Shown: in pieces, positions 1-64,000 of the stretch | How the letters are laid out: every line of letters begins with the position of its first letter | Numbering within the stretch: the first letter of the stretch is position 1 | Assembly (NCBI GenBank): GCA_034437735.1 | Contig: DAOTTS010000093.1 | Location: 27,705-91,704, forward strand | From: Anaerolineae bacterium | GTDB taxonomy: Bacteria > Chloroflexota > Anaerolineae > B4-G1 > SLSP01 | DNA: 64,000 nucleotides | Direction: 5' to 3' | Notes under the pieces: model-generated | Database searches by the model: none | Told to the model about the DNA's origin: nothing | Seen by the model: only the letters and a program-made list of their open reading frames with translations | Made by a program: the position numbers and the translations under genes

Positions 1-447
1 CCACCTCGTGAACGGCCTTTTCCGGATCGTAACGCGCGTAGTCCCGCTTCAAAAGCCGCAACTGGTAATCCGGATACCATCCGGTTGCCCGCATCTTGTG
101 CCCAAAGATGTAATTATACCTTGGGATCCACCAGCCGGTCTCGGGCCGCTCGCTGATCACGCGGCGAACCTCCGTGCCTAAGGCAGGAGGCGTACGTTCA
201 TCCGCATCGACAAAGAGAATCCAGTCAGCCTCAACCGCATCGAGCGCTGCGTTACGCTGCTGAGCGAAATTCTCGAAAGGGTTTTGGATCACGTGTGCGC
301 CAGCCTCCCAGGCTAATTCGACGGTGGCATCTCGGCTGTAGGCATCGAAAACCACCACCTCATCCACCCAATCCAGGCTGGCAATACACGCCTGGATGTG
401 ATCCTCTTCGTTAAGCGCGATAATCACACCTTTAAGAGTAGGACCGG
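1..447 (-). CDS. Glycosyltransferase family 2 (partial; C-terminus off the window)
   Basis: Minus-strand translation from the GTG at 447 reads VTGPTLKGVIIALNEEDHIQACIASL...VVFDAYSRDAT, which fits an N-terminal GT2 Rossmann domain with acidic DxD-like motifs. The frame stays open to position 1. Confidence 0.55.
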
Positions 448-1368
448 TCACGATAACCTCCAAGCCTCGATGATTCCCTCATAGGCTTCCTTCCACGCCG
501 GTGACTGGGCTTTTGCAAGACGTGCCGCGAACACACGCCGCACGACCTGGCCTACAAGCCTTTGCTCCATTAGGCTACGATGCTTCGCATACAGTTTGGC
601 GCGGCTCTGCCAGAGGTATTGAGTCGTCTCGGGACGGGCCTGACGCGTACTGGCCCCACCGATATGGGTGACCTCCGCCTCTGGGACCAACCACACGTGC
701 CAACCAGCATCATGCATCCGCCACGCCCAATCGATCTCCTCACAATACATGAAAAACTGCGGATCTAACAATCCAACGTCCTGTATCGTCTGAGTCCGCA
801 CGAGCATAGCGGCGCCCAATGGATGGTCAATGGGAAAAGGATCGGGTTGCTCAAACCATTCACGGGGATAACGTCCGTTGAAGCGGGAATGGTAGAGACG
901 TTCAGGCATCAGATGCAGATCAAAAAGCGGCTGGATGACACCCGGGAAGCGAAACGCACAGGTCTGTAATGAGCCATCGGTATTGAGCAGCTTGGGGCCG
1001 ACCAACCCGGCTCCCGGGTGAGACGCCATAAAATCGACGAGACGATCGAGCGCATGACTATGTACAATGGTGTCCGGATTGAGCAGCCAGACATAAGTGG
1101 GAACGTCATCACTCCTTAAAAGCCGCCGGATGACCCGGTTGTTGCCCCCGACAAAACCTAGGTTTTCATCACTTTGAATCAGGTTGACCCACGGATGATC
1201 AGATCGGATCCTCTCAGGGGTTCCATCCCTCGACCCGTTGTCCAAAACCCAGACGGAAGCTGGTACGGGGGTCTCTGCCAATGCCGAACGCAGCGAAGCC
1301 AAACAATGACTCAGGGGTTCGGAGACGTTCCAGGAGACAATCACAATCGCCAGAGACTGCGGAGCCAT
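448..1368 (-). CDS. Glycosyltransferase family 2
   Basis: The ORF 448..1461 translates to LAIVIVSWNVSEPLSHCLASL...VWVLDNGSRDGT...NLGFVGGNN, a typical GT2 N-terminal fold. The likely start is the ATG at 1366-1368 (MAPQSLAIVIV); 1461 is the upper bound. This leaves a 5-nt gap to the stop of the upstream lipoprotein gene, consistent with an operon. Confidence 0.7.
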   Translation of the reverse strand: MAPQSLAIVIVSWNVSEPLSHCLASLRSALAETPVPASVWVLDNGSRDGTPERIRSDHPWVNLIQSDENLGFVGGNNRVIRRLLRSDDVPTYVWLLNPDTIVHSHALDRLVDFMASHPGAGLVGPKLLNTDGSLQTCAFRFPGVIQPLFDLHLMPERLYHSRFNGRYPREWFEQPDPFPIDHPLGAAMLVRTQTIQDVGLLDPQFFMYCEEIDWAWRMHDAGWHVWLVPEAEVTHIGGASTRQARPETTQYLWQSRAKLYAKHRSLMEQRLVGQVVRRVFAARLAKAQSPAWKEAYEGIIEAWRLS

Positions 1369-1373
1369 AGAGG

Positions 1374-2714
1374 TCAGGGCTCCCAGATGGTCACGAAATT
1401 CGGATCGACGCGATTGTTGACGGGCGCAATCTCCACATCCTCGTGGATAAGGCCCATCCAATAGTAAAGCGGGTTACGTACGGGAACCTCGACAACTTGC
1501 ACACATCCAGTCACGAGAGAGCGCCCCCGAGGCGGGAGGTACCAGTACCCATTGATTTCAACGAGATTGACGCCAGGCTGACCTATCCCCCAACGGAAGG
1601 GGTAATTGCGCAAACTGGTGTCGAAATCCATCGCAACCCGAAACACCCCGGATTCCTCAGACCAGCCCAGGGTGTTGAAGTTCTGATCGCTGCGATAGGT
1701 GGTGCCGGGCCAAGGGCCGGTGGTTCTGATATAGGCATCGCTATCGTTCTCCACGGTGAGCGTGTAACAGAGCGTATCAGATAATACCATCGTGGTGGTC
1801 GAATAATCGACGGCCCCATTGACAATATAGGCCCGAGGCAATCCGGCGTTTTCAATCGCCAGCGTCCGGGTTACGACAACGTGTTGCCCCATCGCATCCC
1901 GCGCTTCAGCGATGAGGTCGTAGATACCATCGGGAGGCGGTTCGCTGCCGGCGTCGATACTGCCGTCGTAATCATACGTATGCCATCCTTCGGCGTTAGG
2001 TTCGACAACCCGCCGATTGTCATCCTCCGAAATGTAATGGGGGACGCCATCCTCTCCCAAGAGGTAAACCTGTAACTCCTCGACATCCTTCTCCAGCACC
2101 AAATTGATCGTCACGCGATCGTTGATGCCATCCTGGTTGGGAGAAAACTGCTTGGGCGAGACGGTAAACCCACGAATCCCAGGAACTTGGGTATCCGCAT
2201 TCGCGATCGTCAACGTGCCCGTTACCGTCTTCGTCAGTCCCTCATCACTTACCGCATGAAGGCGCCAGGTATACGCGCCGTCAGGCAACATCTGTTTGAG
2301 CACGGTGTATGCATCCGCCCCCTTTTGTGAGGTGTTCCCATCCTCCTCAAAAGCATCGACCACGCCCCCAAAATAGACGGAGTAAAGATCCTCATTGATA
2401 CCCAAGCGGGTGGGGGGCCTAAAGGTATAGGTCGTGCCTGCTTCATCGATAAAATCGAGACTGACCCGTGCGTTTTCATTAAGGACAAAAGCAATCTTGG
2501 CCAAATCCGTCTCCCCATCCGCATTGGGCGTAATGAGGGTGGGGGAGACCGATACGTCATCCAACAACGGACGTTGGCCACAGGCAGTTATCCCAAGAAG
2601 AAACAAGAGGCAAAAAAAGAGTTTACTTACAAAGGGGAACTGTCGGATGATCTCCGAACGAGACGCTGACATCAATACGTGCCTCCTCAAGACAGCTTCT
2701 GGATTCAAAGACAT
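1374..2714 (-). CDS. Secreted lipoprotein with tandem FlgD-Ig-like domains
   Basis: It has a hydrophobic leader ending in the lipobox-like LLGITACGQ. The motifs ITPNADGETD and FSPNQDGINDRVTI match the FlgD_ig-type SPNxDGxND signature. Function is unknown. Confidence 0.55.
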   Translation of the reverse strand: MSLNPEAVLRRHVLMSASRSEIIRQFPFVSKLFFCLLFLLGITACGQRPLLDDVSVSPTLITPNADGETDLAKIAFVLNENARVSLDFIDEAGTTYTFRPPTRLGINEDLYSVYFGGVVDAFEEDGNTSQKGADAYTVLKQMLPDGAYTWRLHAVSDEGLTKTVTGTLTIANADTQVPGIRGFTVSPKQFSPNQDGINDRVTINLVLEKDVEELQVYLLGEDGVPHYISEDDNRRVVEPNAEGWHTYDYDGSIDAGSEPPPDGIYDLIAEARDAMGQHVVVTRTLAIENAGLPRAYIVNGAVDYSTTTMVLSDTLCYTLTVENDSDAYIRTTGPWPGTTYRSDQNFNTLGWSEESGVFRVAMDFDTSLRNYPFRWGIGQPGVNLVEINGYWYLPPRGRSLVTGCVQVVEVPVRNPLYYWMGLIHEDVEIAPVNNRVDPNFVTIWEP

Positions 2715-2776
2715 AGTTTTAGAGACATAATTTCACAAACATAACTTCAGAAACATAGTGGTATTTCATAGACGCA
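2707..2776. repeat. Array of five 14-nt direct repeats (consensus about AGARACATARTTTC)
   Basis: Units aaagacatagtttt / agagacataatttc / acaaacataacttc / agaaacatagtggt / atttcatagacgca sit at an exact 14-nt phase. The array lies in the AT-rich divergent intergenic region between the lipoprotein gene and the GH3 gene. Confidence 0.5.
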
Positions 2777-2933
2777 GAACGCTCCTCACATCGGGACGTT
2801 TTGGGCCTTGGTATCCAGGCAAGTGTACCAGACCTAAATGGGATGACAAATGTGACAGACTTTGCGATTGGCCGCTAGATTTGTCTAAGTGCGTTGAATA
2901 CGATAAAATAACAACAAGGAGGAGGTTCGTTCA

Positions 2934-5813
2934 ATGAGAATCCGTGCACTTTGCCACGGGATCTGTGTGCTCTTCCTATGCCTATTTGTATTCGTCCCCC
3001 AACTTAAGGCACAGGAGAGCCCACCGGATCCTGTGTTGGAACTTATGTCGCAGATGTCCCCGGAGGCGAAGGTCGGTCAGCTGGTGCTGATCTCCTTCCC
3101 CGGTACCGACGTGGGGGCCACGTCGGAGATCGGCAGCCTGATTCAGGAGTACAATATCGGTGGCGTCCTTCTAAAACCCGAAAATGGCAATTTCGGGGAA
3201 GGGCTCATTGCCTCCGTCGACGTCGTATCGATGACCTCTCAGCTTCAATCCATCCATGGGTTTGCCAAAGATCCCATAACCGCGACCTTGGACAATGAGA
3301 CCGCGGTCCCTTACAGGATATCCCATATCCCCTTGCTCATCGGCGTAGAGCCTACCAACTTCGGGACACCCCCTACCGCGTATATCTCGGGAACCTCGGC
3401 ACTCCCTACGCCACTGGCCATAGGAGCCACGTGGAAACCCGAACTCGCCACGTCGGTGGGAGCCGTGTTAGCCCAAGAACTCACAGCCCTCGGGTTTAAT
3501 CTATACCTGGGACCCGACCTCAACGTTCTTTATACTCCCCGCCCAGGCGACCCTGCGGATCTAGGGACCGCTGTATTCGGTGGGGACCCTTTCTGGGTGG
3601 GACAAATGGGGAGAGCGTACATCCAGGGACTTCACGAAGGTTCAGAGGGACGTCTACTTGTAGCACCGCGTCACCTTCCCGGGCTGGGAAGCGCAGATCG
3701 ACCTTTGAATGAAGAGGTTCCTACCGTTCAAAAACCCCTTGAGCAGCTCGAGCAGATTGAGTTGGCCCCCTTCTTCGCGGCTTCAAGCGCACTGCCGGGT
3801 GCAGACCAAGCTGCGGATGCCTTTGTGGTCACCCACATCCGATATCGAGGATTCCAGGGCAATATCCGGCAGACGACGAGACCGATCAGCCTCGACGCCC
3901 AAGCGCTGAAGCTGGTGACCAGTCTTGAGGAAGTGCAGCCGTGGCGGGAGTCCGGTGGGGTGCTGATTGCGGACAATCTGGGAATGGCTTCGGTTCACCG
4001 CTTTTATGATCCTACCGGCGTCTCGTTCAATGCTCGGCAGATCACTCAGGATGCCTTAAGTGCCGGAAACGACCTGCTGATTCTCGATCGTTTCGCGGTC
4101 GAACAGGAATGGGACCGTCACTTTGTCAACATCCGTGATACGTTGAGGTTCATGGCGTCACGATACAAGGATGATCCAGCCTTCCAGCGGGTGGTGGATA
4201 ACGCGGTCTACCGAATTCTGCAAATGAAGTTCCGTATGTATCCTACCGATTCTCTTGATACCCTTATTGCCTCCCCCGAGAAGGCGGCGGAGGCTCTGGG
4301 GCATGGAGAGCCTATCAATTCTCAAGTAGGATTGAATGCCCTCAACCTGATAAGCCCGCTGTCAGACGATCAACTCCCGCCATCCCCGCAAGCAGGTGAG
4401 TCGATTGTGATCTTCACCCAAGAGCAGAACGCCAAGATGTCACGGATCCAGGAATCTTCCTATGTATTTCTGGATCAGGACGCCATCGAACGGGTGCTGT
4501 TGCGCTTCTACGGACCGGAAGGCACCGACGTCTTAAGGCGCAACGCTATCCAATCCTTCAGCTTTGCCGATCTTCTCCTGGCTTTGGATCGAAGCCAAGG
4601 CGAACCTCAGCCCACCGTGACCCCGACGCCGATTGCAACACCGGAAGACGAAGAGGTCCAACCAACGCCGCTGTCAGCAATCGTCCTCAATGCATTGAAC
4701 GACGCGGACTGGATCATCTTTGCGCCCACCGGGCTTGATACCCAGAGAGAAAGCAGTTCATTCGCCCTCAAACGGTTCCTCGCCGAACAGGCAAACATCT
4801 TGGATGCCAAACTTGCGGTGTTGGCCTACGGGCCGCCTTACGAGCTTGATAGCACGGAGGTCAGCAAACTCGACGTCTATTATGGGCTTTTCTCAACGGG
4901 GAGCTCATTCGTCGACGCCGGAGCACGCGCGATTTTCCGCGACCTCGTCGCTCCGGGGGACTCTCCGGTCAGTATTCCCTCGCTCAACTATTTGATCTCA
5001 GATCAGACGATGCCGAATCCAGAGCAACTGGTTTCCTTCAGTTTGGTCAATGAGACAGGCGCCCCCCTTACCCCCACGGCTCAGACCAACATCCACATCG
5101 GTGACCTTATTCGATTGCGCACGGACCCTATTGTTGATCGAAATAGGCATCTCGTACCCGATGGTACGCCGGTGCAGTTCAGTCTGAGTTACCCGCAAGA
5201 GGGAATCGAGCGGGAGATTATCGCGCAGACGACCGAAGGCATTGCGGAAGCGAATGTCAATCTCGAACGCGTCGGACAGCTCAACATCACGGTCCAATCC
5301 GAGCCGGCCGTCTCCTCCATCAGGCTAGAGTTGATGATCCAAGATGACGGGGTCACGATCACTGAGATTGAGCCAACGTCAACGCCCACACCCACACCGA
5401 CGCCGACACCAACGGTCACCCCAAGTCCTACTCCCACGCCGGAGCCCACGCCGCCTGGGCCCCAGCAACTCCCAAACAAAGTCGCGATGCCCCAGCCCAG
5501 TCGGTGGCGGCTCTTTGGTTGGGGGGTAGGGGCTGTAGGATCGATGCTGACGCTCGGGTTTCTGTGGGCACGCCAACGTTCAGTGCGTTCGGAGTTAGCG
5601 CTGCGGTTGGGACTCCACGGGGCATTGGGCGGACTCTGTGGCTATATTATCATCTCTGCCGTAGCAAGATGGTGGATGCCCGCCGTGCGATACGGACTGG
5701 TTGAACACGAGTACGTTATGGGAGCGGCAGCGCTGGTCGTTGGCACGCTGACCATGTTCGTGTCCGCCATCGTGTTGACACACAACCAACAAGCAAACCC
5801 TCAGAAGTTCTAA
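2934..5813 (+). CDS. Glycoside hydrolase family 3 (NagZ or beta-glucosidase-like), membrane anchored
   Basis: It has an N-terminal signal peptide, an RBS (aggaggagg) 8 nt upstream, and GH3 motifs. The motifs are KVGQLVLISFPG, IGGVLL, LGFNLYLGPDLNV, RPGDP and RHLPGLGSADRP (KHFPGHG-like). The C-terminus carries a TPTPTPTPT linker and two predicted TM helices. Confidence 0.8.
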   Translation: MRIRALCHGICVLFLCLFVFVPQLKAQESPPDPVLELMSQMSPEAKVGQLVLISFPGTDVGATSEIGSLIQEYNIGGVLLKPENGNFGEGLIASVDVVSMTSQLQSIHGFAKDPITATLDNETAVPYRISHIPLLIGVEPTNFGTPPTAYISGTSALPTPLAIGATWKPELATSVGAVLAQELTALGFNLYLGPDLNVLYTPRPGDPADLGTAVFGGDPFWVGQMGRAYIQGLHEGSEGRLLVAPRHLPGLGSADRPLNEEVPTVQKPLEQLEQIELAPFFAASSALPGADQAADAFVVTHIRYRGFQGNIRQTTRPISLDAQALKLVTSLEEVQPWRESGGVLIADNLGMASVHRFYDPTGVSFNARQITQDALSAGNDLLILDRFAVEQEWDRHFVNIRDTLRFMASRYKDDPAFQRVVDNAVYRILQMKFRMYPTDSLDTLIASPEKAAEALGHGEPINSQVGLNALNLISPLSDDQLPPSPQAGESIVIFTQEQNAKMSRIQESSYVFLDQDAIERVLLRFYGPEGTDVLRRNAIQSFSFADLLLALDRSQGEPQPTVTPTPIATPEDEEVQPTPLSAIVLNALNDADWIIFAPTGLDTQRESSSFALKRFLAEQANILDAKLAVLAYGPPYELDSTEVSKLDVYYGLFSTGSSFVDAGARAIFRDLVAPGDSPVSIPSLNYLISDQTMPNPEQLVSFSLVNETGAPLTPTAQTNIHIGDLIRLRTDPIVDRNRHLVPDGTPVQFSLSYPQEGIEREIIAQTTEGIAEANVNLERVGQLNITVQSEPAVSSIRLELMIQDDGVTITEIEPTSTPTPTPTPTPTVTPSPTPTPEPTPPGPQQLPNKVAMPQPSRWRLFGWGVGAVGSMLTLGFLWARQRSVRSELALRLGLHGALGGLCGYIIISAVARWWMPAVRYGLVEHEYVMGAAALVVGTLTMFVSAIVLTHNQQANPQKF

Positions 5814-5825
5814 GGCTCAGGAGTC

Positions 5826-6806
5826 CTACGGCGTAATCAGCAGAGCCAATAACATCATCGCCGCAGTTGTAATCAACAAGGGGAGATTGCTACCCAGAGA
5901 TCTGCGCCATTCTTGCGACGTCAAAGCAATCGGCTGGATGGACGAGGGCAAGACCGACCGATGCAACTGAGATCGGACGGCTTCAACACTCGCCGGACGC
6001 TGGCGGGGATGCAGCGCAATAGCCGACAGAATCGCTTCCTCAACGCCGGGTGAGATATGCGCATTGATCGATCGGGGACGCACCAAGGCCTGGGGATTAA
6101 GAAACCGTTCTCTTGCAGTTGCAGGAGAACGTGCAGTTAGAAGATGATAGAACGTTGCGCCCAGCGCGTAGACGTCCGACCGTATGTCGGTATGAGCGTC
6201 ATCCCCCCCATATTGTTCGAGAGGCGTATAAGCTGCCGTGCCGTGGCCCTGAACAACAGTCACCGTTCGAGACTCATCACTGGTCATCAATTTCACAAGG
6301 CCGAAATCCACAAGCTTGATAAGCCCGGAAGGCATCAGCTTGATGTTGGAAGGTTTAATATCACGGTGCAGGATGGGGGGCTCCTGCTGGTGCATATAGG
6401 AGAGTGCGCTACAAAGCTGGTCAGCCCAATCCAGCACCTTGCTCTCTTTGAGGTACTGATCATCCTTACGGGATTCCTCGATAATCTCCCGCAGATTATG
6501 ACCGGGCACATAATCCATCACGAGATACTCCCGACCACGCTGAGAGAAATAATCCGACACCTTCGGTAGGTTAGGATGGTCGAGCCGGGCAAGGACTGAG
6601 GCCTCCTGTCGGAATTGGTCCTGAAGCTGATGAAGCAAATCGGGATCAAGATCTGGATCCGGCGCAATCTCCTTGATCGCACAGATACGCCCGGAGAGTA
6701 GGGTATCCTCGGCACGATAAACCGCACCCATGCCGCCCTGTCCGATGGGGCCTGCGATCATATACCTTTTCTTCAAGAGAGTTTGCGCTTCAAGCAGTTT
6801 GACCAT
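5826..6806 (-). CDS. Ser/Thr protein kinase (Hanks-type) with C-terminal TM anchor
   Basis: It has a glycine loop GPIGQGGMGAVYRA, a VAIK-like AIKEI, the catalytic loop HRDIKPSNIKL, a DFG motif and an APE-like motif. A C-terminal hydrophobic segment reads LLITTAAMMLLALLI. Confidence 0.85.
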   Translation of the reverse strand: MVKLLEAQTLLKKRYMIAGPIGQGGMGAVYRAEDTLLSGRICAIKEIAPDPDLDPDLLHQLQDQFRQEASVLARLDHPNLPKVSDYFSQRGREYLVMDYVPGHNLREIIEESRKDDQYLKESKVLDWADQLCSALSYMHQQEPPILHRDIKPSNIKLMPSGLIKLVDFGLVKLMTSDESRTVTVVQGHGTAAYTPLEQYGGDDAHTDIRSDVYALGATFYHLLTARSPATARERFLNPQALVRPRSINAHISPGVEEAILSAIALHPRQRPASVEAVRSQLHRSVLPSSIQPIALTSQEWRRSLGSNLPLLITTAAMMLLALLITP

Positions 6807-6824
6807 TGAGCGAATGGTAACGTG

Positions 6825-6852
6825 TTCACAGGTGTTGTCAAGATGCTATAAT
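6825..6852 (+). promoter_or_regulatory. Putative sigma70-type promoter (-35 TTCACA, 16 nt spacer, -10 TATAAT) for the FHA-wHTH gene
   Basis: TTCACA lies at 6825-6830 and TATAAT at 6847-6852. A perfect palindrome GGTTAA-CA-TTAACC sits at 6862-6875, just downstream, and may be an operator. Confidence 0.35.
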
Positions 6853-6923
6853 AAGAGCTGAGGTTAACATTAACCGCCGACAAACATAGTGGGCGGCTAA
6901 CCGAGAAAAAAGAGGAAGAATCA

Positions 6924-7628
6924 ATGACAGAGACAAATACAAACGATGCAGAGACTGCAACGCAAGATCCCAACCAGAGCGTTCCCATTCTCATCGCTTA
7001 CCAGGGTCTGTTGTCCGGCCGGCGCTGGAAGATCAAAGAGGATTCCTGCACGATGGGACGTGCCGATGATTGCGAGATCGTGATCCCCGATAGACAGATT
7101 TCTCGATATCACGCCCGCATCGAGCGCGATCCTGGCGGCTACGTCTTAAGGGATCTTGGGAGCAAAAATGGCACCTACGTCAATGGTGAATTGCTCCGAG
7201 GACAACCTTATCGCCTTCAAGATGGCGATGAAATTGAGTTGGCGACCGTGATCCAGCTGGGGTTTGTGTCCGGGGAAGCGACCTTGCCGCTGACCGGGGA
7301 TCTGGGACGTCCGGGAGGACTTCAACTCGATCAGGCAGCACGCCAGGTCTATCTAGGGCGCCAGATTCTAGATCCCCCTCTCTCTCCGCCACAGTTCCGG
7401 TTGCTCTCACTGCTTGTCGAAGCCGACGGTGACGTGGTAACACGGGAGCATTTGATTGATGAGGTCTGGCCCGATGCGGTCGGCGGTGTCACGGATCAGG
7501 CCGTCGACGCTTTGATCTATCGGCTTCGCGAACGATTGGCCGAACTCGATCCCGATCACACCTACGTGGTCACCGTCCGAGGGCATGGATTCCGGTATCA
7601 GCCTCGCCCCTTCTCGGATTTCGCATAG
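6924..7628 (+). CDS. FHA domain fused to an OmpR/PhoB-type winged-helix DNA-binding domain (one-component regulator)
   Basis: It has an RBS (aaaagaggaag). The FHA region reads GRADDCEIVIPDRQISRYHARIER...LGSKNGTYVNGE. The C-terminal region QFRLLSLLVEADGDVVTREHLIDEVWPD...VDALIYRLRERL...VRGHGFRY matches Trans_reg_C. Confidence 0.8.
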   Translation: MTETNTNDAETATQDPNQSVPILIAYQGLLSGRRWKIKEDSCTMGRADDCEIVIPDRQISRYHARIERDPGGYVLRDLGSKNGTYVNGELLRGQPYRLQDGDEIELATVIQLGFVSGEATLPLTGDLGRPGGLQLDQAARQVYLGRQILDPPLSPPQFRLLSLLVEADGDVVTREHLIDEVWPDAVGGVTDQAVDALIYRLRERLAELDPDHTYVVTVRGHGFRYQPRPFSDFA

Positions 7629-7674
7629 TCGTCGTGAATAATAACACGACGACCCTACTGATGCCGAGATAACT

Positions 7675-10035
7675 ATGAAACCGGACTTTTCAAAACATCT
7701 CCAACCCATAACGATGGTGGGAGGGCGCACGCAATCATTGGCCTTATTGGCGCTGAGTTTAGCTTTATTGACGATTCTGAGCAGTTGGCCCTTCATCGTC
7801 AACGCGTCTTTGCCGGCGGACAATGACGCTGAACTTCATATCTACCGCATCGCGGAAATCGGGTATAGCATTAATGCGGGTATCCTGTATCCAAGATGGG
7901 CGCCTGATTTCTATCATGGCTATGGTTATCCTATTTTCAACTACTATGCGCCCTTGACCTATCATCTAGGATACTGGCTTTCTCTGGGGAGGCCGCAGCT
8001 GGCGGTAGAAACCGCCAAGGTTTTGTTCATCGGTGCGCATATGTTGGGCATCCTGGGTGCTTATCAGTTGGGAAAAACCTTTGGGAGACGGGGTGGGGGA
8101 CTGCTGGGAGCGACGGCTTTTGCGTTCTCCCCCTATGTTCAATTTGTCAACCCTCACGTCCGTGGCGACCTCGCGGAGGTTGTTGCGCTGGGGATCCTGC
8201 CGTGGGTGTTATGGAGCTGGCACAGAGTATGGCAAGGCGCCGGTCTTAAGGTCGGAGTCCTGGCGATCTTATCGACGGCGGCAACGTTGCTGAGCCACAA
8301 TTTGACGGGATTGACGATGGTAGGTCTCATCGGTGGACTTTCGATATGGCACCTGATGATTCGCGGCCATCGCAACTCGTTCAGAAACGCATTACTGGTC
8401 GGCGTGACTTTTGTCCTGCTGACAGCCTTTTTCTGGTTGCCCTTCCTCTTAGAGCGACAGTATATCCAATTGGAGGACGTAACAGGCGAGGGACACTATG
8501 ACTACCGGCAGCATTTTGTCCCCTTGTCGGAACTCCTTAAACTGCTTCCCCAGCAGGACTATCGGGCAAGTGCGCCTATGGCACCCATGACCGTTGGCCC
8601 TCATATCCTGATCTTGGCCTTCATTGGATGCTTCGTTGTGCTTTCGACGCACTTCCGCACGCGCGGAGATTTACTCGATTTCATCCGTAGTGACCTTGTG
8701 TTCTTTGGCCTCGGAGCTCTTTTCAGTCTCTGGTTGACACATCGCACCAGTGCCTGGATATGGAGGCATATTCCGGGCTTTGTCTACTTCCAATTCCCCT
8801 GGCGCTTCCTGGGCCCTTTGGCTACGTTACTCGTTCCCTTGGTGGCTGGAGTGGGCGCCCTTCGAAACGGTCGACGTCGAACTTTGGTATTGGCGATAAG
8901 TATAAGTGTTCTCATTCTTTTGGGACTTTCCGGCCTCTACCCCCGATCGTGGCAATCAAGTTGGGGACCGATCGATCGTCTAGCGATTATCAAGGCAGAG
9001 ATGGCTGACCGGTGGCGCGGCACAACGTCGACCAACGATTTTGTACCCCGGAGCGTTCAGATGATCCCAGGCCCTGAAGACTCAGTCCTGGAATCTTATC
9101 GCAATCCTCCAATTGATCGGGTCAACCGACACACGCTTCCCGAGGAAACCAGCGTCCAAGTCATCCCCGATAAGCCACACGTCAACCGGCTGCGTGTGCG
9201 TGGAAACGAAGCCTTCACCTTACGGCTCTATCTCTTCGACTTCCCGGGTTGGACCGCCTATATAGATGGTCAGGAAGTTCCTACCGAGTTGGCAAATCCG
9301 GAGGGGTTTATCACCGTCGACGTACCGGCAGGTCAGCACGAGATCGCAGTCCGCTTTGAACCCACCCCGGCGCGTCGTACTGGATGGGCATTGACCGTCG
9401 CCGGGGCCATCCTCGGCCTGATTGGGATGCCTACGCTTTATCGCGCCGTTGATACCGACGATAAACTCAAGAAGACAAAAGATAGGGATCCTATCTTCAT
9501 TCCGATAGCTATCATCGGATTGTTCTTGCTGGCCAATGGCCTCGTTTTCGATCCCTATGGGTGGTTCCGCTATACCTCCGACTCAGGACAGGCTCGCCCA
9601 GCAGAGACAACTCAATATGCCGCATTTGGGAACAAGCCTGACGATGTCGAGATCCAATTATTGGGATACGATCTATCCCCCGAAGAGGTCAAACCCGATC
9701 GTACCCTGAACGTCACCCTCTATTGGATGGCAGCACGTCCCATGACCCAAACCTATCAATCCTTCGTACACATCATCGGGCCGGAGGGGGAACTCTGGGG
9801 ACAATCCGATCACCTGAATCCGGCCGGATATCCAACCGACCGTTGGTCTCTCGACCGATATATCCGAGACCGCCACCAGTTGACCCTGCAATCGGAAGCG
9901 CCTGAGGGTATCTATACACTCCACGCAGGACTTTATCTCCTTAAGGAAGACCGTCGGCTCACCATAGTTGACGCCTCTGAAGGAGATGCAGGCAATGCCG
10001 TCATCCTCTCGCAACGGCTCTCCGTAACACGCTGA
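7675..10035 (+). CDS. Polytopic membrane protein, putative GT-C fold glycosyltransferase (YfhO/PMT-like)
   Basis: It has at least 12 predicted TM helices, a long first extracytoplasmic loop with an acidic motif (ADNDAELH), and a C-terminal soluble domain. Family assignment is tentative. Confidence 0.45.
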   Translation: MKPDFSKHLQPITMVGGRTQSLALLALSLALLTILSSWPFIVNASLPADNDAELHIYRIAEIGYSINAGILYPRWAPDFYHGYGYPIFNYYAPLTYHLGYWLSLGRPQLAVETAKVLFIGAHMLGILGAYQLGKTFGRRGGGLLGATAFAFSPYVQFVNPHVRGDLAEVVALGILPWVLWSWHRVWQGAGLKVGVLAILSTAATLLSHNLTGLTMVGLIGGLSIWHLMIRGHRNSFRNALLVGVTFVLLTAFFWLPFLLERQYIQLEDVTGEGHYDYRQHFVPLSELLKLLPQQDYRASAPMAPMTVGPHILILAFIGCFVVLSTHFRTRGDLLDFIRSDLVFFGLGALFSLWLTHRTSAWIWRHIPGFVYFQFPWRFLGPLATLLVPLVAGVGALRNGRRRTLVLAISISVLILLGLSGLYPRSWQSSWGPIDRLAIIKAEMADRWRGTTSTNDFVPRSVQMIPGPEDSVLESYRNPPIDRVNRHTLPEETSVQVIPDKPHVNRLRVRGNEAFTLRLYLFDFPGWTAYIDGQEVPTELANPEGFITVDVPAGQHEIAVRFEPTPARRTGWALTVAGAILGLIGMPTLYRAVDTDDKLKKTKDRDPIFIPIAIIGLFLLANGLVFDPYGWFRYTSDSGQARPAETTQYAAFGNKPDDVEIQLLGYDLSPEEVKPDRTLNVTLYWMAARPMTQTYQSFVHIIGPEGELWGQSDHLNPAGYPTDRWSLDRYIRDRHQLTLQSEAPEGIYTLHAGLYLLKEDRRLTIVDASEGDAGNAVILSQRLSVTR

Positions 10036-10096
10036 CCCATCCAGGCGCCGGTCGCTGCCTGGGTAGGACAAGGAAGCTTCATCACCCATGACAAAA

Positions 10097-10119
10097 CCGA
10101 GTGGCTGAAAGCCACTCGG
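10097..10119. terminator. Hairpin between convergent genes (CCGAGTGGC-TGAAA-GCCACTCGG)
   Basis: It is a perfect 9-bp stem with a 5-nt loop, located between the stop of the 7675..10035 gene and the stop of the S1-domain gene. Confidence 0.4.
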
Positions 10120-10161
10120 TCACTGGTGACTAGGAGGTAGTAAGCTTAAGCTGGCACGCGA

Positions 10162-10863
10162 TTATCCGTTATTGAGGGTGCGACGAAAGATATCCTCGAT
10201 ATCTTGATCGTCGTCATCATAACGATTTTTACGTCGCTTGCGATTGACCTTCTCCCTTCGTTCTTCAGATTGAGCCTGAGCCTGTAAGAAAGCGATTTCC
10301 ATGGGGGACAACGCAGCATCAAGCTGCTCGTCATCCTCTTGGTAATCGCCCGTGCTCGTCTCCATCGTGAAATCGATCTGATGTTTACGAAGATCCACAC
10401 TCGTGACCCGGACCTCAACGCGTTGGCCGAGGTTGACCACTTCCTGCGGATTGCGGACATACTGTCCCATCTGTCGCACGTGCAGCAGGCCAGGGCGCTC
10501 CGCACCGATATCGATGAATGCACCATAGCGCTCAAGACGCACGACTTCACCTTCGTACACTTGCCCCGGTTGAATCTCCCGCCACTCAACATCAGGGGGT
10601 TCAACCATCGTCAAAGAAATCCGGCCCATATCCGGATCGACATCATCGACCCAGACATTGACTTCATCACCGACATTGACCTCATCGGAGACCTTGCGAA
10701 TCTTCCGCTTGTCCATCTTGGAAATATGCACAAGGCCGTCTCGGTCCAGGCCAATGTTCACAAAAGCACCATAAAGCTGGGTGCCCGTCACCGTGCCTTG
10801 AAGGCGCATCTTGGGCTCAAGATCGCCAATTGAACTGGGCTGTGGGGTGGTTTGTTCCGACAT
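10162..10863 (-). CDS. S1 RNA-binding domain protein (two S1 domains, YugI/GSP13-like) with acidic or basic C-terminal tail
   Basis: Two repeats read G.V.G....GAF(V/I).IG....GL.H.S.M (GTVTGTQLYGAFVNIGLDRDGLVHISKM and GEVVRLERYGAFIDIGAERPGLLHVRQM). Confidence 0.75.
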   Translation of the reverse strand: MSEQTTPQPSSIGDLEPKMRLQGTVTGTQLYGAFVNIGLDRDGLVHISKMDKRKIRKVSDEVNVGDEVNVWVDDVDPDMGRISLTMVEPPDVEWREIQPGQVYEGEVVRLERYGAFIDIGAERPGLLHVRQMGQYVRNPQEVVNLGQRVEVRVTSVDLRKHQIDFTMETSTGDYQEDDEQLDAALSPMEIAFLQAQAQSEERREKVNRKRRKNRYDDDDQDIEDIFRRTLNNG

Positions 10864-11005
10864 TCGACTTATAACTCCTTACATAGGATAGCAACATGTG
10901 TATTATAGCCGAAGGGCTCCACGTGTCAACATTGCTGAAACCCAACATCCCTAATCATACCCTACCCTCTGATTTCTGACAACCCGAGGGTCCACATCAG
11001 AGCTA

Positions 11006-11068
11006 GAGCTCAAAGGTTTCCGTCCTTGACGAGAGGTCGCACGTTGTGCCAGCAAAACCTTTGAGCTC
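11006..11068. repeat. Perfect 14-bp inverted repeat (GAGCTCAAAGGTTT / AAACCTTTGAGCTC) flanking a 35-nt loop
   Basis: It is seen directly in the sequence. It lies in the 250-nt intergenic region between the smpB stop and the S1 gene start. There is no U-tract on either strand. Confidence 0.6.
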
Positions 11069-11114
11069 TGCGGCCCCCAATAATCTGCACTATACCCGCC
11101 CACCCACCATACGG

Positions 11115-11585
11115 TCACCGAATAGGGCCGTATTCCTTCATCTCACGACGAATGCGTCGATCGGCATCCCGCTGTTTGATCGCACGACGTTTGTCATACT
11201 GCCGCTTGCCCCGGACCACACCGATAAGCACCTTCGCGTAATCGTTGCGAAGATACATCTTCAGAGGCACAATCGTATACCCTTTCCGCTGAACATCCCG
11301 CTCAATGCGGTCAATCTCGCTGCGGTGCAGCAGTAGTTTGCGGGGCCGGCGGGGATCGTGGGTCCACAGCCCAGCCTGTTCGTAGGGCGCGATGTGAACG
11401 TCCATCATCCAAAGCTCGTGATTTCTCACCTGGACATATCCCTCTTGGAGGCTCACTGCTCCGGCGCGCACAGATTTGATCTCCGTGCCTTTCAAAGCAA
11501 TCCCAGCCTCGTAGGTGTCTTCGACATTGTACTCGTATCGCGCTTTACGATTCGTTGCGACCGTTCGATTCTCACTCATAACCAA
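11115..11585 (-). CDS. smpB: SsrA-binding protein SmpB
   Basis: It reads ATNRKARYEY...EAGIALKGTEIKS...HIAPYE...RKLLLH..EI, has a basic C-terminal tail, and is about 155 aa. Confidence 0.9.
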   Translation of the reverse strand: MVMSENRTVATNRKARYEYNVEDTYEAGIALKGTEIKSVRAGAVSLQEGYVQVRNHELWMMDVHIAPYEQAGLWTHDPRRPRKLLLHRSEIDRIERDVQRKGYTIVPLKMYLRNDYAKVLIGVVRGKRQYDKRRAIKQRDADRRIRREMKEYGPIR

Positions 11586-11643
11586 GCCTCAATTCAGATT
11601 TGATCGTCAGGGTAGGGGACAGAAAAAGGACGATAGTTTCGCA

Positions 11644-13020
11644 TCACTCGCCGGTCTTGACATACTCAATGGCACGCTCAAGTTGAGGATCCTCATCCTC
11701 TGGCGTGTCTCGTGGGTACTCAACCTCAATCGCAGGGGTAAGCCCATTATCGTGGAGTTCCTGCTCATCAGGGGTGAACCACCGCGCGATTGTCACTCGC
11801 AGCTGAGAACCATCCTGAAGATCATTGGGCAGTTGCACAGATCCTTTCCCCAATGTAGGGCTTCCGATCAGTACACCCCGATCACGATCCTGGATCGCGC
11901 CGGCGACAATCTCAGAAGCGCTCGCACTGCCACCATCAATCAGCACCACCAACGGGATCTCCTCGCCGATATCTCCACGCCGAGAGCGGAACACCCGTTC
12001 CCCTCCCTGGCTGTCCCGCTGAATTGCGACGATGCCTTGATTCAGGAAGAGATCGGCAACCCCAATCGCCTGGCTTAGATAGCCGCCGGGGTTCCCACGC
12101 AGATCGAAGATCAAAGCCTGAGGATCCTCAGATAACAGCTCCTCCAGCGCCTCCTCGACCCGTTCGGTAGCAACCGCGTCAAATTCGGTCAAGCGGAGAT
12201 AGGCAATATCGCTCTCCAGGATCTCGGTCTCAATGATCGGTATTTCAATACGCGCCCGAGTCACGGTGACAAATATCGAATCCGGTTCCCCCTCACGGAG
12301 GATCTCAAGCTCCGCGTCAGTGCCGGCCGGGCCCCGGATATAACTGATCGCCTCGTACAGCCCCAACCCGACAATTGACTCTCCATTGACGGCAATAATG
12401 ATATCGCCTGCCTGAACGCCGGCTCGCTGTGCAGGCTGATCCGGGATCAAGCTTGCGATCTCCAAATACCCATCTTGCCGCATGGTGACCATAGCACCGA
12501 TACCCTCAAATTCACCACTGGCGTCCTCATTGAGAATCTCCGATATCCTCGGCTCGATGAAGGAGGTGTAAGGATCGTCAAGCGTCAGTAACATCCCACG
12601 AATCGCACCGTGGGCGAGGGTCTGACCATCGGGCATCTCACCATAAAACTGCTCATCCAGGATATCCAGCACGCTCTCCAAGAGTTCGTAATCAAACGCC
12701 TCCGAAGCATCAACCGAATCTGCAGGGTCAGGGGCTTCCGTCTCTTCTCCGTCAGTCTCAGGGTCGTTATCGTTGATGGGGTCTTCCCCTGAGACTTGAT
12801 CCTCCCCCTCAGCCACCGGCGTCGCCGGTTCGGGCGTGGGTGCTCCTGATTCCGCGTCAGTCTCAACAGGGGTCATGCGTGCCGGCTCTTCCAACGTGGG
12901 CGTCCCAGATCCATCTGCCACACGACCGACAAAAAAGCCGCCAACAAACGCCCCAGTAGTCAGTGCAACCGCGATGAATACGACACTGACCGCGATAATG
13001 ATCTTTTTCGTCGTGGTCAT
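11644..13020 (-). CDS. ctpA: Carboxyl-terminal processing protease (S41 family, CtpA-like) with N-terminal TM anchor
   Basis: It has a PDZ region and the S41 motifs LIFDLRGNPGGYL and SASASEIVAGAIQD. An acidic, low-complexity N-terminal region follows a TM helix. An RBS (aggaga) lies upstream. Confidence 0.85.
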   Translation of the reverse strand: MTTTKKIIIAVSVVFIAVALTTGAFVGGFFVGRVADGSGTPTLEEPARMTPVETDAESGAPTPEPATPVAEGEDQVSGEDPINDNDPETDGEETEAPDPADSVDASEAFDYELLESVLDILDEQFYGEMPDGQTLAHGAIRGMLLTLDDPYTSFIEPRISEILNEDASGEFEGIGAMVTMRQDGYLEIASLIPDQPAQRAGVQAGDIIIAVNGESIVGLGLYEAISYIRGPAGTDAELEILREGEPDSIFVTVTRARIEIPIIETEILESDIAYLRLTEFDAVATERVEEALEELLSEDPQALIFDLRGNPGGYLSQAIGVADLFLNQGIVAIQRDSQGGERVFRSRRGDIGEEIPLVVLIDGGSASASEIVAGAIQDRDRGVLIGSPTLGKGSVQLPNDLQDGSQLRVTIARWFTPDEQELHDNGLTPAIEVEYPRDTPEDEDPQLERAIEYVKTGE

Positions 13021-13979
13021 ATACCCTATCTCCTAACTAAAAGCTTCTCTCCTGATGATGTATGGACCCATAATATAATGTCTGGGATGACGTCGCTAAA
13101 ATCTCAACAACGGGTTGAATTCAGTCAATAGATATCTATTTTATCACAATTAGGCCCAATCACAAGATAGACTGAAGAATCGTGGAGCAAAAAGTCAGAG
13201 GTCGGATCAGAGATCGAGTGAACTACGCCTACGTAAACACAACACTCGCTCGACTGTGTATTATGTATGCGGGGCGATGGATGAAAGAAAATAAAATTGC
13301 AGTAGGGTAGGGCACCTGAAGTCAACCGAATCGCCCACCCATAGAACAACGTGAAGAGATGAACGAACACAATAGACACCGTGACTTGTTATGGGTGCGG
13401 CGATGAGGAAACGCCACAAAATCAACGTCAATTATGGACTCGACGATTTTCAAAGGATCACGCAGAGCTAGGAAAAAGCCCCTCAGCGAACTTCCGACTA
13501 TATATATTATGTCAAGTTAAGAGCGCTAGACGTGATTTTAGCCGAACGTCACGACAATGCGCCGCCTCTCCGCAATTACGACGACTACGACCGACGCAAG
13601 CAGCGACTCCGTACAAAAGCGTCCCCGCTACGTGAAGACGTAGAAGGCTTCGTAGGATTTCTGCCTGAGCGGTTCTGAAGTTGTCTTGGTCTCTTCTCAA
13701 ACACTCGCCACATTATGCCCCGCGTAGCACAGAAGCTTATGCGTTTATCGTGAAATCTGCGCCGACTCACTTAGAACGCGTCTCTGGAGGTAAATCGCAA
13801 ATTAAATTGTGCAAATGGACACGAGTACGAAGACCAGGAATTCAAGGTTGTAGTAGAAGCTCAGGGATATTTTTTAGAACAAAAGTTCCACATCCCCAAC
13901 AGATCGATCAGTTGCAATCTCGGATCCGTATCGACAACCTTCTTCCCGAGTAAGGCCCCCCACCCTGCACCAGGACTTT

Positions 13980-14016
13980 AAAAAAGCCAAGCCCTAATTT
14001 CAACAAAGGGCTTGGC
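13980..14016 (-). terminator. Rho-independent terminator downstream of phnE
   Basis: The stem is GCCAAGCCCT...AGGGCTTGGC with an 11-nt loop. On the minus strand it is followed by TTTTTT (the A-tract at 13980-13985 on the plus strand). Confidence 0.6.
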
Positions 14017-14038
14017 TTAAGCGTTGATAGGAGAAACG

Positions 14039-15556
14039 TTACACGTACCGCTCCCGGATATCCGAACTCACATAGTCCAGGATCGCAACCGTAATCGCGA
14101 TAAACCACACCGCGATACCCGCCGAGCGGAACCGGAAGAGACGAATATACTGAATCAGCAGGAAGCCAATCCCCCCGCCCCCCACCAGACCGATCACGGT
14201 CGACATCCGGACGTTGATGTCCCACCGGTAAATCGAGAAGGAGACAAACGGCGGAATCATCTGCGGGATAACGGCAAATGCGATCGTCTGCAACTGATTG
14301 GCGCCGGTAGCCTGAATCGCCTCGATGGGACCGGGGTCGATGCCTTCAATCGCCTCGGAGTAAAGCTTACCCAACGCAGCGATCGTATGCACCGTCAGGG
14401 CCAGGATACCCGCAAAGGGCCCCAACCCCACCCACTGCGTCGCAATAATCGCCCAGATCATCGGCTCAATCGAACGGATAATATTCAGAATGGTGCGGAT
14501 CACATAATAGATCACCATCGTGATCCGGGAGCCGGACATCAAGTTGCGGGCGGCCAAAAAACTGACCGGCACCGCCAACACAATCCCAAACGCCGTCGCC
14601 ATCATGCCGAGAAAGATCGTCTCGATCATCTTCTCAATACTGAGCAGGAGCGGCTCGCTGGGCTTTTGAGCCCCAACCTCCGACGTCTGGCGCGCTTCAA
14701 CGTGGTGGACCTGTTCTCCCTTAGCACTGGGGGGGAGCAATCGATACGGCATTGTGATCGTCGTCTCGAAATCTCCCTGGTCATCGGTCGTCACGGTCAC
14801 GTATTGGCCCTCGTTTCGGACCTGAAACTCGTTGCCGATGGGGTCCTCCCACCAGATCTTGGTCTCGGTGTTGGGTTGAAAGTTTCGCCCCGTGAGCGTC
14901 AGTTTCGTACCGGGGACAATGTTACTGTCCTCATCCAAATCCGAAAGCTCACCGCACGTCGGCTCTGCCTTGAGGTAGGCATCCCCCTCAACCGGTTCCG
15001 GCGGCTCCGGCGGGGTGTCGTCGCACGGCACCTCAATCGGCGCACTGGCTCGCACCGTCTCCACGTCCCGGGTCAGGGCCGCCTCCCAAGGCCAAAGCAC
15101 CTGGCTGAGAATGGGCAGCGTGTCCGAAAGCTCCGTCACGGCTTTATAAAGATCAATTTCGCTGATTTGCCAGCCCAATGCAAAGAACAGCAGCATAATC
15201 AGGAGAAAGGGCGCGATACCAAACCCTTCCATCTGAGAATCTGCGTGACGATACGCGTCAATGACGACCCATACCCAGACCGCCAACGCGCCGAGCACGA
15301 CGAACCCGATAAAGAAGGGCCGCCGGTCAAGCGCCTCCACGAATTTAGCGACCGCCCCAACCTCACGTCGCGCCAGAAGGGAAACACGCCAGGCCAGAAG
15401 ACCGAGAATACTCACCACGGATCCCAACATCAGCAGTCCCCGCTGAATTTGCTTCGCCAGCACCTGTCCGAGCCCCGGAATCACGAGGGAACTCAAGGCA
15501 GCAACCGGCCCCGATACTAAGCTCTTACGATTACGCGCTCTATTGGTCGTCGCCAT
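14039..15556 (-). CDS. phnE: Phosphonate/phosphite-type ABC transporter permease (PhnE family) with extended N-terminal region
   Basis: The C-terminal 260 aa match the PhnE permease fold (EAIQATGANQLQTIAFAVIPQMIPPFVSFSIYRWDINVRMSTVIGLVGGGGIG). The N-terminal roughly 240 aa add about 4 TM helices and a roughly 150-aa extracytoplasmic Ig-like segment. Confidence 0.8.
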   Translation of the reverse strand: MATTNRARNRKSLVSGPVAALSSLVIPGLGQVLAKQIQRGLLMLGSVVSILGLLAWRVSLLARREVGAVAKFVEALDRRPFFIGFVVLGALAVWVWVVIDAYRHADSQMEGFGIAPFLLIMLLFFALGWQISEIDLYKAVTELSDTLPILSQVLWPWEAALTRDVETVRASAPIEVPCDDTPPEPPEPVEGDAYLKAEPTCGELSDLDEDSNIVPGTKLTLTGRNFQPNTETKIWWEDPIGNEFQVRNEGQYVTVTTDDQGDFETTITMPYRLLPPSAKGEQVHHVEARQTSEVGAQKPSEPLLLSIEKMIETIFLGMMATAFGIVLAVPVSFLAARNLMSGSRITMVIYYVIRTILNIIRSIEPMIWAIIATQWVGLGPFAGILALTVHTIAALGKLYSEAIEGIDPGPIEAIQATGANQLQTIAFAVIPQMIPPFVSFSIYRWDINVRMSTVIGLVGGGGIGFLLIQYIRLFRFRSAGIAVWFIAITVAILDYVSSDIRERYV

Positions 15557-15557
15557 G

Positions 15558-16346
15558 TCAGCCCCCCAGACTTCCTTCGATGCCGGCCCCCACCCGCTCA
15601 GCTTCCTTCCCGTAAATCTCCTTGAACTCGTCGTCCGTCATCGCCCGAATCTCGTCACGGGTGCCCCGATAGACAATCTCGCCGGCCCGTAACCCAATCA
15701 CCCGCGTCGAGTACCGCTGGACGAGATCCAGATAGTGCAACGCACATAGGATCGTGATATCCTCTTCCTGATTGAGATCCTCAAGATGCTGTAAGATAGA
15801 GTGGGCCAACACAGGATCGAGGCTGGCAACGGGCTCGTCCGCGAGAATCATCTCCGGTTCCTGCATCAGCGCCCGGGCAATCCCAACCCGCTGCTGCTGC
15901 CCGCCGCTCAACTCATCTGCCCGTTTTTGCGCTTGATCCTCAATCCCCAGGCGCTTGAGGGCATCCATAGCCATCTGCCTATCGGCTTGCGGAAAGCGCC
16001 GCAGCAGGCCGCGCCAGCGATCGACGTAGCCTAACCGCCCGGCGATCACGTTTGTGATGACCTTCGAGCGCCTCACCAGGTTAAACTGCTGGAAAACCAT
16101 ACCAATCCGCCGCCGGATCTTGCGGAGCTCTGTGGGATCTGCCGCCGTGATGTCGGCACCATTCCAGATAATCTGACCTTCGGTCGGCTCAACCAGACGG
16201 TTGATGCAACGTAACAGCGTCGATTTACCAGACCCGCTTAACCCGATAATGATAAGGAACTCACCCTCTTCAACGGAGAAACTGACGTCGCGAAGTGCGA
16301 CGGTCCCATCGTCATAAACCTTGGTCAAGTTCTTGACCTCAAGCAT
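15558..16346 (-). CDS. phnC: Phosphonate ABC transporter ATP-binding protein (PhnC family)
   Basis: It has a Walker A motif [15 protein letters not shown], an [15 protein letters not shown] signature and Walker B ILADEP. The N-terminal [11 protein letters not shown] is typical of PhnC. Confidence 0.9.
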
Positions 16347-16420
16347 TGTCCCCCCTAGCCCACGAGCCTAATCATACGAGCACGGCGATCCACAATACGC
16401 CCTCAATCCAGAGAAAGCAT

Positions 16421-16445
16421 AAAGGGGGAGCAGGAAGCCCCCCCT
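16421..16445 (-). terminator. GC-rich hairpin plus T-rich tail between phnD and phnC (possible attenuator or partial terminator)
   Basis: The hairpin is GGGGG-AGCAGGAAG-CCCCCCC. On the minus strand it is followed by TTTATGCTTTCT, within the 155-nt phnD-phnC gap. Confidence 0.4.
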
Positions 16446-16501
16446 TCGGTCATTATCCTAAGCCGCTGACGACCAAACGCCACCGGGTACGATCCGACCA
16501 A

Positions 16502-17401
16502 CTACTGCAGCTCTTCGATGCTCAACCCCGAGGCCTGCAACACCTGGCGGAAGGGATCGTAGAATTCATCGCCGTGCTTCTCGATGCCGGCCCAGCTATA
16601 AGCCGTGTCCAACGCCTCTTGGCCTTCTTCGGTCTCGGCGATCGCCAGCAGACCATCGACGATAGTCTGCTTCATCTCTTCGTCCATCCCCGGGATGAAC
16701 TGAACGCCATCGTTAGGGATATCCTCGGTCAACGCGACGACCTTGACCTTCTCCATCACGTCCGGGTTGTCTTCCTCAATCGCGCCCCGAGCGTCGACGT
16801 ACGTCGCACCGGCGTCACAGTCCCCATTGTAGACGGCCGCGACCACGGCGTCGTGGCTGCCGGCGTCTACAACCTCGGCCAAATCGGCATCGGGATCGAT
16901 CCCATTAGCCTGCATCGTCAAACTGGGAATGATCCAACCGCTGGTGGAAAGGGGGTCGGGCCGGCAGAACGTCTTACCCGCTAAATCCTCAACGCCCTGG
17001 ATGTCACTATCGGCCTGGGTAATAATCTGCCCATTGTAGGTCGGGCTGCCGAACCGGACCGCCACCAGCTCAGCCTCTACCCCACAGCGCTCATTGGCCA
17101 AGACGTACGAGAATGTGTTAAGCGAGGACATTTGAGCCTCTGCCGGATCGCTGCACATCGCCTCGACCGCACCCGCATACTCGGTGGTGACAAGCACGTC
17201 GAAGTACAAGCCAGTCTCATCGGTGAGCAACGCGGACAGCTCCTCAGCGCCTGTCGTCACCTGGTCCGTTTCACCAGAGGGAACAAAAGCCCACACGATA
17301 GGATTGTCCTGGCTCCCCAGTTCGGATTCGCCACAGCCGACAAGGGCCAGCCCCGCAACAACAGCCAACGCAAGAACAAGTAGCAACCTCTTACTCTTCA
17401 T
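16502..17401 (-). CDS. phnD: Phosphonate/phosphite ABC transporter substrate-binding lipoprotein (PhnD/PtxB family)
   Basis: It has a lipoprotein signal (LVGCGES) and a periplasmic-binding fold with WAFVPSGE, TEYAGAVEAM and NGIDPDAD-type segments. It is the first gene of the phnD-phnC-phnE operon. Confidence 0.8.
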   Translation of the reverse strand: MKSKRLLLVLALAVVAGLALVGCGESELGSQDNPIVWAFVPSGETDQVTTGAEELSALLTDETGLYFDVLVTTEYAGAVEAMCSDPAEAQMSSLNTFSYVLANERCGVEAELVAVRFGSPTYNGQIITQADSDIQGVEDLAGKTFCRPDPLSTSGWIIPSLTMQANGIDPDADLAEVVDAGSHDAVVAAVYNGDCDAGATYVDARGAIEEDNPDVMEKVKVVALTEDIPNDGVQFIPGMDEEMKQTIVDGLLAIAETEEGQEALDTAYSWAGIEKHGDEFYDPFRQVLQASGLSIEELQ

Positions 17402-17546
17402 CCAAACGTTCTCCTTTCTTGATTCTCCTCACATCCATCACCCTTAATGCCCATCCATCATGATAGGGCGTCAGGTCAAAATTGTCAAAACCATTAGCCT
17501 CCAAATTTGGCCTTGAGGAGATCCGAAGCCCTGAACAGCAGTCAGT

Positions 17547-17966
17547 TTAGCCCAGTTTGTCTTCGTCGCGAGGTCTTACGTTTTTTGACAGATAACGGCG
17601 GCCTTCATCCCGATCCTGAGATTCTTCCGTCGATTCAAAGACAGGATGAGGAACAATGAAAGGAGAACTGGATATCCCAACAGTGCCCACGTCCTCATCA
17701 GGCCGCTTGACGGCCGTCAGCATCCGCAGCTCCTCTTTCGCTTCTTCCAGCATCCGCTGTTCTTGAGCCAACCCGTCCTCCCAAACGGTCAATTCACGCT
17801 CAAGAATCTCGAGATCGACACGCTGCTCTCGTATTTCGGTTTCCATCTGCTCAAGGGTGGCCTCCCGCTCTTCCACCTCAACGCGCTGCTGCCACAGCAC
17901 AACAAAGAACACCACGGCCAGCAGAAAGAGGACCGCCCCACCCAGAAAGAGCACCGCATCAAACAT
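17547..17966 (-). CDS. Hypothetical membrane-anchored coiled-coil protein
   Basis: It has an N-terminal TM helix followed by an E/R/L-rich heptad-like region. Confidence 0.45.
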   Translation of the reverse strand: MFDAVLFLGGAVLFLLAVVFFVVLWQQRVEVEEREATLEQMETEIREQRVDLEILERELTVWEDGLAQEQRMLEEAKEELRMLTAVKRPDEDVGTVGISSSPFIVPHPVFESTEESQDRDEGRRYLSKNVRPRDEDKLG

Positions 17967-18042
17967 GACAAACTCACATCCTTTGTGAATCGTCGTAAAG
18001 AGAGAAAGCAGATGAATCGATAGCAGGGAAAGTCAAGTTGAC

Positions 18043-19740
18043 CTAGAGCATTCGGGTCGGATAAAGCTTTCCCTCAATAAAACCCCGATCCCGATAATAC
18101 TGGCGGGTACCAATCGCCGCAATGACGGCGAGGCCATCGTAACCGGCTCGCGTCGCAACCGACGCCGCCTCTTCAAGCAACTGCGTGCCCAGACCCCGGT
18201 GTTGGACGCCCTCCCCCCGCTCACCGAGTGCCTGCGCAGGACCGTAAATGTGCAGTTCGCGGACCATCGCCGCATTCCGGATCTCTGGCAGCGGCAGCTC
18301 ACGCCGGGGCCGATGAGGTAACGACAATCGCAGGAAGCCCGCCAGTTTTCCGTTCTCGGTCACATATTGCATGAAGTGCTCGGTCGTGACGTCGGTATCA
18401 TAGACCACCGGATCAAGCGTTACCGTATCAAGCGAGGCCGGCTCCCGGCCCCGGATCTCTCGGCAACGGACACACCGGCACTGCAAACCACGCATCGCCA
18501 TCTGCTGCTGAACGATCTGCCGCAGATTGCTTTTGGTCGTCCCGGCAACGATGTAGGGCGCAGGAATATCGCGCATCAAGCGATTGATCCGGCAATAAGG
18601 AGGGACGCTCTGCTTACAGTCAATCATCAGCTCGATCAGATCTGCTTCCGAATAAGGGGCATATTCACCCTCCGTCCAAAGACCGTAGAGTGCCGTATCC
18701 TCTAATAACGCCGTAGGATAGATCTTCAGTTCATCGGGCCGAAACGTCGGGTCCTCCCACAGCTTACGAAAATCCTCCAGGTCCGAAGCCGGCGTCGCGC
18801 CATAGAGGTTTGGCATCCAATGCAAGACAATCTTGAAGCCGCCCAGCCGTAATAGCCGGATAGCGCGTCGTGTATCATCGACGGTATGTCCCCGCCGATT
18901 CATCGCCAGAATCCGATCGTTAAGGCTCTGTGCGCCAAGCTGAACTTTGGTCACGCCGTGGCGGCGGAGTTCGACCACCGCCTCGGGTGATATACAGTCC
19001 GGACGCGTCTCGACCACTAACCCGACGTTCCGGTGCAGGGCGCGCTCATTTCTCTCAAAAGCTTCGTAGAGAGTCGCTGAAGGCGCCTCATTCATCGCGT
19101 CAAAGCACCGGCGCAGGAACCAGCGGCGGTAGCCCTCCGGATAAGCTGACCAGGTTCCGCCGAGAATCAGCAGCTCAACCTTATCAGTGGTGTGACCGAT
19201 GGCCTCCAGGGCCTCGATGCGAACCTGAGTCTGGCGATAGGGATCATACTCATGCTGCATCGCCCGCAAAACACCCGGCTCCCCATCGAGGTAGCTCTTC
19301 GGCGCAGCATCTTGCTCCGGACAGAAGATACAGTTTCCGGGACATGCATAAGGTTCGGTCAACACAGCAACCGGAGCCACACCGGATATCGTCCGGACCG
19401 GACGCCCTTGCAGCTCCCGTTCAATTTTGGAGCTCTTAGGGATCTCCCCGGCCTCCACGAATTCCCGATAGGCCCCCAATAATTGGGACTTGGCATAGGT
19501 CCCATGCTCACGTGGATACCGGCGCAGGACCGCCATAAGGTCCCCACCCTTATTGGGCATTGAGCGCACAGCTCGGAGCACCTTGAGGACCTTGCGGCGT
19601 TCCTTAGGATCGCTCAAATCAATACGTTCAGGTATACCACCTCTAGCCATACGATGATTATACCATGCGCAGCGAAGGGCAACACCCACAAAACGTCGAG
19701 GGGTCCGCATAAATAACGGGAGTTTCATCAAGGTTAGCAC
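18043..19740 (-). CDS. elp3: Elp3-family radical SAM / GNAT tRNA-modification enzyme (bacterial Elongator protein 3 homolog)
   Basis: It has a basic N-terminal region. The radical SAM cysteine motif is YACPGNCIFCPEQ (CX3CX2C in the Elp3-typical N-C-I-F/Y-C-P context). A C-terminal GNAT domain reads VRELHIYGPA...QHRGLGTQLLEEA. The start is uncertain: the GTG at 19740 or the ATG at 19728. Confidence 0.8.
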   Translation of the reverse strand: MLTLMKLPLFMRTPRRFVGVALRCAWYNHRMARGGIPERIDLSDPKERRKVLKVLRAVRSMPNKGGDLMAVLRRYPREHGTYAKSQLLGAYREFVEAGEIPKSSKIERELQGRPVRTISGVAPVAVLTEPYACPGNCIFCPEQDAAPKSYLDGEPGVLRAMQHEYDPYRQTQVRIEALEAIGHTTDKVELLILGGTWSAYPEGYRRWFLRRCFDAMNEAPSATLYEAFERNERALHRNVGLVVETRPDCISPEAVVELRRHGVTKVQLGAQSLNDRILAMNRRGHTVDDTRRAIRLLRLGGFKIVLHWMPNLYGATPASDLEDFRKLWEDPTFRPDELKIYPTALLEDTALYGLWTEGEYAPYSEADLIELMIDCKQSVPPYCRINRLMRDIPAPYIVAGTTKSNLRQIVQQQMAMRGLQCRCVRCREIRGREPASLDTVTLDPVVYDTDVTTEHFMQYVTENGKLAGFLRLSLPHRPRRELPLPEIRNAAMVRELHIYGPAQALGERGEGVQHRGLGTQLLEEAASVATRAGYDGLAVIAAIGTRQYYRDRGFIEGKLYPTRML

Positions 19741-19809
19741 ACCTCACCCTATGCTTCCGTAATCGCTATTTGTCTTGCGGACACAGGATTCTTTGCTATA
19801 CTCTAGACT

Positions 19810-20544
19810 ATGCATTCACAAACAGCTGGGGCACTCAGAGACATCAATCGTGCATTCTACGAAAAGTTCGCCGGCTCTTTCGACGCATCTCGCGCGCCGA
19901 CGGAGCCGGGACTCAAGCGTATTTTTCCCAGGATATCGCCAGGATCTCGGGTGCTGGATCTGGGATGTGGGCACGGGCGGCTTGCTGCCCTGCTTCCCCC
20001 AAACTGTACCTACCTGGGTGTGGACAACGCAGAGGCGATGCTGGCACTGGCCCAGGGTCACGTAGATCAAGAGGCTAAGGCCATTCAGGCTCAATTCATA
20101 GCTCTGGACCTGCTGGATTCGGATTGGGCGATCCACGTTCCCGGATCCTTCGATTGGATCGTGGTGCGCGCGGTATTGCATCACATCCCCGGATATGCGA
20201 ACCGTCGTAACTTGCTGGAGCAGTCCGCCACACTTCTTAACGCAGAGGGGCGCCTCCTCATCGCGAATTGGCAATTCCTCGAGATTCCCCGGCTGCGGCG
20301 CCGCGTGTTACCCTGGTCGGAGGTCGGGCTCAAGCCCACAGCGGTTGAGCCGGGGGATTACCTGCTGGATTGGAGACGAGACGGTTATGGACGTCGTTAC
20401 GTTCACCTCGTCAATGAGTCAGAGACACAGACACTGGCACACGACAGTGGCCTAACCGTTGTCGAGATGTTTCGGGCCGATGGTCACACCAACGACTTAA
20501 CGCTCTATGCCATACTGTCGGGAGCTTCGGGCAACAGCGTGTAG
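19810..20544 (+). CDS. Class I SAM-dependent methyltransferase, Trm9-like
   Basis: Motif I reads VLDLGCGHGRL. The C-terminal DWRRDGYGRRYVHLVNESE...NDLTLY resembles the Trm9 C-terminal RYYH.F..GEL...GNW region. It lies divergent to elp3. Confidence 0.7.
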   Translation: MHSQTAGALRDINRAFYEKFAGSFDASRAPTEPGLKRIFPRISPGSRVLDLGCGHGRLAALLPPNCTYLGVDNAEAMLALAQGHVDQEAKAIQAQFIALDLLDSDWAIHVPGSFDWIVVRAVLHHIPGYANRRNLLEQSATLLNAEGRLLIANWQFLEIPRLRRRVLPWSEVGLKPTAVEPGDYLLDWRRDGYGRRYVHLVNESETQTLAHDSGLTVVEMFRADGHTNDLTLYAILSGASGNSV

Positions 20545-20563
20545 TTGAACAGGAGGGTACGTC

Positions 20564-22678
20564 TTGTTACACCGTTCAGTCAGAATACTTCGCACAAGAC
20601 GTCTGATCTGGATGCCTGCGCTCCTCCTGGTGAGCCTGGGGTTGATTGCGTGCAGTGCCGGTATATCCCAGCCGTTAATGAGCCTCGGTCCCATCGCAAC
20701 GATCAGCCAAAGAACCGTTGAGCCCCTATCCGCTCTACAAACGCCCGCCCCCCCTCGGGAGCCTGCGGTCAGACTAACGTATGATGAAGCCTCGACCAGC
20801 CTGATGGCAAAAGCTCAGCACTTCCCACCGAACACAAAGCTCGAATTCAAGCTTTGGATCGGCATTCGCCCAATCAAAGTAACTTATTATTGCACAACCG
20901 ACACCTATGGATATTGTGCCCGACCAATGGGGCTGATTAGAGATTACCCAGAGGCTACACACAGCGGGAAGGAACTGATCGCCTCGGCACAAAGCTGTGA
21001 CCATAAGGACCTTAAAGCCTTCAGCCTGCCGATCAGCTTTCGGTCGTCATCTCAGGGAATCAAGCGCTGTGAAGCGACCGCAACCCCTTCCCCCACGTCA
21101 CCTTTGCCCACGTCCACCCCACCCAGCGGCTCCACACCCATCTCTGAGCCCATCGATACGCCGACTGAGAAAACGCCCCCATCGGCGACGCCATCACCAA
21201 CCCCAGGACAAGCGACACAGCCCGCGTTTTGTGTGACGTGCACGCTTACGCCCGCATCAACACCCAGTCCCACCCCAAGCCCATCGATCACCCTGGTTCC
21301 CACACGCGTTCCCGCCAATCCCCATGGTTCTTCCCATACAACGACGCCCACGCCAATCCCTCTCGATAGCCACTTTCCCTACTGGCGTGGCGAATACTTC
21401 GACAACCCCCAACTACGAGGGGAACCGGCGCTGATCCAGGATGACGCCAACCTGGCTTTTAACTGGGGTGAAAACTCTCCCATTCCGGGGGCACTGCCCA
21501 AGAACCAATTTAGCGTGCGCTGGAGTCAGAGATTCGTTATCCGTCAGGAAGGACGCTACACGTTCTATCTGGATGCCGATGACAGTGCGGTGGTCCATCT
21601 GAACGGGGAGACGTTAATGAGTTATCACCTGAACAACCAGCAAGATCACGTCCAGATGGCGACCCGGTATCTCGCTCAAGGGGAAGAGCTCCACGCTGAA
21701 GTGGAGTACGTCGAGCATTGGGCGAACGCAAGCCTCAAATTCTGGTGGGAAGTCGCCACAGAGCCACCGTGCTGGCACGGTCATTATTTTGCCAATGCCG
21801 ACTTAGCAGGCGAGGTCGTCGCGCAAGAGGCGCTTTGCAGCGGCAATATCCGTAAACATTGGGGGACCGCCGACGCTTGGCCACCAACGTTAGGACCGAA
21901 TACGCACTTTTCCACGTGCTGGACCCGTGTCATCGAAGCTCCAATGTCCGACTCTGAGTATCGGCTCTGCCTTTACGTCAGGGACAGCGCCCGCCTATGG
22001 CTTGACCGGACGCTCTTGTTGAACAAACGCAGTATTGACGTCGAACCTCAATTCATATGCAGAGATGTCACCATCAATCCGGACACAGGGGTTCACGTTT
22101 TGCGACTGGACCACTATCGAAAGAGTCAAGGCAATGCGGTGCTGGGACTCTATTTCGTCGAACGCAAGCCCAACAGTCCTTGGACCGGTGCGTATTTTGA
22201 TAATGCTACCCTATCGGGTCCCCCCACCTTGGTGGGAACCGCTCATGAACTCAATATGCCCTCGGCCAAGCAAAGCCTCGATGCACAGGTCAGGGGGCGG
22301 GCATTCTCTTCCTTGTGGCAGAGAGAGGTGACCACGAATAAGGGGATCTATTACTTCTTCGCAAGACACGACGATGGCGTCCTGTTAACCGCAAACAGCG
22401 CGACAATGATCAACGACTGGTATCCTGGTGACATAAGAGAGCGGAAACACACCTATCTAGCAACGGGCGAGGAAGCACTGGATTTGGAGGTCAAGTACTA
22501 TCACGACCATCAGGGTGCTGATCCAAAACTACAGATCTGGTGGGAGAGAGCAACGCCCACCGCGACCGTGACCCCGACGCCCTCTATGACACCAACCCCG
22601 TCCCCCACGTTCCTACCGACCCACACCCCTTCCCTTACACCACAACCAACGATGACGTGCGTGACACCCGTGCCCTGA
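20564..22678 (+). CDS. Secreted protein with three PA14 domains and Pro/Thr/Ser-rich linkers
   Basis: It has a TTG start with an aggagg RBS 7 nt upstream and a signal or lipobox sequence LLLVSLGLIACSAG. Three repeats have the PA14 pattern G.YFDN..L.G.P...........W. The linkers are TPSPTSP-rich. Confidence 0.75.
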   Translation: MLHRSVRILRTRRLIWMPALLLVSLGLIACSAGISQPLMSLGPIATISQRTVEPLSALQTPAPPREPAVRLTYDEASTSLMAKAQHFPPNTKLEFKLWIGIRPIKVTYYCTTDTYGYCARPMGLIRDYPEATHSGKELIASAQSCDHKDLKAFSLPISFRSSSQGIKRCEATATPSPTSPLPTSTPPSGSTPISEPIDTPTEKTPPSATPSPTPGQATQPAFCVTCTLTPASTPSPTPSPSITLVPTRVPANPHGSSHTTTPTPIPLDSHFPYWRGEYFDNPQLRGEPALIQDDANLAFNWGENSPIPGALPKNQFSVRWSQRFVIRQEGRYTFYLDADDSAVVHLNGETLMSYHLNNQQDHVQMATRYLAQGEELHAEVEYVEHWANASLKFWWEVATEPPCWHGHYFANADLAGEVVAQEALCSGNIRKHWGTADAWPPTLGPNTHFSTCWTRVIEAPMSDSEYRLCLYVRDSARLWLDRTLLLNKRSIDVEPQFICRDVTINPDTGVHVLRLDHYRKSQGNAVLGLYFVERKPNSPWTGAYFDNATLSGPPTLVGTAHELNMPSAKQSLDAQVRGRAFSSLWQREVTTNKGIYYFFARHDDGVLLTANSATMINDWYPGDIRERKHTYLATGEEALDLEVKYYHDHQGADPKLQIWWERATPTATVTPTPSMTPTPSPTFLPTHTPSLTPQPTMTCVTPVP

Positions 22679-22700
22679 AGTCGCTAAGACTGGTATCCCT

Positions 22701-25700
22701 CTACGAGCTGGGCAAAGTCACCTGATAGATCGTGCTGTAGGTATCCTGATAGACGACCTCCAACACCCCTTGTTGAACCAGTGCTACGAATTTTGCCTCA
22801 GCCTCTGGGATCATATAGGCGCGCTCGTACGGAGTAACAATCACATAGGAGACGTCGTAGTCATCAAGGATCTCAGCGGCCTCCACCGGGGATGACCCAT
22901 TGTAGAAATAGCGGACGTCCTGCATTCGTGATTCAACGGTCCCCGCCGGCATAGCACCGCGTTGCTGGACTTGATGCCAACGCCAGGCCGCGACCGTCGG
23001 TAATCCTGTATAAACGCTAATCCGACTCCCCCAGAGATACTCGCGGGCACCGACTGCCTCCATGATCACGGGGCTCCCCTGGACATTCTCCTGGAGCCAA
23101 CGGATTACCTGATAGTCCGCCCAGAGCGAAATATCACTGCCATGCTCGTATTGAGTTGCATATGCCATAAAAACCATGCCGTCGAGTGTGGGAGGCGCTT
23201 CCGCAGCCCATCGATCCTGTGTCTTCGCCGGGATCGCCAAGGCGGGATAAAGACCGGTCCCCAGGATAAGAAGCGACATCACGATCACAGCGACCTCTTC
23301 GACACCCACGCGCTCTGTCTTTCCACCGGTCCAACGGTGAATCATGCGCTCGACAAAGACAGCAGCGCTCAGGCCTAATAACGTCCAGACCTGATACTGA
23401 AACTTAAACACGGTGTTCATCCGTCCAATGTCACCCTGAAGCACGACAATCTCTACCATCAGACTCAAAGCAAGCGCGGAACCGACCCAAATCCACAGGA
23501 GTCTGCGCCTTTGGTTGCGTGGCGAAACGACTTGCAAGGCAGCAAAGAGCCCTAATGGGACGACAATCCATCCGATGGGAGCTTTGAATAATGCAACGGG
23601 CACACTCAAACCCAGCAGCAAGAGGGCTACCGTCACGGCGACGATCCGCCATAATTGAGGTCGATTCTCAGGTGTCTCAAAGTAGGCGAGCCATCGCAGC
23701 CCCTCATGCCACACGCCATAGATGAGCGGAACAAGAAACTGCCCCAGCATCAGGAAGAATACCCCCAAAGGCGTGCGCGTACCCTTCCAAAGCTCAAACG
23801 TCGTATAGGTCACGATATAGTTAGCGACAAAAGGTCGGAATAACAATTCCGCCCCCAAAAACAAGAGAATGGGCGTGATCAGTAAGCGCCCCACCCACGC
23901 CAATGCGGTGGTTAAGGTTACGCGCCGTTCCGAAGAGGCTCCCGTGTCCACCCGAGCAGGAGGTGATAACGTCAAAGTGGGAGCCACTCCGAGAAGAGAA
24001 CCAAACGTCATCAGCACCAGGTACGTGGGATAGTCCCAGGTATTGGTCGCGCGCAAGGCACCGGCGACCAGCACAGCAAGCCCTAGACTACTCACCGGCC
24101 TGGGAAAGAACCGTTTCCACCCCGTGCTCTTCAACCGAACCGTGCCCAGCCCCCATTGCAGGGCGATGGCAAGCGCAACGTACGTCAGCGGCAGCGCCAT
24201 CATGTGCGCGTGAAGATCCGCATAGAGGAAAGTAAACGCTGGGAACTCATTGATCGCCCCGACCTCTCCCTCGGCAAACGGAATCAACCGCGTCGCATCC
24301 CAATACCACCATTCCGGTCGGAAGTTGAGTCCATGTCCCTCGATGACGACCTTCCAAAGGCCGACGAGTGCCGACACAACCTCGGGATATCCAGGAATCA
24401 AGCTCTCAAACTCGATACCGCCCACATCGACAAAGCCCTCAAAAATCAGCTGCGCTTCCCCAAGATTGCCGAGAATCACAATCAGGACCACGCCCCAGAG
24501 CCCGGCGCGTATCGATCGCCGGTCGCCCCCACCGGCAAGATTCGAAGCGACCGTATAGGCCCCCAGTCCTGTCATAGCCAAGAGCGAAGGCACCGCCAGA
24601 TTATAAGCAATGCTGGGAACAATCCCCAGTAACTCGGTCAATCCACCAAATAGGACGAAGCCGAAGTAATAGTAATTCATTTGGCCGCCGGCAAACCAGG
24701 GATCATAGGGTGGAAACCACGTAGACTTCATCACCGCATTGAAATAAGCGAAGTCCATTGGTTTCTCGCCGCCGCTCACCGGATGCCAAAGATCAGGATT
24801 GAGGTAACGCACCCCCACCCAGGCAAGATAGAGGCCCAAGAAGATGAGCTCGATCCACAGGATCTCGCGCCATCGCGAGCGGATAAAACGCACAAACTGC
24901 CGGCGGTTAAGCCAGAGGATAGTGCCACTGACCCCCAAACCCAGGAAGAGAAGACCCGCCAGTGTCGAGCGCACGCTGGGAACGATGTGGAGACTGGCCA
25001 AAAGCCACCCGACGTAGGCCCACACGAGCAGCCCTACCACTTTGGCCAACCCATAACCCCGCACTCGGAGGGCTGGCAGCATAGCATAGAGCCAGGGAAA
25101 AGCCATCCACCCAAGTACCAGCAAGAGCCCCCACCACAGCAGGACGGACAAGGCCGAGAACCGGTTATGGAGGGCCTCTGTGTTGAAGAGGTCAGACCAG
25201 GTACCGCCGGTCGCTTGTTCAATCTGAAGCTTAGGATCCAAAAGAAGGGAATCAGCCTTTGACTCAACATCCCCAAGAATGCGATTCCGTGTCGCTTCCC
25301 GAGGCGTCATCCACTGGACATCCTCCAGAAGCGAAGGAGGCAGCTGAGCCTCGGCGAGTTCGCGTGAGTACGTGGGAGTTTTCGCAAAGATTAGCACCGT
25401 CGGATGATCGTAGACGCTAAAAGCCTCTTCAGCCAGCGGAAAAGGCACTGAGGACTTGGCCTTGTTACTGTACTTCGCATTGACAAGATGAAAGGGTATT
25501 TCCTGATCCGGGAATTGCAGAGGCCCTAAGGAAGGATAGGAGACAAACTCAGCCCGGAGTTCATAGCCCAGATCCCCGCTGAACAAGGCTCGGTAATAAG
25601 CCGTGGTCAGGGGATACCGCATCGGCAGCCGTGGAATTGAGGCGTAGAGCCGGTTAGAGGAAAGCGCGATGAAGTCAGCCTCATCGAGCCAGTCAAGGAG

Positions 25701-27719
25701 ATACTGTCGCTTCTCCTCGGTATCGTTGTCATAATTATTCATCTGACCGGTAGGACTTGAGCTCAGATCCTGATACCAATTCCAGAACGGATCCTTGCCA
25801 TCGATCCGCAAAGGCAAAGGATCGTCCCAATGTTCGTTAGCAATCACGGACGTGCGCAGCGTCACGGCTTGGCCCCGCAGGAGAGAGAGTTCGACCTTGG
25901 CATATTCGCCGGCAGAGACCCTCACCGGCGGGTCGAACGTCATCCGAAGCGATCGAACATTGGGATCGTTGAAATTCAGGGAAGCGACCGCAGGCTGCCC
26001 ATTGACCGTAACTTCGATTTCACGAGGGCCGGGCACCCCCTTGGGATCGATCTTATTGACCTGCGCGGCCTCTACCCAGACAGTATCCGCTACCTCAACG
26101 CCCCCACCCACCCCAGACGTCACGACGGAGAGTTCCGTATTTGGCCTTATGGGTATCTGCAACTGATCTTTGGTCATCAGATCCAGCGTGACCGAGGTCG
26201 GGATATTGTCGTACATCCAGCGCGAAGCCTTCACCCGGGTAACGGGCTTCAGATAAATATGCAAGAATGCCCAGGCCCATAAAGCCGTCGTCAGAAAAAT
26301 CAGAGCCGGCAAAACACAAAGGACGTAACGCCCATAGGTTCTCCACCGCGCTTTCGCCACTGTTCCACGCGCGCCAACCCGAGACCCCCATGCCAGCTCA
26401 AGTAGCAGCACGGCGGCAAAAAGCGCAAAGAACGGATAGACCGGCAGCAGATAACGCATTGATTTGACCCACTGGGTCGATTGGTAAAGAAAGAACCCCG
26501 TACTCCAAAGCCACGGAATGAGAATGCGATGGGGAAGTGTGCGCCGGACAGAATCGGTCCACATTTTAACCAAGCGCCAGCCTAACCATGCCCACCCGAT
26601 GCAGGCCGTCACGCCTAGGGGTAATCCCATTCCCCAGAAGACCATATTGCGCAGCGGGAAGAGGATCGGGGCTCTTGCCGTCCACTGATGCCCATAAGGC
26701 ACATCCTGCAACCCACTCATCAGCCTACGAATATCCTTGATCGTCGCAATCCACTGAAGGTTAGGACTGACACCAAAGAAACCGGGGCCCATAAAAGCAT
26801 AAGGCTGTGCGATCCGAAACGCGAGAGCGGCGACAATACCGCTACCTATCAGCAAGAGTATCCGACGTAACGATAATCGGAAATGCGGACCTTCTCCAGA
26901 ATCAAAATGCATAACGCCCGTCAACCCGACGATAAGCGAAAGTGGCCACACGCTGATCTTCGAAGCAACCGCTAGGCCGGTCATAAGACCGGCGAGAAGA
27001 ATCAACCCACCAGGTTTGCGCTTGCCCGCAGCCAAAACGCACAGCAAGAGCGTCCATACCACAAAGACCGTCGCAAAACTATCGACAACAAAGAAATGGG
27101 CGTGCTGAATGGGGAGCACGGCAAACGCATAAAGCCCACCGGCTAGAAGAGAGAGCCGATTGCCAAAGAGAGAGCGGGCCAGCAGGATCAATCCCAACAA
27201 CGCAGCCACATCAGCCAGCGCAGAAAGGCCCCGACCTACGTGATGAATACCGGCGTATCCGGTGTAGGTGCCCGGCAAGCAAGCACCCGCATCTGCCGGC
27301 GTTTGACCACACAACACAGCATCGGTCCAGCGCCCCACCGCTCGGGTGACGAAGATCGGCAGCGTCCCATAGACGTAATTCACAAACTGATCGTAATTCA
27401 TAGGATTGATGGGGGAATCAGCGGTATCCCAGTAGAGACGCAAGCAGGCACCGAAATCCTCACAAATCGGCGCCCCGCTCTCTGCCTTCGCCTCACCGGG
27501 AAAGCGAAGCGTCCCTGCAACCATCGTGAGGTAACGCTCGTCCGGGTGCAGGTGGGTCCCCTCCCCCCAATCCAGGTTGACAAAACGGACGAGAGCGCCA
27601 AGGACCAGCAGAACCACCAGGGCCAATCGATAGCGAACTTGTCGATTCGGTCCTTGAGGAGTACTCATTGATTGAGGATGCCTAAACGGAGATTCTGTTA
27701 TCAAATGTTGTTCGGTCAT
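22701..27719 (-). CDS. Very large (1,672 aa) polytopic membrane protein, GT-C superfamily-like (PMT/ArnT-like N-terminal module plus additional TM modules)
   Basis: The first loop reads VRFVNLDWGEGTHLHPDERYLTMV (a DE motif after TM1, as in GT39/GT83). More than 25 TM helices are predicted. The C-terminal domain is soluble. Confidence 0.7.
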   Translation of the reverse strand: MTEQHLITESPFRHPQSMSTPQGPNRQVRYRLALVVLLVLGALVRFVNLDWGEGTHLHPDERYLTMVAGTLRFPGEAKAESGAPICEDFGACLRLYWDTADSPINPMNYDQFVNYVYGTLPIFVTRAVGRWTDAVLCGQTPADAGACLPGTYTGYAGIHHVGRGLSALADVAALLGLILLARSLFGNRLSLLAGGLYAFAVLPIQHAHFFVVDSFATVFVVWTLLLCVLAAGKRKPGGLILLAGLMTGLAVASKISVWPLSLIVGLTGVMHFDSGEGPHFRLSLRRILLLIGSGIVAALAFRIAQPYAFMGPGFFGVSPNLQWIATIKDIRRLMSGLQDVPYGHQWTARAPILFPLRNMVFWGMGLPLGVTACIGWAWLGWRLVKMWTDSVRRTLPHRILIPWLWSTGFFLYQSTQWVKSMRYLLPVYPFFALFAAVLLLELAWGSRVGARGTVAKARWRTYGRYVLCVLPALIFLTTALWAWAFLHIYLKPVTRVKASRWMYDNIPTSVTLDLMTKDQLQIPIRPNTELSVVTSGVGGGVEVADTVWVEAAQVNKIDPKGVPGPREIEVTVNGQPAVASLNFNDPNVRSLRMTFDPPVRVSAGEYAKVELSLLRGQAVTLRTSVIANEHWDDPLPLRIDGKDPFWNWYQDLSSSPTGQMNNYDNDTEEKRQYLLDWLDEADFIALSSNRLYASIPRLPMRYPLTTAYYRALFSGDLGYELRAEFVSYPSLGPLQFPDQEIPFHLVNAKYSNKAKSSVPFPLAEEAFSVYDHPTVLIFAKTPTYSRELAEAQLPPSLLEDVQWMTPREATRNRILGDVESKADSLLLDPKLQIEQATGGTWSDLFNTEALHNRFSALSVLLWWGLLLVLGWMAFPWLYAMLPALRVRGYGLAKVVGLLVWAYVGWLLASLHIVPSVRSTLAGLLFLGLGVSGTILWLNRRQFVRFIRSRWREILWIELIFLGLYLAWVGVRYLNPDLWHPVSGGEKPMDFAYFNAVMKSTWFPPYDPWFAGGQMNYYYFGFVLFGGLTELLGIVPSIAYNLAVPSLLAMTGLGAYTVASNLAGGGDRRSIRAGLWGVVLIVILGNLGEAQLIFEGFVDVGGIEFESLIPGYPEVVSALVGLWKVVIEGHGLNFRPEWWYWDATRLIPFAEGEVGAINEFPAFTFLYADLHAHMMALPLTYVALAIALQWGLGTVRLKSTGWKRFFPRPVSSLGLAVLVAGALRATNTWDYPTYLVLMTFGSLLGVAPTLTLSPPARVDTGASSERRVTLTTALAWVGRLLITPILLFLGAELLFRPFVANYIVTYTTFELWKGTRTPLGVFFLMLGQFLVPLIYGVWHEGLRWLAYFETPENRPQLWRIVAVTVALLLLGLSVPVALFKAPIGWIVVPLGLFAALQVVSPRNQRRRLLWIWVGSALALSLMVEIVVLQGDIGRMNTVFKFQYQVWTLLGLSAAVFVERMIHRWTGGKTERVGVEEVAVIVMSLLILGTGLYPALAIPAKTQDRWAAEAPPTLDGMVFMAYATQYEHGSDISLWADYQVIRWLQENVQGSPVIMEAVGAREYLWGSRISVYTGLPTVAAWRWHQVQQRGAMPAGTVESRMQDVRYFYNGSSPVEAAEILDDYDVSYVIVTPYERAYMIPEAEAKFVALVQQGVLEVVYQDTYSTIYQVTLPSS

Positions 27720-27757
27720 AGAATCGTTATCGTCAATCGTAAGCCCACTTTACAAAG

Positions 27758-29206
27758 CTATAATCTTGCGCCGCTGATCTCAGGACGTTGAAGGGCCATA
27801 TCTCCACCCAGCGATCCCTGACCAAAATCCGCGTCTCCCATAATCTCATCCAGGATTTCAGATCCAGATCTTCCAGTTCGACCACTGATCGTAACGCTTA
27901 AGTCTCGCCGGAAAGCCCGCGTGAGATCCTCACCCGTCGCATAATAGACCAAAGCCATCGACTGAACAGCATTCGCAATAGCATAACGCGGCTCAATGCG
28001 ATCTAAATCATCAAAGAAAAATCCACAACTGACAAACATACGCTGTCGGTGATATTGAGCTTTGAGAAGACTTAAGACCTGCTTCCGAACGTAAGGAGTA
28101 AAATGCCCGAGTTGATGCTGAGAAAGAAACTGGTCTGAACCCACCTGATTCATAATCACCCGGATATAATCATCCCGCAGACGCCAAGGGGCGACATCGC
28201 GTCGACCTACAACATCGACGTAGACTTCATCAATGTCACGGGAAAGGTTATCGAGGGCGCGACGTAGTGCCCCCTTCCAGTGCCCACACCCGGGTGTACA
28301 AGCGCAACCGGTCAACCAACGCGCAAGCTGATGGCTACAACTCCAAGCGGAGTTATCAATGATCTCAATCTCGTGGGTAGGCGGATGATCCTGAAGATAA
28401 CGTCCCAGCGTCGTCACCGCATAGGAATCGCGCACTCCCGGATTCAGGAGCTTTTTGAGCACCTTGACGCCCTGTGCCTGGTGATGTCCAAAGGTTTCCC
28501 CGTCCGTCGCAATAAGCGTAAGGTTACCACGACCTTCTTCCCTAAGCGCCCGATTGATCCAGGCGCTCGCGTGTTCGGGAGCAGGCATCTGGAAAGAAAG
28601 GAAGTTAGAAAGCGCATCATTCCTTACAAACACTGCAATTGAACGATCCCCAGAAAGCGAGACGCGATAGGGCCCCGCCCCGTCGGAAAGCTCACCTTTC
28701 ACTTGCGAGTCGGATAAAATCACGAACGAAAGGCCCGACTCAGCCACCACATCGAGGGTCTCACGATCAACCGCCATCTCCGGCAACCAAATACCCTGCG
28801 GACGATACCCAAAACGATACAGGAAGCTTGCAATACCCCACTGAATTTGACAACGCTTGTCACGACCCCGCGCCAGGGGTAAAATCGTGTGATGGACCGA
28901 TTGGGCAATCGCGTTACTACTCCCCCAACGCTTGTAGTGAGACTGTGCCGACTTGACGACCATTTCATAAACCGGTTGCGCACGCGCTTCCATCCAACGG
29001 GCTAAAGTACCACCTAGATTGAAACTGATCTGCTTAAACCCATCGATCTCTGCAATCGGTCGATAGCATTCCGCCGTAATCCGCTGATTCCAATTCCGAT
29101 AAGGAGCCGCCGACCTTTCGACACAATACTCACCCGTGAAAGGATCCTCACGGGGGGGTTGATAGAAATGTCCATGCACACATAGAAATGACTTATGAAA
29201 TCTCAT
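27758..29206 (-). CDS. Glycoside hydrolase family 57 protein (alpha-glucan active)
   Basis: The N-terminus reads HGHFYQPPREDP and the nucleophile region reads GIWLPEMAVD. This is the GH57 W-L-P-E signature. Confidence 0.8.
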   Translation of the reverse strand: MRFHKSFLCVHGHFYQPPREDPFTGEYCVERSAAPYRNWNQRITAECYRPIAEIDGFKQISFNLGGTLARWMEARAQPVYEMVVKSAQSHYKRWGSSNAIAQSVHHTILPLARGRDKRCQIQWGIASFLYRFGYRPQGIWLPEMAVDRETLDVVAESGLSFVILSDSQVKGELSDGAGPYRVSLSGDRSIAVFVRNDALSNFLSFQMPAPEHASAWINRALREEGRGNLTLIATDGETFGHHQAQGVKVLKKLLNPGVRDSYAVTTLGRYLQDHPPTHEIEIIDNSAWSCSHQLARWLTGCACTPGCGHWKGALRRALDNLSRDIDEVYVDVVGRRDVAPWRLRDDYIRVIMNQVGSDQFLSQHQLGHFTPYVRKQVLSLLKAQYHRQRMFVSCGFFFDDLDRIEPRYAIANAVQSMALVYYATGEDLTRAFRRDLSVTISGRTGRSGSEILDEIMGDADFGQGSLGGDMALQRPEISGARL

Positions 29207-29229
29207 CTGACCTTTGTCCCACCTTCAAC

Positions 29230-29261
29230 AATAAAAAAGCGCAGCCATTTGGAAGCTGCGT
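29230..29261 (-). terminator. Rho-independent terminator downstream of glgA
   Basis: The minus-strand stem is ACGCAGC-TTCCAAATG-GCTGCGC, followed by TTTTTTATT. Confidence 0.6.
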
Positions 29262-29368
29262 GTCTAATCCAGCCACCGACCCTTTACGAAGCACAAACGC
29301 TATGACACACGACCCAACCGAGGCCCTCAGTATGGCGAAACAGAGGATTTAGAACAATGACAATAAAC

Positions 29369-30868
29369 TTACACCTTCGCGCTTTCCTCGTGGAGCTGCT
29401 TAGCCCTTTTGTAGAGGTCCACGTAAGCTTGAGCTGCCATCTTCCATGAGAAATCACGCTTCATCACCCGAGTTTGAAGAGCCGACCATCGCTGGGTTTG
29501 TCGGTGATCAAAGGCACGCGCTAGCACATCAGCCAGCGCTTCCGGGGTGAATGAGTCAAAACCGAATCCCGTGCCGCGTTCCGGTTGCCGAACGACATCG
29601 ATCACGACATCGCGCAGCCCTCCGGTCCGCCGAACAATTGGAACAGCACCGTATCGCATCGCGATCATAACACTCGTACTAGCAGCCTCTTCACGACTGG
29701 GCATTAGGAAAAAATCAGATCCACCATATAGACGGCGTGCCAAACGGTCATCGAAGCGATTGACAAATCGAATGTAAGGGGGATAGCGCTTTTGGAAAGC
29801 CCGCAAATCCTGAGCGTGTTCCTCGCCCCCCGTGCCAAGGAGAACAAACTGATACGTCCGCGATCGCATAAGCGTTTCCAGTGCCGGCACAAGCAACTCA
29901 ATCCCTTTGATCGGATCAAGCCGCGTTACCATACTGACGAGCGGGACATCACGATCCGTGGGTAACTGCAACTCACGCTGCAGCGCCGTTTTGTTGACCT
30001 CCCGCATATGGAGCGATGCAACATCAAAGGACTGCGCCAAAGCCGAATCGGTCGCGGGGTTCCATAGATCAGTATCAATACCGCTCAACACGCCGAAAAG
30101 CCGATCCTCGCGATCGCGCAAAATACTGCTAAGCTGACCACCGACTTCCGGCGTCGTGATCTCCTCCGCATAGGTTGGACTCAACGTACTTAGGAGATCA
30201 GAATGAGCGATACCTTGAGCCAACCAATTAACTTTGCCGGGATTCTCCACCTCAAGGTGTGGAATCTGTCCCATTCGGCCAAAATCCAGGATCAATCGCC
30301 CACACACCCCTTGGTAAGCTAAACTATGAATCGTCATCAAGGTTGCAATCTCGCCGAAGGGTTCGTGATCTCGACCGTAGATATCGATCCAAGTCGGAAT
30401 CGGGCACGTATGCCAATCGTTCACATGAATGATGTCAGGACGCCACGTCATATGAGAAACAGCCGAAATGACGGCCCGAGAGAAGAACACAAACCGCTGT
30501 GGGTCATCGTTAAACCCATAGACGTGCTCTCGATGTCCGAAGTACCGATCGTTATAAATCATATAGACCGGGACCTGCTGAGAATCAATCTCAAGTAAGT
30601 GAACGCGCTCATCCTTCGAACCCAACGGAACGGGAAAGGACATCTTAACCTTCGATTTTTGGCCCGAAGGGCTCTCATAGCGAGGAAGCATAAGCCGTAC
30701 GTCCGCACCTAGCTTCTTGAGCTCACCAGGGAGAGAACCCGCAAAATCAGCTAAGCCACCGACTTTTGAGAATGGCGTTGCCTCTGTGACGACAAATAGA
30801 ACCTTCAGTTTAGCATTCATACTTCCACCCACGAATCTCTTTGTCGGACCCCACATAGACGTGACCAA
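29369..30868 (-). CDS. glgA: Glycogen synthase (GT5, GlgA)
   Basis: It reads KVLFVVTEATPFSKVGGLADFAGSLP and has a C-terminal GT-B fold. The probable true start is the ATG at 30820 (MNAKLKVLFV). Confidence 0.9.
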   Translation of the reverse strand: MVTSMWGPTKRFVGGSMNAKLKVLFVVTEATPFSKVGGLADFAGSLPGELKKLGADVRLMLPRYESPSGQKSKVKMSFPVPLGSKDERVHLLEIDSQQVPVYMIYNDRYFGHREHVYGFNDDPQRFVFFSRAVISAVSHMTWRPDIIHVNDWHTCPIPTWIDIYGRDHEPFGEIATLMTIHSLAYQGVCGRLILDFGRMGQIPHLEVENPGKVNWLAQGIAHSDLLSTLSPTYAEEITTPEVGGQLSSILRDREDRLFGVLSGIDTDLWNPATDSALAQSFDVASLHMREVNKTALQRELQLPTDRDVPLVSMVTRLDPIKGIELLVPALETLMRSRTYQFVLLGTGGEEHAQDLRAFQKRYPPYIRFVNRFDDRLARRLYGGSDFFLMPSREEAASTSVMIAMRYGAVPIVRRTGGLRDVVIDVVRQPERGTGFGFDSFTPEALADVLARAFDHRQTQRWSALQTRVMKRDFSWKMAAQAYVDLYKRAKQLHEESAKV

Positions 30869-31037
30869 CGCTCAAACAGCACAAAGCTATTATAGCGGAA
30901 TACGACCGGACGGCAATTTGGCACAACAAAAAACCCATGCTATGATCCGAGAAGGTCGGGGTCGAATAGGCCCATTTGATTTCCTTGCGTGTCTCAAAGC
31001 TGAGCCAGCTACTCTCTATGTTATGAAGGAGTTGCGT

Positions 31038-34000
31038 ATGGTGATGAACGCTCACGCACGGGACCGACAACGCACGCCCCCTCATCGAAGACCGTCACGT
31101 GCTTACCTCAAACCGCTTGGTTCCCCTTACATTATCGTTTCCTATCTGTTAGGTTTGCTAGCCCTCGGATTCTGCATAGAGGGGTTAAGACCAACGAACC
31201 ATCATCAGTCAATTCAAGCTGCACGCACAAAGAGCCAAACATTCAGCAGGGCGTCGAGTGCCCCTAGCGTCATCGTCAACGAAGTCGCCTGGGGAGGCAC
31301 CGAGGCCAGTGCTTTCGATGAATGGATTGAGCTTTACAATGTCACCGGAAAACCCCAATCTCTGGAAGGTTGGACGCTTGTTGCGAGTGACGGAAGCCCC
31401 GACATCCAGCTATCCGGTGAAATCCCGGCGTACGGATACTTCGTGATCGAGCGAACGGATGATGACACGATTCGCGACCGTCCAGCCGAACTGATAACCT
31501 CCTTCGGATCGGGCCTCAACAACAACGGCGAACAGCTGAACTTGATCGATCCCGCCGGCGATTTGATCGATACCGCCAATGGTAACGGAGGACCCTGGCC
31601 TAATGAAGATACCGGCGCATCCCCTACGTATCGGTCAATGGAACGTATCGATCCTAGGGCCATGGACCTGGACACACATTGGCAGAGTAACGACAGGAGC
31701 TTGACCTGCGGACAGGACGCCGATGGCAACCCCCTCAATGGCACCCCGGGTGCGATCAATGCGGCCTATTACCCATACTTCTCTCAGCACTCGGATCTTG
31801 CGATAGCCTCTGACTTCCCGGCGATGGTTCAAGCCGGCGACCGTATAACTGCTTATATCGATCTCCTAAATCGAGGTGGGCTTACCGCAACCCAGGTTAC
31901 ACTCACGGCGAGCCTACCGCCGAGCATCCATTACGAAGCTCAAAAGAGCGAGCGCTTTACCTTCAACGTGGCCGATCCCCAAACGCTTATCTGGCATCGA
32001 GCTCACCTGCATCCCGACACAGTCAATCCCTGCCGAATCACCCTGACCTTGCGTATGTCTCCTGCGCTTACTATTGGAACCAAGATGATGACCCGCTTAT
32101 CCGTGACTACGACCTCACCCGAGCTAAGAAACGATAATAACATCATGACGGCCAGCACCACAATTCAGGGCGTATCAGCGGATCTTATCCTAACCAAGAC
32201 GGGTATGACCGAGATCAAAGTCTTGAATCCACCCGAACTGTTCACTTATCACCTGAGCATCCATAATCGAGGGCCCGATGTCGCTTCTGGCGTATGGATC
32301 ACCGATCGGCTACCGGGAAATCTCAGGCTTTTCACGCAAACGAGTCCATTCTCTTTCACCTGGAATCGGACACTCTTGACGTGGCACGTGGGAGACTTAA
32401 GTCCCGATACAACCTATCCGATCACGCTGACGACCACATTCAACGATGGCTTGACCGAGTCTCTTACTAACCGAGCTGGCGCCAAGGCAGCAACGCCGGA
32501 TCCAGAGCCGGCCAACAACCAAGCGACCTGGAGAACCCAAGCCATCCCTACAGTACTCATATCCAGTGTGCTTTACGACGGCTACGCGTACCGGGATGCT
32601 GATGAAGCGGTCGGCATCACAAATATGGGCCCCCACCCTCTCTCGCTTCGTGATTGGGAACTCTGCAAAGATCGCTCAGGGCTTATCGATTGTGAACCTC
32701 TCCCCGCTATCACCGTAACCGAATCATCAGAAGCATGGATAACCAAGGACGCAGAGGCCTTTGCCGAGACGTTTGGATTCGCTCCTAAGGCCCAAATGGA
32801 GAACTGGCTGGGGCTGACGAACACAGGAGATGAAGCCCTATTGCGGAATCCAGACCATCAATGGGTGGATACGCTCGTCTACGGTGCCGGCACGTCGACC
32901 GTGCCCGGTTGGTCAGGGGATTCGGTAAAAGCTTACTATAACTTCCTCCGGGGGGAAACCGGGCAAATTCTCCATCGCATATCTGATGAACGGACCGGAT
33001 TGCCGGCTTACGACACCGACACGTGTCAAGATTGGATCCAGACCCCCGAAGACGCTGGAAACGGACGGCGAGTTCTATATCCAGGGTGGGATATGACGCC
33101 CCTCTTTTTCCCCCTATCCACAACAGAAACAGCCTCCACAACCCTGGCCATTGCGCCGGATCACGGATTCGAGTTCCTCAAAGACAGCCTGGAACGGGCA
33201 AACCACACGATCTTCATCGAGGTTTACACGCTGCGTCATCCCGACTTGATTGCGACATTGGCAGCAAAGGCCGCCGAGGGGGTTGAGGTCAAGGTGTTAC
33301 TGGAAGGATCTCCCGTTGGACTCGGCGTAAACTCACCCGAATGGCAGACTGAGTTACATGCATGTGGCGAAATCGAAGCGCACGGAGGCGAAGCCTGGTT
33401 TATGATTCACCGGCCTGAGGACCGCATTTATAATCGTTACAGCCATCTTCACCCCAAAATGATCATCATCGATGAAGAATGGCTGATCCTCAGTACCCAG
33501 AACCTCACGTATAGCAGCCTACCATCCGACGATAAACGGGATGGGACGGCAGGCACCCGAGGCGCTATCATCATAACTAACGCCCCTTCGGTCGTCCAAC
33601 GCGCGACAGAGATTATGACTCTTGACCTCGACCCGCAGAATCACGCCGACCTTCTCAGATGGAATCAGGGCTATTGGGAGACTTACGGTCCCGCCAACCC
33701 ACACGCCGTCGATCTATCCACGCCAAATTGGATCAGCTATACGCCCAAATTCACGGCCCCACTCAAGATAGCGGGAGACGTGCACTTTGAGCTCTTCACG
33801 GCACCGGAAGCCGCCTTACGCCAAACGGATGCGCTCCTAGGTTTGATCAGACAGGCCGGCTCGGGAGACAGCATCGATATTGAGCAGACGTATGAACACG
33901 TAGCGTGGGGAGAGGATCCCATCCTGGAGCCGAATCTTCGCCTACAAGCTTATCTGGAGGCCGCACATCGAGGCGCTCACGTGCGCATTCTGCTGAATGG

Positions 34001-34907
34001 CCAAGGGTTTATACCGGATTACGATCACCCCCCTGAGGAAAACCTTGAAACCGTTGCCTACGTCAAACAACAAGCGAGGGTCTATGGTTTGAATATGGAG
34101 GCTGCCGTGGGAAACCCGACGGGATTGGGAATTCACAACAAGATGGTGCTTGTCGATCTCGGGGAGGGACAGCAGTACGTACACCTAGGCTCGATCAACG
34201 GCAGTGAAACCTCAAGCAAGGTCAACCGTGAAATTGCGATCCAACTCCGGTCGGATGAGGCACACGCGTACTACTTGGCTATGTTCGAATATGACTGGTG
34301 GTCCTCCCACCCTATCTACCTACCGATCGTTACGCGAAATTACCAGCCCCCCGCCCCTCCAGTAGATCATCTGGTCATCAGCGAAGTCTATTATGCCGGC
34401 CCCGCCGACGCGGAGTGGGTCGAAATCTTCAATCCGACGGACAAACGCATAGACCTATCCGCCTATAGACTTGGCGATGCCGAGGCCCCCGACGTCTACG
34501 AATCTATGTTTCACTACCCGCCCGGGGTCACACTCGAACCGGAGGCGGTGCTGGTCATTGCCGTAAACGGCTTACAAACACCGGAGGCCGATCTGGAGTT
34601 CTACGAACATGCACCAGACGTACCGAATATGATCCCTGATCCTGACTGGGGAGATACACGTTATCCTTTTGCCTTGAGGAATCTTGGGGATCAGGTACTG
34701 CTGCTTGGGTCGAATAACAAGCCTGTGGACGTCGTGATCTGGGGCGATGCCAAATACCCCTATGTAAGTGCGCATCCGGGTGTGATCAATATGGCCGCAT
34801 CGCTCAGTCGCCAACCGGCTATCTATGACACCGACAACTGTGGGAAGGACTTTGTTGAAACTTATCCCTCAACGCCCGGAGAAATCCCGAAACTCTCCCA
34901 TCCGTAG
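31038..34907 (+). CDS. Large secreted/membrane-anchored protein: lamin-tail domain (LTD), DUF11-like beta repeats, a phospholipase D/nuclease domain with two HKD motifs, and a C-terminal LTD
   Basis: It has an RBS aaggag and an ATG at 31038; the ORF is open from 30717. A signal anchor reads IIVSYLLGLLALGF. LTDs read VIVNEVAWGG...EWIELYN and VISEVYYAG...EWVEIFN. The HKD motifs are HPKMIIIDEEWLILSTQN and HNKMVLVD...GSINGS. Confidence 0.75.
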   Translation: MVMNAHARDRQRTPPHRRPSRAYLKPLGSPYIIVSYLLGLLALGFCIEGLRPTNHHQSIQAARTKSQTFSRASSAPSVIVNEVAWGGTEASAFDEWIELYNVTGKPQSLEGWTLVASDGSPDIQLSGEIPAYGYFVIERTDDDTIRDRPAELITSFGSGLNNNGEQLNLIDPAGDLIDTANGNGGPWPNEDTGASPTYRSMERIDPRAMDLDTHWQSNDRSLTCGQDADGNPLNGTPGAINAAYYPYFSQHSDLAIASDFPAMVQAGDRITAYIDLLNRGGLTATQVTLTASLPPSIHYEAQKSERFTFNVADPQTLIWHRAHLHPDTVNPCRITLTLRMSPALTIGTKMMTRLSVTTTSPELRNDNNIMTASTTIQGVSADLILTKTGMTEIKVLNPPELFTYHLSIHNRGPDVASGVWITDRLPGNLRLFTQTSPFSFTWNRTLLTWHVGDLSPDTTYPITLTTTFNDGLTESLTNRAGAKAATPDPEPANNQATWRTQAIPTVLISSVLYDGYAYRDADEAVGITNMGPHPLSLRDWELCKDRSGLIDCEPLPAITVTESSEAWITKDAEAFAETFGFAPKAQMENWLGLTNTGDEALLRNPDHQWVDTLVYGAGTSTVPGWSGDSVKAYYNFLRGETGQILHRISDERTGLPAYDTDTCQDWIQTPEDAGNGRRVLYPGWDMTPLFFPLSTTETASTTLAIAPDHGFEFLKDSLERANHTIFIEVYTLRHPDLIATLAAKAAEGVEVKVLLEGSPVGLGVNSPEWQTELHACGEIEAHGGEAWFMIHRPEDRIYNRYSHLHPKMIIIDEEWLILSTQNLTYSSLPSDDKRDGTAGTRGAIIITNAPSVVQRATEIMTLDLDPQNHADLLRWNQGYWETYGPANPHAVDLSTPNWISYTPKFTAPLKIAGDVHFELFTAPEAALRQTDALLGLIRQAGSGDSIDIEQTYEHVAWGEDPILEPNLRLQAYLEAAHRGAHVRILLNGQGFIPDYDHPPEENLETVAYVKQQARVYGLNMEAAVGNPTGLGIHNKMVLVDLGEGQQYVHLGSINGSETSSKVNREIAIQLRSDEAHAYYLAMFEYDWWSSHPIYLPIVTRNYQPPAPPVDHLVISEVYYAGPADAEWVEIFNPTDKRIDLSAYRLGDAEAPDVYESMFHYPPGVTLEPEAVLVIAVNGLQTPEADLEFYEHAPDVPNMIPDPDWGDTRYPFALRNLGDQVLLLGSNNKPVDVVIWGDAKYPYVSAHPGVINMAASLSRQPAIYDTDNCGKDFVETYPSTPGEIPKLSHP

Positions 34908-34967
34908 GCGAGGTACCTCAACTGAGGGGATGGGTCTTCACTGATTGCAAGCGGCTTGTACAAACCC

Positions 34968-35942
34968 CTAATTGTCTCGCTTCATCGGATCGAACGCAGC
35001 GAGCTCAGAGGACTCCTGTTCCACAGCAAGGCGGGCCAGCAATCCCCCACCCAACAGAAGGATGGCACCGAGCCACTGGTACCACAGGAGACGATCTCCA
35101 AGGAAAATGAAGGCCAAGGTCAAACTGATGGCCAGTTCGATCAGACTAAGAATCGCGGTTTGAACCCCGCCCAGCTTTTCAATGCTGAAGAACATCGCCA
35201 ACCGGGAAAGTGCTGTCGTCATACCGAGGGCAGCGATCGCCCGCCACCCGGCCAATGAGATATTCCCTCCCGTTATAGGATCCCCGGTCACCACACGCGC
35301 GAACGCAACCGTCGCAGCCATGCCGGTCAAGATGTAAAGGGCCCCAGACTGTGAGGGTACGTCGGCCAGGACCCACTGCCCCATGACAATGTACCAACCG
35401 TTCACAGCGGCAGAGGCGATCATCAGCATAGCCCCCAGATAATCGGTGGGGTTGTCGGTCTGCCAGGACGAAGTCACCAAGAAGGCGCCCAACATCGAAC
35501 CTGCCAGTTGAACCAGCGTAATGCCGCGTATCGATTGGCCCGATGCACTCAAGAAGATGACCACCCATACGGGGTACATGGCGCCCAACAGAGAGGCCCG
35601 TGAGGCATCAAGACGATTCAAGCCGTTGTAATAGAAGAGAGAACCGATACCGTTGATCGCCCCAACCAGGACACAGCTGAGCATCGCCCGATAGGGCAAA
35701 CGAATCCGCCTGCGCCAAAAAAGCACGTAGACGAGCCACAGAAATCCGGCAGCCACAATGGTGCGCAGCGCGGCCAAGGTCATAGGATCGACATTAGCCC
35801 GGTAAGCCAGCTTACCCAGAATTGGCGCCCAGCCCAACAAAAAGGAGGCCAGAAGGCTGCTGTTAATGCCCGAGAGTCGCTTTCGCCAAGAGGGCACGTT
35901 GTTCTGACTCGTTCCGTTGCTCATCCTGAGACAAGCCTCCAA
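34968..35942 (-). CDS. EamA/DMT-family transporter
   Basis: It has 10 predicted TM helices and duplicated EamA halves (LLGWAPILGKLAY..., LSRLAMFFSIEKLGG). Confidence 0.8.
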   Translation of the reverse strand: MEACLRMSNGTSQNNVPSWRKRLSGINSSLLASFLLGWAPILGKLAYRANVDPMTLAALRTIVAAGFLWLVYVLFWRRRIRLPYRAMLSCVLVGAINGIGSLFYYNGLNRLDASRASLLGAMYPVWVVIFLSASGQSIRGITLVQLAGSMLGAFLVTSSWQTDNPTDYLGAMLMIASAAVNGWYIVMGQWVLADVPSQSGALYILTGMAATVAFARVVTGDPITGGNISLAGWRAIAALGMTTALSRLAMFFSIEKLGGVQTAILSLIELAISLTLAFIFLGDRLLWYQWLGAILLLGGGLLARLAVEQESSELAAFDPMKRDN

Positions 35943-35991
35943 ACCCTAAAGCGAAGATGACCGTACGAGCGACTGTGCTATACTGAACGCA

Positions 35992-36510
35992 ATGAGCCGA
36001 AAACAAAGATTCATACTCACGATCTTCGCATTGATTGACACGCTAGTCATTGCCCTGTTGGGCTATGTCGTCGTCAGCGAGAGCAATCACGCGTCCACAA
36101 ATTCAAACCGTGTCGCCCAAACGTCAAATCCGTGTAGCACCCATCTTCTAGATGAGCTGACCTTGAAATCGACGTATCGTCCGGTCATCGCATACAATCA
36201 ACACGACGGCGAGCTTTACGTAACCCTGCACACCCCAAACCCCTCACCAACAACGACCGTTATGGATGGAGGTCAGTCCCTTTGGACAGCACTCACCATC
36301 GTAGGGCCGCATCTTGCACGGCGATGTCCCTCCGTAGAGACGCTTCTCTTAATCGTTGAAAACACCACACCTCACGGTCCAGCGTATCACATTGCGCGTC
36401 TACCAGCACGAGCCGTCTCAAAATGGATCGATGGGGAGTTGAGTGACGATCAGCTCGCAGAAACCGCTGAATACCGCTATGTTCAACGCCGATCTCAAAC
36501 GCCCCCTTGA
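35992..36510 (+). CDS. Hypothetical membrane-anchored protein
   Basis: It has an N-terminal TM helix and no recognisable motifs. Confidence 0.4.
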   Translation: MSRKQRFILTIFALIDTLVIALLGYVVVSESNHASTNSNRVAQTSNPCSTHLLDELTLKSTYRPVIAYNQHDGELYVTLHTPNPSPTTTVMDGGQSLWTALTIVGPHLARRCPSVETLLLIVENTTPHGPAYHIARLPARAVSKWIDGELSDDQLAETAEYRYVQRRSQTPP

Positions 36511-36521
36511 ATTTCCCAGAG

Positions 36522-37811
36522 CTAGAAATCCACAAAGTATGATTGAGCCGCCCGATCAATGAGCTCTTTGCTCAACGTTGGGGGAATACTCAAATACCGA
36601 GCGATATCGATAATCTGATCAAGTAAGTCCCGGGCGTGACAAGCCCTGGGAGGACGCTGCTGCTTAATGTAATGTTCCTTGATAAGATAAGCCAGGGAAG
36701 ACTCAGTTAACTGCACATTCATTCCCTTGGCTACCCTCCTAAAGATTTCGGCGTATTCATCCCAGGTTGGATTGTTGACCTCAATTTTATGACGGATTCT
36801 GCGCAGAAACGCTTCATCCACCAGCTCTTGTGGCTCCAAATTCGTTGAGAACACAATGAGAACCTCGAAGGGTACCTCGAACTTCCGACCCGTGTGAAGA
36901 GTCATGAAGTCGATACGTTTCTCGAGCGGAACGATCCAACGATTGAGAAGGTCCGTCGGGCGAACCGTCTGTCTTCCGAAGTCATCAATCAGGAAGATAC
37001 CGCCGTTGGCTTTAACCTGATACGGAGCCTCATAATACTTGTAATCGTTATTATAGACGAGGTCCAACCCCTCTAGCGTCAACTCTCCCCCGACCACGAT
37101 AAAAGGACGCTGTATCTTCACCCATCGAGCGTCCACGCGATGAGACTGACTGGTTTCCACAATCTCGTGGTTGACATCGTCAAAGACTTTGATGATCTGT
37201 CCCTCAACCTCAATGGCATAGGGGATATACATATCCCCTTCCATAAGAAGCGAGCCAATGGCCTCGGCAATGGAGGTTTTGCCGTTACCTGGTGGACCAA
37301 ATAGAAAGATCGAGCGTCCTGAATTGATCGCCGGACCGATTTGTTCAAATGTCGATTCGGCAAAAACTAGATGTGATAGTGCATTGCGCAACTGTCTTTG
37401 ATGAACAGCAATATCTCGCAGTCCCTGTTTCCGAATCGCTTCCACATAGGATTTGAGAGGTACAGGAGCGGCGCCAACATATTGACCGCGCTCCAGGGCG
37501 TCTTGCGCCATCGTACGACCTCTGCTGGTTAGCACGTACTCGTAGGTGGATTCCGAAAAACCTCCGCGCCCAGAGGCACTGCGGACCTCACAGAGCTTCT
37601 CGCGCCGCAGAAATTCTAAAACGACTGAAACCACATTTGGGAATGGAAGTCCCATTCGATCTGCAAGATCGCGGCCCGCAAGATAACTCTCAAAGTACAG
37701 GGTTTTCAATGCCAGGTCAGAGAGCAATCCCATATTGAGACCCGTATCTTCAATATTCCGCGGCACCTGAGGCGTATAGCCCTGGTTCTGTGATTGGTTT
37801 GGTGGCACCAT
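36522..37811 (-). CDS. AAA+ ATPase of unknown function (N-terminal winged-helix-like region plus AAA+ core)
   Basis: Walker A reads LFGPPGNGKTS, Walker B GIFLIDDFG, sensor-1 FSTN and an arginine-finger-like FLRRIR. It lies 70 nt downstream of the alpha-2-macroglobulin gene on the same strand. Confidence 0.7.
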   Translation of the reverse strand: MVPPNQSQNQGYTPQVPRNIEDTGLNMGLLSDLALKTLYFESYLAGRDLADRMGLPFPNVVSVVLEFLRREKLCEVRSASGRGGFSESTYEYVLTSRGRTMAQDALERGQYVGAAPVPLKSYVEAIRKQGLRDIAVHQRQLRNALSHLVFAESTFEQIGPAINSGRSIFLFGPPGNGKTSIAEAIGSLLMEGDMYIPYAIEVEGQIIKVFDDVNHEIVETSQSHRVDARWVKIQRPFIVVGGELTLEGLDLVYNNDYKYYEAPYQVKANGGIFLIDDFGRQTVRPTDLLNRWIVPLEKRIDFMTLHTGRKFEVPFEVLIVFSTNLEPQELVDEAFLRRIRHKIEVNNPTWDEYAEIFRRVAKGMNVQLTESSLAYLIKEHYIKQQRPPRACHARDLLDQIIDIARYLSIPPTLSKELIDRAAQSYFVDF

Positions 37812-37880
37812 AATATACCTCCTAAGACTTCCAAGATGCCCAATGATAGCGGCTAGACATGATTAGAGATAAAAGCAGAC

Positions 37881-40800
37881 TTACTCACAGGGTAGGACCT
37901 CTATAGTCACAGCTTCGGTTCCGCCCCACACTTCTGGAAAATAAAGTTCGGAAACTGTCGCCGGGAGACTATGATAGGTCCCCGGAAACTTAGCTCGCAT
38001 CCAATACCGTGCCTGATATGTCCCTGGTGAAAGCTGACGCGCGAAAAAGTCAGCCTGGCTTTCGTGATACTCTCTACGTTCAAAGGGATCTAACCACTCA
38101 ACCGGTCCAGAATCAAGGGCGCCACCTACCCCCACTCCCTCTGCTTGATCTAGCAGCCCATTATTCACCGCACGAGCCGATCGAATAGCAAATCCAACAT
38201 CCGATTCCCTATACTGGATCGGCACGAATCCAGCAGGGAATAAATCCCGGACCCGTACATAATGACGTGTTGCAGGAATCACCACCGTTAACCGTACTTC
38301 GATGATATCCCCAACCGCCACCTTCTCTGTTTGCAAACATTCCGTAGCAACAGGCACGTGAAGAGTCTCTGAGCCTAGTATCTCTTGACGCGACATCTGA
38401 CAATATTGCCGATTGATACTCATCCCTCGGCTCTGGGATGATACCTCATCTATGGGCTGAAAGAGATGCAGGCTTGAGGCATAAAACAAACCACCGCTCC
38501 CAGACTTTCGAGTGAGAGATAGCAAATTGATGCCGTGCCGAAGCTCTTCTCCCAACGGAAGATCGAACGTCAATCCGGCTCCCAGCCTATCCTCACGCGT
38601 AGAGGAATCGTCCAAAAGAGAATGACCGTTGAGGGAGACATCGAAATCAAACGTACCCGTCGCAGAATCGTATTCTGCCATATACGTCGCTAATGAGGTG
38701 CTTGCCCACGCAGTCTCATAGACTGTGGGCCAACGGTCTAAGCGTCGAGCGCTCATAAGCCATCTGACAGCCTGAGGGAGGAGAGGGTCATCCGGTGATA
38801 AAACGGTGAGTGCCTCAACCGCTAAAGCCGTCACCTGGATATCCGTGGACCAGTGCTGACTATCAACATCCTCCCAATGTGCCCCCGTTGCAGTTATCCT
38901 GGCCTCAGATTGCAGATCTCCCAGCAACATGGCAACGCGAGGATCTGAGGGATCGACTGCGCCCAGCGCCAGCGCCAGATGAAAACGACCGGCTACCCCC
39001 AGGGCTTGGCGATCTCGATAAAGAATTGTTGCTGCCCCTGAAGGCCAAGGGCGATCCGCCTGAGAGAGCACCCGAATGGACAAAGCAAAATGAGGATAAC
39101 GCGAATCTGTTTGCAGGGCGCGCGTCATCATGGTCTCGATATAGTCCAGAGACCGGTCGATAACCCGGTCGGAGATGGGAAATCCTGCCGATCTAGCCCG
39201 AAGCAGGGTCATCGCCACATAACTTGTCATATGCAAGTTACTCCAGTCTCGCCACCACCCCCACCCCCCATCGGGATTCTGTCTCATCTGGATGCATTCA
39301 AGGGCTTCCGTGACCAGCGCCTCCATCTCTTTGACGTCCGCTTGTACCGACACATCCTGCATCTCCACTGCCTGTAAAGTAGCCAGCGACGTGAGTACCC
39401 AACTAGTCACGGCATCTGTGGCCCCATAGCTCGGCTGAGTGAGAAGTCCTTCCATCTGATCAATCAGACCAGAGGTAAGTGAAGTCTCAACGCTGAGTCT
39501 CAGTGCACTCGACATCGTCGCATTCATCGGGACGTGAAAAACTTCAATCCTCTCACCCGCTTCTCTTAAGACACCAGACGCGCCCTTGACATCGGGCATA
39601 TCCCACCGGTGAATAGGAATCGGATCGTCAAGGGTCATAACATCACGATAATCGCCCGCTTCAGCAGAGAAACTCAGCGTAGCAGAGGGCAACGAATCCT
39701 GGGACGCGTTCAAGGCCCAAAGAACCGGCATGCGCCCCATAGCCGGCACGACCACTTCTTGCACCAAGTTGCCCTCTACCGCAACCCCCTGAGCCTCAAT
39801 AGTCACTAGAGCGGTGAAATCTGAGGGCGTCCTGTTATGAACCACCGCCACAATCTCGGTTCGGTCCCCCACGACCAAGAATTCGGGGACCACGGGTTGT
39901 ACTGAAAGAGGTTGACGAACCTCAATTTCACGCTCAGTAACTCCTATCTCAGTCTCTTTTGTCGCTGCGGTCGCTCGCACCCGCCAAGTTGTTAAAGAAT
40001 CCGGGAGCTTCACCGATACCTCAACTTGACCATCTGGACCAGTTCTCAAAGCAGAATCCCAAAACGCCGTATCTGGGAAGTCCTGACGGATTCCAGGTAC
40101 TGTGGGCACTGTATCTCCTCCCCCAAGACCGGCTGGACCCTCCGAAAAAGCATAACCACTGGACGCTTCTATCTCCTCGCCCCATCGATTCATTAAAACG
40201 AGCAAAGTGTGACCTGACGAAACAGAAAGAGGATGCTCGCCATAGAAAGCTTCAACGATGGTTTGAGCCTCTGGCCCCCGTTTCAAGTCAAGTATCGCCT
40301 TATCTACGATCGAAAGGCTCACTTCGGCATCCACAGGCTGCCCCTCGTGATCGGAGGTTCGAACGGTCAACCGAGCTTCCTCACCGGGGCTGTACGTATC
40401 AAGATCCCCTTCAATTGAGACATCTAACAGATATTGAGACGGACTGACAGACACGTTAACGTAGCCAGCGCGCACATCGGGTCCCTGCTCGTCGGTCGCC
40501 GGGCGCACAGCTAATGCCGATACGTAAACGTTAGGCGCGTAGGCTTCCTCAATGGGTAGTTCAATGACAGGGTTAGGCTGATCGAAGACGAATCTCTTCA
40601 CCTTCAGCAAACTATCACGCTCCACGGTGAGCAACAATTGATAAGTCCCGGTAAAAGGAACCGGCACTAGGATTTGAGCACTCTCACCCACGTCGTAGAC
40701 CTGTGCGTCAGGCTTAAGAGCCATAACATCAGAGGTTGGATGCCACCCAAAGGAATCATCTCCGCTTACCCAGAGGGTCGTTTCCACAGCCACATCGTGC

Positions 40801-43800
40801 CCTTGTGCATCCTCGCTCTCCAACCTGACCACATAGTTCCCACTCCTCGGTGGGTTGAACACAGCAAGCGCATCACCATCAGCATCAGTCGTCAAAGTCG
40901 TTTCGGAGACAATCGAATCAATCGCTCGCCCAGGCGTGTTCTCACCATCATCAGATGCCCATGTTCTTCTGACTAACATCGCCGTGATTTCACGCTCCGG
41001 CAAAGGTTCGCCATCCCAATCGACAGCCCGAACCTCGATCTCAACACGTTCACGAGCGCGAACCATCCGTGCTTTCGGTCGAAGTCCAAGATACAGGTCA
41101 GCTTGATGAACAATCGCCTTACCAACAGCCGCAACGGGATCAGAAACGGGCAACTGAGACCTATCTGTCACTCGAACGTTCAAAGTCCACCTCTGGGACT
41201 CAACACTCTCGGAATCGCCCAAAGGGGTCAAGTCTGCCGGGAACTCCAAGAGGAGTCCCCCTGATTCATCAAGCGTACTTTTGCCTTGAGTAATCACCTT
41301 AGAAGACGCCCCAAAGGAATGACTATTCCACTGCCATCCCAGCTTGGACAATCGTTCAGACTCTCCCATGGCATAAGGAGCTGCCCTGAGCTCCCAATCA
41401 ACGGACCCATTTGAGAGACTCCCACCAGAGAAGTAGTCAGCCGCCACATGAAACTGCACGACCTCACCTTGACGGATATGCATAACATCAGGGAATACAT
41501 CCACTTGGAACGGCGACTTATGATATGCCTCAATGCTGACCCGCTTTGAGCCCCCGCCCATCCTCAAGGTTGCACGGTCACTGTTCTGTGAGTGAATCGA
41601 GGCATTGAGAACATATTCGCCTAATGCGATCATCTCTTCCAGATGGATCGAACCCGAGAAACTGCCAAACTCCGACAACGTAAGGGTTTCAGAATAGATC
41701 GGTCGCATATCGATAGTTTGCAGCGTTACGTCCACCTGAGTCTCTGCTCCCGGCACTTGATATGTACCTTCATACCCCTCACGCACCAACCCGTGGAAGT
41801 GCAACGTTTGCTCTGGTCGATAGAGCTCCCGATCCGTCTCCAGGAAAATACGAGAGGCTGGCGAGAGACCAGGGGCAAAATTGAGGCCGAACTCCCACGG
41901 AGAGGCCTCGCCAGACCAACCGGTCATTGCAATTCCGAAACCTGGTTCGCCGGCGGCCCCAATCACCGCGGCCACACGATTCCAGAGATTATCAACGGGG
42001 CTGATCGGGATTCTTGCCAAGCCTTCGTCATCCGTAGTTCCACCGGCAATGAGCAATCCTTGGTTGTCGATTAACCGCACCGCCGTACGCGTGATAGGCG
42101 ATCCGCTCTCCAAATCCGTGACCCAAACAACAGCCTCATCCCGCGTCAACTTAATGGAGATGTGACGATCGACAACGGCAATACCTAATCGACGAGGCCC
42201 GTAGTTTTGTCCCGGGATTTGCCACTCAAGCCCGTATAATCCAGTAGGAAGTGCACCACGCAATCTACGTAAGTACAGAGGAACGAGTTGACTCTGGTTG
42301 GGCGATAGATCGAAATCCTCAACCCATTCCCGCAATACGTCTCCCTCAGCGGAGGAATCCTGCCTGATAAACGTCGATTCGTCATATTGGCTGAGGACGA
42401 ACGAGATATCATCGGCATTCCTAGCCCCCAGATAAAGAACCGAGGGCTCGTCAGCGTTCATCGCCACCATGTCAGCAGCCATAGGCAGTTCTAAACGCAC
42501 AGGAAGATCTCCCGTGACGAAACATAAAGTTGTGGATTCTTCCAATGTATGCCCATAGATGTCGGAGACGCCGGATAAAACCTCAACACAATACTCTGTG
42601 CGAGGTTGGCGTTCCCATTGAAGGGTATATACGTTCGATATCTTATCGTAATATGTGTACAGACGCTCATCTTCAGGTTCGGGATCGATCTTTACATTAT
42701 CAGCCAGGGTCTTTTCATCGATGGCACCTGCAAAGTTGAGTTGGACAGGTCGGTTAAGTCCAACCAAAGTTTCGTTGTCATCCGGCGTATATCGAACGAG
42801 TTGGGGTTCGGAAACCGTATGAAAGGACCACATGCGCGGATTCTCCAAAGGCGCGCTGGTCCGCGCACGAGCTCGCGGACTCACCTGCACCGTGTAATCT
42901 GAATCCAGAACGAGCCTATCTGTCGGTGTGAATATCAACACAGCGCCATTATCACGCCAGCGAATCGTACCTGGGACAATGCGCTCGTCTTCGCTGACAA
43001 GATTGAATTCGCGTCCGGTGATTGCCTGATCCATAGGTGTGTTGAACGTAACACTAATGGCCGACGCCAAACGCACCTGTGCAAATCCAGACTCCGGAAA
43101 AACCGTCGTTATCCGGGGAGGAGCGGTTTCAAACGACCAATTAAAAGTTTCCTGAAGAACAGCCCCGCTTAGGCTTGCAACGCCTGAGGATAACGTAACG
43201 TTATAGCGCTCGCCGGCGCCCCACCCTGAGATGGGAGTGAAACGATAGAGCGAGGTATTCACCCACTCAGCTCGCCCCAGAACGGAAGGAGAGAACGTCA
43301 AGGGTAACTCAAGACACTCACCATCAGCTTGAACATACTCACCAACACAATGAATGGGAACAACGGGATGATTGAAAGCCAAGAGGATGTCTGTATCCCC
43401 GCGTAAATCAGAAGCACCATCTGGAGGATTGATTTGGGTAACGAGTAGCGGAGATACAGTGGAAAAAGCAAAGTTATACTCATCACCCATTTGAAGCCCA
43501 TCTTTTGATTGAGCAGCTGGGCCAAGCGACACTTGATAACGGGTTTGAGGATTCAAGCTCTCAGGATAAAATACCAATTCGGAGGTGTCGTCCCAGGCAA
43601 ACGCCCCCTCAACCTCTGGATAGAGGCTGAACGATTGGACGACACTCTCCTTATCCATAGGTTGATCAAAGACAAGCCGGATCTGGGTCGTCGTCGAGAC
43701 CACTTCACCTCGCCGAGGTTCAAAGTCTAGCACAAACGGGGGATACGGATCCGTGATTACAAAAGGCGTCGAAGTCGGAGGTAAGGTAGTTTCTGTCGGG

Positions 43801-43931
43801 GCAAGCGTCTCAGTCGCAGCCTCTGGCTGCGACGTTGCTCGAGTGGGTGATGTAGGTGTAGAAGTCTGACAGCCGGCCAAAATCACCACTAGGATGCAGA
43901 TGGCCAGTCCGATGAAACTGCGCTTATGCAT
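37881..43931 (-). CDS. Alpha-2-macroglobulin family lipoprotein (2,016 aa), thioester-less
   Basis: It has a lipoprotein signal (ILAGCQT). N-terminal SbsA-Ig-like repeats carry the P.V..F.P motif, followed by MG domains. An alpha/alpha-toroid TED region reads QNPDGGWGWW. At the thioester position GLLTQPSYGATDAV replaces the CGEQ thioester motif. Confidence 0.85.
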   Translation of the reverse strand: MHKRSFIGLAICILVVILAGCQTSTPTSPTRATSQPEAATETLAPTETTLPPTSTPFVITDPYPPFVLDFEPRRGEVVSTTTQIRLVFDQPMDKESVVQSFSLYPEVEGAFAWDDTSELVFYPESLNPQTRYQVSLGPAAQSKDGLQMGDEYNFAFSTVSPLLVTQINPPDGASDLRGDTDILLAFNHPVVPIHCVGEYVQADGECLELPLTFSPSVLGRAEWVNTSLYRFTPISGWGAGERYNVTLSSGVASLSGAVLQETFNWSFETAPPRITTVFPESGFAQVRLASAISVTFNTPMDQAITGREFNLVSEDERIVPGTIRWRDNGAVLIFTPTDRLVLDSDYTVQVSPRARARTSAPLENPRMWSFHTVSEPQLVRYTPDDNETLVGLNRPVQLNFAGAIDEKTLADNVKIDPEPEDERLYTYYDKISNVYTLQWERQPRTEYCVEVLSGVSDIYGHTLEESTTLCFVTGDLPVRLELPMAADMVAMNADEPSVLYLGARNADDISFVLSQYDESTFIRQDSSAEGDVLREWVEDFDLSPNQSQLVPLYLRRLRGALPTGLYGLEWQIPGQNYGPRRLGIAVVDRHISIKLTRDEAVVWVTDLESGSPITRTAVRLIDNQGLLIAGGTTDDEGLARIPISPVDNLWNRVAAVIGAAGEPGFGIAMTGWSGEASPWEFGLNFAPGLSPASRIFLETDRELYRPEQTLHFHGLVREGYEGTYQVPGAETQVDVTLQTIDMRPIYSETLTLSEFGSFSGSIHLEEMIALGEYVLNASIHSQNSDRATLRMGGGSKRVSIEAYHKSPFQVDVFPDVMHIRQGEVVQFHVAADYFSGGSLSNGSVDWELRAAPYAMGESERLSKLGWQWNSHSFGASSKVITQGKSTLDESGGLLLEFPADLTPLGDSESVESQRWTLNVRVTDRSQLPVSDPVAAVGKAIVHQADLYLGLRPKARMVRARERVEIEVRAVDWDGEPLPEREITAMLVRRTWASDDGENTPGRAIDSIVSETTLTTDADGDALAVFNPPRSGNYVVRLESEDAQGHDVAVETTLWVSGDDSFGWHPTSDVMALKPDAQVYDVGESAQILVPVPFTGTYQLLLTVERDSLLKVKRFVFDQPNPVIELPIEEAYAPNVYVSALAVRPATDEQGPDVRAGYVNVSVSPSQYLLDVSIEGDLDTYSPGEEARLTVRTSDHEGQPVDAEVSLSIVDKAILDLKRGPEAQTIVEAFYGEHPLSVSSGHTLLVLMNRWGEEIEASSGYAFSEGPAGLGGGDTVPTVPGIRQDFPDTAFWDSALRTGPDGQVEVSVKLPDSLTTWRVRATAATKETEIGVTEREIEVRQPLSVQPVVPEFLVVGDRTEIVAVVHNRTPSDFTALVTIEAQGVAVEGNLVQEVVVPAMGRMPVLWALNASQDSLPSATLSFSAEAGDYRDVMTLDDPIPIHRWDMPDVKGASGVLREAGERIEVFHVPMNATMSSALRLSVETSLTSGLIDQMEGLLTQPSYGATDAVTSWVLTSLATLQAVEMQDVSVQADVKEMEALVTEALECIQMRQNPDGGWGWWRDWSNLHMTSYVAMTLLRARSAGFPISDRVIDRSLDYIETMMTRALQTDSRYPHFALSIRVLSQADRPWPSGAATILYRDRQALGVAGRFHLALALGAVDPSDPRVAMLLGDLQSEARITATGAHWEDVDSQHWSTDIQVTALAVEALTVLSPDDPLLPQAVRWLMSARRLDRWPTVYETAWASTSLATYMAEYDSATGTFDFDVSLNGHSLLDDSSTREDRLGAGLTFDLPLGEELRHGINLLSLTRKSGSGGLFYASSLHLFQPIDEVSSQSRGMSINRQYCQMSRQEILGSETLHVPVATECLQTEKVAVGDIIEVRLTVVIPATRHYVRVRDLFPAGFVPIQYRESDVGFAIRSARAVNNGLLDQAEGVGVGGALDSGPVEWLDPFERREYHESQADFFARQLSPGTYQARYWMRAKFPGTYHSLPATVSELYFPEVWGGTEAVTIEVLPCE

Positions 43932-44107
43932 GAATAACCCGCCTCCTGAAAGACAAACCCAAAACAGAGCCGCACGCTTCTTAAATCACGACATCACAAA
44001 TCGGGAAGTGTTTTGCGCGAGGGATATATCCAACTGACGAAGAGGATTTCCCCATAATTTCATACGAAACCTCAACCCCATCATATTAACCCAGCATTGT
44101 CAAAACG

Positions 44108-44148
44108 CAAGCCACAAGCCCTCATTTTGAATGAGGGCTTGTGGCTTG
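44108..44148 (-). terminator. Strong hairpin terminator (19-bp stem, 3-nt loop) downstream of the YugP-like gene
   Basis: The stem pairs CAAGCCACAAGCCCTCATT with AATGAGGGCTTGTGGCTTG. On the minus strand it is followed by GTTTTG. Confidence 0.6.
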
Positions 44149-44176
44149 ACTCCAGATAGCTGTCTGATGAGCGAGG

Positions 44177-44869
44177 TTACCGCCTGCGGCGACGCATCCC
44201 GCCAAGAACCATCACATAGTACAACATCGTGGAAAGAGATTGCGCAAGAGCTGCAATGTAGGTAAGTGCAGCAGCGGATAACACCTTACGAGCTCCACGC
44301 ACCCCCTCAGATCCACTCACAATACCACTTTGTTTGAGAAGTGAAATCGCGCGCCGGCTGGCATCGAGTTCTACCGGCAGCGTCAGCAGAGAAAACACCA
44401 CAGCACCGGCGAAAAAGAAGACCCCGATAGTCGCAAGAGATTGGGAGCTGAGCATCATCCCTATGACAAAGAGAATCGGACCTAACCACGATGTAAAATT
44501 CACAACGGGGACTAGCCCGGACCGCAACCGAAGCAGTGCGAACGCTTGCGCATCTTGAACCGCGTGCCCAAACTCATGAGCTACAATCGCAACCGCCCCT
44601 ACGGATGAAGATCTGGCGACGTTGTTAGAGAGGCGCAAAACCTTCTTTCGGGGATCATAGTGATCGCTTAACTCGCCCTGCGTGCCCTCAATATGAAGCG
44701 AAAGCCCCGTGTGTTTCTGCAGCAACCGCGCCGCTTGCAGGCCATTAATCCCTGCATTGTTGGGTTTATCCAGATACTCACGATAGGTACTCCGCACTTT
44801 CCACTGCGCATAAAGCGCCAAGAGCAACGCCGGCAAACTGATCAGAAAATACGTCGGATTCCAAAACAT
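44177..44869 (-). CDS. Membrane zinc metallopeptidase, YugP-like (HExxH)
   Basis: It has an N-terminal TM helix, a zinc-binding motif HEFGHAVQD, and C-terminal TM helices. Confidence 0.7.
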   Translation of the reverse strand: MFWNPTYFLISLPALLLALYAQWKVRSTYREYLDKPNNAGINGLQAARLLQKHTGLSLHIEGTQGELSDHYDPRKKVLRLSNNVARSSSVGAVAIVAHEFGHAVQDAQAFALLRLRSGLVPVVNFTSWLGPILFVIGMMLSSQSLATIGVFFFAGAVVFSLLTLPVELDASRRAISLLKQSGIVSGSEGVRGARKVLSAAALTYIAALAQSLSTMLYYVMVLGGMRRRRR

Positions 44870-45161
44870 ACCGGCATCAACCTCCGAATCTTATTCAGGA
44901 AAGACTCACAACCAACGTTACAATCAATCGTACGGCCAATCCTCAGGTTTTATGCTACTCAATCGTATTCTACCCGACTTGACTTAGAATTCCATAAGAA
45001 ACCTGCACCACTGAATGCAGGAATGACAAACGGACTACCTTTCTGACCTCAAAGAGGAAAAGATAGTCCGCTTTTATAGGCGACCCACTACGGACCTTCA
45101 CAGCCTATGGGAGAACTACAATACGCCACTTAGCCTGACGTATCCGAGTTATGTCTCCTTC

Positions 45162-45917
45162 TCATTCAGAGTCCGATTGACGTTTCTCATAATCGATGAA
45201 TCGGTAGCCCATCCCCCGCTCAGTTAGGATGTACTGCGGATTTGACGTATCCGGTTCAATCTTTTTGCGTAGGTAGTTGATGTACAGGCGCAAATAGGAG
45301 ATTTCGTCCTTATACTCATACCCCCAGACCTTAGATAGGAGTGTGCTATGGGGAACGGTCCAACCGGCATTTTCAATGAGGTGACGTAACAGACGGAACT
45401 CGGTAGGTCTTAGTTTGATACGCTCGCCATCGACGATGACCTCAGCTGTGTTAAAATCTACACTAAGGTAATCGTCGATCTCCAGGACAGAGGTATCAGG
45501 CGGTGTCAAACTCTCAAACCGCCGAAGCACCGCTCTTACTCGGCTGACCAATTCGCGAGGACTAAACGGTTTCGTCACATAATCATCAGCACCGAGATCC
45601 AATCCTCGAACTTTGTCATCCTCAGAATCACGGACCGTGAGCATAATGATCGGCACGTTAGACGTTTCGCGAATCATCCGAAGCGTCTCGAAACCATCCA
45701 TCTCCGGCATCATCACGTCGAGCAGGACGAGGTCCGGCATCTTTTCGCGCACTTGATCGAGAGCTTCTAGACCGTTGTGAGCCTCAATGACCCGAAAATC
45801 CTCCATCTCCAGGTTGATACGGACGAACCGGATGATGCGCGGCTCATCATCCACAACAAGAATCAGGGGATGAAGGCCCGAGTCACTACTCACGGATGAA
45901 GGTAACGATCTGTTCAT
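45162..45917 (-). CDS. OmpR-family two-component response regulator
   Basis: The receiver reads LILVVDDEP...[11 protein letters not shown]...ITVRD. The winged-helix domain reads [12 protein letters not shown]...[12 protein letters not shown]...GYRF. Confidence 0.9.
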
Positions 45918-46128
45918 CTTCTTCTGTTGGCAGAATCTCTACGGAGTGAACACGGTTCCATGGATAAAGCACAACATTCGTTTCTGCTAAGAGATAGGTA
46001 ACCTCTCGCCCATCTCTCAATCGAGGACTTCTCAGTGCAATGTACTGAGCATTAGGATCAGGCAGTTCTTCAACGTCCCCTACAACTGCATCCTCGTTTT
46101 CAATGTGAACCAACAACGTATAGGGCAT
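45886..46128 (-). CDS. Small acidic hypothetical protein (80 aa)
   Basis: It has a strong RBS (AAAGGAG, 5-nt spacer). It lies between the FHA gene and the response-regulator gene and overlaps the regulator's start by 32 nt. Confidence 0.45.
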
Positions 46129-46196
46129 ATTAACTCCTTTGTGAACAAAAACCCATCAGGAATAACGATACTCAGCATTTTAAGGCAGCCGGGAGC

Positions 46197-46760
46197 TCAA
46201 TCCTCGTCACCAGGCGTATTCTTGTGAATGTGGACTTTGAGCTGCATAGTTCCAAATGTTAGTACATCTCCGTCACGAAATGCATAGGGAAGGTAAGGGG
46301 TCACCCGCTCCTCGTTCAGGAATGTTCCATTCGTGCTATCTAGGTCCTCCACGAAACAAGTGCCATCCCGAGTGTAAATACGGGCATGGCGTCTCGAGAC
46401 ACCTTGCTCTAGGCCGCCGTCCGTTGTCATATCAAGTTCCGGGAAAATCCCATGGGCTGCATCAAGTCGACCCACAAGGATTTCTCGATCTGCAGATAAA
46501 AGTATCTTCCGGCCCGTATTCAAAACATCAACCTCGATATTGATCGAACGGTTCTTCGCGTCTTCCCCTTCCCCATCCTGTCTCGGTCGAGCGGGTCGTT
46601 CATCCTCCTGATCGGGAAGAGGTTCGGTACGTAGAGGGCCACCCGAGGGCAGATAAGTTCCACACTGAACACAGAAAAGTGTACCGGGCAAATTATCAGC
46701 CCCGCACGATGGACACACTACCTTGCTATCCTTTTGAGTCATCGTTACCTCCCTTATCAA
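46197..46760 (-). CDS. Zinc-ribbon / FHA-domain protein
   Basis: The zinc ribbon reads CPSCGADN...CVQCG. The FHA region reads ILVGR...GVSRRHARIY...DLDSTNGTFLN. Its start overlaps the upstream stop as ATGA. Confidence 0.8.
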   Translation of the reverse strand: MIREVTMTQKDSKVVCPSCGADNLPGTLFCVQCGTYLPSGGPLRTEPLPDQEDERPARPRQDGEGEDAKNRSINIEVDVLNTGRKILLSADREILVGRLDAAHGIFPELDMTTDGGLEQGVSRRHARIYTRDGTCFVEDLDSTNGTFLNEERVTPYLPYAFRDGDVLTFGTMQLKVHIHKNTPGDED

Positions 46761-48220
46761 GACGAAGGAATGGAAAGGGCCCGTGTCCCATACCGAAGTT
46801 TTTTGCGCCCTTCAACTGTTGGCCCAGTACCCTGTGCGAGGCGTCCTACCTCCAGCATCGCAGCACGCCCCAATTCTCGATATCCCATATCAAACAAATG
46901 CGTTGCAGCAGATTCCAGATAACGCGTAGCCTGTTGCGGATCACCTGACTCAACAGACTGCCAGGCCTTCTCCTGAAGGCGGAAGACACTCAAACGGGCG
47001 ACCAGATTGAGCAGCCGAGGTGGAACCGATGTCTCCTCATGATTGTACGTGAAGTCAATGTGAACGTCCTGCTGCACACTAACGGTCTCTGAAGACTGGA
47101 CGTCCTTACCCGTAAGCTCCAATCTCATAATGCGCTTCGTGCCAATTTCATCATGATTCACAACCAATTCTAGAAGCAAGGTCAACGTATCCCGCCCAGA
47201 AACGTCCCCTATCTTGATAGACTGCCCCCTCTCAATAGGAAGAATCTCCATATGAGGAGAAACCCGAAAGGCGTTACGCAGCTCCACGTAAGGAACGACA
47301 CTAGCAAGCAGTTCCGTTTTGCGCAACACAAGATTAGTCAGTCCTTTAATCTCCGATTTCAGAGTTTCTCTTACCTTGGAAGGACTGTCGATGTAATAAG
47401 AGACACCGCCGCCGTAGCGCGCAACACTCTCGAGAAACAAATCATTCCAGTCTTCACCGATGCCAAAGGCTGAAATTCCTATACCATCATTGCCAGCCCG
47501 CCTTGCCGCTCGGAGCGCAAGCTCTTCATCACCATACGTACGCCCATCAGTAAACAGAATCACGTGATTAATCTTGTCATCAGCCCGGTGCCGTTGGACT
47601 TGTTTGATACCGAGAGACAGACCTTGATAGATCTCAGTGCCTCCGGCAGCAGTCATAGCTGCAATAGCCGATCGAAAACTATGCTGGTTACTAACGCTAT
47701 CGGAGGTCTTGATAACCTCAGCGCGATCACTGAAGGCAACCAAAGCTAAATGATCGTTTGGATGCAGAGAATCGACAAGTTCGTTCACTGCCATCTTAAC
47801 GTTATGCATCCGAGTCCCACGCATGGAGGTGCTACGATCAATGACCAATGCCAGATTCAAACGCTGGCGCGAATCGCGCAATTTCTCTTTCGGATGCACA
47901 TCCACCACCACGTAAAGCATCTGCCCATGCGACATCGGTTGGAGGGTCTCAGAGTTTAACAAGATCGATAAACTAATGGGAGCATCCTTATTCCGCCCCC
48001 GTTTGATCCGCTGTCGGTCATAAGCCCGGCGAAACGTTATGTCACCGAGCACTTCATAGGCCTCCTGAACCAAACGAAAGCGTGCAGCATCTCCGTGCGT
48101 TGCATCAGGATGATACTCGCGGGCTTTTTGACGGTAAGCCCTTTTAATCACATCTCGATCAGCATCCTCACTAACATCTAGAATACGATAGTAATCTCGA
48201 TTAGGATTAATCTCAACCAT
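46757..48220 (-). CDS. J-domain (DnaJ) / von Willebrand factor A domain protein
   Basis: The J domain reads DYYRILDV...AYRQKAREYHPD. The vWA MIDAS-like region reads LALVIDRSTSMRG...LVAFSD...ILFTDG. Confidence 0.8.
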   Translation of the reverse strand: MVEINPNRDYYRILDVSEDADRDVIKRAYRQKAREYHPDATHGDAARFRLVQEAYEVLGDITFRRAYDRQRIKRGRNKDAPISLSILLNSETLQPMSHGQMLYVVVDVHPKEKLRDSRQRLNLALVIDRSTSMRGTRMHNVKMAVNELVDSLHPNDHLALVAFSDRAEVIKTSDSVSNQHSFRSAIAAMTAAGGTEIYQGLSLGIKQVQRHRADDKINHVILFTDGRTYGDEELALRAARRAGNDGIGISAFGIGEDWNDLFLESVARYGGGVSYYIDSPSKVRETLKSEIKGLTNLVLRKTELLASVVPYVELRNAFRVSPHMEILPIERGQSIKIGDVSGRDTLTLLLELVVNHDEIGTKRIMRLELTGKDVQSSETVSVQQDVHIDFTYNHEETSVPPRLLNLVARLSVFRLQEKAWQSVESGDPQQATRYLESAATHLFDMGYRELGRAAMLEVGRLAQGTGPTVEGRKKLRYGTRALSIPSS

Positions 48221-48242
48221 AATAGGTTAGGCTTTCGAGAAT

Positions 48243-49232
48243 CTACAAATCAGACAAATTCACTTGTGTATAAATCACAGTCACATTGTCGTTGCCGCCG
48301 GCTTCATTGGCAGCTTCGACAAGCCGCAGACATGCTTCTTGGGGATCCTGCGGATCAGAAAGTATGCGCCAGATCGATGACTCCTCCATCATATTCCATA
48401 ATCCATCGCTGCACAATAACAACCGATCCCCATCTTGAAGCGCATTAGTCGTAACATCCACCTCAAGCCCATCGGTTTGACCGATAGCCCGGTAGAGCAC
48501 ATTTCTTTGCGGATGAACGAGTGCTTCTTCTTTAGAGATCTGTCCCATCTCAATAAGTCGATTTACAAAAGAGTGATCGCGGGTTAAGCGCTCAGGTGAT
48601 GACCCATTCCGCAGTAAATAGGCTCGACTGTCCCCTACGTGCCCGATAAATAGCCGACTACCAAGAACCAATCCATAGGTCAGAGTGCTCCCACTACCCG
48701 GCAACTCACGAGCAACAGCCCGGTTAGCCCGCGAAACAGCATCTCTAACCACATCAGTAAGCGAGGGTTGATCCGCCCCCCGTTCCGAGCCCAACAGCAT
48801 CGGCAAGTATATGGTCGAAATCAAATGACTGGCAGAGATCCTAAGCGCTAACGAGCTGGCCATCTCCCCCTTCTGATGCCCTCCCATACCATCCGCAACC
48901 ATGAAAAGGCCAAAAGGAGGAAGGGGTTGACCACTATCATTAGCATCATGCTGACCCGTAAAGACTAACAAAGCGTCCTCATTTTGCCCGCGGACACTCC
49001 CTACGTCGGTCAACCATCCTGATTGAAAGACCTGAGTATGCCGGAAACTCACCTGATTCGTCGATGCATGGCCGACATTCGCGGCTTCTTCTGCCTTATT
49101 GTCTTGGGGGGACGGCTCTGGTCCTACCTCAAGTTTCGACACCGGGTCTTGGGATAATGCTTCCGCCTCTTTGGCAGACGCCTCTTGATTCTTTCCGAAA
49201 AAACCACTCACCCATTCACGAATCGATGCCAT
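48243..49232 (-). CDS. PP2C-family Ser/Thr protein phosphatase
   Basis: It has the motifs GQNEDALLV, FMVADGMGGHQKGEMAS and LCSDGLW, and ends in GGNDNVTV. Confidence 0.85.
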   Translation of the reverse strand: MASIREWVSGFFGKNQEASAKEAEALSQDPVSKLEVGPEPSPQDNKAEEAANVGHASTNQVSFRHTQVFQSGWLTDVGSVRGQNEDALLVFTGQHDANDSGQPLPPFGLFMVADGMGGHQKGEMASSLALRISASHLISTIYLPMLLGSERGADQPSLTDVVRDAVSRANRAVARELPGSGSTLTYGLVLGSRLFIGHVGDSRAYLLRNGSSPERLTRDHSFVNRLIEMGQISKEEALVHPQRNVLYRAIGQTDGLEVDVTTNALQDGDRLLLCSDGLWNMMEESSIWRILSDPQDPQEACLRLVEAANEAGGNDNVTVIYTQVNLSDL

Positions 49233-49298
49233 TCATCACCTCGAACTCTAAAAAATAGCGACTCAATAACTCCGGCAAAGTCAAGCTGAACGTCAGCC

Positions 49299-51434
49299 CT
49301 AAGCTGGAATTGCGTAGACATTCCGGTCACTCGAACCAAAATAAACGACACCATCGGCGATCTTAGGCTGACCGGTTATTGGGCCATCGGTCTGATAGCG
49401 CCAACGCAGCGACCCATTGCGCGCATCAAAGCAGTAAAGCGCCCCATCAACCCCACCAACATAAACAGCGCCCTCATAAACCGTTGGAGTCCCGGTCACC
49501 TGGCCATCGGTCTCATACCGCCATACCACCCGTCCTTCGCTCTTATCCAGAGCGTAGATATTTTTATCCGCCGAACCAAAAAAGACGAGGTCCTCCCATA
49601 CAACTGCGGTTGAGGCAATGCCGCCACCCGTGCGGTATTTCCAAGCTGACCATCCTGAACGAACATCTAGTGCGTAGAAAGACCAATCAAGTGAACCGAC
49701 AAAAACGAGGCCGTCGCTGATAATAGGCGCAGCAAGAATACCGCGACGGGAGCGAAATCGCCATCGCATTTTACGATCCAACCCAAGAGCATATACCATC
49801 CCCATCTCACAACTAAAGAGGATCAAATTATCATTGACGAAAGGTTGAGACCGGATCTTGCCATCCGATGTATAATCCCAAGCTTTGCGCCCCGAATGCT
49901 GATGTATCGCATAGAGATTACGGTCATCGGAGCCAATGAAGAAGTGCCCCAGATCTGGATACGCAGAGGAGTAAACCCGCCCTTTCGTTGGCATCGTCCA
50001 TAACAGGCGCCCACTCTGGAGATCCACAGAATAAACCACATGATCTGTGGAGCCAAATACAACCATCCCATCCAGCACACAAGGCGAAGACGCAATCCCA
50101 CCCTCAGTAGGATACTTCCAGATGAAATCACCATTTTCGATATCAAGCGCATATACATTATGATCGTAGGAAGGCACGAGTAGAATATCATCGTGGAGTT
50201 GAACCGCACCGCGAACCTCATCCTCACAGGCAAACTGCCAAATCGCTTTCAGCACGCCCGTACCACCAAAAGCTTGCGTTTCGCCTTGGCTCCCTGTTCG
50301 CCCCAAACCTTTTGCCGACGAAACAGAAAGCAACGCTCTCCTAAATTCCTCTGTTGACCCCCATCGCTTGTTAATATCATATTCGAGAGCTTTCTCGATA
50401 ACATCAACCAGCTCTTTTGAGACTGTTGGGTTTGTCTTGTGAATGGGGCGTTCTGCAAAAGAAAACGGAGGCTCTAACCGAGGGTCCTGTTTGCTCAAAA
50501 TATGATGAAGGGTCGCCCCCAGGGCATAAAGATCCCCCCTGGGCTCAGCGATGCCACGGTACTGTTCGGGAGGCGAGTATCCCTCTGTGCCAATAGTTGT
50601 ACCTTTCTCACCGCTTTGAAAGAGCTTCGCAATCCCAAAGTCAACCAATCGAATGCGGTCTTGATCGTCAAGCATAATATTCGAAGGCTTCAGGTCACGA
50701 AAGATAATGGGCCTGGGTTTGTGGTTGTGAAGATACGACAAAACGTCACAAAGTTGCACAGCCCATTCAATGACCTGAGACTCAGGGAAGTAGCCCTCAG
50801 CCTCAGCAATCTTCACCTCTAGATCCTCGCCTGGCACAAACTCAATAACCAGATAACTCCTAGTCCCTTCCGTGAAAAAGTCGTAGACCTGTGGGATAGC
50901 AGGATGACTAAGCGTGGCGAGAATACTGGCTTCACGTTCGAAGTTACGAACGATCATTTGCCGGACCTGAGGATCAGACGCAGTATTGATCATCTCTTTA
51001 ACCGCACAAATCCGATTGACGCCGGGAAACCGTAAATCGCGAGCACGGTAAACCGCCCCCATGCCGCCGATCCCCACGACCCCCAAGATCTCATATCGAT
51101 CCTGCAATCTGGTTCCTGTAGGAAGCAGGCCTTCCTCAGGAGGATCGGCCTCGGCAGCAACACTGCTAGGCGAAACCTTTCGGGTCTTAATCTCCTCATC
51201 TTTTGATGTCGGTTTAGACGCTTCTGGGAATTCCACCACACGGGTCACCGACTCATTGTCCCCTTCCGCATCTGGTTCCGTGCTTTTCTCGTCAACTTGG
51301 GTATTGAGGTCCTGGGTATTGGACTCCAAGGAAAGGGGAATGTTCAAACGCTGTGACAACCCCCGCTTGCGTTTATCATCTCGCTTCTGAGAAAGATTTA
51401 TCGTGCTTTGGCTTAATTCATCCTCTGTTGACAT
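49299..51434 (-). CDS. Ser/Thr protein kinase with C-terminal PQQ-like beta-propeller repeats
   Basis: The kinase region reads GIGGMGAVYRARD, AVKEM and FRDLKPSNIML, with DFG and PPE motifs. Then come at least 7 repeats of the form VY.LD...G...W. Confidence 0.85.
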   Translation of the reverse strand: MSTEDELSQSTINLSQKRDDKRKRGLSQRLNIPLSLESNTQDLNTQVDEKSTEPDAEGDNESVTRVVEFPEASKPTSKDEEIKTRKVSPSSVAAEADPPEEGLLPTGTRLQDRYEILGVVGIGGMGAVYRARDLRFPGVNRICAVKEMINTASDPQVRQMIVRNFEREASILATLSHPAIPQVYDFFTEGTRSYLVIEFVPGEDLEVKIAEAEGYFPESQVIEWAVQLCDVLSYLHNHKPRPIIFRDLKPSNIMLDDQDRIRLVDFGIAKLFQSGEKGTTIGTEGYSPPEQYRGIAEPRGDLYALGATLHHILSKQDPRLEPPFSFAERPIHKTNPTVSKELVDVIEKALEYDINKRWGSTEEFRRALLSVSSAKGLGRTGSQGETQAFGGTGVLKAIWQFACEDEVRGAVQLHDDILLVPSYDHNVYALDIENGDFIWKYPTEGGIASSPCVLDGMVVFGSTDHVVYSVDLQSGRLLWTMPTKGRVYSSAYPDLGHFFIGSDDRNLYAIHQHSGRKAWDYTSDGKIRSQPFVNDNLILFSCEMGMVYALGLDRKMRWRFRSRRGILAAPIISDGLVFVGSLDWSFYALDVRSGWSAWKYRTGGGIASTAVVWEDLVFFGSADKNIYALDKSEGRVVWRYETDGQVTGTPTVYEGAVYVGGVDGALYCFDARNGSLRWRYQTDGPITGQPKIADGVVYFGSSDRNVYAIPA

Positions 51435-51824
51435 GACCCACCCTTGGCACTCTAGAGACTAAAGTGATTATAAAACAACCTGAAAGAAAAGGCAAACATA
51501 AAAAATGAGTGGTGGTACTCACCACTCAATATAATTCCACAAGAAAAAGGATACTCAAGATCCAGACGTAAACAACTAAACTTTTCCAGGACATCTATGG
51601 AAACCCAGAATCTTTTTAGCTACTCATGACCAGATCTGTAATACCCTATAGCAAAATCGATCAACAACCGTCCTCTTACCTTGTCACAGAATCTAGCCCA
51701 TTGTGAAACTGAAGGTTGTGATTGATCAAACATATGATATCCTACATAGAGCAAAATACCAACTCAATCAAAACAGAGACTCTCAATGGGTTAGGAGAGT
51801 TCACAGAAAGAAAGGGCAGGTGAA

Positions 51825-53564
51825 ATGCCAGTTATCCCCTCAGCGATACCCATGGAGATGGAGCTAGAATGCGGAAGTTGCGGACACCGCCAGCCTTTCG
51901 TGCTTCCCACTCCTGCGTGCGAACAGTGCGGACACGATTGGATGGAGGTTAAGTATAGTCCAGATAGGATCCAGGAGCTATGGCCAGATCTCCTTCAAAC
52001 GCGCCCGTTTACAATGTGGCGGTATCGTGAACTTCTACCGCTCCGAAACGAAGAGTACCAGATATCAATGGGAGAGGGAGGAACGCCCCTCCTCCACGCT
52101 AATAACCTGGGCATGATGCTTGGAGCACCTAGCATCTATATCAAGGATGAAAGACAAAACCCCACGAACTCTTTCAAAGATCGCCAGGCGTCTCTGGTTA
52201 TTTCGTTAATGAAAGAAGCCGCAGTCAAAGAGCTAGTCGTTGCCTCAACGGGCAATGTGGCCATCTCCTACTCAGCTTACTCCTCTTACGCAGGCATTAA
52301 ACTTTGGACGTTTATTCCGAGCCTCGTTCCCCCTGAGAAGATGCGAGAGATTGCCATCTATGGCAGTGAGGTCATCAAGGTTACCGACACCTATGACGCT
52401 ACCAAAAAGGTAGCAGCAGAATTTGCCGAACACAAGGGCATTCCGGCCGATCGCGGGATCCGCGATGTCGGAACTCGAGAGAGCATGAAGACGATCGGCT
52501 TTGAAATTGCCGAGCAACTTGGGCTAGAGCTGGGACCCTCAGAAAATGGAGCCCCATGGCGTGCACCGGACTGGTATATTCAAGCCGTGAGCGGTGGTAT
52601 GGGACCGGTAGGGTTCTGGAAAGGGTATACCGAGCTCTACGAAATTGGGCTCGTCGATCGCTTGCCGAAGTTGGCACTGGTTCAGGCTGAAGGGTGTGCG
52701 CCGATGGTCAATTCTTATCAGCTTGGATTATCTAAGGCTGAACCGGTATCCGATCCTGACACTCGGGTCATTACGATTGCAACGGGTTATCCGGGCCCAG
52801 CTTATGAATACCTCCAGTCTGTCGTCAGCCAGCATGGTGGCGCTTTTGTAGCAGCTTCTGACGAAGAGATCTTCCGCGCATTGCATCTCGTCGCAAAAAT
52901 GGAGGGACTATCAGTTGAACCGGCCGCGGCAACTGCATTCGCAGGACTGTTTAAACTTCTCAATCAAAACATCATTAAGAAGGATGAAACAGTGGTCGTC
53001 AATTGCTCGGGCCATACATTCCCAGTCGAGAAATTTCTCCTCGACGATGACTGGGTCAAGGTAGTTTCAACGCGCACAAACCGCAAGTCTACAAGCTCAG
53101 AGCCTACGGTACCGGCGAAATCCAAGGTCGGTCGCACCCCCACTGAGGGACTGCTGGGTGCGCTGGACCAGCTCGACGCACGCGTCAAGTGCGTCGCTAT
53201 CATTGAGGATAACCCCGACGCCACCCGACTATTGAGACGAATCTTGCAGACGCGAGGGAACTATCGTATTATCGAGGCGTACGATGGGCGAGAAGGTCTT
53301 GAGTTAATCCGCTCAGAGCAGCCAGATCTGGTATTACTGGATCTTATGATGCCTGATATCGACGGATTTGAGGTTATCGAAAAGCTGAAAAAAGACCGCC
53401 AATTTGAGGATCTGCCGATTATTGTAATCACTGCCAAGCAACTATCTCGACAGGAAAAAGAACGCCTCCAAGGGCAGATCAAGATGCTGCTCGAAAAGGG
53501 TTCGTTCATGGATGATGACCTACTTTCGGGAATTAAGGGACTCCTAGGATCTGAGGCCGGCTAA
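51825..53564 (+). CDS. Threonine-synthase-like PLP-dependent enzyme (fold type II) with N-terminal zinc ribbon, fused to a C-terminal CheY-like receiver domain
   Basis: The zinc ribbon is CGSCGH...CEQCGH. The PLP-lysine motif is NSFKDRQAS and a glycine-rich loop reads VSGGMGPVG. The REC domain spans roughly residues 455-575 (IIEDNPD...LLDLMMPDIDG...IVITAK). Confidence 0.8.
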   Translation: MPVIPSAIPMEMELECGSCGHRQPFVLPTPACEQCGHDWMEVKYSPDRIQELWPDLLQTRPFTMWRYRELLPLRNEEYQISMGEGGTPLLHANNLGMMLGAPSIYIKDERQNPTNSFKDRQASLVISLMKEAAVKELVVASTGNVAISYSAYSSYAGIKLWTFIPSLVPPEKMREIAIYGSEVIKVTDTYDATKKVAAEFAEHKGIPADRGIRDVGTRESMKTIGFEIAEQLGLELGPSENGAPWRAPDWYIQAVSGGMGPVGFWKGYTELYEIGLVDRLPKLALVQAEGCAPMVNSYQLGLSKAEPVSDPDTRVITIATGYPGPAYEYLQSVVSQHGGAFVAASDEEIFRALHLVAKMEGLSVEPAAATAFAGLFKLLNQNIIKKDETVVVNCSGHTFPVEKFLLDDDWVKVVSTRTNRKSTSSEPTVPAKSKVGRTPTEGLLGALDQLDARVKCVAIIEDNPDATRLLRRILQTRGNYRIIEAYDGREGLELIRSEQPDLVLLDLMMPDIDGFEVIEKLKKDRQFEDLPIIVITAKQLSRQEKERLQGQIKMLLEKGSFMDDDLLSGIKGLLGSEAG

Positions 53565-53588
53565 AGAACGCACAGCAAAGGCGTAGCT

Positions 53589-54860
53589 ATGACCACTATT
53601 CTTTACGTTGAGGATGATGTCTCAAGTCAGAGATTGGTTGAACGTATCTTAAGAGTCGAAGGTTTCGACGTCCGACTGGCGGACGATGGGATCAGTGCCA
53701 TAGAGATCGCTCAACAGGATACACCCGATCTTATCTTGATGGACATCAATATGAGTGGGTTGGATGGATATGAAGTCACCACTCGCTTGAGAACCGTTCC
53801 CGGTTTAGAGAAGACGCCCATCATCGCCGTCACTGCAGCAACGCTGCGGGGAGACCGGGAACGAGCCATCGTTGCCGGATGTACGGGGTATATTGCCAAG
53901 CCTATCGACGTGGATACCTTTGCCGATCAGGTGCGAAGTTACCTGGTCGGTTTGCAAGAACAGGTTGACTCCCCGGAGGAACGCGCTCAGTACCTTCTGG
54001 AGTACAATCAACGGCTCGTGAACCGACTGGAGGAAAAGGTTCGTGAACTTCAGAACGCAAATGCCGAGCTTCAGCGCGTTGAAAAGATGAAGTCTGACTT
54101 CGTCGTACTCGCCGGGCACGAGTTGCGCACTCCTCTGACCGTGATCTACGGTTATCTCCAGATTTTAATGGCGAATCCCAATATACCTGGCGAGGCGGAG
54201 GTGGAAGGTACGCCGACCAACCTGCTAATGAGAGTGGCAAAAGGCGTAGAGCGACTCAGTGATATGATTCAAGACATCCTCAATGTCTCCCTGATCGATG
54301 CCGATCGGCTGGAACTCTCTCAAGAACCGGTTTTTCTGAAATCGATTGTGCAGTCTGTACTGAATAACCTGCAAAACTTCGGCCCGTCCCGCGATCTCGT
54401 GTTCGATTTAGGACCGGGCCTCAAAGATATTCCCGTGATTCAAGGGGACCCGCGCCGACTGCACCAGGCCATAGGTAACATCATCGGAAACGCCATCAAA
54501 TATACCCCCAATGGGGGGACAGTACGTATCAACGCCGAGAATTTAGACGATGTCGTTCATCTCTGGGTTAAGGATTCAGGGGTCGGCATCCCGAAAGATG
54601 AGTTACCGCACATATTCGATAGATTTTACGTGCTAGAGGACACCTCCTTTCACAGCTCGAGCAAGACGGCTTTCAAAGGTGGGGGGTTGGGATTGGGACT
54701 AACGGTCTCCCAGGGCATTATTGAAGCCCACGATGGCAGGGTTTGGGCAGAAAGCCCTGGGCAGGATGAGGCTGAGCTTCCAGGAAGCACTTTCCACATC
54801 TTGTTACCCATTGGAAACCCTTTTGATCTCATGGAGGAAAAGGCTAAAAACCGAACCTGA
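53589..54860 (+). CDS. Hybrid sensor kinase: N-terminal receiver domain + HisKA + HATPase_c
   Basis: The REC domain reads ILYVEDD...ILMDINMSGLDG...VTAA. A coiled coil follows. The H-box reads LAGHELRTPL and the N and G boxes read GNAIKYT...DSGVGIP...GGGLGLGL. Confidence 0.85.
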   Translation: MTTILYVEDDVSSQRLVERILRVEGFDVRLADDGISAIEIAQQDTPDLILMDINMSGLDGYEVTTRLRTVPGLEKTPIIAVTAATLRGDRERAIVAGCTGYIAKPIDVDTFADQVRSYLVGLQEQVDSPEERAQYLLEYNQRLVNRLEEKVRELQNANAELQRVEKMKSDFVVLAGHELRTPLTVIYGYLQILMANPNIPGEAEVEGTPTNLLMRVAKGVERLSDMIQDILNVSLIDADRLELSQEPVFLKSIVQSVLNNLQNFGPSRDLVFDLGPGLKDIPVIQGDPRRLHQAIGNIIGNAIKYTPNGGTVRINAENLDDVVHLWVKDSGVGIPKDELPHIFDRFYVLEDTSFHSSSKTAFKGGGLGLGLTVSQGIIEAHDGRVWAESPGQDEAELPGSTFHILLPIGNPFDLMEEKAKNRT

Positions 54861-54898
54861 ATCTTGACGAGACCGACACGTGACCTGAGCTATAAGAC

Positions 54899-54926
54899 TT
54901 GCCGGTCGTCGAGATTATGGTACAAT
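54899..54926 (+). promoter_or_regulatory. Putative sigma70 promoter for the tRNA pair (-35 TTGCCG, 16 nt spacer, extended -10 TGGTACAAT)
   Basis: It was read directly. The -10 element ends 15 nt before tRNA-His. Confidence 0.45.
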
Positions 54927-54941
54927 ACGGTTCGTAAATAT

Positions 54942-55015
54942 GGTGGATGTGGCCCAACGGTTAGGGCACCTGTCTGTGGAACAGGAGACTGTGGGTTCGA
55001 ATCCCATCATCCACC
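54942..55015 (+). tRNA. tRNA-His (anticodon GTG)
   Basis: The cloverleaf has G-1 plus the acceptor GTGGATG/CATCCAC and the D-stem GCCC/GGGC. The anticodon stem is CCTGT/ACAGG with loop CTGTGGA, and the T-arm is GTGGG-TTCGAAT-CCCAT. The discriminator is C. Confidence 0.9.
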
Positions 55016-55060
55016 CCTAAACAGGCTGGGCTTATCGGGTCCAGCCGTTTTAATCGATGT

Positions 55061-55134
55061 GCCCCCGTAGCTCAATCGGATAGAGTGGCTGGCTTCGAAC
55101 CAGTTGGTTGCGCGTTCAAGTCGCGCCGGGGGCT
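55061..55134 (+). tRNA. tRNA-Arg (anticodon TCG)
   Basis: The acceptor is GCCCCCG/CGGGGGC and the D-arm is GCTC-AATCGGATA-GAGT. The anticodon stem is GCTGG/CCAGT with loop CTTCGAA, and the T-arm is GCGCG-TTCAAGT-CGCGC. Confidence 0.85.
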
Positions 55135-55144
55135 CAAACGGAAG

Positions 55145-55180
55145 CGGCCCGATCAGTCTATCGATCGGGCCGTTTGATCA
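55145..55180 (+). terminator. Hairpin (10-bp stem CGGCCCGATC/GATCGGGCCG) plus TTTGAT after tRNA-Arg
   Basis: It was read directly. It is a likely terminator or processing signal for the tRNA transcript. Confidence 0.45.
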
Positions 55181-55290
55181 TTAAGCTATTGTCTGATGGC
55201 ATAGTCGTAGTATCATTGCGGATAAGTCACTGACAGAGCGACCTGTTTCATAGATCACTAGGAAGAAAGTAGGAGAGGAGAGAGTAAGCG

Positions 55291-55479
55291 ATGATGTTCA
55301 GAAATTTCGGCATCCCAGAGTTAATTTTGGTGTTGGTACTGGCGCTTCTGGTTTTTGGTCCCGGACGCATCGCCAAACTTGGATCTGAACTCGGCAAAGG
55401 TATTCGGGGATTCAAAGATCAAATGCAGACTGGAAATCACGAGACGACCGAAGAGGAAAAGGCAACGGAAGAAGCTTAA
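55291..55479 (+). CDS. tatA: Twin-arginine translocase subunit TatA/E
   Basis: It has an RBS ggagaggag. The sequence MMFRNFGIPELILVLVLALLVFGPGRIAKLG carries the TatA FGP and KLG motifs. Confidence 0.85.
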   Translation: MMFRNFGIPELILVLVLALLVFGPGRIAKLGSELGKGIRGFKDQMQTGNHETTEEEKATEEA

Positions 55480-55585
55480 CACCCGTCATTTCCATAAAGT
55501 TACTGCTTTTTTATACTTGTTACCCCCTATACGTACGAAAGCTGTTGTCACCGGGATACTGTTATCCCCACACGGGAGATAGAAA

Positions 55586-56128
55586 ATGGAGTTCTTGAAT
55601 ATCGGCGGCGGTGAAGTGCTCGTCATAATCCTACTGGCCCTCATCCTCTTTGGGCCGGAGGATATTATGCAGCTTATGCGCACGATCGGAAAATATACCC
55701 GTGCCGCGAGCAAAATGTGGGCTCAGGTTACCCGGACCCTGCAGGAGGGGTACGTGCCCGAGGAAGTTGAAGAGACACTTGCCGAAACCCAAGACACCGT
55801 CGCGGAAGCTCAGGGGGCACTTCAGGAGGCTCAGAATTCGCTAGAGAGCGCCACACGAGATCTCGATAGAGACCTGAAAAATATGTCCAGAGAGACTCAA
55901 CAAGCGACGGTTTCAAAGGCTCAAGAAACTCTTGAAGAGGCAAAAAGCTCCGTCGAAGCAGTCACAGAAAGGGTCGAGGAGGATCTTGATGAGATATCGG
56001 AAACCGTCGATCAGGCCGTTAAGTCCCCTGACGACGCTTCAACATCATCGCAATCAGTAGAGTCAAACGCATCTTCATCCCAATCTCCCGAAACAGTATC
56101 GTCCACCACAGAAAGCTCTGAGGCTTAG
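55586..56128 (+). CDS. tatB: Twin-arginine translocase subunit, TatB-like (long acidic C-terminal tail)
   Basis: The N-terminus reads FLNIGGGEVLVIILLALILFGPEDIMQLMRTIGK. It then has an amphipathic helix and a Ser/Glu-rich tail. Confidence 0.7.
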   Translation: MEFLNIGGGEVLVIILLALILFGPEDIMQLMRTIGKYTRAASKMWAQVTRTLQEGYVPEEVEETLAETQDTVAEAQGALQEAQNSLESATRDLDRDLKNMSRETQQATVSKAQETLEEAKSSVEAVTERVEEDLDEISETVDQAVKSPDDASTSSQSVESNASSSQSPETVSSTTESSEA

Positions 56129-56129
56129 G

Positions 56130-56876
56130 ATGACAACACACGAACAATCGATGGGGCTGTTTGAGCATATCAAAGAGCTGCGCCAGAGACTTTTCCGTGC
56201 GGTTATCTCCTGGATATTGGCAACACTCCTAGCCTCTGCTTTTGCTGAGGTTATCGTTGAATGGTTGATACAACCCTTAGAGGGGGGAAGCGTTATCGTC
56301 CTGAGCCCAACAGAAGCTCCCATCATCTACTTCAGAATCGCATTAGCAACTGGTTTTGGGTTGGCGCTCCCCTACATACTCTTTCAAGTCTATGGATTTG
56401 TCGCGCCCGGCCTTTATCCAAATGAGCGGTCCGTTGTCCTCTTAGGCATTCCGGCAGTCTTTGTCTTCTTTATACTTGGCGCGCTTTTTACTCTCCAGGT
56501 ACTTATTCCGGTCAGTATGCCGGTATTGATGGGCTTTTTGGGAGAGGTCGTAGAACCCACCTACTCCTTAGAAAACTATCTCTCTTTTGTGACGACGTTA
56601 GTCATATGGATGGGGCTACTTTTTCAAACGCCCCTTGTCATCTACATCATCAGTCGCTTTGGTTTCGTCACCCCCGCTCAACTGGCAAAAGCCCGGAGAA
56701 TTGTCTGGTTCTTGGCTGCGATCTTTGCGGCAGTAGTCACTCCCACCACGGATCCCGTGACATTACTCCTGGTCACAGGGCCGTTCATCATCCTCTACGA
56801 GCTGGGGATTATATTCGCAAGGTTCGCCGTCAAGCAGCGAGAACGTCAAGAGGAAGAGGCGCTGGAAGAACTTTAA
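56130..56876 (+). CDS. tatC: Twin-arginine translocase subunit TatC
   Basis: The motif LFEHIKELRQRL is typical of TatC (LxEHLxELRxRL), and 6 TM helices are predicted. Confidence 0.9.
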   Translation: MTTHEQSMGLFEHIKELRQRLFRAVISWILATLLASAFAEVIVEWLIQPLEGGSVIVLSPTEAPIIYFRIALATGFGLALPYILFQVYGFVAPGLYPNERSVVLLGIPAVFVFFILGALFTLQVLIPVSMPVLMGFLGEVVEPTYSLENYLSFVTTLVIWMGLLFQTPLVIYIISRFGFVTPAQLAKARRIVWFLAAIFAAVVTPTTDPVTLLLVTGPFIILYELGIIFARFAVKQRERQEEEALEEL

Positions 56877-56979
56877 TTTGAGTGCGAGGTGAGATATCGC
56901 TGCATTCAAGACACACCTAAAAAAGCTCTTCGGCTGGCTGTTTGTCCCCCGCCAAGCCAATATTCCTCCTATCGTATGG

Positions 56980-58716
56980 GTGGTGCTTGTACTAGCTGCA
57001 ACCTTAGGCCCCTACTTCACATCACAGGGCCCTGATATATCAGTCCGCGAGGTTGTCCGAACCGTTGTCTTAACCCCTACCCCGGGGCCAGACCCCTATG
57101 AACAAAGCGTCGCGGCAGAGCCCTCCCCCACACCGGTGGGTAGCGGAGGCACGTTAGCATTTACCATGCGCCACAATGGAAACAGTGATATCTATCTCCT
57201 CTCCCAGAACTCGGGGCGCCTCTTGCGCCTTACGTTCGACCCCGATGAAGACAGAAGCCCAGCCTGGTCCCCCGATGGTCGCTCACTCGCTTTTGCATCT
57301 AACCGCGGTCAGGGTTGGGATCTCTATACCATGGATATGAGCACAGGTACGGTCATCCGACTTACGCACTCTCCGGAATTTGAAGCAGGGCCCACGTGGT
57401 CACCTGACGGTCGTTGGCTGGCATACGAAGCCTACGAGGATGGTAACCTGGATATTCACATCCTCAACGTCGAAACGGGGGAAAGCCAGCAACTGACCGA
57501 CGATCCGGCGCCGGATTATTCACCCGCTTGGTCGCCAGATGGTCGTTCGGTCGCATTTACCTCATTCCGGAACACCAACCAGGATTTGTACGTCGTCTCA
57601 TTAGATGACGGTAGCGTCTATAATCTGACAAACACCCCCCATCAGAACGAAGATCATCCCGCTTGGTCTCCGACGGGAAGCTACCTGGCTTATTCAACCG
57701 GTGTGCCTGGCGATGAAAGCATCTGGCGAATTCCTTATGACATTGAGGCCGCAGCTCGTGGAGAATTACGCCCGATTCTTTTTGGTGTAGGGGGTCAACC
57801 CACGTGGTCACCAGATGGCGAGGCCATAGCATTTGTTTTTCAACAACAAACCAAAATGTATTTGATCGCTGCAAACATCACGGGATGGGCTCTCGCGCAG
57901 GAGGGATATACTACGAACGACTGGATGGGTTATCCAGACTGGACGAACGCGCTGCTGGATGAACGCCTGGAAGACCAGCTCGTCAAACGCGAGGGCGAGA
58001 AACCCCCACCCCACTATACAGAGCTCCTTCTTGCGAAGTCCGACGAGCACTATACCTTGGTGAATCTGCCCGACGTCAATGGCAGTGACAAGGCAGAAAA
58101 GCTGAGTGATCGAGTCAACGATAGCTACAATGCTATGCGGGAAGCTGTGCTCAAAAATTCGGGGTGGGATTATCTCAGTATCCTAGGAGATTCCTGGCGG
58201 CCCATGAATCATACCCCCCGACCGGGTCAGGGACGTATCTCCTGGCACGTATGCGGGAGGGCTGTAGACATCAATCAATCCTTCTTGCGCAACGGTCGGC
58301 TGGAGTTGGTAAGGGAGGATGTCGGCGGCGTCACATATTGGCGCGTCTTCATCAAGACAGCCGAACAGGATGGCACTCTCGGAGAGCCATTGCGTACGGC
58401 GCCCTGGGACTTGAGTGCGCGCACCGAAGGGGGAGCCGCAACCGCCGAAGGCGGCAAGCTCAAGGCCATCCCTACCGGGTACTATATCGACTTCACCACC
58501 ATCGCAGCTGACTTTGGGTGGGAGCGTAGAAATGCCCTGCCCAATTGGCGTAATTCGTACTATGACATAGAGTGGTGGCACTTTCAAAAAACTGAGGGGA
58601 TGAGCTGGTACGAATGCATGCTTGAGGTCTATGAAAGGGATGAGATCCAAGCTTCATACGGGTCACTTCCCTGGTGGACACAGCGCCCCGAATGGGAAGT
58701 ACAAGCGATGCCTTAA
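56980..58716 (+). CDS. TolB-like (PD40/WD40-like) beta-propeller fused to a C-terminal M15-family (VanY-like) peptidase domain
   Basis: It has a GTG start. There are at least 5 repeats of the form SP.WSPDGR..AF. The C-terminal SWHVCGRAVDIN matches the S-x-H-x-x-G-x-A-x-D metal-site motif of M15 peptidases. Confidence 0.65.
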   Translation: MVLVLAATLGPYFTSQGPDISVREVVRTVVLTPTPGPDPYEQSVAAEPSPTPVGSGGTLAFTMRHNGNSDIYLLSQNSGRLLRLTFDPDEDRSPAWSPDGRSLAFASNRGQGWDLYTMDMSTGTVIRLTHSPEFEAGPTWSPDGRWLAYEAYEDGNLDIHILNVETGESQQLTDDPAPDYSPAWSPDGRSVAFTSFRNTNQDLYVVSLDDGSVYNLTNTPHQNEDHPAWSPTGSYLAYSTGVPGDESIWRIPYDIEAAARGELRPILFGVGGQPTWSPDGEAIAFVFQQQTKMYLIAANITGWALAQEGYTTNDWMGYPDWTNALLDERLEDQLVKREGEKPPPHYTELLLAKSDEHYTLVNLPDVNGSDKAEKLSDRVNDSYNAMREAVLKNSGWDYLSILGDSWRPMNHTPRPGQGRISWHVCGRAVDINQSFLRNGRLELVREDVGGVTYWRVFIKTAEQDGTLGEPLRTAPWDLSARTEGGAATAEGGKLKAIPTGYYIDFTTIAADFGWERRNALPNWRNSYYDIEWWHFQKTEGMSWYECMLEVYERDEIQASYGSLPWWTQRPEWEVQAMP

Positions 58717-58744
58717 TCTACACCACGAGGTCAACTTCAACAAC

Positions 58745-59854
58745 CTACACAAGCTGTTTGATAGTCTGTTTTAGTTGAGATTGAAAGCGATTGAAGTCGA
58801 ACCGTTCGGCATTGGACCGACAGACGTCTGGAGAGACAGCATCAGGATCGAATCCTTTCACGGCTTCCATCAGGGATTCAGAAGTTGGCTCGTCAAAAAA
58901 AGCTCCGGTCACCCCTTCAACAACCGTATCAAGTGCCCCACCGGCCCGATAGGCAATCACCGGGCGACCAGCAGCCTGAGCCTCAACAGGTGCTAATCCA
59001 AAATCCTCCCGTCCCGGAAAGATAAAGGCTCGACAGCGAGCAACGAGGGAAGGCAGATCCGCATCGGGTACCCACCCTAGAAAGGATACGTTCGCTCCTG
59101 CATCAGCCTCCAAGGCCTCTCGGTCGCGACCGTCTCCCACAATCTTAAGAGGCAGCCCTAACTGGGTAAAGGCGTGGACGGCAAGATCAATTCGCTTGTA
59201 AGGGACGAGCCGGGATACAATGAGATAGTAGTCGTCGTGCTCGTCAACCGCATAGAACCGACCAACATCCACCGGCGGGAAGATGACCTCCGCATCACGT
59301 GCATAATAACGCCGAATCCTACGCTGGATCTCGGTGGAGATAGCGACATAATGGGTCGTCGGCCTTTGTGCAACCTCATAGTCCCAACGGCGAAGACGAC
59401 GAATAATAGGTTTAAGCAGAAGCTTCACGCTGGCCGGTAGATGTTCACGGGCCGCATATTGTTCGTATTCCCAAACATAACGCGTAGGAGCTAAACAATA
59501 GCATAGATGAGGAATACCGCCCGTCTGAACACCGTGACAAAATCCACTCTTGTTACTCAAAATCAGATCGTATCCAGACCCACTCAGATCTAATCGGTTG
59601 AAAGCGAACGCGTAAAGCGGGAAAAACGCCTGGTGGAAACGATAGACACCGGGAAGATGGTCCATCCACGTCGTACGGATGTCCCATGTTCGATAGGCAT
59701 CAGGCATCCGACTCCGCCAATACATACTGGTATAGATAGGGGCACGGGAATAAACTTGAACCAAACGCTCAAGCACCCGCTCCGCCCCGCCGTATTGATT
59801 CAGCCAATCATGGACCAGGGCAACAGAAAGCTCTGAAGAAGTCATAGGGATCAA
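58745..59854 (-). CDS. Glycosyltransferase family 4 (GT-B, group 1)
   Basis: It reads ALVHDWLNQYGGAERVLE...EDFGLAPVEAQAAGRPVIA...GGALDTV. Its start overlaps the murE stop by 4 nt. Confidence 0.8.
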   Translation of the reverse strand: MIPMTSSELSVALVHDWLNQYGGAERVLERLVQVYSRAPIYTSMYWRSRMPDAYRTWDIRTTWMDHLPGVYRFHQAFFPLYAFAFNRLDLSGSGYDLILSNKSGFCHGVQTGGIPHLCYCLAPTRYVWEYEQYAAREHLPASVKLLLKPIIRRLRRWDYEVAQRPTTHYVAISTEIQRRIRRYYARDAEVIFPPVDVGRFYAVDEHDDYYLIVSRLVPYKRIDLAVHAFTQLGLPLKIVGDGRDREALEADAGANVSFLGWVPDADLPSLVARCRAFIFPGREDFGLAPVEAQAAGRPVIAYRAGGALDTVVEGVTGAFFDEPTSESLMEAVKGFDPDAVSPDVCRSNAERFDFNRFQSQLKQTIKQLV

Positions 59855-61428
59855 TTAGACGGATCCGCCGTCGGCAATGTGGCAAGCGTGGATCCGTTAA
59901 GAGCGAGGCGCACTGCCTTCCGGTCATCCCAAGAATACTCAATCTCACCGAAACACATGCTTTGCTCGTGCCCTTTTCCAAACACCATCACAATATCCCC
60001 ATCCTGTCCCCTCTCGACCGCTTGAAGAATGGCCTGTCCACGGTCCGGCACAAGCCAAAAGCCCTGCCCTTCTTCACGACCCGCCGCGTCAAGCCCTCGC
60101 GCCGTCTCCTCCATAATGTGATCAAGAGGCTCTGTTCGAGGATCTTCCGCAGTGACAAAAATGAGATCGGCTAACTCACCAGCAGCCAAACCCATCAAAT
60201 AGCGTTTCTCTCGATCGCGTAACCCAGCGCATCCGAACACGGCTATGACCTGGCCCTCGTGAGTTACCATCCCCCGCCCGGCCTCAAGGGCCCGTCGTAA
60301 AGCGTTTGGTGTATGGGCAAAGTCCACCACCGCGATGAAATCTTGCCCCTCTTCGATACGTTCCATACGCCCAGGGATAGTTTGCACGCGGGCTACACCT
60401 TCTGCGATAGAATCAAGGGAAAGGTCTAAGGCCACTCCAGCCGAAGCTGCCGCAAGGATATTGCTTACGTTATACAGACCGACAAGAGAACTATGAATGT
60501 CGATCTCGCCCACAGGTGTAACAAGTCGGAAGTGAAGTCCATTCGGACGGAACTCAACAGGACGGGCATAGACATCAGCGGTTTCTGACGCCACCGCATA
60601 GATAATCTGGCGAGCAACTTGAATATCCAAAAGATTTGACATGGACCGAGGATCATCGGCATTAAGCACGGCTGTCGGATCGATCTGCCGTGGTTTAGAA
60701 TGTTTTACCCTTGCATCCGCCACATTTTCAAACAACATAGCTTTCGATTTCATATAGGCTTCCCAACTCCCATGAAAATCGAGATGCTCGTGAGTTACAT
60801 TGGTGACCACGGCGACATCGAATTGACAACCTGCGAGACGCTGCTGAGCTAACCCATGGGAAGTCGTCTCCAAGACAGCGTATGAAACGCCCGCCGCCAC
60901 CATTTGAGATAGATAGCGCTGAATATCACCGGATGGTGGGGTCGTCGTATGGAGACCGGTGTCGTAATCTTGCGTACCGATACGCGCGTTGACGGTACTC
61001 ACCATTCCGGTCATCATCCCCTCAGCCCTTAACATCGCGTGGATGAGATTAGTTGTGGTAGTCTTACCGTCCGTACCCGTGACACCGACAAGTATAAGAT
61101 GGTCACCCGGATAATCATACCATCCGGCATGCAGCCACCCCAAGGCTGCTCGGCTATCAGAGACCTGAATGTAGGGTACGAACTCAGGGAGGTCAATCTC
61201 ATGATAGGATTTTTCCCCTACCACAGCCCCAGCCCCAGCTTCAACCGCTTTAGAAATGAAACGGTGCCCATCAACATGGACGCCCGGAACGGCCACAAAT
61301 AGGCTGCCGACCTTAACTGTCCGGGAATCATCGGTAATCCCCGAGATTGGTATGTCCCTATCAGGTAACCTCGTGCCACTAAAGAAGGGAGAGTCAAGAA
61401 GTCTGTATAAGGATTGAATTTCTGGCAT
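59851..61428 (-). CDS. murE: UDP-N-acetylmuramoyl-L-alanyl-D-glutamate--2,6-diaminopimelate ligase (MurE)
   Basis: It reads DSRTVKVGSLFVAV...GVTGTDGKTTTT and has the Mur-ligase middle and C-terminal domains, including a DNPR-like ADDPR. Confidence 0.9.
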   Translation of the reverse strand: MPEIQSLYRLLDSPFFSGTRLPDRDIPISGITDDSRTVKVGSLFVAVPGVHVDGHRFISKAVEAGAGAVVGEKSYHEIDLPEFVPYIQVSDSRAALGWLHAGWYDYPGDHLILVGVTGTDGKTTTTNLIHAMLRAEGMMTGMVSTVNARIGTQDYDTGLHTTTPPSGDIQRYLSQMVAAGVSYAVLETTSHGLAQQRLAGCQFDVAVVTNVTHEHLDFHGSWEAYMKSKAMLFENVADARVKHSKPRQIDPTAVLNADDPRSMSNLLDIQVARQIIYAVASETADVYARPVEFRPNGLHFRLVTPVGEIDIHSSLVGLYNVSNILAAASAGVALDLSLDSIAEGVARVQTIPGRMERIEEGQDFIAVVDFAHTPNALRRALEAGRGMVTHEGQVIAVFGCAGLRDREKRYLMGLAAGELADLIFVTAEDPRTEPLDHIMEETARGLDAAGREEGQGFWLVPDRGQAILQAVERGQDGDIVMVFGKGHEQSMCFGEIEYSWDDRKAVRLALNGSTLATLPTADPSN

Positions 61429-61445
61429 AATGAGTACTTTCAGAG

Positions 61446-62909
61446 TTAGAGTGAGAAGAATATGTCGATAACACGATCCAAACGATTGAGCAGTAGACTG
61501 GGTAGGAACCCCAGCACCACCGAGCCAGCAATCGAGGTCACCGCTAGAACCTTTAACTCAAGTGCAGATGGCTCGGGATTAACACCCAGACCACGAGGCT
61601 CCTGCACAAAAACGGCTCGAATGATCTTCCAATAATAGCCAAGCGCGATCACACTGTTGAGACCGGCGATGACGGCAAGCCAGAAAGCCCCCTCTTCGAT
61701 AGCAGCGGATATCAGCATAAACTTGCCGATGAAACCCCCAGTACCAGGTATCCCGATCAAAGAGAAGAGACTCACCAAAAGCGCAACAGCGACCAGAGGT
61801 GCTTGCCCATATAGGCCATTGAAATCTGAAATTTCGTCGGAATCCATCCATAGAGCGACAAAGATAATGACTGCGAAAGCCCCTAACTCAGAGATGACAT
61901 AGGTGCTGAGCTGAAACATTGAGGCCTGGAGGCTGAATCGTGTTGCCAATGCCAGTCCCATAAGCATATATCCAGACTGAGCAATGCCAGAGTAAGCCAT
62001 CAACCGCTTAACACGCTCCTGCCAGAGCCCAGATAGATTGCCAAACGTCATCGCGATAGCGGCCAACACAAGGAGCACAGGATAACGCAACATCTGACCC
62101 AGCACGAGGCTTGAGGGAAATACCGTCATCACAATCCGGATGAACGCACTGAATCCTGCTACTTTCGGAATGACGGCCAATAGCGCTGTGACGACAGTGG
62201 GAGCGCCTTCATAGGCGTCAGGAGCCCACTGATGGAAGGGTACCAATGCAATCTTAAAACCAAGCCCGGCAATAATGAGAATCAGCAAGGGGAAAAGCGC
62301 CGATGCTTGCACCGATGTCTCCGTACTCTCTAAGGCACGGAGCGCACCGGAGAGCTCTGCGTAATCGGTAGTACCCGCAATCCCATATAGCCACGAAAAA
62401 CCATACATCATAAGTCCGGAGACAACAGCGCCATAGATGAGATACTTGATCGCGGCCTCAGTTGAACGTTGATCTTCGTGAAAAAACCCAGTTAGGATGT
62501 AAGATAGGATACTCAGAAAGTCAAGGCCGAGAACGAGAATAATAAGATTGACCGAAGCCACCACGAGAAACGCTGCGAAGCCAACAAACATAAGAAGGGC
62601 ATAAAAAAGCCCTCGCTCCAGGATATGTCGGGAGAGATACCGTTCGCTCATGGCAACAAGCGCCGCCAAAGCACCTAAGATCAAAACCCACCCGTAGCAC
62701 GTAAAGGCATCAAGCTGAAGGACATACATGACCCGTCGTTCTGTCCCCCAGAGAATGCAAGTTAAGATCATGGCCCCCAGAATGCCGACAAATGAGAGAC
62801 CTTGTGCCCAGACGTACCGAGTCTGCGAGGATCTCCAGATATCGATCACCAGAATGGCCAGACCGGTCACAAGAAGTACAAGCTGAGGCGAGATCTGCCA
62901 GATAGTCAT
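61446..62909 (-). CDS. nuoN: NADH-quinone oxidoreductase subunit N
   Basis: It has 14 TM helices with the antiporter-like subunit pattern (e.g. WAPDAYEGAPT). Confidence 0.9.
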   Translation of the reverse strand: MTIWQISPQLVLLVTGLAILVIDIWRSSQTRYVWAQGLSFVGILGAMILTCILWGTERRVMYVLQLDAFTCYGWVLILGALAALVAMSERYLSRHILERGLFYALLMFVGFAAFLVVASVNLIILVLGLDFLSILSYILTGFFHEDQRSTEAAIKYLIYGAVVSGLMMYGFSWLYGIAGTTDYAELSGALRALESTETSVQASALFPLLILIIAGLGFKIALVPFHQWAPDAYEGAPTVVTALLAVIPKVAGFSAFIRIVMTVFPSSLVLGQMLRYPVLLVLAAIAMTFGNLSGLWQERVKRLMAYSGIAQSGYMLMGLALATRFSLQASMFQLSTYVISELGAFAVIIFVALWMDSDEISDFNGLYGQAPLVAVALLVSLFSLIGIPGTGGFIGKFMLISAAIEEGAFWLAVIAGLNSVIALGYYWKIIRAVFVQEPRGLGVNPEPSALELKVLAVTSIAGSVVLGFLPSLLLNRLDRVIDIFFSL

Positions 62910-62934
62910 ACAAATACCTGACTATAGAGCTTTG

Positions 62935-64000
62935 TCACGGCGAACTCTCTCCTAACATTCGAAGAATCGTGGTCACTGCCCCATTGAAGGTATCGATGAT
63001 AGGAGCTGGATAGAGGCCCAAGCCCACCATAAGCAAAATCAACGGCCAAAGCGTCACTTTTTCCCACCAAGTCATATCAGGCAAGTCACCCCATCGCTCT
63101 CGGTCCAGAGAGCCCAGAAAAAGATATTCGACCAATTTCCAGAGGACATAGCCGGCCGTGAAAATCATACCTAGGACGCCGACAAAGGCCGCGACAGGGA
63201 CTAACTTGACAGCACCACGAAAGACAAGCAGCTCACTCCAGAATCCGACCAACCCCGGCAATCCCAGAGAGGCAAAGGCAGTGACCAACGTGATTCCATA
63301 ATAATAGGGGGTTTGTGTGGCCAACCCTCCAAAAGCTTTAAGGTTTCGGGTGTGAGCCCGGCGGTAAATGATCCCCACAAGAAAGAACATAGCCCCGGTG
63401 ACAACGCCATGAGAGAACTCTTGCATCGCCGCACCATTGAGCCCTGAGGCTGCCGCATCAAAGATCCGAAGGTCCGTATCCAGCCGGGGCCAGCCCGCAG
63501 CCGCTGCTGCCATCCCTAACGTGAAATACCCCATATGAGCCACGGAAGAATACGCGACCAGGAGCTTCAGATCCCACTGAGCCATACAGACTAAAGAACC
63601 ATAGACGATACTCACCACGGCCATCACGGTGATGATGGGGACTTGCACCGTAAAGAAATAGAATCGCTCGGGGAAAAGGGGAAGAGCGATACGCATCATA
63701 CCGTACGCTCCCAACTTCAGCAAGATCCCCGCCAAGATGACACTTCCGGCCGTCGGCGCCTGAGTATGCGCATCTGGAAGCCAAGTATGAAAGGGGAACA
63801 CAGGGACTTTGATCCCAAAAGCGACAAACAACGCCCAAAACACGAGGGTAGCCCACGTTAGGTTATCGGCAAAGGGACGCCTGGCAGCAGCTTCGAGGAT
63901 ATTGAACGTGCCTGTGTCGTAATAGACAGCAAGAATACCGAGCAAGCCGAAAACGCTACCGGCGAGTGTGTAAAGGAAAAACTTAATCGCAGCATATTCA
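62935..64000 (-). CDS. nuoM: NADH-quinone oxidoreductase subunit M (partial, N-terminus beyond window end)
   Basis: It reads HTWLPDAHTQAPTAGSVILAGILLKLGAYGMMR. The reading frame stays open to 64000. Confidence 0.9.
   Translation of the reverse strand, partial: EYAAIKFFLYTLAGSVFGLLGILAVYYDTGTFNILEAAARRPFADNLTWATLVFWALFVAFGIKVPVFPFHTWLPDAHTQAPTAGSVILAGILLKLGAYGMMRIALPLFPERFYFFTVQVPIITVMAVVSIVYGSLVCMAQWDLKLLVAYSSVAHMGYFTLGMAAAAAGWPRLDTDLRIFDAAASGLNGAAMQEFSHGVVTGAMFFLVGIIYRRAHTRNLKAFGGLATQTPYYYGITLVTAFASLGLPGLVGFWSELLVFRGAVKLVPVAAFVGVLGMIFTAGYVLWKLVEYLFLGSLDRERWGDLPDMTWWEKVTLWPLILLMVGLGLYPAPIIDTFNGAVTTILRMLGESSP

Follow-up and report, generated by a model that had tools for sequence, protein, structure and literature searches.

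A tail-anchored Ser/Thr kinase and a divergently encoded FHA-winged-helix regulator as a putative phosphothreonine-based signalling pair in Anaerolineae

The nearest precedents for a kinase gene accompanied by a regulator that combines an FHA domain with a winged-helix DNA-binding domain (wHTH) are EmbR/PknH, EspM and DgcB. In Myxococcus xanthus, sigma54 enhancer-binding proteins in which an FHA domain replaces the receiver reportedly link Ser/Thr kinases to transcription, as Jelsbak, Givskov and Kaiser are said to have described in 2005; the output of those proteins is an AAA+ sigma54 activator, whereas the regulator considered here ends in an OmpR-type wHTH. In Mycobacterium tuberculosis, where the gene of a membrane Hanks-type kinase likewise lies beside that of a transcription factor with an OmpR-type wHTH and an FHA domain, PknH phosphorylates EmbR via the FHA domain of EmbR, with genes of the cell envelope as the output (PMC6213207). 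EspM of Mycobacterium marinum and M. tuberculosis resembles our regulator in having an N-terminal FHA domain and a C-terminal DNA-binding domain, and it binds the intergenic region between its own gene and a divergently transcribed target, but its helix-turn-helix is of a different kind, the protein has 363 aa and it has no known partner kinase (PMC7002343). DgcB of Bdellovibrio bacteriovorus, an FHA-GGDEF protein, becomes active through a phosphorylated peptide that its own tail supplies (PMC6733907). The open-access full-text literature that we searched contained no characterised protein with an N-terminal FHA domain and a C-terminal OmpR-type wHTH.

The locus described here lies in a window of 64,000 nucleotides from an Anaerolineae bacterium, the whole stretch of DNA that was analysed. 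It contains, where the initial annotation had placed them, a kinase gene (5826..6806, minus strand) and a regulator gene (6924..7628, plus strand) that diverge from a shared intergenic region of 117 nt. The regulator has 234 aa and matches the FHA profile at residues 42-106 (PF00498, E 7.9e-25) and the Trans_reg_C profile at residues 152-224 (PF00486, E 2.9e-18, 66.1 bits, cut-off 26.2), and the profile search gave no match to Response_reg (at E ≤ 0.01) or to BTAD. The proposal of a receiver-less protein in which FHA precedes an OmpR-type wHTH, in the reverse order of EmbR, was thus borne out. EmbR is a protein of 388 aa arranged wHTH-BTAD-FHA, and the present regulator, which lacks BTAD, does not have that EmbR/SARP-FHA order. 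Its layout is closer to that of OmpR/PhoB response regulators, which are also about 230 aa long and in which a phospho-signal domain at the N-terminus is joined by a short flexible linker to a Trans_reg_C wHTH of the OmpR/PhoB family at the C-terminus; the differences are that an FHA sandwich, all beta, takes the place of the receiver, that the phospho-acceptor Asp is missing and that a Ser/Thr kinase instead of a histidine kinase is the partner. The FHA-wHTH architecture is that of a large family which databases already annotate generically, and it is not peculiar to this window.

An AF2 model of the regulator (mean pLDDT 84.4), together with the profile matches and with conservation, places the FHA domain at residues 22-115 (6987..7268, plus strand) and the wHTH at residues 131-228 (7314..7607, plus strand), the latter folded as a beta-sheet, three helices and a hairpin. 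The wHTH matches PhoB, BaeR and RpaB models and is 30% identical to the DNA-binding domain of a canonical response regulator encoded in the same window (45162..45917), which unlike our regulator matches Response_reg (6.8e-34); its recognition helix is near-invariant among orthologs (GVTDQAxDALxxRLRERL). The FHA sandwich carries the expected Gly-Arg, Ser-x-x-His and Asn residues (G45, R46, S60, H63 and N82, each in 82 of 82 sequences) and is predicted to bind phosphothreonine (pThr). The closest structures are the FHA domains of OdhI and GarA (TMt 0.85-0.93), the FhaA FHA fold also matches, and the matches include EmbR (2fez) and DgcB (6hbz, 6hc0 and 6hc1); no solved structure covers both domains of the regulator, TMq being at most 0.40. 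Residues 1-20 are unconserved and are missing from most orthologs.

Between the two confidently folded domains lies a disordered segment (residues 119-130, pLDDT <50) with an invariant motif. This motif, E118-A-T120-L-P-L123 (7275..7292, plus strand), follows the family pattern [DE]-A-T-x-P-[LIV], in which T120 and P122 are each present in 82/82 sequences and L, I or V occupies position 123 in 80/82. From sequence conservation and low pLDDT we regard T120 as a candidate phospho-acceptor and a candidate FHA ligand, although its conservation could have a reason unrelated to phosphorylation. The architecture appears analogous to that of DgcB, which also has an N-terminal FHA domain in place of a receiver, ahead of an output domain that is functional in dimeric form, and the T120 motif would supply the conserved self-peptide. 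As far as the cited part of that work goes, the output of DgcB is a diguanylate cyclase rather than a DNA-binding domain, its phosphopeptide is N-terminal rather than in an interdomain linker, and no adjacent cognate kinase is described (PMC6733907).

The divergent gene encodes a Hanks-type Ser/Thr kinase of 326 aa (Pkinase E 3.9e-39) whose catalytic domain spans residues 16-276 (PF00069 profile match; 5979..6761, minus strand). Its motif set is complete: the GQGGMG G-loop, K45, H147-R-D149, N154, D167-F-G (167-169) and the activation-loop TxT threonines T181 (6264-6266) and T183 (6258-6260) are retained in at least 98% of 80 orthologs, which are 320-352 aa long. It is a membrane protein, as first annotated, with one transmembrane (TM) helix as a C-terminal tail anchor (residues 308-326; 5829..5885, minus strand), and in 75 of 81 orthologs the only hydrophobic segment is found no more than 12 aa from the C-terminus. 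Since only 0-26 residues follow this helix across the orthologs, the kinase has no ectodomain, which sets it apart from PknH with its extracellular sensor domain. The best curated match of the kinase domain is the Stk1/PknB family (NF033483, E 5.6e-61), that of the PASTA kinases (PknB, PrkC, Stk1), but PASTA repeats are absent along with the ectodomain. The match, with a score of 207.2 where the cut-off is 450, takes in only the kinase part of the model (positions 3-273 of 563) and is not that of a PASTA equivalog. The kinase being sensorless, the actual receptor must lie elsewhere.

Related loci represent at least 531 species genomes, mostly of Anaerolineae. Regulator and kinase genes are adjacent and divergent in all 77 testable loci (regulator identity 41-88%), a count that includes four loci with over-extended ORF calls in which tblastn coordinates place the kinases adjacent and divergent, and the pairing is therefore not accidental. 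Apart from these two genes, only that of a GH3 membrane protein is conserved throughout the locus set, while the remaining flanking genes are reshuffled. Of 61 testable loci, 59 have the GH3 gene (2934..5813, plus strand) next to the kinase gene and convergent with it, the median gap from stop to stop being -4 nt, and two do not have it there; for this reason we treat the three genes as one module, which from sequence comparison appears to be common to Anaerolineae and neighbouring Chloroflexota classes. Among cultured bacteria, Caldilinea aerophila has the module. A gene for a PTPS_related/YfhO-like polytopic membrane protein (786 aa; 7675..10035, plus strand) begins 46 nt downstream of the regulator, and no terminator-like site was found between the two on the plus strand; it occurs in 19 loci, all of the closer clade (regulator identity ≥59%).

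The intergenic region holds two overlapping divergent promoters. That of the regulator, already noted as a good sigma70-like promoter, consists of a -35 box TTCACA, a 16-nt spacer and a TG-extended -10 box TATAAT (6825..6852, plus strand; 11/12 matches) and is invariant among five close relatives whose regulators are 84-88% identical to ours. That of the kinase has a -35 box TTGACA (6841-6836), a 16-nt spacer and a -10 box TACCAT (6819-6814) on the minus strand (6814..6841); its -10 box ends 7 nt before the ATG and no SD is present, and we therefore infer that the kinase mRNA is leaderless, with a predicted start around 6806. This minus-strand promoter, the lack of a sensor domain in the kinase and the conserved third gene go beyond the initial annotation. 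Alignment of the window with the same five loci shows both promoters to lie in a near-invariant block of 42 bp (6812..6853).

More widely, the arrangement CTTGACA-N17-TATSAT recurs in 57 of 78 loci. These two elements, which cannot be distinguished from a sigma70 -35/-10 pair and are the kinase promoter, were all that k-mer and anchored alignments of the intergenic regions returned in place of a family-wide operator motif. Promoter spacers are clade-specific although the recognition helix of the regulator is invariant. No motif common to the intergenic regions and the GH3 upstream regions was found across loci, TGTCAAG occurring in 39 of the former and in only two of the latter. A 14-bp array at 2709-2764 is a further candidate for a site of the regulator. 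The 42-bp block also carries an imperfect direct repeat with a 10-bp period, GTGTTCACAG/GTGTTGTCAA, at 6822-6841. That this repeat is an OmpR-type site is only an idea: it is single-copy, the 21-mer of the repeat region occurring once in the window, and it is confined to the clade of the window.

Taken together, the strict synteny and the invariant residues strongly support, at the level of sequence, the proposed route from kinase to transcription factor with an FHA domain standing in for the receiver. On balance, we consider it probable that the tail-anchored kinase controls the FHA-wHTH factor by a pThr/FHA route, with dimerisation through T120, within the GH3 module. The phosphorylation and binding steps, the dimer, its DNA target and the input signal are those that we infer as follows. 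Input would probably arrive through a membrane partner, and the kinase would autophosphorylate T181 and T183 of its activation loop; the FHA domain of the regulator would dock onto the phospho-kinase, which would then phosphorylate T120 of the linker, where the family pattern provides a hydrophobic residue at pT+3. A second regulator molecule would bind the pT120 so formed in trans, through its own FHA domain, and the resulting dimer would position two wHTH domains on its DNA target, the role that receiver dimerisation has in OmpR/PhoB. In FHA domains the termini and the pThr site are found at opposite ends of the sandwich, and in the AF2 model T120 follows the last FHA strand (E110-115) by only about five residues, which favours binding in trans over binding in cis. 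A reciprocal FHA-pThr dimer would be symmetric, in contrast to the head-to-tail arrangement in which OmpR-type domains usually occupy tandem repeats; flexibility of the linker would therefore be needed, and it offers only about 10 residues. The system may be reset by a PP2C phosphatase encoded elsewhere: no phosphatase gene lies inside the three-gene module, and a PP2C gene is present in the same window (48243..49232).

Other readings of the same locus have to be weighed against this mechanism. The FHA domain might instead tether the regulator to the autophosphorylated kinase at the membrane, which would take it off DNA while the kinase is active or let it go once the kinase is dephosphorylated; phosphorylation of the regulator would be unneeded, T120 being conserved for another reason. 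The membrane anchor, the invariant activation-loop threonines (T181 with V184 at +3), the intact pThr pocket and the strict co-inheritance of the two genes agree with such sequestration and with the dimerisation mechanism equally well. Sequestration leaves the invariant T-x-P-[LIV] of a disordered linker unexplained, and the known bacterial FHA partners of kinases, EmbR and GarA among them, are themselves phosphorylated (PMC6213207); we hold it to be unlikely. The resemblance of the FHA domain to OdhI and GarA, its closest matches in sequence as well as in structure, both of which use a self-derived pThr switch, raises a further alternative in which pT120 folds back onto its own FHA domain and turns a monomer off or on. 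The conserved Thr is C-terminal to the FHA domain here, unlike the N-terminal Thr motif of the GarA/OdhI switch, and the N-terminal segment, which holds the ETTS motif in GarA, is not conserved in the regulator. With the pThr site facing away from the termini, binding of pT120 in cis is also sterically unlikely, and such an intramolecular switch seems distinctly improbable. Adjacency might also reflect shared regulation or genomic inertia, with other kinases acting on the regulator, such as the PQQ-propeller kinase at 49299..51434. Promiscuity is frequent among the Ser/Thr kinases of bacteria (PMC6213207), and the window holds a second complete kinase/PP2C/FHA cluster. That explanation has to contend with adjacency in 77/77 loci where every other flanking gene but GH3 has been reshuffled and with a tightly overlapping, conserved promoter region shared by kinase and regulator, and we give it little credence.

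The reading to which we attach the least weight, and which we regard as very improbable, is that of the initial annotation, in which the regulator controls its own gene through a palindrome at the transcription start. The palindrome GGTTAACATTAACC is indeed present at 6862-6875, in the 5' leader of the regulator gene and some 3-16 nt downstream of the transcript start predicted near 6859, but its role as an operator did not hold up. None of the five close relatives (regulators 84-88% identical) has it, even though the recognition helix is invariant there and the adjoining promoter block near-invariant, and a site that fails to recur when the proteins still share 88% of their residues leaves the operator proposal unsupported. 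The 64-kb window contains no second exact copy, and with up to three mismatches allowed there were 7 matches where 3.05 are expected, a number that 6 of 100 shuffles also attained. Direct repeats are the typical sites of OmpR-type domains, and in the predicted fold of the leader RNA the left arm (GGUUA) pairs with a different downstream segment (UAACC at 6898-6902). We rejected the palindrome as an operator. A structured RNA in the regulator leader was likewise rejected, the fold being modest (z -2.7), the sequence unconserved and Rfam without a match.

For the dimerisation mechanism, the obvious candidate for the membrane partner that brings input to the kinase is the GH3 protein. This NagZ/YbbD-like protein of 959 aa (Glyco_hydro_3 E 1.4e-23; best PDB match Bacillus subtilis YbbD, 1.2e-17) is laid out as a signal peptide, an ectodomain of about 850 aa, a Pro/Thr-rich linker and about three C-terminal TM helices, the three-helix membrane domain being conserved. 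NagZ and YbbD share the motif KH(F/I)PG(H/L)Gx4D(S/T)H, with an Asp-His acid/base dyad, plus a nucleophile Asp. In the present family the consensus is KHFPGLGSADRxLxEE, and the positions aligned to the D-S-H of YbbD hold P/S, L and E/D/N; no ortholog retains the D-[ST]-H dyad, and D347, the equivalent of the nucleophile, is found in 55 of 66 and missing in 11. The NF003740 model scores 33.6 against a cut-off of 207. Against a role for this protein, its gene is convergent with the kinase gene and not co-transcribed with it. The module ties a Ser/Thr kinase to a relative of a peptidoglycan-fragment-processing enzyme, and the kinase, regulator and GH3 set looks like an uncharacterised cell-envelope signalling pathway. 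A fuller proposal, in which a non-catalytic or slow GH3 protein is a glycan-binding receptor for wall fragments that signals to the sensorless kinase in the membrane and from there to the FHA-wHTH factor by pT120 dimerisation, is one that we offer tentatively and think rather doubtful.

Control of transcription by bacterial Ser/Thr kinases is mostly known as promiscuous phosphorylation of ordinary regulators, or from the special case of EmbR. The family described here looks like a dedicated pair of one kinase and one regulator, which has the layout of a two-component system and uses phosphothreonine/FHA chemistry, with T120 as its clear candidate phospho-site. Such a compact, orthogonal kinase/transcription-factor pair could be of use in synthetic biology. 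The module is present almost throughout Anaerolineae, a filamentous group of sludge, sediments and microbial mats that is abundant and has been little studied, and the NagZ-like surface protein that constantly accompanies the pair suggests control of the cell envelope. If the GH3 protein does act as the receptor, the module would be a new type of cell-envelope sensor, which in Anaerolineae would take the functional place of PASTA-kinase sensing and of two-component phosphotransfer alike.

Both ORFs of the divergent pair lie exactly where the initial annotation had placed them, with the regulator on the + strand (6924..7628, 234 aa) and the Ser/Thr kinase on the minus strand (5826..6806, 326 aa). 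A kinase homolog was found directly upstream of and divergent from the regulator in all 77 non-redundant loci whose upstream sequence was long enough, at regulator identities of 41-88%. Four apparent exceptions were over-extended ORF calls, which were resolved by tblastn coordinates. Clustering of all flanking ORFs showed that only the regulator, the kinase and a GH3 gene (2934..5813, + strand) are conserved over the whole locus set; of the 61 testable loci, 59 have the GH3 gene converging on the kinase. In these 59 loci the stop codons are separated by a median of -4 nt (a 4-nt overlap; largest overlap 99 nt), and in the window the two genes stand tail-to-tail with a 12-nt gap (5813-5826). 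Given this spacing, the GH3 and kinase transcripts must overlap at their 3' ends.

The window comes from a microbial-mat Anaerolineae MAG, and the regulator belongs to a large family, with 2,242 homologs at E<=1e-3 in a large protein collection. The best 120 of these all share the two-domain architecture (193-250 aa), and most are named merely 'FHA domain-containing protein' and come from Anaerolineae MAGs. Among 1.84 billion cluster representatives, searched exhaustively with HMMER, 130 clusters reached E<=1e-30; full-length, single-stretch proteins of 200-250 aa made up about 80 of the 150 best matches. With each species represented by one genome, at least 531 genomes hold relatives, and the best 80 are nearly all Anaerolineae/Anaerolineales, with single Caldilinea, Ardenticatenia and Thermoflexia labels.

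The regulator's domain assignment also held: residues 42-106 match FHA (E 7.9e-25) and residues 152-224 the Trans_reg_C winged helix (wHTH; E 2.9e-18). The domain search returned no Response_reg or BTAD match, in agreement with the earlier claim that a receiver domain is lacking. One half of the protein matched FHA-only proteins in NCBIfam and the other PhoB/BaeR/RpaB; neither kinase nor regulator was assigned to a curated equivalog. An AlphaFold2 model with 65 family members as input (mean pLDDT 84.4) showed, both with confidence, a beta-sandwich (22-115) and an OmpR-type domain (131-228), and left the connecting residues 119-130 disordered. Structure comparison found no solved structure covering both domains, the best matches being the FHA domains of OdhI, GarA, FhaA, EmbR and DgcB. 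All 82 regulator sequences have the canonical phosphothreonine-binding residues G45, R46, S60, H63 and N82, and the wHTH recognition helix is near-invariant. The disordered linker carries the motif [DE]-A-T120-x-P-[LIV], with T120 and P122 in 82/82 sequences and L/I/V123 in 80/82. FHA domains prefer a hydrophobic residue at +3 from the threonine. T120 is invariant, has a hydrophobic residue at +3 and lies in a disordered stretch adjoining the FHA domain; these are the features to be expected of a residue that is both phosphorylated and bound by an FHA domain, and they make T120 a candidate for both roles. In some family members (P0188, 383 aa; P0191, 493 aa; P0135, 286 aa) the whole FHA-wHTH unit forms the C-terminus of a longer protein, which therefore carries an N-terminal extension.

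The kinase (Pkinase 16-276, E 3.9e-39) is similar to PASTA kinases in their kinase half, with a score of 207 against an NCBIfam cut-off of 450. The G-loop, K45, H147-R-D149, N154 and D167-F-G are kept across 80 orthologs, as is the activation-loop pair T181-x-T183. Ortholog length is tightly constrained (320-352 aa), and every ortholog has a single C-terminal hydrophobic helix, which lies at most 12 residues from the end in 75/81 and at most 26 in any. The kinase is thus anchored in the membrane and lacks an extracellular sensor domain.

In the 959-aa GH3 protein (GH3 N-terminal domain E 1.4e-23), a signal peptide precedes a long ectodomain, followed by a linker rich in Pro and Thr and, as a rule, three TM helices at the C-terminus. 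Among solved structures it is closest to the B. subtilis peptidoglycan beta-N-acetylglucosaminidase YbbD/NagZ (E 1.2e-17). Unlike NagZ, with its D-[ST]-H acid/base dyad, the GH3 protein has P/S, L and E/D/N at the YbbD D-S-H positions in 66/66 orthologs, and the nucleophile-equivalent Asp347 is absent from 11/66. R256, E261 and Tyr904 are invariant or nearly so, and the three-helix membrane domain holds a conserved Arg891 beside the invariant Tyr904. Possible roles for the protein are those of a pseudo-enzyme or a receptor.

The sigma70-like promoter described previously was recovered by promoter scan on the + strand (6825-6852, TTCACA-16-TATAAT, extended TG), along with a minus-strand promoter (6841-6814, TTGACA-16-TACCAT). 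In an alignment of the window with five loci that encode 84-88% identical regulators, the block holding both promoters (6812-6853) was near-invariant, and all sequence downstream of TATAAT was too diverged to align. The palindrome GGTTAA-CA-TTAACC (6862-6875), proposed as an autoregulatory operator, was present in 0/5 of these loci; the window holds no second copy, and near-matches were not significantly enriched. In the intergenic regions of the wider family, CTTGACA-N17-TATSAT recurs on the kinase strand (57/78 loci); no operator common to the whole family was identified there. A regulator site in its own promoter region, if there is any, should lie in the conserved block and not in the palindrome. 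Four exact tandem copies of A[AG]ACATA[AG]N6 with a 14-bp period lie upstream of the GH3 gene (2709-2764, intergenic), and the regulator's 5' leader (6882-6892) holds another exact instance of the last copy's 11-mer, AAACATAGTGG. The window has 12 instances of ARACATAR where 4.8 are expected (0/100 shuffles), 5 of them within these two stretches. The array, not seen in the related locus L003 (88% relative), may be an array of operators specific to this genome, or its occurrence may be a coincidence.

The kinase mRNA of the window's clade (6804-6841 in the window) is likely leaderless, as we infer from the distance of about 7 nt between the end of the -10 box and the ATG and from the absence of a Shine-Dalgarno sequence. 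In a distant clade (L057, L058, L060, L082) the regulator mRNA is likely leaderless, with a -10-like TATATT whose end stands about 7 nt ahead of the regulator's ATG. Directly 3' of the regulator stop, before the YfhO-like gene, is a hairpin (7630-7653; 8-bp stem, 8-nt loop, TCGTCGTG-AATAATAA-CACGACGA). With no T-run after it and no entry in the terminator listing, it has little resemblance to an intrinsic terminator and might act in RNA processing or stability.

In outline, the module resembles a two-component system that has been rebuilt around phosphothreonine. The kinase would autophosphorylate, the regulator's FHA domain would dock on it and T120 would be phosphorylated; the FHA domain of a second regulator would then read pT120 in trans, and the resulting dimer would bind DNA. 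Binding in trans would be favored over binding in cis, since T120 stands only about five residues past the end of the FHA domain. Each element has a precedent: PknH phosphorylates EmbR via EmbR's FHA domain (PMC6213207), DgcB, in which an FHA domain is fused to an output domain, is activated by the protein's own tail in phosphorylated form (PMC6733907), and EspM has an N-terminal FHA domain and a C-terminal DNA-binding domain (PMC7002343). As the kinase is without a sensor, its input must come from a partner, for which the GH3 protein, a co-inherited membrane protein, is the leading candidate.

The window also holds a second complete Ser/Thr signaling cluster on the minus strand (46197-51434), comprising a Pkinase-PQQ beta-propeller protein (711 aa), a PP2C phosphatase (329 aa), a DnaJ-VWA protein (487 aa) and a zinc-ribbon FHA protein (187 aa); its phosphatase could reset the switch. 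Close to it are a canonical receiver-OmpR response regulator (45162-45917), an unusual fusion of a PALP (PLP-dependent) enzyme and a receiver (51825-53564, 579 aa) and a hybrid receiver-HisKA-HATPase kinase (53589-54860). Three giant genes encode DUF2298 and PMT_2 (22701-27719, 1672 aa), DUF11, PLD-like and Lamin-tail domains (30717-34907, 1396 aa) and a bacterial alpha-2-macroglobulin (37881-43931, 2016 aa).

Full-text searches of an open-access library found no characterized fusion of an N-terminal FHA domain to an OmpR-type wHTH. The architecture is already in public databases under generic names, and replacement of a receiver by an FHA domain is known with other output domains. The module's neighbors are cell-envelope glycan genes for a GT2 glycosyltransferase, a CHU_C-like protein and a YfhO/PTPS-related protein (448-2714, 7675-10035); the last, a polytopic membrane protein encoded downstream of the regulator (7675..10035), is conserved in the closer clade only, as are S1, SmpB and CtpB. 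These surroundings fit an envelope-related regulon, and the added interest of the family lies in its strict three-gene module, with a sensorless kinase and a dyad-less NagZ-like partner.

Follow-up and report, generated by a model that had tools for sequence, protein, structure and literature searches.

The window, as the whole stretch of 64,000 nucleotides analysed here is called, contains a gene for a surface protein with three PA14 domains and, facing it, a gene for a membrane protein of 1,672 aa. Two questions are raised by this locus: what the membrane giant does, and whether the PA14 protein works with it. In the original prediction the two belonged to a dedicated system for surface-glycan synthesis or protein O-glycosylation, and this interpretation as a whole was partly supported. 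The reading favoured here, with a probability of about 0.6, is that the giant is a polypeptide of two GT-C modules serving the assembly of an envelope glycoconjugate, with the PA14 protein as a separate neighbour in a variable slot.

Two GT-C modules in one polypeptide

The gene of the giant and its parts are located as follows.

22701..27719 (-): gene of the 1,672-aa bimodular GT-C membrane protein, a PMT_2 + DUF2298/Chlor_Arch_YYY fusion (open reading frame)
26205..27719 (-): N module, PMT-like GT-C transmembrane core, aa 1-505
27537..27542 (-): D60-E61, candidate catalytic acidic pair of the N module, in the predicted first extracytoplasmic loop
25836..26192 (-): beta-sandwich resembling carbohydrate-binding modules (CBM), aa 510-628
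25320..25802 (-): conserved alpha/beta soluble domain joining the two membrane modules, aa 640-800 (AF2 secondary structure)
23250..25157 (-): C module, DUF2298/YYY transmembrane core, divergent GT-C, aa 855-1490
24753..24794 (-): conserved acidic loop of the C module, candidate catalytic loop, aa 976-989, DLWHPVSGGEKPMD
24660..24677 (-): NYYYFG, the 'YYY' signature of TIGR03662, aa 1015-1020 (regular-expression check)
22704..23222 (-): C-terminal globular domain resembling the AglB/STT3 C-terminal domain, aa 1500-1672

Two of the profiles to which the original prediction had pointed matched the giant above their Pfam cutoffs: PMT_2 at aa 164-262 (31.2 bits, cutoff 26.1) and DUF2298 (PF10060) at aa 899-1448, over the complete profile (353 bits, cutoff 27.8, positions 1-488 of 488). 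TIGR03662 (Chlor_Arch_YYY) matched aa 857-1668 with 518 bits, against a cutoff of 300, over positions 3-727 of 727. Comparison with the PDB by sequence, using phmmer and hmmsearch with a 30-sequence profile, returned nothing meaningful. The AF2 models reached pLDDT values of 83 and 86, and their predicted GT-C transmembrane fold, together with conserved acidic residues in the first loop, places the protein in the GT-C superfamily. The GT-C nature proposed for the giant was thus borne out at the level of the predicted fold, and the suggestion that it combines several activities agrees with the presence of two such modules.

The invariance of residues was judged over 30 homologues with 44-76% identity to the giant. 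In the N module, the DE motif noticed in the first loop is D60-E61, which lies within HLHPDERY directly past the first transmembrane helix, and H58, P59, D60 and E61 are all invariant; by analogy with the DE motif of protein O-mannosyltransferases (PMT), this pair may be catalytic. The alpha/beta domain gave no specific fold match and contains many invariant residues, for example in SNRLYASIPRL and AEEAFSVYDHP. Hydropathy indicates about 15 helices in the membrane-embedded part of the C module, and the acidic loop of this module, a putative catalytic site, is invariant at D976, H979, G983, G984, E985, K986, M988 and D989. N1015, Y1016, Y1017, Y1018 and G1020 are also invariant and form the YYYxG motif that defines TIGR03662. 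Further invariant polar motifs of this module are EFP (1158-1160), DxHxH (1168-1172) and NTWDYPTY (1226-1233). The helix order of the models would allow the two acidic loops and the two soluble domains to be extracytoplasmic.

An internal duplication was considered on account of the resemblance by eye of HPDERY/NYVYG in the N half to GGEKPMDFAY/NYYYFG in the C half, and was rejected. Alignment of the sliced profiles with hhalign gave a probability of 0.3%, so that paralogy of the two modules is unsupported at the sequence level. The same value would suit a protein in which one module alone is enzymatic and the DUF2298/YYY half (less likely the N half) is a GT-C-fold scaffold with a substrate-binding or lipid-handling role, as would the absence from both membrane cores of WWDYG and of any conserved DxD-type motif. 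PIG-U and GAB1 in the GPI transamidase are precedents for such non-catalytic units. This explanation is considered unlikely, since the invariant D976, E985 and D989 lie in the loop where GT-C enzymes bear their catalytic acid, the polar motifs of the C module are invariant as well, and standalone DUF2298 genes, which are found in operons, fit an autonomous enzyme.

Comparison with characterised GT-C enzymes

D60-E61 match the loop-1 DE motif of the GT39 protein O-mannosyltransferases, and the identity of the giant to these enzymes (yeast Pmt1/2/4 and mycobacterial Pmt) is 12-15%. The Pfam family PMT (PF02366) did not match the giant, PMT_2 being the only one of the two that did, and a few of its homologues carry a precomputed PF02366 match. 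The MIR domain, a lumenal feature of eukaryotic PMT, was not found by Pfam in the giant, which has the CBM-like beta-sandwich after its membrane core instead. Moreover, its PMT-like part is fused to a second GT-C module that the GT39 enzymes lack.

A globular domain of the AglB/STT3 type follows the last transmembrane helix of the giant, as in the GT66 oligosaccharyltransferases (OST). By contrast, sequence similarity to STT3, AglB and PglB was undetectable, Pfam STT3 gave no match at E≤0.1, a regular-expression search found WWD[YWF]G nowhere in the protein, and the GT66 enzymes have fewer membrane helices than the C module. Were the DUF2298/YYY module an unrecognised bacterial OST-like enzyme, the fusion would be a two-headed machine, PMT-like and OST-like, that decorates PT-rich proteins on the surface of Anaerolineae, the PA14 lipoprotein next to it being an example; this is considered quite unlikely.

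Another likeness is to the mycobacterial AftD, EmbA/B/C and AftA/B, likewise very large enzymes in which extracytoplasmic CBM-like domains accompany the membrane core and which work one after another on a polysaccharide of the envelope. AftA, AftB and AftD were among the matches. These arabinofuranosyltransferases are without sequence similarity to it and have one GT-C core per polypeptide, in contrast to the two found here.

An ordinary member of a large family

Within Anaerolineae (Chloroflexota), the giant belongs to a large family of fusions of two GT-C modules and is an ordinary representative of it. More than 100 full-length homologues share the PMT_2 + DUF2298 architecture, and relatives were found in at least 594 species genomes. 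An exhaustive search returned 6,452 clusters at E≤1e-3 and 2,274 clusters of 50% identity at E≤1e-30, most of the best clusters measuring 1,400-1,850 aa, and a fusion of about 1,650-1,800 aa recurs across the class. The size of the protein had been regarded as well beyond that of a normal GT-C; within this family, 1,672 aa is typical. Representatives of 2,400-2,750 aa are present in the exhaustive search. Apparent homologues of '2,500 aa' in distant loci were discarded, as their long tblastn extents corresponded to two adjacent genes, the fusion and a standalone DUF2298.

The full-length, above-threshold match including NYYYxG, and an architecture and length shared with hundreds of proteins, leave nothing that sets the giant apart from other DUF2298/TIGR03662 members. 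Relatives in Anaerolineae carry the labels 'DUF2298 domain-containing', 'YYY domain-containing' and 'glycosyltransferase family 39'. No functional or experimental study of DUF2298, TIGR03662 or PF10060 was found in the literature; the matches for 'YYY domain' dealt with Y_Y_Y, an unrelated domain in sensors of Bacteroides.

The PA14 lipoprotein

The features of the PA14 gene are the following.

20564..22678 (+): gene of the triple-PA14 surface (lipo)protein, 704 aa, TTG start (open reading frame; Pfam PA14 three times)
20603..20659 (+): signal peptide hydrophobic core, aa 14-32, the sole N-terminal hydrophobic segment (hydropathy)
21074..21388 (+): PT-rich linker, aa 171-275, P+T+S 62%
21383..22549 (+): three tandem PA14 domains, aa 274-396, 403-530 and 540-662
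22559..22675 (+): C-terminal PT-rich tail, aa 666-704, P+T+S 69%, kept in orthologues

The original prediction of a lipoprotein with three PA14 repeats and PT-rich linkers was confirmed in all of these elements. Pfam PA14 (PF07691) matched in three stretches with 96.4 bits, far above the cutoff of 24, and a custom-built PA14 HMM scored domains 1-3 at 119, 88 and 100 bits; the repeats align with one another and have the motif W-G-YF-N-L-G in common. The signal peptide ends in a lipobox, LIAC (aa 27-30), which fits the pattern [LVI][ASTVI][GAS]C, and the protein is therefore a predicted lipoprotein. The orthologue in a relative whose giant is 76% identical (L081) has LTAC at the equivalent place, and the PA14 proteins of two other relatives (L002 and L009) lack a canonical lipobox, though a hydrophobic segment is present at their N-terminus. 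The PT-rich linker has counterparts in all three.

The L081 orthologue, which is 60% identical, begins MLSIFLVGLLLTAC. Since this start is equivalent in position to M17, the true start of the PA14 gene is probably the internal ATG at nt 20612, which would give a protein of 688 aa. P0121 (84%) and P0123 (60%) are orthologues, and full-length ones were found in the nearest relatives only. The protein resembles other PA14-domain surface proteins in its three canonical, above-threshold domains and differs from them in an N-terminal, Cys-containing domain of about 130 aa that matched no family. Among Chloroflexota, the Anaerolineae included, similar multi-PA14 proteins with shuffled extra domains are frequent. 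The triple-PA14 protein is read as a separate surface lipoprotein that evolves fast and probably binds glycans.

The PA14 slot beside the giant

The two open reading frames, 20564..22678 (+) and 22701..27719 (-), are convergent as originally described, with a gap of 22 bp, and are therefore not co-transcribed. On the far side of the PA14 gene lies an anchor for synteny.

19810..20544 (+): SAM methyltransferase gene (Pfam; tblastn synteny table)

Neighbourhoods were scanned in 80 loci of 20 kb encoding homologues of the giant. PA14 domains occurred within 10 kb of the homologue in only two of the 80 (L002 and L009). Among the 11 closest syntenic loci with a readable downstream flank, nine lack the PA14 gene, and in nine the methyltransferase gene directly follows the giant; the PA14 gene is also absent from all 66 more distant loci. 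It is present beside the giant in the two nearest relatives. The same convergent slot is occupied in L081 (giant 76% identical), the P0004/P0124 contig, and L002 and L009 (giants 53%). Slot and orientation recur in five genomes whose giants are only 53-76% identical to that of the window. A functional link between the two proteins is conceivable because the slot recurs beside such diverged giants.

In a rival reading akin to the original prediction, giant and lipoprotein would be a dedicated O-glycosylation pair, the N module glycosylating the Pro/Thr-rich linkers of the PA14 protein, either alone or together with other secreted proteins. Actinobacterial Pmt mannosylates PT-rich regions of secreted lipoproteins, which would be a parallel. 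The invariant DE pair, linkers with 62-69% P+T+S that are kept in orthologues, and the recurring convergent slot are in keeping with this proposal, as is a PMT2/PA14 fusion protein adjoining a DUF2298 gene in another Chloroflexi genome, listed in a published table (PMC8756737). It is nevertheless judged unlikely: the convergent arrangement excludes co-transcription, the PA14 gene is missing from most close and all distant loci, neither PT-rich linkers nor multi-PA14 proteins are distinctive among Chloroflexota, and the giant has neither a MIR domain nor a match to Pfam PMT. The pairing of the two genes did not withstand these comparisons, and the triple-PA14 protein is a variable, lineage-specific neighbour, not a dedicated or conserved partner of the giant.

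Other genes in the window

The remaining genes that bear on a glycan function are given below.

27758..29206 (-): GH57 + DUF3536 alpha-glucan enzyme gene (Pfam), on the strand of the giant and 38 bp upstream of it
29369..30868 (-): glgA, ADP-glucose glycogen synthase (Glyco_transf_5, 219 bits; TIGR02095, 477 bits, cutoff 328)
7675..10035 (+): second GT-C-like membrane protein gene (PTPS_related / YfhO-like), 12.7 kb off, not in an operon with the giant
448..1461: GT2 gene, 20 kb from the giant

The product of 7675..10035 had been described as GT-C-like, and this stands in so far as PTPS_related matched above its Pfam cutoff (34.4 bits, cutoff 26.4); YfhO remained below its cutoff with 24.4 bits, and no NCBIfam model matched. 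As for the GT2 and GT4 genes reported for the window, the former is present, and the supposed GT4 at 29369..30868 is GlgA by its TIGR02095 match. The GT2 gene is separated from the giant by housekeeping genes (Elp3, a phosphonate ABC transporter, an S41 protease and an S1 RNA-binding protein), and no gene for a polyprenyl-phosphate sugar synthase or flippase adjoins the giant within the window. With a GlgA-GH57 pair, a distant GT2 and housekeeping genes between, the notion of a surface-glycan or O-glycosylation gene system in the window was not upheld.

The GH57 gene and the giant are possibly co-transcribed, as they lie 38 bp apart on one strand with no hairpin between them. In 12 of the 80 scanned loci, 11 of them with glgA, GH57 directly precedes the giant; it does so in L081 as well, where the order glgA, GH57, giant is the same. 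These observations would suit a giant that works with the glycogen genes, for example by attaching or extending a surface alpha-glucan, and this is regarded as quite improbable. The adjacency is limited to the clade of the window, with giants 49-76% identical, while elsewhere in the class the fusion belongs to an operon of GT-C and GT4 genes free of GlgA and GH57. Together, GlgA and GH57 make up a cytoplasmic glycogen module that is sufficient in itself and draws on ADP-glucose, in contrast to the lipid-linked donors that GT-C enzymes use outside the membrane. A terminator-like hairpin follows glgA in the interval before GH57 (29260..29240); it is suggestive by its position alone, the counts of the promoter/terminator scan not exceeding those of shuffled controls. 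GlgA also emerged from de novo clustering as a class-wide upstream neighbour (43 loci), which proved to be an artefact of single linkage: the members of about 390 aa are generic GT4, and true GlgA occurs near the fusion in the close clade only.

The GT-C operon of Anaerolineae

Across most of the Anaerolineae, the gene for the fusion is part of a tightly packed operon that also encodes a GT4, a methyltransferase and three additional GT-C proteins; the clade of the window has lost this context. In one such locus (L062) the order is GT4, methyltransferase, PMT_2, fusion, DUF2298, PMT_2, and the genes are spaced by -38 to +14 bp; the standalone DUF2298 is encoded, as in other operons, by a separate gene. 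A PMT_2 protein is encoded directly upstream of the fusion in 34 loci and directly downstream in 42. Distant operons are also flanked by the housekeeping genes LepA, TlyA and Cmk, so part of this conservation is plain synteny.

Because the operon holds a GT4, a methyltransferase and three GT-C proteins, a role in envelope glycan assembly is proposed for the fusion, most likely that of building a cell-envelope glycoconjugate step by step outside the cytoplasm. The giant is the window's copy of this gene, which is conserved across the class. It combines a PMT-like module, with its Asp-Glu pair in the first outer loop and followed by the CBM-like and alpha/beta domains, and a divergent DUF2298/YYY module with an acidic outer loop of its own and an AglB-like globular end. 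To our knowledge, all characterised GT-C enzymes use polyprenyl-phosphate-linked sugar donors. By analogy, each module may accept a sugar from such a donor on the outside of the cytoplasmic membrane and pass it to a growing envelope glycan or a secreted protein, and the soluble domains may hold the acceptor.

For the window itself these results are mostly a clarification: the giant is ordinary and its pairing with PA14 is lineage-specific. The envelopes of Chloroflexota are poorly understood, and the DUF2298 family comprises thousands of clusters. The prediction for DUF2298 is a GT-C module that carries an AglB-like domain, and this module is habitually fused to a PMT-like GT-C. Taken together, the predicted fold, the fusion and the GT-C operon lead to a testable hypothesis, that of a class-wide extracytoplasmic glycan-assembly line in Anaerolineae.

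Domain architecture of the giant

A gene for a triple-PA14 lipoprotein, convergent with that of a 1,672-aa membrane protein (the giant), had been predicted, and both ORFs were found, with stop codons 22 bp apart:

20564..22678 (+): triple-PA14 protein, 704-aa ORF, TTG start
22701..27719 (-): giant, 1,672-aa ORF
giant aa 164-262: PMT_2, 31 bits
giant aa 899-1448: DUF2298, 353 bits
giant aa 857-1668: TIGR03662 Chlor_Arch_YYY, 518 bits

The expected DE motif was located directly past the first TM helix of the giant as D60-E61, within HLHPDERY, and H58, P59, D60 and E61 did not vary across 30 homologues (44-76% identity). In these homologues the C module carries an invariant acidic loop of its own (D976, H979, GGEK 983-986, D989); its further motifs are a NYYYxG signature, EFP 1158-1160, DxHxH 1168-1172 and NTWDYPTY 1226-1233. 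The WWDYG motif was searched for in the giant and was absent. Profile comparison of the two modules with hhalign showed no similarity (probability 0.3%), and nothing similar to either was found among PDB sequences. The giant was modelled in two halves with AlphaFold2 from 30-sequence alignments, and both models were confident (aa 1-850, pLDDT 83.4, pTM 0.86; aa 851-1672, pLDDT 86.0, pTM 0.90). The helix order in these models, which is our own reading and not a computed topology, is compatible with an extramembrane position of both acidic loops and of the two predicted soluble domains, a CBM-like beta-sandwich after the N module and an AglB-like C-terminal domain of the C module. The GT-C nature and the several activities proposed for the giant were supported. 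A giant with one non-catalytic module is considered unlikely; each module has its own acidic loop.

Distribution of the family

Among the matches listed, more than 100 homologues of 1,590-1,810 aa combine PMT_2 and DUF2298, nearly all from MAGs of Anaerolineae or other Chloroflexota, and they are labelled as "DUF2298 domain-containing", "YYY domain-containing" or "glycosyltransferase family 39". Neither the architecture nor the size of the giant, once taken as abnormal, is therefore exceptional. When one genome of each species was scanned, relatives turned up in at least 594 species, and the C module, used as query in an exhaustive search, retrieved 6,452 clusters at 50% identity (2,274 at E<=1e-30), the best of them mostly of 1,400-1,850 aa with the match beginning at about residue 650-1,000. 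No study of this DUF2298/YYY family was found in a literature search, and the giant joins a known, uncharacterised family as a new member. Three homologue contigs, L023, L033 and L065, assigned to Methanosarcinales, Cellvibrionaceae and Pleurocapsa bins, show the typical Anaerolineae operon context, and L023 agrees gene by gene with the locus L029; misbinned MAG contigs are the probable explanation, not horizontal transfer.

A multi-GT-C operon in Anaerolineae

The fusion is, in the majority of loci from Anaerolineae, part of a tightly packed operon on one strand, as in the locus L062 (5214..19776), where intergenic gaps range from -38 to +14 bp:

5214..6374: GT4
6337..7215: SAM methyltransferase
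7212..9917: PMT_2 protein
9932..15286: PMT_2+DUF2298 fusion, 1,784 aa
15287..17863: standalone DUF2298
17863..19776: second PMT_2 protein

Comparable operons were found at L017, L028, L029, L039, L053, L066, L077, L079 and other loci. A PMT_2 protein is encoded directly upstream of the fusion in 34 of the 80 loci compared and directly downstream in 42. An LPG_synthase_TM gene and an NAD-dependent epimerase gene often lie 5' of the operon, and an ECF sigma70/zf-HC2 anti-sigma pair and a 1,000-1,490-aa PMT_2+NHL-propeller protein often 3'. Since the flanks also hold the conserved housekeeping genes LepA, TlyA and Cmk, part of the neighbourhood conservation is plain synteny; the overlapping or abutting frames speak for a true operon. 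This succession of five or six GT-C modules is apparently new to description, and it gives the strongest indirect support to a role of the fusion in an extracytoplasmic glycan pathway of several steps. The operon context is lost at the giant's locus in the lineage of the window.

The PA14 protein and its slot

The three PA14 domains of the lipoprotein (aa 274-396, 403-530 and 540-662) were confirmed, Pfam scoring 96.4 bits (cutoff 24) and our own HMM 88-119 bits for each domain. A single hydrophobic segment and the lipobox LIAC (aa 27-30) are found at the N-terminus, and P, T and S account for 62% of aa 171-275 and 69% of the C-terminal tail (aa 666-704). Judging from the N-terminus of the 60% identical L081 orthologue, MLSIFLVGLLLTAC, an ATG inside the ORF (nt 20612) is the probable real start. 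A domain of about 130 aa with four cysteines (aa 41-170; window 20684..21073) had no match in Pfam or NCBIfam; in L002 and L009 a sequence-divergent counterpart stands ahead of the PT linker.

Loci in the clade of the window (giants 49-76% identical) read glgA, GH57 and giant, followed by a convergent SAM methyltransferase and Elp3. In L002, L009, L081 and the contig encoding P0004 and P0124, a triple-PA14 gene separates the giant from the methyltransferase. Nine further close loci have 32-514 bp between the giant and the methyltransferase next to it, too little for a PA14 gene. An HMM of 398 PA14 domains, run over the 80 loci, detected PA14 within 10 kb of the homologue nowhere beyond L002 and L009. 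Given this patchiness, and since Chloroflexota frequently have multi-PA14 proteins in which accessory domains (LTD, SH3, GLEYA) are shuffled, the PA14 gene is the occupant of a variable slot and not a conserved partner of the giant. A weak link to the giant may exist, since the PA14 gene recurs in this slot in five genomes and a PMT2/PA14 fusion adjoining a DUF2298 gene has been reported from a different Chloroflexi genome (PMC8756737). That giant and PT-rich PA14 protein form a PMT-like protein O-glycosylation pair is, with the slot so variable, improbable; a surface lipoprotein independent of the giant is the best-supported reading.

Glycogen genes and other genes of the window

The dedicated system of the original prediction, joining the PA14 protein to other glycosyltransferases, was not borne out: the slot is variable, and housekeeping genes separate the giant from both other candidates:

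448..1461: GT2 gene, 20 kb from the giant
7675..10035: PTPS_related/YfhO-like GT-C gene, 12.7 kb from the giant

The supposed GT4 gene proved to be an ADP-glucose glycogen synthase (glgA; TIGR02095, 477 bits), which forms a glycogen module with the GH57+DUF3536 gene. The latter lies on the same strand as the giant with a 38-bp gap, and this adjacency was found only in the clade of the window; a functional tie between giant and glycogen genes is very unlikely. The 162-bp glgA/GH57 gap contains a terminator-like hairpin (29240..29260, -; 7 bp stem, 5 GC pairs, T-run), which suggests that glgA is transcribed apart from GH57 and the giant, terminator counts overall being not above shuffled controls.

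Further genes were observed in the window:

5826..6806 (-): Ser/Thr protein kinase
6924..7628 (+): FHA + Trans_reg_C regulator
30717..34907 (+): 1,396-aa protein with three lamin-tail, two PLD-like and two DUF11 domains, syntenic in close relatives
36522..37811: AAA/STAND-like NTPase, adjoining the next gene
37881..43931 (-): 2,016-aa bacterial alpha-2-macroglobulin (MG2, bait region, A2M, bMG10) with four N-terminal Big_5 domains
46197..51434 (-): signalling cluster of FHA + zinc-ribbon, DnaJ-VWA, PP2C phosphatase and a Ser/Thr kinase-PQQ-type beta-propeller fusion

The regulator lies 46 bp upstream of the PTPS_related/YfhO-like gene and is kept with it in close relatives (e.g., L047); the kinase and FHA genes may place an envelope glycosyltransferase under phospho-signalling control. 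The called start of the 1,396-aa protein overlaps that of glgA by about 150 bp, and in L081 an intergenic gap of 316 bp is present, so the real start is probably further downstream. Relatives with giants of only about 53% identity have an NTPase 76-84% identical to this one.

Proposed role of the giant

The best-supported reading is that the giant is a bimodular GT-C glycosyltransferase of envelope-glycoconjugate assembly, for which we infer donor, acceptor and catalytic residues. On the membrane's outer face it would take sugars from polyprenyl-phosphate donors, with the acceptor held by the CBM-like and AglB-like domains, and would thereby participate in building an envelope glycoconjugate. 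The family matters more than this one giant, with DUF2298 as a predicted GT-C module with an AglB-like domain and with a class-wide multi-GT-C operon.

Follow-up and report, generated by a model that had tools for sequence, protein, structure and literature searches.

An exported Chloroflexota protein with three lamin-tail domains and a two-HKD phospholipase D-type core, a candidate cell-surface nuclease

Results

Gene, start site and surroundings

The window, the whole 64,000-nucleotide stretch of Anaerolineae DNA that was analysed, carries on its plus strand at 31038-34907 a coding sequence that ends in a TAG stop codon and specifies a product of 1289 aa (142 kDa) combining lamin-tail domains (LTDs) with a phospholipase D (PLD) core; the features of this LTD-PLD gene are listed in Table 1. 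A database protein (P0001) was 100% identical to the product, and the NCBI gene calls in members of the same cluster were also 1289 aa long. The plus-strand open frame spans 30717-34907. In the syntenic relative L001, ATG 31038 and the AAGGAG before it were conserved whereas the upstream frame had diverged, indicating, as far as this comparison goes, that the 321 nt of open frame ahead of ATG 31038 is non-coding. The start given in a preliminary description of this DNA was upheld by the L001 conservation and the 1289-aa NCBI calls; its remark on the upstream frame stood for the openness and fell for the significance. A start at ATG 31023, proposed by one gene caller (1294 aa), was rejected, the codon not being conserved in L001.

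The glgA gene starts at ATG 30820, so that 217 bp separate the two divergent genes and they do not overlap; the overlap of the ORF with the 5' end of glgA that had been reported was not borne out. Promoter-like sites of both genes were found within a ~60-bp block nearly identical in L001, with diverged flanks; sequence upstream of the plus-strand -35 hexamer is conserved because the glgA site sits there. No match to an E. coli-type Pho box (at most 3 mismatches) was found in the window, and no Pho box has been defined for Chloroflexota; upstream of the LTD-PLD gene, where a Pho box search had been advised, there was a promoter-like site with a good -35 hexamer. A hairpin resembling a terminator, at 30959-30973 in the 5' UTR, was dismissed because it is not conserved in L001. 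Rfam gave no RNA elements near the LTD-PLD gene, and the 3' spacer folded no better than shuffled sequence.

The phnDCE genes, correctly placed in the same window by the preliminary description, were found at 14039-17401 on the minus strand, ~13.6 kb from the LTD-PLD gene and separated from it by seven unrelated genes. When conserved neighbours were sought across 51 loci, no partner was common to more than 7 of them, and no nucleotidase, nucleoside transporter, phosphatase or pst/pho gene was among the conserved neighbours. With phnDCE so distant, on the other strand and not a conserved neighbour, the proposed link to the LTD-PLD gene, and the tie to phosphorus scavenging drawn from it, is unsupported. 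Synteny with glgA, GH57, DUF2298, EamA and an alpha-2-macroglobulin gene was confined to the close clade. An apparent second cluster of conserved neighbours proved to be an antisense shadow ORF of the LTD-PLD gene itself.

Table 1. Features of the LTD-PLD gene and its upstream region (positions in the window; residues of the 1289-aa product)
Feature	Position	Strand	Remarks
Promoter-like site, glgA	30889..30916	-	TTGCCG, 16 nt, TATAAT; back-to-back with the site of the LTD-PLD gene
Promoter-like site, LTD-PLD gene	30918..30946	+	TTGGCA, 17 nt, TG-TATGAT; 10/12, extended -10
Ribosome-binding site GAAGGAG	31025..31031	+	6 nt before ATG 31038; AAGGAG and ATG kept in L001
Export/anchor region	31038..31190	+	Basic tail aa 1-27 (7 Arg/Lys), then sole hydrophobic segment ~aa 27-51
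LTD1	31251..31574	+	aa 72-179; PF00932 E 1.9e-13, 51 bits
DUF11/CLIPPER domain 1	31785..32171	+	~aa 250-378; Pfam DUF11
DUF11/CLIPPER domain 2	32181..32528	+	aa 382-497; best Pfam DUF11 stretch
LTD2	32538..33032	+	Pfam aa 501-616, fold to ~aa 665; PF00932 E 1.2e-6; adjoins PLD core
PLD lobe 1	33180..33530	+	aa 715-831; PLDc_2 E 4.2e-14
HKD motif 1, HPKMIIID	33450..33473	+	aa 805-812
PLD lobe 2	33867..34298	+	aa 944-1087; PLDc_2 E 3.2e-12
HKD motif 2, HNKMVLVD	34134..34157	+	aa 1033-1040
LTD3	34356..34745	+	aa 1107-1236; PF00932 E 3.9e-15

Domain architecture and export signal

Whole-protein Pfam searches matched all three domain types for which HMM searches had been advised: LTD (E 8.9e-37, three stretches), PLDc_2 (E 4.4e-26, two stretches) and DUF11 (E 1.2e-24, two stretches). 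Domain borders were placed by piece-wise Pfam scans of the protein starting at 31038. The order was a basic tail, a hydrophobic segment, LTD1, two DUF11/CLIPPER domains, LTD2, the two-HKD PLD core and LTD3. The LTDs number three and not two; LTD1 and LTD3 flank the protein as the preliminary description had it, and the internal LTD2 adjoining the core had been missed. The LTD1 motif VIVNEVAWGGT...DEWIELYN was nearly invariant within the family. LTD2 reached 29 bits when scanned alone, under the 34.3-bit cut-off, and was counted among the three whole-protein stretches; in the structural model it was all-beta with pLDDT >90, as was its junction with the PLD core. The linker from the core to LTD3 (~aa 1095-1105) had a pLDDT <50. 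The DUF11-like repeat region noticed earlier resolved into two domains (~aa 250-497). The isopeptide triad was lost in the first (S258/A292/R353) and kept in the second (Lys387/Asp423/Asn478), with a Lys-to-Asn spacing of +91 as in the solved CLIPPER structure 9IFR (K715/N806).

The predicted export signal that had been called for was found at the N-terminus, a tail with seven Arg/Lys followed by the hydrophobic segment. Such a segment preceded the first LTD in 111 of 120 homologues; a C-terminal anchor was found in none of the 120. Reading of the N-terminal sequence gave no lipobox, Tat motif or AxA site, and a Tat signal and lipobox were rejected on that basis. Because a cleavage motif is absent after the hydrophobic segment, the protein is more likely membrane-anchored and surface-displayed than secreted, judging from its sequence; the earlier term "secreted" held for export and not for release.

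Catalytic core

Both HxKx4D motifs were present, in agreement with the two-HKD PLD unit first described. In an alignment of 55 homologues (36-78% identity), H805, K807, D812 and N822 of lobe 1 and H1033, K1035, S1052, N1054 and N1063-R1064-E1065 of lobe 2 were invariant; the invariance of H, K and N in both motifs and of NRE indicates that the active site is under selection. The Asp of motif 2 was retained in only 23 of 120 homologues. The core was modelled with a pLDDT of 92 and had the bilobed alpha/beta PLD fold, both HKD lobes being carried on one chain. The gene encodes a real exported enzyme with an intact two-HKD phospholipase D-type phosphodiesterase core. Since the protein has the architecture, both motifs and an export signal, neither of the two findings held to speak against the preliminary description, loss of the catalytic motifs or of a secretion signal, was made.

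Family distribution

Searches returned 391 homologue matches, many of them with the Pfam set of the query, 94-100% coverage of it and 34-69% identity, and 47 genome loci were nearly all in Chloroflexota MAGs. The LTD-PLD clade comprised ~200 clusters at 50% identity (E <= 1e-30). LTD together with two PLDc_2 domains was seen in 12 of 12 distant members, accompanied by SLH, dockerin, PKD, Big_5, CARDB, CBM or TSP3 modules, which speaks for an extracellular setting of the module. One distant member (P0208, with a JGI name beginning "predicted extracellular") joins the PLD core to an EEP nuclease domain; within the family an EEP domain was seen only there, and Pfam found none in the query. The database label of the family is "lamin tail domain-containing protein", and nothing relevant was found in the literature on LTD-PLD fusions. 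By its domain order LTD-CLIPPER-LTD-PLD-LTD and full-length homology the query fits this Chloroflexota family, which is large, well populated, annotated in databases and uncharacterised; the present gene is unexceptional within it.

Matches of the core to solved structures and family models

Single-sequence phmmer gave no matches in the PDB; the family profile alone gave any. With the profile, whole-domain alignment was obtained only with NucT (3e-10), Nuc (5e-9), Zucchini and SpPLD; the NucT and Nuc matches covered 110-120 residues of lobe 1, and those of human and plant PLDs were confined to ~28-40 residues around the HKD motif. Among solved structures, the best sequence matches were Nuc (pKM101) and NucT (Helicobacter pylori), exported, metal-independent nucleases that have the HxK...GSxN chemistry in common with the query. 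However, they carry one HKD per ~155-180-aa chain and act as homodimers, whereas here two lobes are fused, and the query scored 21.9 bits against the 351-bit cut-off of the NucT NCBIfam model. The top NCBIfam matches were DrmC and NucT, with cardiolipin synthase behind.

The best fold matches were SpPLD, PLD4 and F13, and the compact two-HKD fold of PLD3/PLD4, Serratia plymuthica SpPLD (7e0m) and vaccinia F13 is the closest to the core. PLD3 and PLD4 are mammalian lysosomal 5'-3' exonucleases of single-stranded nucleic acid. These proteins differ from the query in being without LTD or CLIPPER domains, and their sequence identity to it was 13-17%; PLD4 chains matched the family profile at E 0.33-0.49, over the motif only and not significantly. 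Foldseek E-values of nucleases and lipases differed by no more than ~3 orders of magnitude.

Discussion

The evidence leans towards a nuclease, as indicated by the NucT and Nuc matches in the PDB, the SpPLD, PLD4 and F13 folds and the one EEP-bearing relative. The description "cell-surface nuclease or phospholipase" given earlier was a fair one, apart from the phosphorus scavenging attached to it. Pfam membership does not discriminate between the two activities, since Acinetobacter phospholipases D also have two PLDc_2 domains (PMC4574555). Acidity was found both for the ectodomain as a whole and for each LTD (pI 4.0-4.9), and the core pI is 4.3-6.7 across the family, which would not be expected of a protein that binds DNA by simple electrostatics. 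This acidity counts for less against DNA binding, because other exported proteins of the window are as acidic.

A true extracellular phospholipase D, cutting head groups from foreign membranes, vesicles or debris and directed to membranes by its LTDs, would have the two-PLDc_2 architecture typical of bacterial PLDs (PMC4574555), and zwitterionic or cationic head groups would be a better fit than DNA for an acidic protein surface. Membrane targeting by LTDs was proposed by Mans et al., as cited in the ExeM paper (PMC6085458). However, the active-site motif model PF00614 stayed under its cut-off (15.9 vs 21.9 bits), the cardiolipin-synthase and ClsB models fell far short of theirs (18.3 vs 290 and 10.4 vs 281 bits), classic PLDs aligned in sequence at a short HKD stretch only, and in one family member an EEP nuclease domain is attached; we regard a phospholipase role as unlikely. 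The low scores of the NCBIfam cardiolipin synthase models also weigh against a cytoplasmic or membrane enzyme of lipid synthesis (cardiolipin or phosphatidylserine synthase), the activity named in some JGI labels. Moreover, >600 residues separate the sole hydrophobic segment from the core, among them LTD and CLIPPER domains of kinds typically found in extracellular proteins, and relatives bear SLH, dockerin and PKD modules, making such a synthase very improbable.

Hydrolysis of another extracellular phosphodiester polymer (teichoic-acid-like, a phosphoglycan wall or a capsule or matrix polysaccharide), in remodelling of the cell's own envelope or sheath or in foraging, is rather improbable. 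The CBM_4_9, dockerin and SLH modules of distant members point to polysaccharide or cell-wall settings, the protein is acidic, the gene of the close clade sits among envelope and glycan genes (DUF2298/PMT_2 membrane protein, GH57, glgA), and the gene is found across the phylum as a stand-alone unit, a pattern that a housekeeping enzyme of the envelope could show. Against this, no action on such polymers is described for any of the matched solved PLD-superfamily structures, the synteny with glycan genes was seen in at most 7 of 51 loci, and the long stalk distances the enzyme from the membrane and names no substrate. A role in defence or antagonism, either as a nuclease like DrmC of DISARM or as a toxin like Tle5/PldA, is in our view scarcely credible. 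The DrmC score was 33.2 bits against a 133-bit cut-off, no drmA, drmB, methylase, immunity or secretion-system genes were nearby or conserved across 51 loci, and Sec export and stalk domains of the adhesin type characterise the protein.

We favour, at about an even chance, a cell-surface, metal-independent phosphodiesterase, probably a nuclease, for which extracellular nucleic acid (DNA or RNA, of matrix or necromass) would be the most likely substrate. After Sec export, the N-terminal hydrophobic segment would hold the protein at the surface, or the protein would be released if the segment were cleaved. Outward from the membrane would come LTD1, two CLIPPER/DUF11 beta-sandwich domains as a stalk, one of them with a putative isopeptide-bond triad, and a catalytic module in which LTD2 packs on the compact pseudo-dimeric two-HKD core and LTD3 is flexibly tethered. 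Either H805 or H1033 would attack the phosphodiester to give a phosphohistidine intermediate; the other histidine would protonate the leaving group and water would resolve the intermediate, with no metal needed. This mechanism is the established chemistry of the PLD superfamily. The LTDs may serve as accessory domains that bind the substrate or a surface, as they do in other extracellular nucleases tagged with LTDs, and the enzyme may serve nutrient or phosphorus foraging or matrix remodelling.

More tentatively, the LTD-PLD module could represent a distinct, uncharacterised extracellular PLD clade, a prokaryotic counterpart of the PLD3/PLD4 exonucleases that in Chloroflexota would have an isopeptide-stabilised stalk and LTDs as clamps for nucleic acid, used in DNA/RNA foraging; this is a doubtful proposal at present. 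Sediments, sludge and hot-spring mats are rich in Anaerolineae and related Chloroflexota, whose use of dead biomass is, to our knowledge, poorly understood. If the counterpart proposal were true, the abundant Chloroflexota filaments of sediment and sludge would be equipped to forage for DNA and RNA outside the cell with an enzyme that needs no metal. Known extracellular DNases are of the EEP, DNase I, SNase and EndA types; if the protein is a nuclease, a metal-independent PLD-type enzyme would join them, the compact PLD3/PLD4/F13 structural group would be tied to a large bacterial clade, and there would be a first biochemical setting for testing what bacterial lamin-tail domains bind.

Similar combinations are found in known surface and extracellular proteins. 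ExeM/NucH and LTD-tagged DNase I-family enzymes likewise combine a signal for export at the N-terminus with at least one LTD and a phosphodiesterase domain that works outside the cell. LTDs have been described for enzymes of the DNase I family (PMC4486849) and for a nuclease of Izemoplasmatales (PMC8289736), and deletion of the LTD of ExeM slows DNA degradation in vitro (PMC6085458). However, the catalytic domain of ExeM/NucH-type enzymes is a metal-dependent EEP or DNase I domain, whereas here a PLD core is accompanied by three LTDs and a CLIPPER stalk. Surface proteins use CLIPPER domains as stalk modules (PMC12617251), and DUF11 repeats are common to the fibrillar-adhesin stalks and the present protein, whose second repeat has the Lys/Asp/Asn residues with the Lys-to-Asn spacing of 9IFR. 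By contrast with those stalks, the query has only two repeats, has lost the triad in the first of them and carries a cargo enzyme in place of an adhesive tip.

Domain architecture and predicted export

The LTD-PLD protein, the 1289-aa product of the gene at 31038-34907 (+), matched the Pfam lamin-tail domain (LTD, PF00932; E 8.9e-37, three stretches), PLDc_2 (4.4e-26, two stretches) and DUF11 (1.2e-24, two stretches). The domain order was established by piece-wise scans and by reading the sequence. LTDs had been described at both ends of the protein; LTD1 and LTD3 were indeed found there, but an internal LTD2 had been overlooked. When scanned alone, LTD2 reached 29 bits, below the Pfam cut-off of 34.3 bits; it was all-beta and confident in the structural model, and its equivalent in homologues was called LTD. 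Both HKD motifs expected in the PLD core (aa 666-1105) were present. DUF11 was lately given the name CLIPPER; in surface proteins the domain was shown to form part of the stalk and to contain an isopeptide bond (PMC12617251). CLIPPER 2 retained K387, D423 and N478, with a Lys-to-Asn spacing (+91) identical to that of the solved domain; all three triad residues were lost in CLIPPER 1.

The only hydrophobic stretch in the protein was N-terminal and followed a strongly basic tail. No lipobox, RRxFLK Tat motif or AxA site after the hydrophobic segment was read in the sequence. A hydrophobic segment preceded the first LTD in 111 of 120 homologues, many of them with the classical signal-peptide shape, and none of the 120 carried a C-terminal anchor. 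The N-terminal segment, here and in the homologues, makes the prediction of Sec export well supported. The protein had been called secreted; an export signal was thus found, but with no AxA site a signal-anchor, giving surface display, appears more likely than release. Chloroflexota are generally held to be monoderm, so that an N-terminally anchored, stalked protein would extend through the wall to the outside.

Features of the LTD-PLD protein (aa, residues) and of its genomic surroundings (window positions)
Feature	Position	Strand	Remark
Basic tail	aa 1-27		7 Arg/Lys
Sole hydrophobic segment	aa 27-51
LTD1	aa 72-179
CLIPPER (DUF11) 1	about aa 250-378
CLIPPER 2	aa 382-497
LTD2	aa 501-616		structurally to about aa 665
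PLD lobe 1	aa 715-831
HKD motif 1	33450-33473	+	HPKMIIID
PLD lobe 2	aa 944-1087
HKD motif 2	34134-34157	+	HNKMVLVD
LTD3	aa 1107-1236
phnD, phnC, phnE	14039-17401	-	~13.6 kb from LTD-PLD gene
DUF2298/PMT_2 membrane protein	22701-27719	-	upstream neighbour; 1672 aa
GH57			upstream neighbour
glgA		-	upstream neighbour
Sigma-70-like promoter, glgA	within ~30889-30948	-	TTGCCG-16-TATAAT
Sigma-70-like promoter, LTD-PLD gene	within ~30889-30948	+	TTGGCA-17-TG-TATGAT; -10 hexamer to 30946
EamA transporter			downstream neighbour
Small ORF			downstream neighbour
P-loop protein			downstream neighbour
Alpha-2-macroglobulin	37881-43931	-	downstream neighbour; 2016 aa

Active site and fold of the PLD core

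When 55 sequences with 36-78% identity to the core were aligned, H805, K807, D812, N822, H1033, K1035, S1052, N1054 and N1063-R1064-E1065 were invariant. Among the numbered homologues (P0002-P0120), the motif-2 His and Lys and the downstream GSxNG..E.S.K.NRE were also invariant. The motif-2 Asp was retained in 23 of 120 only, with varied residues in the rest; the LTD-PLD protein retains it and belongs to the minority with a canonical second motif. That both motifs keep their His, Lys and Asn throughout argues for an active enzyme, not a pseudo-enzyme. Members of the PLD superfamily use a two-step phosphohistidine mechanism, and catalysis by the core would follow the same route.

The nearest fold neighbours of the core model (pLDDT 92.4, pTM 0.91) were the group of PLD3/4, SpPLD (Serratia plymuthica, 7e0m) and vaccinia F13. 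After a gap came P. aeruginosa PldA (25.4) and phosphatidylserine synthase (25.0), and lower still Moritella and Streptomyces PLD (about 23), PLD2 (22.1) and plant PLD (21.7); Nuc, NucT and Zucchini, nucleases with a single lobe, scored 16-20 over one half of the query. Foldseek placed PLD3 and PLD4 on top, with E-values that failed to separate the classes. Whole-domain alignment to the family profile was confined to NucT (3e-10), Nuc (5e-9), SpPLD and Zucchini, whereas matches to human and plant PLDs were limited to ~28-40 residues around the HKD motif. DrmC and NucT were the top NCBIfam matches, with cardiolipin synthase behind; all scored far under the curated cut-offs, indicating that the protein falls into none of these families. 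In a model of LTD2, core and LTD3 (aa 495-1260; pLDDT 92.3, pTM 0.77), the LTD2-core junction was above 90 and the core-LTD3 linker below 50; we infer from the model that LTD2 packs against the core, with LTD3 on a tether.

Candidate substrates

Extracellular nucleic acid has an even chance of being the substrate. Four points favour it: the core has nucleases as its neighbours in sequence; in fold, its neighbours are the PLD3/4-SpPLD-F13 group; extracellular nucleases repeatedly carry LTDs as an accessory; and one member of the family has an EEP nuclease domain fused to it. Like the LTD-PLD protein, ExeM, in which LTD deletion slowed DNA degradation in vitro (PMC6085458), DNase I-family enzymes (PMC4486849) and an Izemoplasmatales nuclease (PMC8289736) all bear LTDs. 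For SpPLD, the excerpted text of its description reports no substrate; there the authors draw attention to loops like those of nucleases and to a positive patch, and pose the nuclease question (PMC8004604). Counting against a nucleic acid, two PLDc_2 domains are a hallmark of Acinetobacter phospholipases D too (PMC4574555), which speaks for a phospholipase D, in our judgement unlikely. Acidity also counts against it: the whole ectodomain and each LTD had a pI of 4.0-4.9, and the family core 4.3-6.7; other exported proteins of the same organism were equally acidic. So does the lack of linked nucleotide-salvage genes at 51 loci. The CBM, SLH and dockerin partners give a hint of a different role, hydrolysis of another phosphodiester polymer in the wall or matrix, which seems quite improbable.

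Several further readings failed. A lipid synthase and a DrmC-like defence nuclease were rejected on their NCBIfam scores, and a toxin and a non-catalytic adhesin failed the tests applied. Within the nucleic-acid reading, the family might correspond, in bacteria, to the PLD3/PLD4 exonucleases and serve in foraging on extracellular DNA or RNA, a doubtful proposal that would be of moderate importance if true.

Family distribution

At E <= 1e-5, 391 homologues were recovered; most were 1100-1250 aa long and shared the Pfam set of the LTD-PLD protein. Their source names were "lamin tail domain-containing protein", "DUF11 domain-containing protein" and "uncharacterized repeat protein (TIGR01451)", and some were labelled "cardiolipin synthase" via automatic transfer. 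Among species-representative genomes, the family was confirmed at 47 loci, almost all of them in MAGs (Anaerolineae, Promineifilaceae, Ardenticatenaceae, Thermoflexales, Roseilinea and Chloroflexia). The sole archaeal locus, L049 from a Thermoplasmatales MAG, held a PLD-core relative of 25% identity, which suggests that the PLD module occurs outside Bacteria or was transferred.

A search with the PLD core alone yielded 1483 cluster representatives (E <= 1e-3), of which 209 passed E <= 1e-30. All 12 distant representatives scanned combined an LTD with two PLDc_2, beside SLH, dockerin, PKD, Big_5, CARDB, CBM_4_9 or TSP3 modules. Because the pair recurs in such differing extracellular frameworks, LTD+PLD is predicted to be a conserved extracellular module, of which the Chloroflexota architecture would be one elaboration. 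No paper on an LTD-PLD fusion was found in the searchable literature, and the family is therefore experimentally uncharacterised. The architecture is already abundant and annotated in databases, and an exported, accessory-domain-tagged phosphodiesterase is a familiar kind of protein.

Some relatives were larger. Homologues P0228, P0234 and P0252 (~2000-2300 aa) had four LTDs, CARDB and four PLDc_2, the last making up two complete PLD cores. In the distant relative P0208 (2322 aa, JGI metagenome, labelled "predicted extracellular ..."), a single chain combined an LTD and a two-HKD PLD core with CBM_4_9, SLH repeats and an EEP nuclease domain, placing two different phosphodiesterase folds on one wall-anchored protein.

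Gene start and genomic context

The + strand frame was open from 30717 to 34907, and GAAGGAG preceded ATG 31038, the start chosen in the preliminary description. When the 5' region was aligned with that of L001, a syntenic relative locus (69% protein identity), this ATG and AAGGAG were kept, and ATG 31023 and the remainder of the 321-nt upstream open frame lacked conservation. NCBI gene calls in the same 90% cluster were likewise 1289 aa, so that the chosen start is borne out. The proposed overlap with glgA was an open frame only, without coding meaning: since glgA starts at ATG 30820 on the opposite strand, the two genes are a divergent pair separated by a 217-bp spacer. A ~60-bp block of this spacer was near-identical in L001, with diverged flanks and large indels around it; the two promoter-like sites stand back-to-back in the block.

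The neighbour order was shared with L001 and was absent at the Roseilinea locus and at another Anaerolineae locus. No neighbour family occurred in more than 7 of 51 loci, showing that the LTD-PLD gene is a stand-alone unit. A link to phosphorus scavenging through phnDCE had been suggested. The phn genes lie on the other strand, separated from the LTD-PLD gene by a radical-SAM gene, a methyltransferase, a PA14 protein, DUF2298/PMT_2, GH57 and glgA. No E. coli-type Pho box, a consensus that may not be the host's, was found within the 64-kb window. In the E. coli paradigm PhoB-dependent promoters usually miss a good -35 hexamer, and the + strand promoter of the LTD-PLD gene has one. Given this hexamer, the distance and the missing Pho box, the context lends the link no support.

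Of the phn products, the putative PhnE permease (14039-15556, -; 505 aa) had a lone BPD_transp_1 match, at residues 329-496 only, which leaves the first two-thirds of the protein unassigned. In the close relative, synteny with the LTD-PLD gene extends to the gene for the DUF2298/PMT_2 protein (DUF2298 E 3e-105; PMT_2 glycosyltransferase-like region). The bacterial alpha-2-macroglobulin contained MG2, bait-region, A2M and bMG10 domains, with four Big_5 repeats towards the N-terminus, which itself resembled that of a lipoprotein (…LAGC).

Elsewhere in the window, 1374-2714 (-) matched the CHU_C signal domain of type IX secretion weakly, with 29.6 bits against a cut-off of 27 and no single stretch passing; such a domain would be unexpected in Chloroflexota, and the match is probably spurious. 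A signalling cluster at 46197-51434 (-) encoded an FHA/zinc-ribbon protein, a DnaJ-VWA protein, a PP2C phosphatase and a Ser/Thr kinase fused to a PQQ-type beta-propeller. At 51825-53564 (+), a PLP-dependent (PALP) enzyme carried a C-terminal response-regulator receiver domain, an unusual enzyme-receiver fusion, and was followed by a hybrid receiver-histidine kinase (53589-54860). TatC (E 1e-55) and, before it, a 180-aa acidic protein were encoded at 55586-56876 (+), with two tRNA genes just upstream (54943-55134, +); the acidic protein matched only DUF948, under the cut-off, and had a TatA/B-like N-terminus by eye.

Follow-up and report, generated by a model that had tools for sequence, protein, structure and literature searches.

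A gene for an A2M-family protein is followed directly by a gene for an ATPase

On the reverse strand of the window, by which we mean the whole stretch of 64,000 nucleotides of Anaerolineae DNA that was analyzed, the gene for a 2,016-aa protein of the alpha-2-macroglobulin (A2M) family is followed directly by the gene for a 429-aa ATPase and preceded by a gene for a putative neutral zinc metallopeptidase (Table 1). Both open reading frames are as the first-pass annotation had claimed, with a gap of 69 nt between them where it had given 70 nt.

Table 1. Features of the A2M-ATPase locus, in window positions and in residues of the encoded proteins
Feature	Residues	Positions	Strand	Basis
Winged-helix + AAA+ ATPase CDS, 429 aa		36522..37811	(-)	ORF, translation, model
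Walker B, IFLIDD	272-277	36981-36998	(-)	
Walker A, GPPGNGKT	172-179	37275-37298	(-)	
Pre-sensor-1 hairpin	~300-314		(-)	predicted model
Winged helix	27-108	37488-37733	(-)	predicted model
Intergenic spacer, 69 nt, AGGAGG ribosome-binding site, no hairpin		37812..37880	(-)	sequence
A2M-family lipoprotein CDS, 2,016 aa		37881..43931	(-)	ORF, translation, Pfam
C-terminal bMG10	1836-2000	37932..38426	(-)	Pfam PF17973, E 2e-21
DGGWGWW, thioester-domain-like region	1554-1560	39252..39272	(-)	read from sequence
Degenerate thioester site, YGATDA	1502-1507	39411..39428	(-)	alignments; ATDA under CLEQ of YfhM
A2M domain	1288-1377	39801..40070	(-)	Pfam PF00207, E 2e-21
Bait-like hypervariable segment, Gly-rich	~1241-1282	40086..40211	(-)	between A2M_BRD and A2M domain
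MG body: bMG3, MG2, bMG6 (weak), A2M_BRD	591-683, 694-786, 949-1048, 1072-1216	40284..42161	(-)	Pfam
Big_5 (SbsA-type Ig-like) repeat region	~61-560	42252..43751	(-)	Pfam
Pro/Thr-rich tether, ahead of Big_5 region	22-60		(-)	
Signal peptide with lipobox, LAGC, Cys21	1-21	43869..43931	(-)	motif read from sequence
Intrinsic-terminator-like hairpin, between Zn_peptidase_2 and A2M genes		44101..44148	(-)	sequence, RNA fold
Putative neutral zinc metallopeptidase gene, PF04298 (Zn_peptidase_2)		44177..44869	(-)	Pfam E 1e-74

Pfam searches with the 2,016-aa protein returned Big_5 (four stretches, E 7e-43), bMG3, MG2, bMG6 (weak), A2M_BRD, A2M and bMG10. PF01835, PF11974, PF07703, PF00207 and PF17973 all scored above their gathering cut-offs, which places the protein in the A2M superfamily and bears out the bacterial A2M identity proposed at first pass; an identical 2,016-aa protein (P0391) is named "alpha-2-macroglobulin" in a source database. 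The N terminus reads MHKRSFIGLAICILVVILAGC and holds the lipobox. Most full-length members of the window A2M clade have an L[AT]GC motif at Cys21-24, and at the motif level the lipoprotein-type signal noted earlier holds, with the protein probably being lipid-anchored through its own lipobox. The four Big_5 stretches, Big_5 being the Pfam name of the SbsA-type Ig-like domain, correspond to the SbsA-Ig repeats that had been claimed for the N terminus. Conservation in this region (41-61% per 40-residue block) matches that of the A2M core, and two cysteine pairs, 195/206 and 448/470, are invariant.

The bait-like segment is the variable part of the protein, being 29% identical versus ~50% in its flanks and ranging in length from 29 to 48 residues (26 homologs). 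The DGGWGWW motif is kept, as had been reported, and Gln-1551, Asp-1554 and Trp-1557 are invariant in a 26-sequence alignment; the Pfam thioester-domain model found no match in the window A2M. The description of the protein as unusually long stands in comparison with E. coli YfhM (1,653 aa) and YfaS (1,534 aa), but not in comparison with its Chloroflexota relatives, which routinely reach 1,900-2,130 aa. By these measures the window A2M is a typical member of a Chloroflexota-wide family of ~2,000-aa proteins, in which Big_5 repeats are normal.

Apparent secondary loss of the thioester motif

A PDB sequence search with the window A2M found matches through its A2M domain only, to human A2M chains, and did not reach ECAM, so the E. 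coli K-12 proteins YfhM and YfaS were used as references, the latter being a pseudogene in that strain with one in-frame stop that was read through. The first-pass annotation had called the protein thioester-less and had proposed an alignment with YfhM as the check. In the MAFFT alignment ATDA (residues 1504-1507) falls under the CLEQ of YfhM, and the 2,016 residues contain no C-x-E-Q at all. Across 118 homologs aligned in the same way xTDx lies under CxEQ, and STEQ and TTEQ intermediates are present. The site in the window protein has changed from C to A, E to D and Q to A, and it is variable within the clade; the missing thioester is a clade-wide state and no sequencing accident.

In a neighbor-joining tree built on a fast MAFFT alignment, with a single Type II sequence included, the window clade is a monophyletic group nested among clades that bear CTEQ. 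When the bootstrap was run without the thioester-site columns, 50 of 60 replicates recovered the monophyly of the window clade and all 60 the enclosing clade with its CTEQ sisters. In the Chloroflexota family as a whole CxEQ is kept at 57/91 A2M loci and missing from 34/91. On this phylogeny the window clade lost CxEQ secondarily and independently, inside a CxEQ-bearing Chloroflexota family in which such loss appears to be recurrent.

The downstream gene encodes an AAA+ ATPase with a predicted winged helix

The 429-aa protein has the Walker A and Walker B motifs and the alpha/beta core followed by a helical lid that define an AAA+ ATPase. An AlphaFold model (pLDDT 91), made from an alignment of 33 sequences whose members are 37-80% identical, predicts an N-terminal winged helix, the AAA+ module, a pre-sensor-1 hairpin and, at the helix-2 position after strand 2, a beta-rich insert of ~70 residues; an earlier model from a shallow alignment (70-83% identical) reached pLDDT 50 and was discarded. 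The model upholds one part of the earlier description, an AAA+ ATPase with an N-terminal winged helix (~27-108, pLDDT 91). The other part, "DnaC/IstB-like," falls away: the protein matches no family model of the DnaC/IstB clade and its closest fold is not among these loaders. PDB sequence and profile searches gave P-loop-level matches only (midasin, spastin, p97) and placed the protein in no particular AAA+ clade; the closest structure is that of Pyrococcus furiosus Q8U0N8 (PDB 8p49), at 15% identity.

Two candidate identities were rejected. The best PADLOC matches to IetA of the IetAS anti-phage system cover only residues ~136-191 (E 6e-13, 47 bits), the NCBIfam model IteA gave 27 bits versus a cut-off of 510, and there is no neighboring S8 protease gene; the PADLOC matches to TRIP13 are likewise local only. 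Homologs of the ATPase number over 8,000, with identities of 70-94% across Anaerolineae, and there are 830 clusters at 50% identity at E<=1e-30; judged by these figures the family is widespread and slow-evolving, and it has no curated family model. The ATPase lacks a signal peptide, its fold is of a cytoplasmic type, and we take it to be a cytoplasmic and probably hexameric protein.

Conservation of the gene pair and its transcription units

The genome survey of the ATPase retained the best 80 of at least 600 matches and therefore samples mainly Anaerolineae. Within these best 80, an A2M gene lies upstream of the AAA+ gene at only 1/71 species-level genome loci, and a GDPD gene lies within 400 nt downstream of it at 41/77 loci. 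The AAA+-GDPD gaps are 1-6 nt or an overlap, versus 37-169 nt for the A2M-AAA+ gaps; no GDPD gene occurs elsewhere in the window. Seen from the A2M side, the AAA+ gene is downstream at 0/41 thioester-bearing loci versus 9/29 thioester-less loci, all of one clade. The same-strand adjacency is found at 10 loci in total (the window, L001, L002, L007, L087, L088, L094, L095, L101 and one Logan contig), and L091 and L092, among others, have a thioester-less A2M without an adjacent AAA+ gene. The claim of a new association has hence largely given way, because the AAA+ gene is seldom conserved next to A2Ms.

The boundary between the two genes is exactly where synteny ends, in both directions. The order AAA+-GDPD-EamA-LTD/PLD-GlgA-GH57 is kept at L003 and L004, with a different upstream region, and at L091 the order kinase-PP2C-DnaJ/VWA-FHA-RR-Zn_peptidase-HSP20-A2M is kept, with an alpha-amylase gene downstream. 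The PF04298 gene is upstream of the A2M gene at L087, L088, L091, L094, L095 and L007, not at L001 and L002, and it is still beside the A2M where the AAA+ gene is absent. The adjacent pairs show unequal rates of evolution, with identities of 75-93% for the AAA+ proteins against 29-65% for the A2Ms. Conserved order alone weighs little, because the whole 25-kb neighborhood is syntenic across the clade.

Consensus scans predicted neither a promoter nor a terminator in the 69-nt gap, whose folding is weaker than that of shuffled sequence (z = +2.5). Eleven close relatives, compared over the region ahead of the AAA+ gene, share no promoter-like element, only a Shine-Dalgarno sequence; the gap at L088 has a 19-bp hairpin (z = -3.3). 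With neither a terminator nor a recognizable promoter in the gap, the A2M and AAA+ genes may be co-transcribed in the window. The hairpin upstream of the A2M gene has a 19-bp perfect stem followed by GCGUUUUG and folds at -45 kcal/mol (z = -6.6), and this terminator-like position suggests that the A2M gene starts a new transcription unit. A simple terminator scan had missed this hairpin, and folding confirmed it.

Discussion

We consider it probable that the locus holds two functionally independent neighbor genes of one Anaerolineae lineage, an A2M with secondary thioester loss and an ATPase of a separate family. The A2M, laid out as lipoprotein signal, Pro/Thr tether, Big_5 stalk, MG domains, bait, thioester-domain-like region and MG10, would be exported and fixed by a lipid anchor to the outside of the cytoplasmic membrane. 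Its hypervariable bait segment would then be cut by a protease, foreign or stray, and the A2M would close round this protease and hold it non-covalently. We infer these three steps, and with them protease trapping by the window A2M, by analogy with Pseudomonas MagD, which traps a protease non-covalently after bait cleavage (PMC5764988). The ATPase would be a cytoplasmic member of a large, slowly evolving, uncharacterized family, whose usual neighbor, the GDPD phosphodiesterase gene immediately downstream, would have been lost in the window lineage. The adjacency would be inherited gene order at the point where two syntenic blocks meet, and read-through may still put both genes on one transcript in the window. 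The ATPase hence looks like a lineage-specific neighbor and not a new A2M partner, and functional pairing of the two is unlikely. Counted against this explanation are the persistence of the adjacency while the A2Ms diverged to ~30% identity, its restriction to thioester-less A2Ms, and the gap without terminator or recognizable promoter, across which the two genes may be co-transcribed.

The window A2M had also been called YfaS-like, and orthology with the proteobacterial thioester-less class, Type II (YfaS/MagD), was what pairwise BLASTP first suggested, YfaS (8e-28) matching more strongly than YfhM (6e-12). The absence of CxEQ and the JGI label "YfaS (alpha-2-macroglobulin family)" on some relatives point the same way, but the assignment did not survive the alignment of the family and the neighbor-joining tree with its bootstrap: YfaS, the one Type II sequence included, never groups with the window clade and is its sister in 0/60 replicates, the clade being nested among CTEQ-bearing relatives. 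YfaA, YfaT, YfaQ and YfaP gave chance-level tblastn matches only in the 64-kb window (E<=1), DUF2138, DUF1175, DUF2300 and DUF2135 are absent from Pfam scans of its ORFs, and we hold Type II orthology to be extremely unlikely. A different possibility, improbable yet deserving some weight, is that the protein stopped trapping after thioester loss and became a structural or adhesive envelope protein on an Ig-like stalk. Full decay of the thioester site, variable within the clade, would fit such a scaffold, as would the undetected Pfam thioester domain, a Big_5 region conserved at least as well as the A2M body, and the lost PBP1C linkage. It has to be set against the retention of all MG domains, A2M_BRD, A2M, MG10 and a thioester-domain-sized region with DGGWGWW, against a bait-like segment whose sequence and length are both hypervariable, which is what diversifying pressure on a trap should produce, and against the finding that MagD traps without a thioester (PMC5764988).

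The two genes might also form an operon working together, for instance with the ATPase regulating the envelope trap or being co-regulated with it, which we think very unlikely. They share a strand, with a ribosome-binding site and no terminator in the gap, and the strong terminator upstream of the A2M means that a transcription unit may start there; the adjacency recurs in at least 9 related loci despite A2M divergence to 29-40% identity, and with thioester-less A2Ms only (9/29 vs 0/41). However, the A2M is exported and lipid-anchored by its predicted signal whereas the ATPase has no signal peptide, the AAA+ family lacks an A2M neighbor in 70/71 genome loci (among the best 80 of at least 600 matches) and has its tight partner in GDPD, and 20 other thioester-less A2M loci do without the ATPase. 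The break in synteny between the genes in either direction, a variable, unconserved spacer with a hairpin at L088, and the little weight of gene order within a 25-kb syntenic neighborhood also speak against the operon. There is, in the same way, only a slim chance that in one Anaerolineae lineage an A2M left without thioester and PBP1C was captured into a transcription unit with the AAA+ ATPase and acts with it, possibly in sensing and responding to envelope proteolysis, with the ATPase co-expressed with the surface trap or controlling it; if true, bacterial A2M systems would come in three kinds, this pair joining A2M-PBP1C and the Mag operon.

The window A2M belongs, as an ordinary member, to an already annotated family that has been little studied. 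The ATPase family, whose usual companion in Anaerolineae is a GDPD phosphodiesterase, may be the better target of study. Our literature searches found no papers linking A2M with Chloroflexota. Among Chloroflexota A2Ms a PBP1C-like gene is adjacent at 8/22 CxEQ loci versus 1/21 non-CxEQ loci, so that loss of the thioester is accompanied by loss of the PBP1C neighbor. This pattern independently mirrors the Type I/Type II split described in Proteobacteria and supports a functional tie of covalent capture to cell-wall repair.

Comparison with known systems

For the ATPase, the nearest solved structure, Q8U0N8 (8p49), is a ring-forming hexamer that is itself uncharacterized. The window ATPase shows no sequence relationship to it beyond the P-loop and is set apart by its winged-helix N-terminal domain and the ~70-residue beta-rich insert. 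The predicted pre-sensor-1 hairpin would be common to the AAA+ clades that carry one (LonB, NtrC-type activators, MCM, MoxR/CbbQ, ComM).

The closest relatives of the window A2M, the Chloroflexota Big_5-A2M proteins (such as P0331, P0308 and P0345), are alike in architecture and length (1,900-2,130 aa) at 27-66% identity; they are uncharacterized and annotated as "Ig-like domain-containing protein" or "alpha-2-macroglobulin." Unlike the window A2M, many members (57/91 loci) have CxEQ, and some adjoin or are fused with PBP1C, P0345 being an A2M-PBP fusion and the A2M of L090 lying convergent with a Transgly/Transpeptidase/BiPBP_C gene. Others have an N-terminal transmembrane segment instead of a lipobox and lie beside an ECF sigma factor. 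The partners that the first-pass annotation had named as usual for A2Ms, PBP1C and the yfa genes, were not seen by Pfam scans and tblastn of the 64-kb window: the scanned ORFs have no Transgly or Transpeptidase domain, and E. coli PbpC and the L090 PBP as tblastn queries gave chance-level matches only.

With the Type I proteins (E. coli YfhM/ECAM, Salmonella Sa-A2M) the window A2M shares, at the motif level, a lipoprotein-type N terminus, and also the MG body, bait-region domain, A2M domain, thioester-domain-sized region and MG10. Type I genes are often beside a PBP1C-like gene, as are the CxEQ-bearing relatives from which the window clade would descend, but pbpC adjacency is not seen at the window A2M. 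The latter also differs in having ATDA for the CLEQ of YfhM and an N-terminal extension of ~500 residues made up of Big_5 Ig-like repeats, with ~21% identity to YfhM. The Chloroflexota envelope, in contrast to that of Type I hosts, may lack a classical periplasm.

The Type II proteins (P. aeruginosa MagD, E. coli YfaS) have no CxEQ and keep a bait region, as does the window A2M, although the two thioester losses appear to be independent. The six-gene mag/yfa operon was not found around the window A2M by Pfam scans and tblastn. MagD is membrane-held through MagB, whereas the window protein would be held through its own lipobox, and the Big_5 stalk is present only in the window A2M and not in MagD/YfaS. 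By analogy, MagD nonetheless offers the best working model for how the window A2M may act.

Anatomy of the alpha-2-macroglobulin

ORF calls and translation confirmed both reading frames where the first-pass annotation had placed them, with a 69-nt spacer between the alpha-2-macroglobulin (A2M) gene and the AAA+ gene that follows it. The A2M N terminus, MHKRSFIGLAICILVVILAGC, has a lipobox at its end and then a Pro/Thr-rich tether, so that the lipoprotein type proposed earlier can be read in the sequence, and lipidation itself would be expected. The domain order in Pfam is Big_5 (four stretches), bMG3, MG2, bMG6 (weak), A2M_BRD, A2M, and bMG10; Big_5, the Pfam name for the SbsA-type Ig-like domain, bears out the predicted N-terminal repeats. 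Between A2M_BRD and the A2M domain sits a Gly-rich segment (∼1241–1282) that is hypervariable among homologs (29% identity versus ∼50% in its flanks; 29–48 residues), as would be expected of a bait region, and three invariant cysteine pairs (195/206, 448/470, and 1844/1865) fit an extracytoplasmic location. The protein had been called unusually long, which is true solely against enterobacterial proteins, because a homolog search found 1,900–2,130-residue Big_5 plus A2M architectures to be usual among Anaerolineae and elsewhere in the Chloroflexota.

Positions of the features discussed (window coordinates unless a locus or protein is named)
Feature	Position	Strand	Remark
A2M CDS	37881-43931	-	ORF, 2,016 aa
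AAA+ ATPase CDS	36522-37811	-	ORF, 429 aa
DGGWGWW motif	A2M aa 1554-1560		sequence
Hairpin and U-run	44101-44148	-	between the Zn_peptidase_2 gene and A2M
Signaling block	44177-51434	-	upstream of A2M, conserved
172-aa ORF	35992-36510	+	N-terminal hydrophobic helix, no Pfam match
GH3-family protein	2934-5813	+	959 aa
PMT_2 + DUF2298 membrane protein	22701-27719	-	1,672 aa, very large and envelope-type; two separate genes in relatives (L001)
Envelope-type protein	30717-34907	+	1,396 aa, very large; Lamin-tail, DUF11, two PLD-like domains
tRNA-His(GTG), tRNA-Arg(TCG)	54943-55135	+	side by side
PBP-type gene of L090	L090:14084-16558
P0308 gene	L089:7444-14309		ECF-type sigma-70 gene ends 5 nt upstream

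Loss of the thioester and absence of the usual partners

Using the E. coli YfhM and YfaS sequences drawn from the K-12 record, we found that the CLEQ of YfhM aligns over ATDA (residues 1504–1507, inside YGATDA), and no C-x-E-Q motif occurs anywhere in the window protein; the claim that it is thioester-less thus stands, as does retention of DGGWGWW. Many of 118 aligned homologs keep the thioester motif in the conserved context YPYE-CTEQ-TVSRFLPN; at this site the window protein and those closer to it read S/T/A-T-D-x. In a neighbor-joining tree these thioester-less proteins form a monophyletic group lying amid CTEQ-bearing ones, with YfaS placed elsewhere. Without the thioester-site columns, 50 of 60 bootstraps supported the thioester-less clade and all 60 the enclosing clade, CTEQ sisters included; in none was YfaS sister to the window's clade. 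Replacements of the cysteine only (STEQ and TTEQ) exist as intermediates. Together these data argue that the window A2M descends from a Type I-like lineage and lost its thioester secondarily, its likeness to YfaS and MagD reflecting convergence only. The description "YfaS-like, non-covalent" therefore holds for the missing thioester and fails for kinship; a higher pairwise BLASTP score with YfaS is misleading, judged by the tree and bootstraps.

Of 91 A2M loci compared (the window, 80 loci found by a metagenome scan, and ten obtained beforehand), CxEQ is present in 57 and absent in 34, and thioester losses have been numerous among Chloroflexota A2Ms. The usual partners listed in the first-pass annotation are lacking: Pfam scans of ORFs and tblastn found no homolog of PBP1C or of YfaA, YfaT, YfaQ, or YfaP within the 64 kb. 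Elsewhere, in L090, the thioester-bearing A2M gene faces a convergent Transgly/Transpeptidase/BiPBP_C gene, and P0345 (2,893 aa) is a direct A2M-PBP fusion with Transgly and Transpeptidase domains. Where each flank reached 2.5 kb or more, A2M adjoins a PBP1C-like gene in 8/22 CxEQ loci versus 1/21 without; thus, members of this family have often lost the thioester, and the PBP1C link tends to disappear with it. One CTEQ-bearing subgroup (P0308, P0309, P0313, P0314, P0317, and P0318) has no lipobox, but a ∼75-residue cytoplasmic N-terminal segment and one transmembrane helix; together with the adjacent sigma factor gene of P0308, this gives a layout reminiscent of a fusion between an anti-sigma factor and an A2M.

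The A2M-AAA+ junction

A 19-bp hairpin with a perfect stem and a U-run after it (−45 kcal/mol, z = −6.6; stem-loop, then GCGUUUUG) lies upstream of A2M and is a strong candidate for an intrinsic terminator, although a simple terminator scan did not call it; A2M is thus probably first in its transcription unit. The 69-nt spacer has a good AGGAGG ahead of the AAA+ gene, and within it RNA folding found no hairpin (z = +2.5) and a promoter scan no consensus promoter, making co-transcription by read-through possible in the window.

Such adjacency might signal a new association, as the first-pass annotation suggested, and our survey does find the genes as neighbors in 9/29 thioester-less loci. All nine belong to the window's clade, however; none of 41 thioester-bearing loci has the AAA+ gene downstream, and A2M flanks it in only one (L007) of 71 AAA+ loci among the best 80 of at least 600 matches. 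These came from a one-genome-per-species scan (chiefly Anaerolineae, with Roseiflexus, Herpetosiphon-type, Oscillochloris, and myxobacterial records), searched by tblastn, the queries being the A2M core, YfhM, and YfaS (71 loci with at least 1 kb upstream, 50 with at least 6 kb). The decisive loci are L003/L004 and L091. In L003/L004 (AAA+ 70% identical) the downstream block is kept (GDPD, a small membrane protein, EamA, an LTD/PLD protein, glycogen synthase, GH57, and DUF2298) and the genes upstream are unrelated; in L091 (A2M 39% identical, SSDG at the thioester site) the upstream block is kept (Ser/Thr kinase, PP2C, DnaJ-VWA, FHA, response regulator, Zn_peptidase_2, HSP20, and A2M), followed by an alpha-amylase gene. 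This retention marks the junction as the boundary of two syntenic blocks. In adjacent pairs the AAA+ proteins are 75–93% identical versus 29–65% for the A2Ms, and the spacer ranges from 37 to 169 nt, with the ribosome-binding site its sole conserved part and a 19-bp hairpin in L088. A new A2M-AAA+ system seems very improbable.

The window's signaling block comprises a Ser/Thr kinase with a PQQ beta-propeller, a PP2C phosphatase, a DnaJ-VWA protein, a zinc-ribbon-FHA protein, an OmpR-type response regulator, and a PF04298 zinc metallopeptidase; it stays with A2M in L087, L088, and L091, with HSP20 and a small GTPase added in some relatives.

The AAA+ ATPase and its neighbors

The ATPase had been termed an orphan. 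Among the best 80 of at least 600 matches, a GDPD phosphodiesterase gene lies directly downstream on the same strand in 41/77 loci, with a junction of 1–6 nt or an overlap; the ATPase looks orphan here because this gene is missing from the window, as it is from its closest relative, L087. A membrane-anchored GH3-like protein gene recurs beyond GDPD, and RecJ and a divergent GT2 glycosyltransferase-like gene (GT2 by reading of the sequence) recur upstream. In many other Anaerolineae the GH3-like gene is 2–3 genes downstream; the GH3-family gene of the window, possibly its counterpart, is ∼31 kb away, which may suggest rearrangement in this lineage. The 172-aa ORF is convergent with the AAA+ gene, ending 11 nt from its stop codon, and since homologs (24–52% identity) occupy the same place in L087, L088, L001, L002, and L003, it is a genuine gene of the downstream block and evolves fast.

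Sequence searches assign the ATPase to AAA+ through the P-loop region alone. DnaC/IstB membership, proposed earlier, is unsupported, the IstB/DnaC models scoring far under their cut-offs and covering only the P-loop. An AlphaFold model from a 33-sequence alignment (pLDDT 91, pTM 0.86) has an N-terminal winged helix (∼27–108), as anticipated, an AAA+ core with a ∼70-residue beta-rich insert after strand 2 and a beta-hairpin (300–314) before sensor 1, and a helical lid. The closest solved structure, 8p49, is itself uncharacterized; its structure paper describes a hexamer that forms a ring, has a flexible N-terminal domain, and lacks any Pfam assignment, and the ATPase presumably forms a hexamer. 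Homologs exceed 8,000 (70–94% identity across Anaerolineae), with 830 cluster representatives (50% identity) at E ≤ 1e-30 matching full-length at 38–53% identity. This winged-helix AAA+ family is very large and slow-evolving, and has no full-length Pfam or NCBIfam model.

Comparison with known systems

On the best-supported reading, the A2M would be a lipid-anchored, non-covalent protease trap raised outside the cytoplasm on an Ig-like stalk, and the ATPase beside it an unrelated, conserved cytoplasmic winged-helix protein. The window A2M adds to a known kind. A source database already labels the identical protein alpha-2-macroglobulin. MagD traps a protease without a thioester (PMC5764988); the window protein shares that lack, and would hold its protease non-covalently with MagD as the model.
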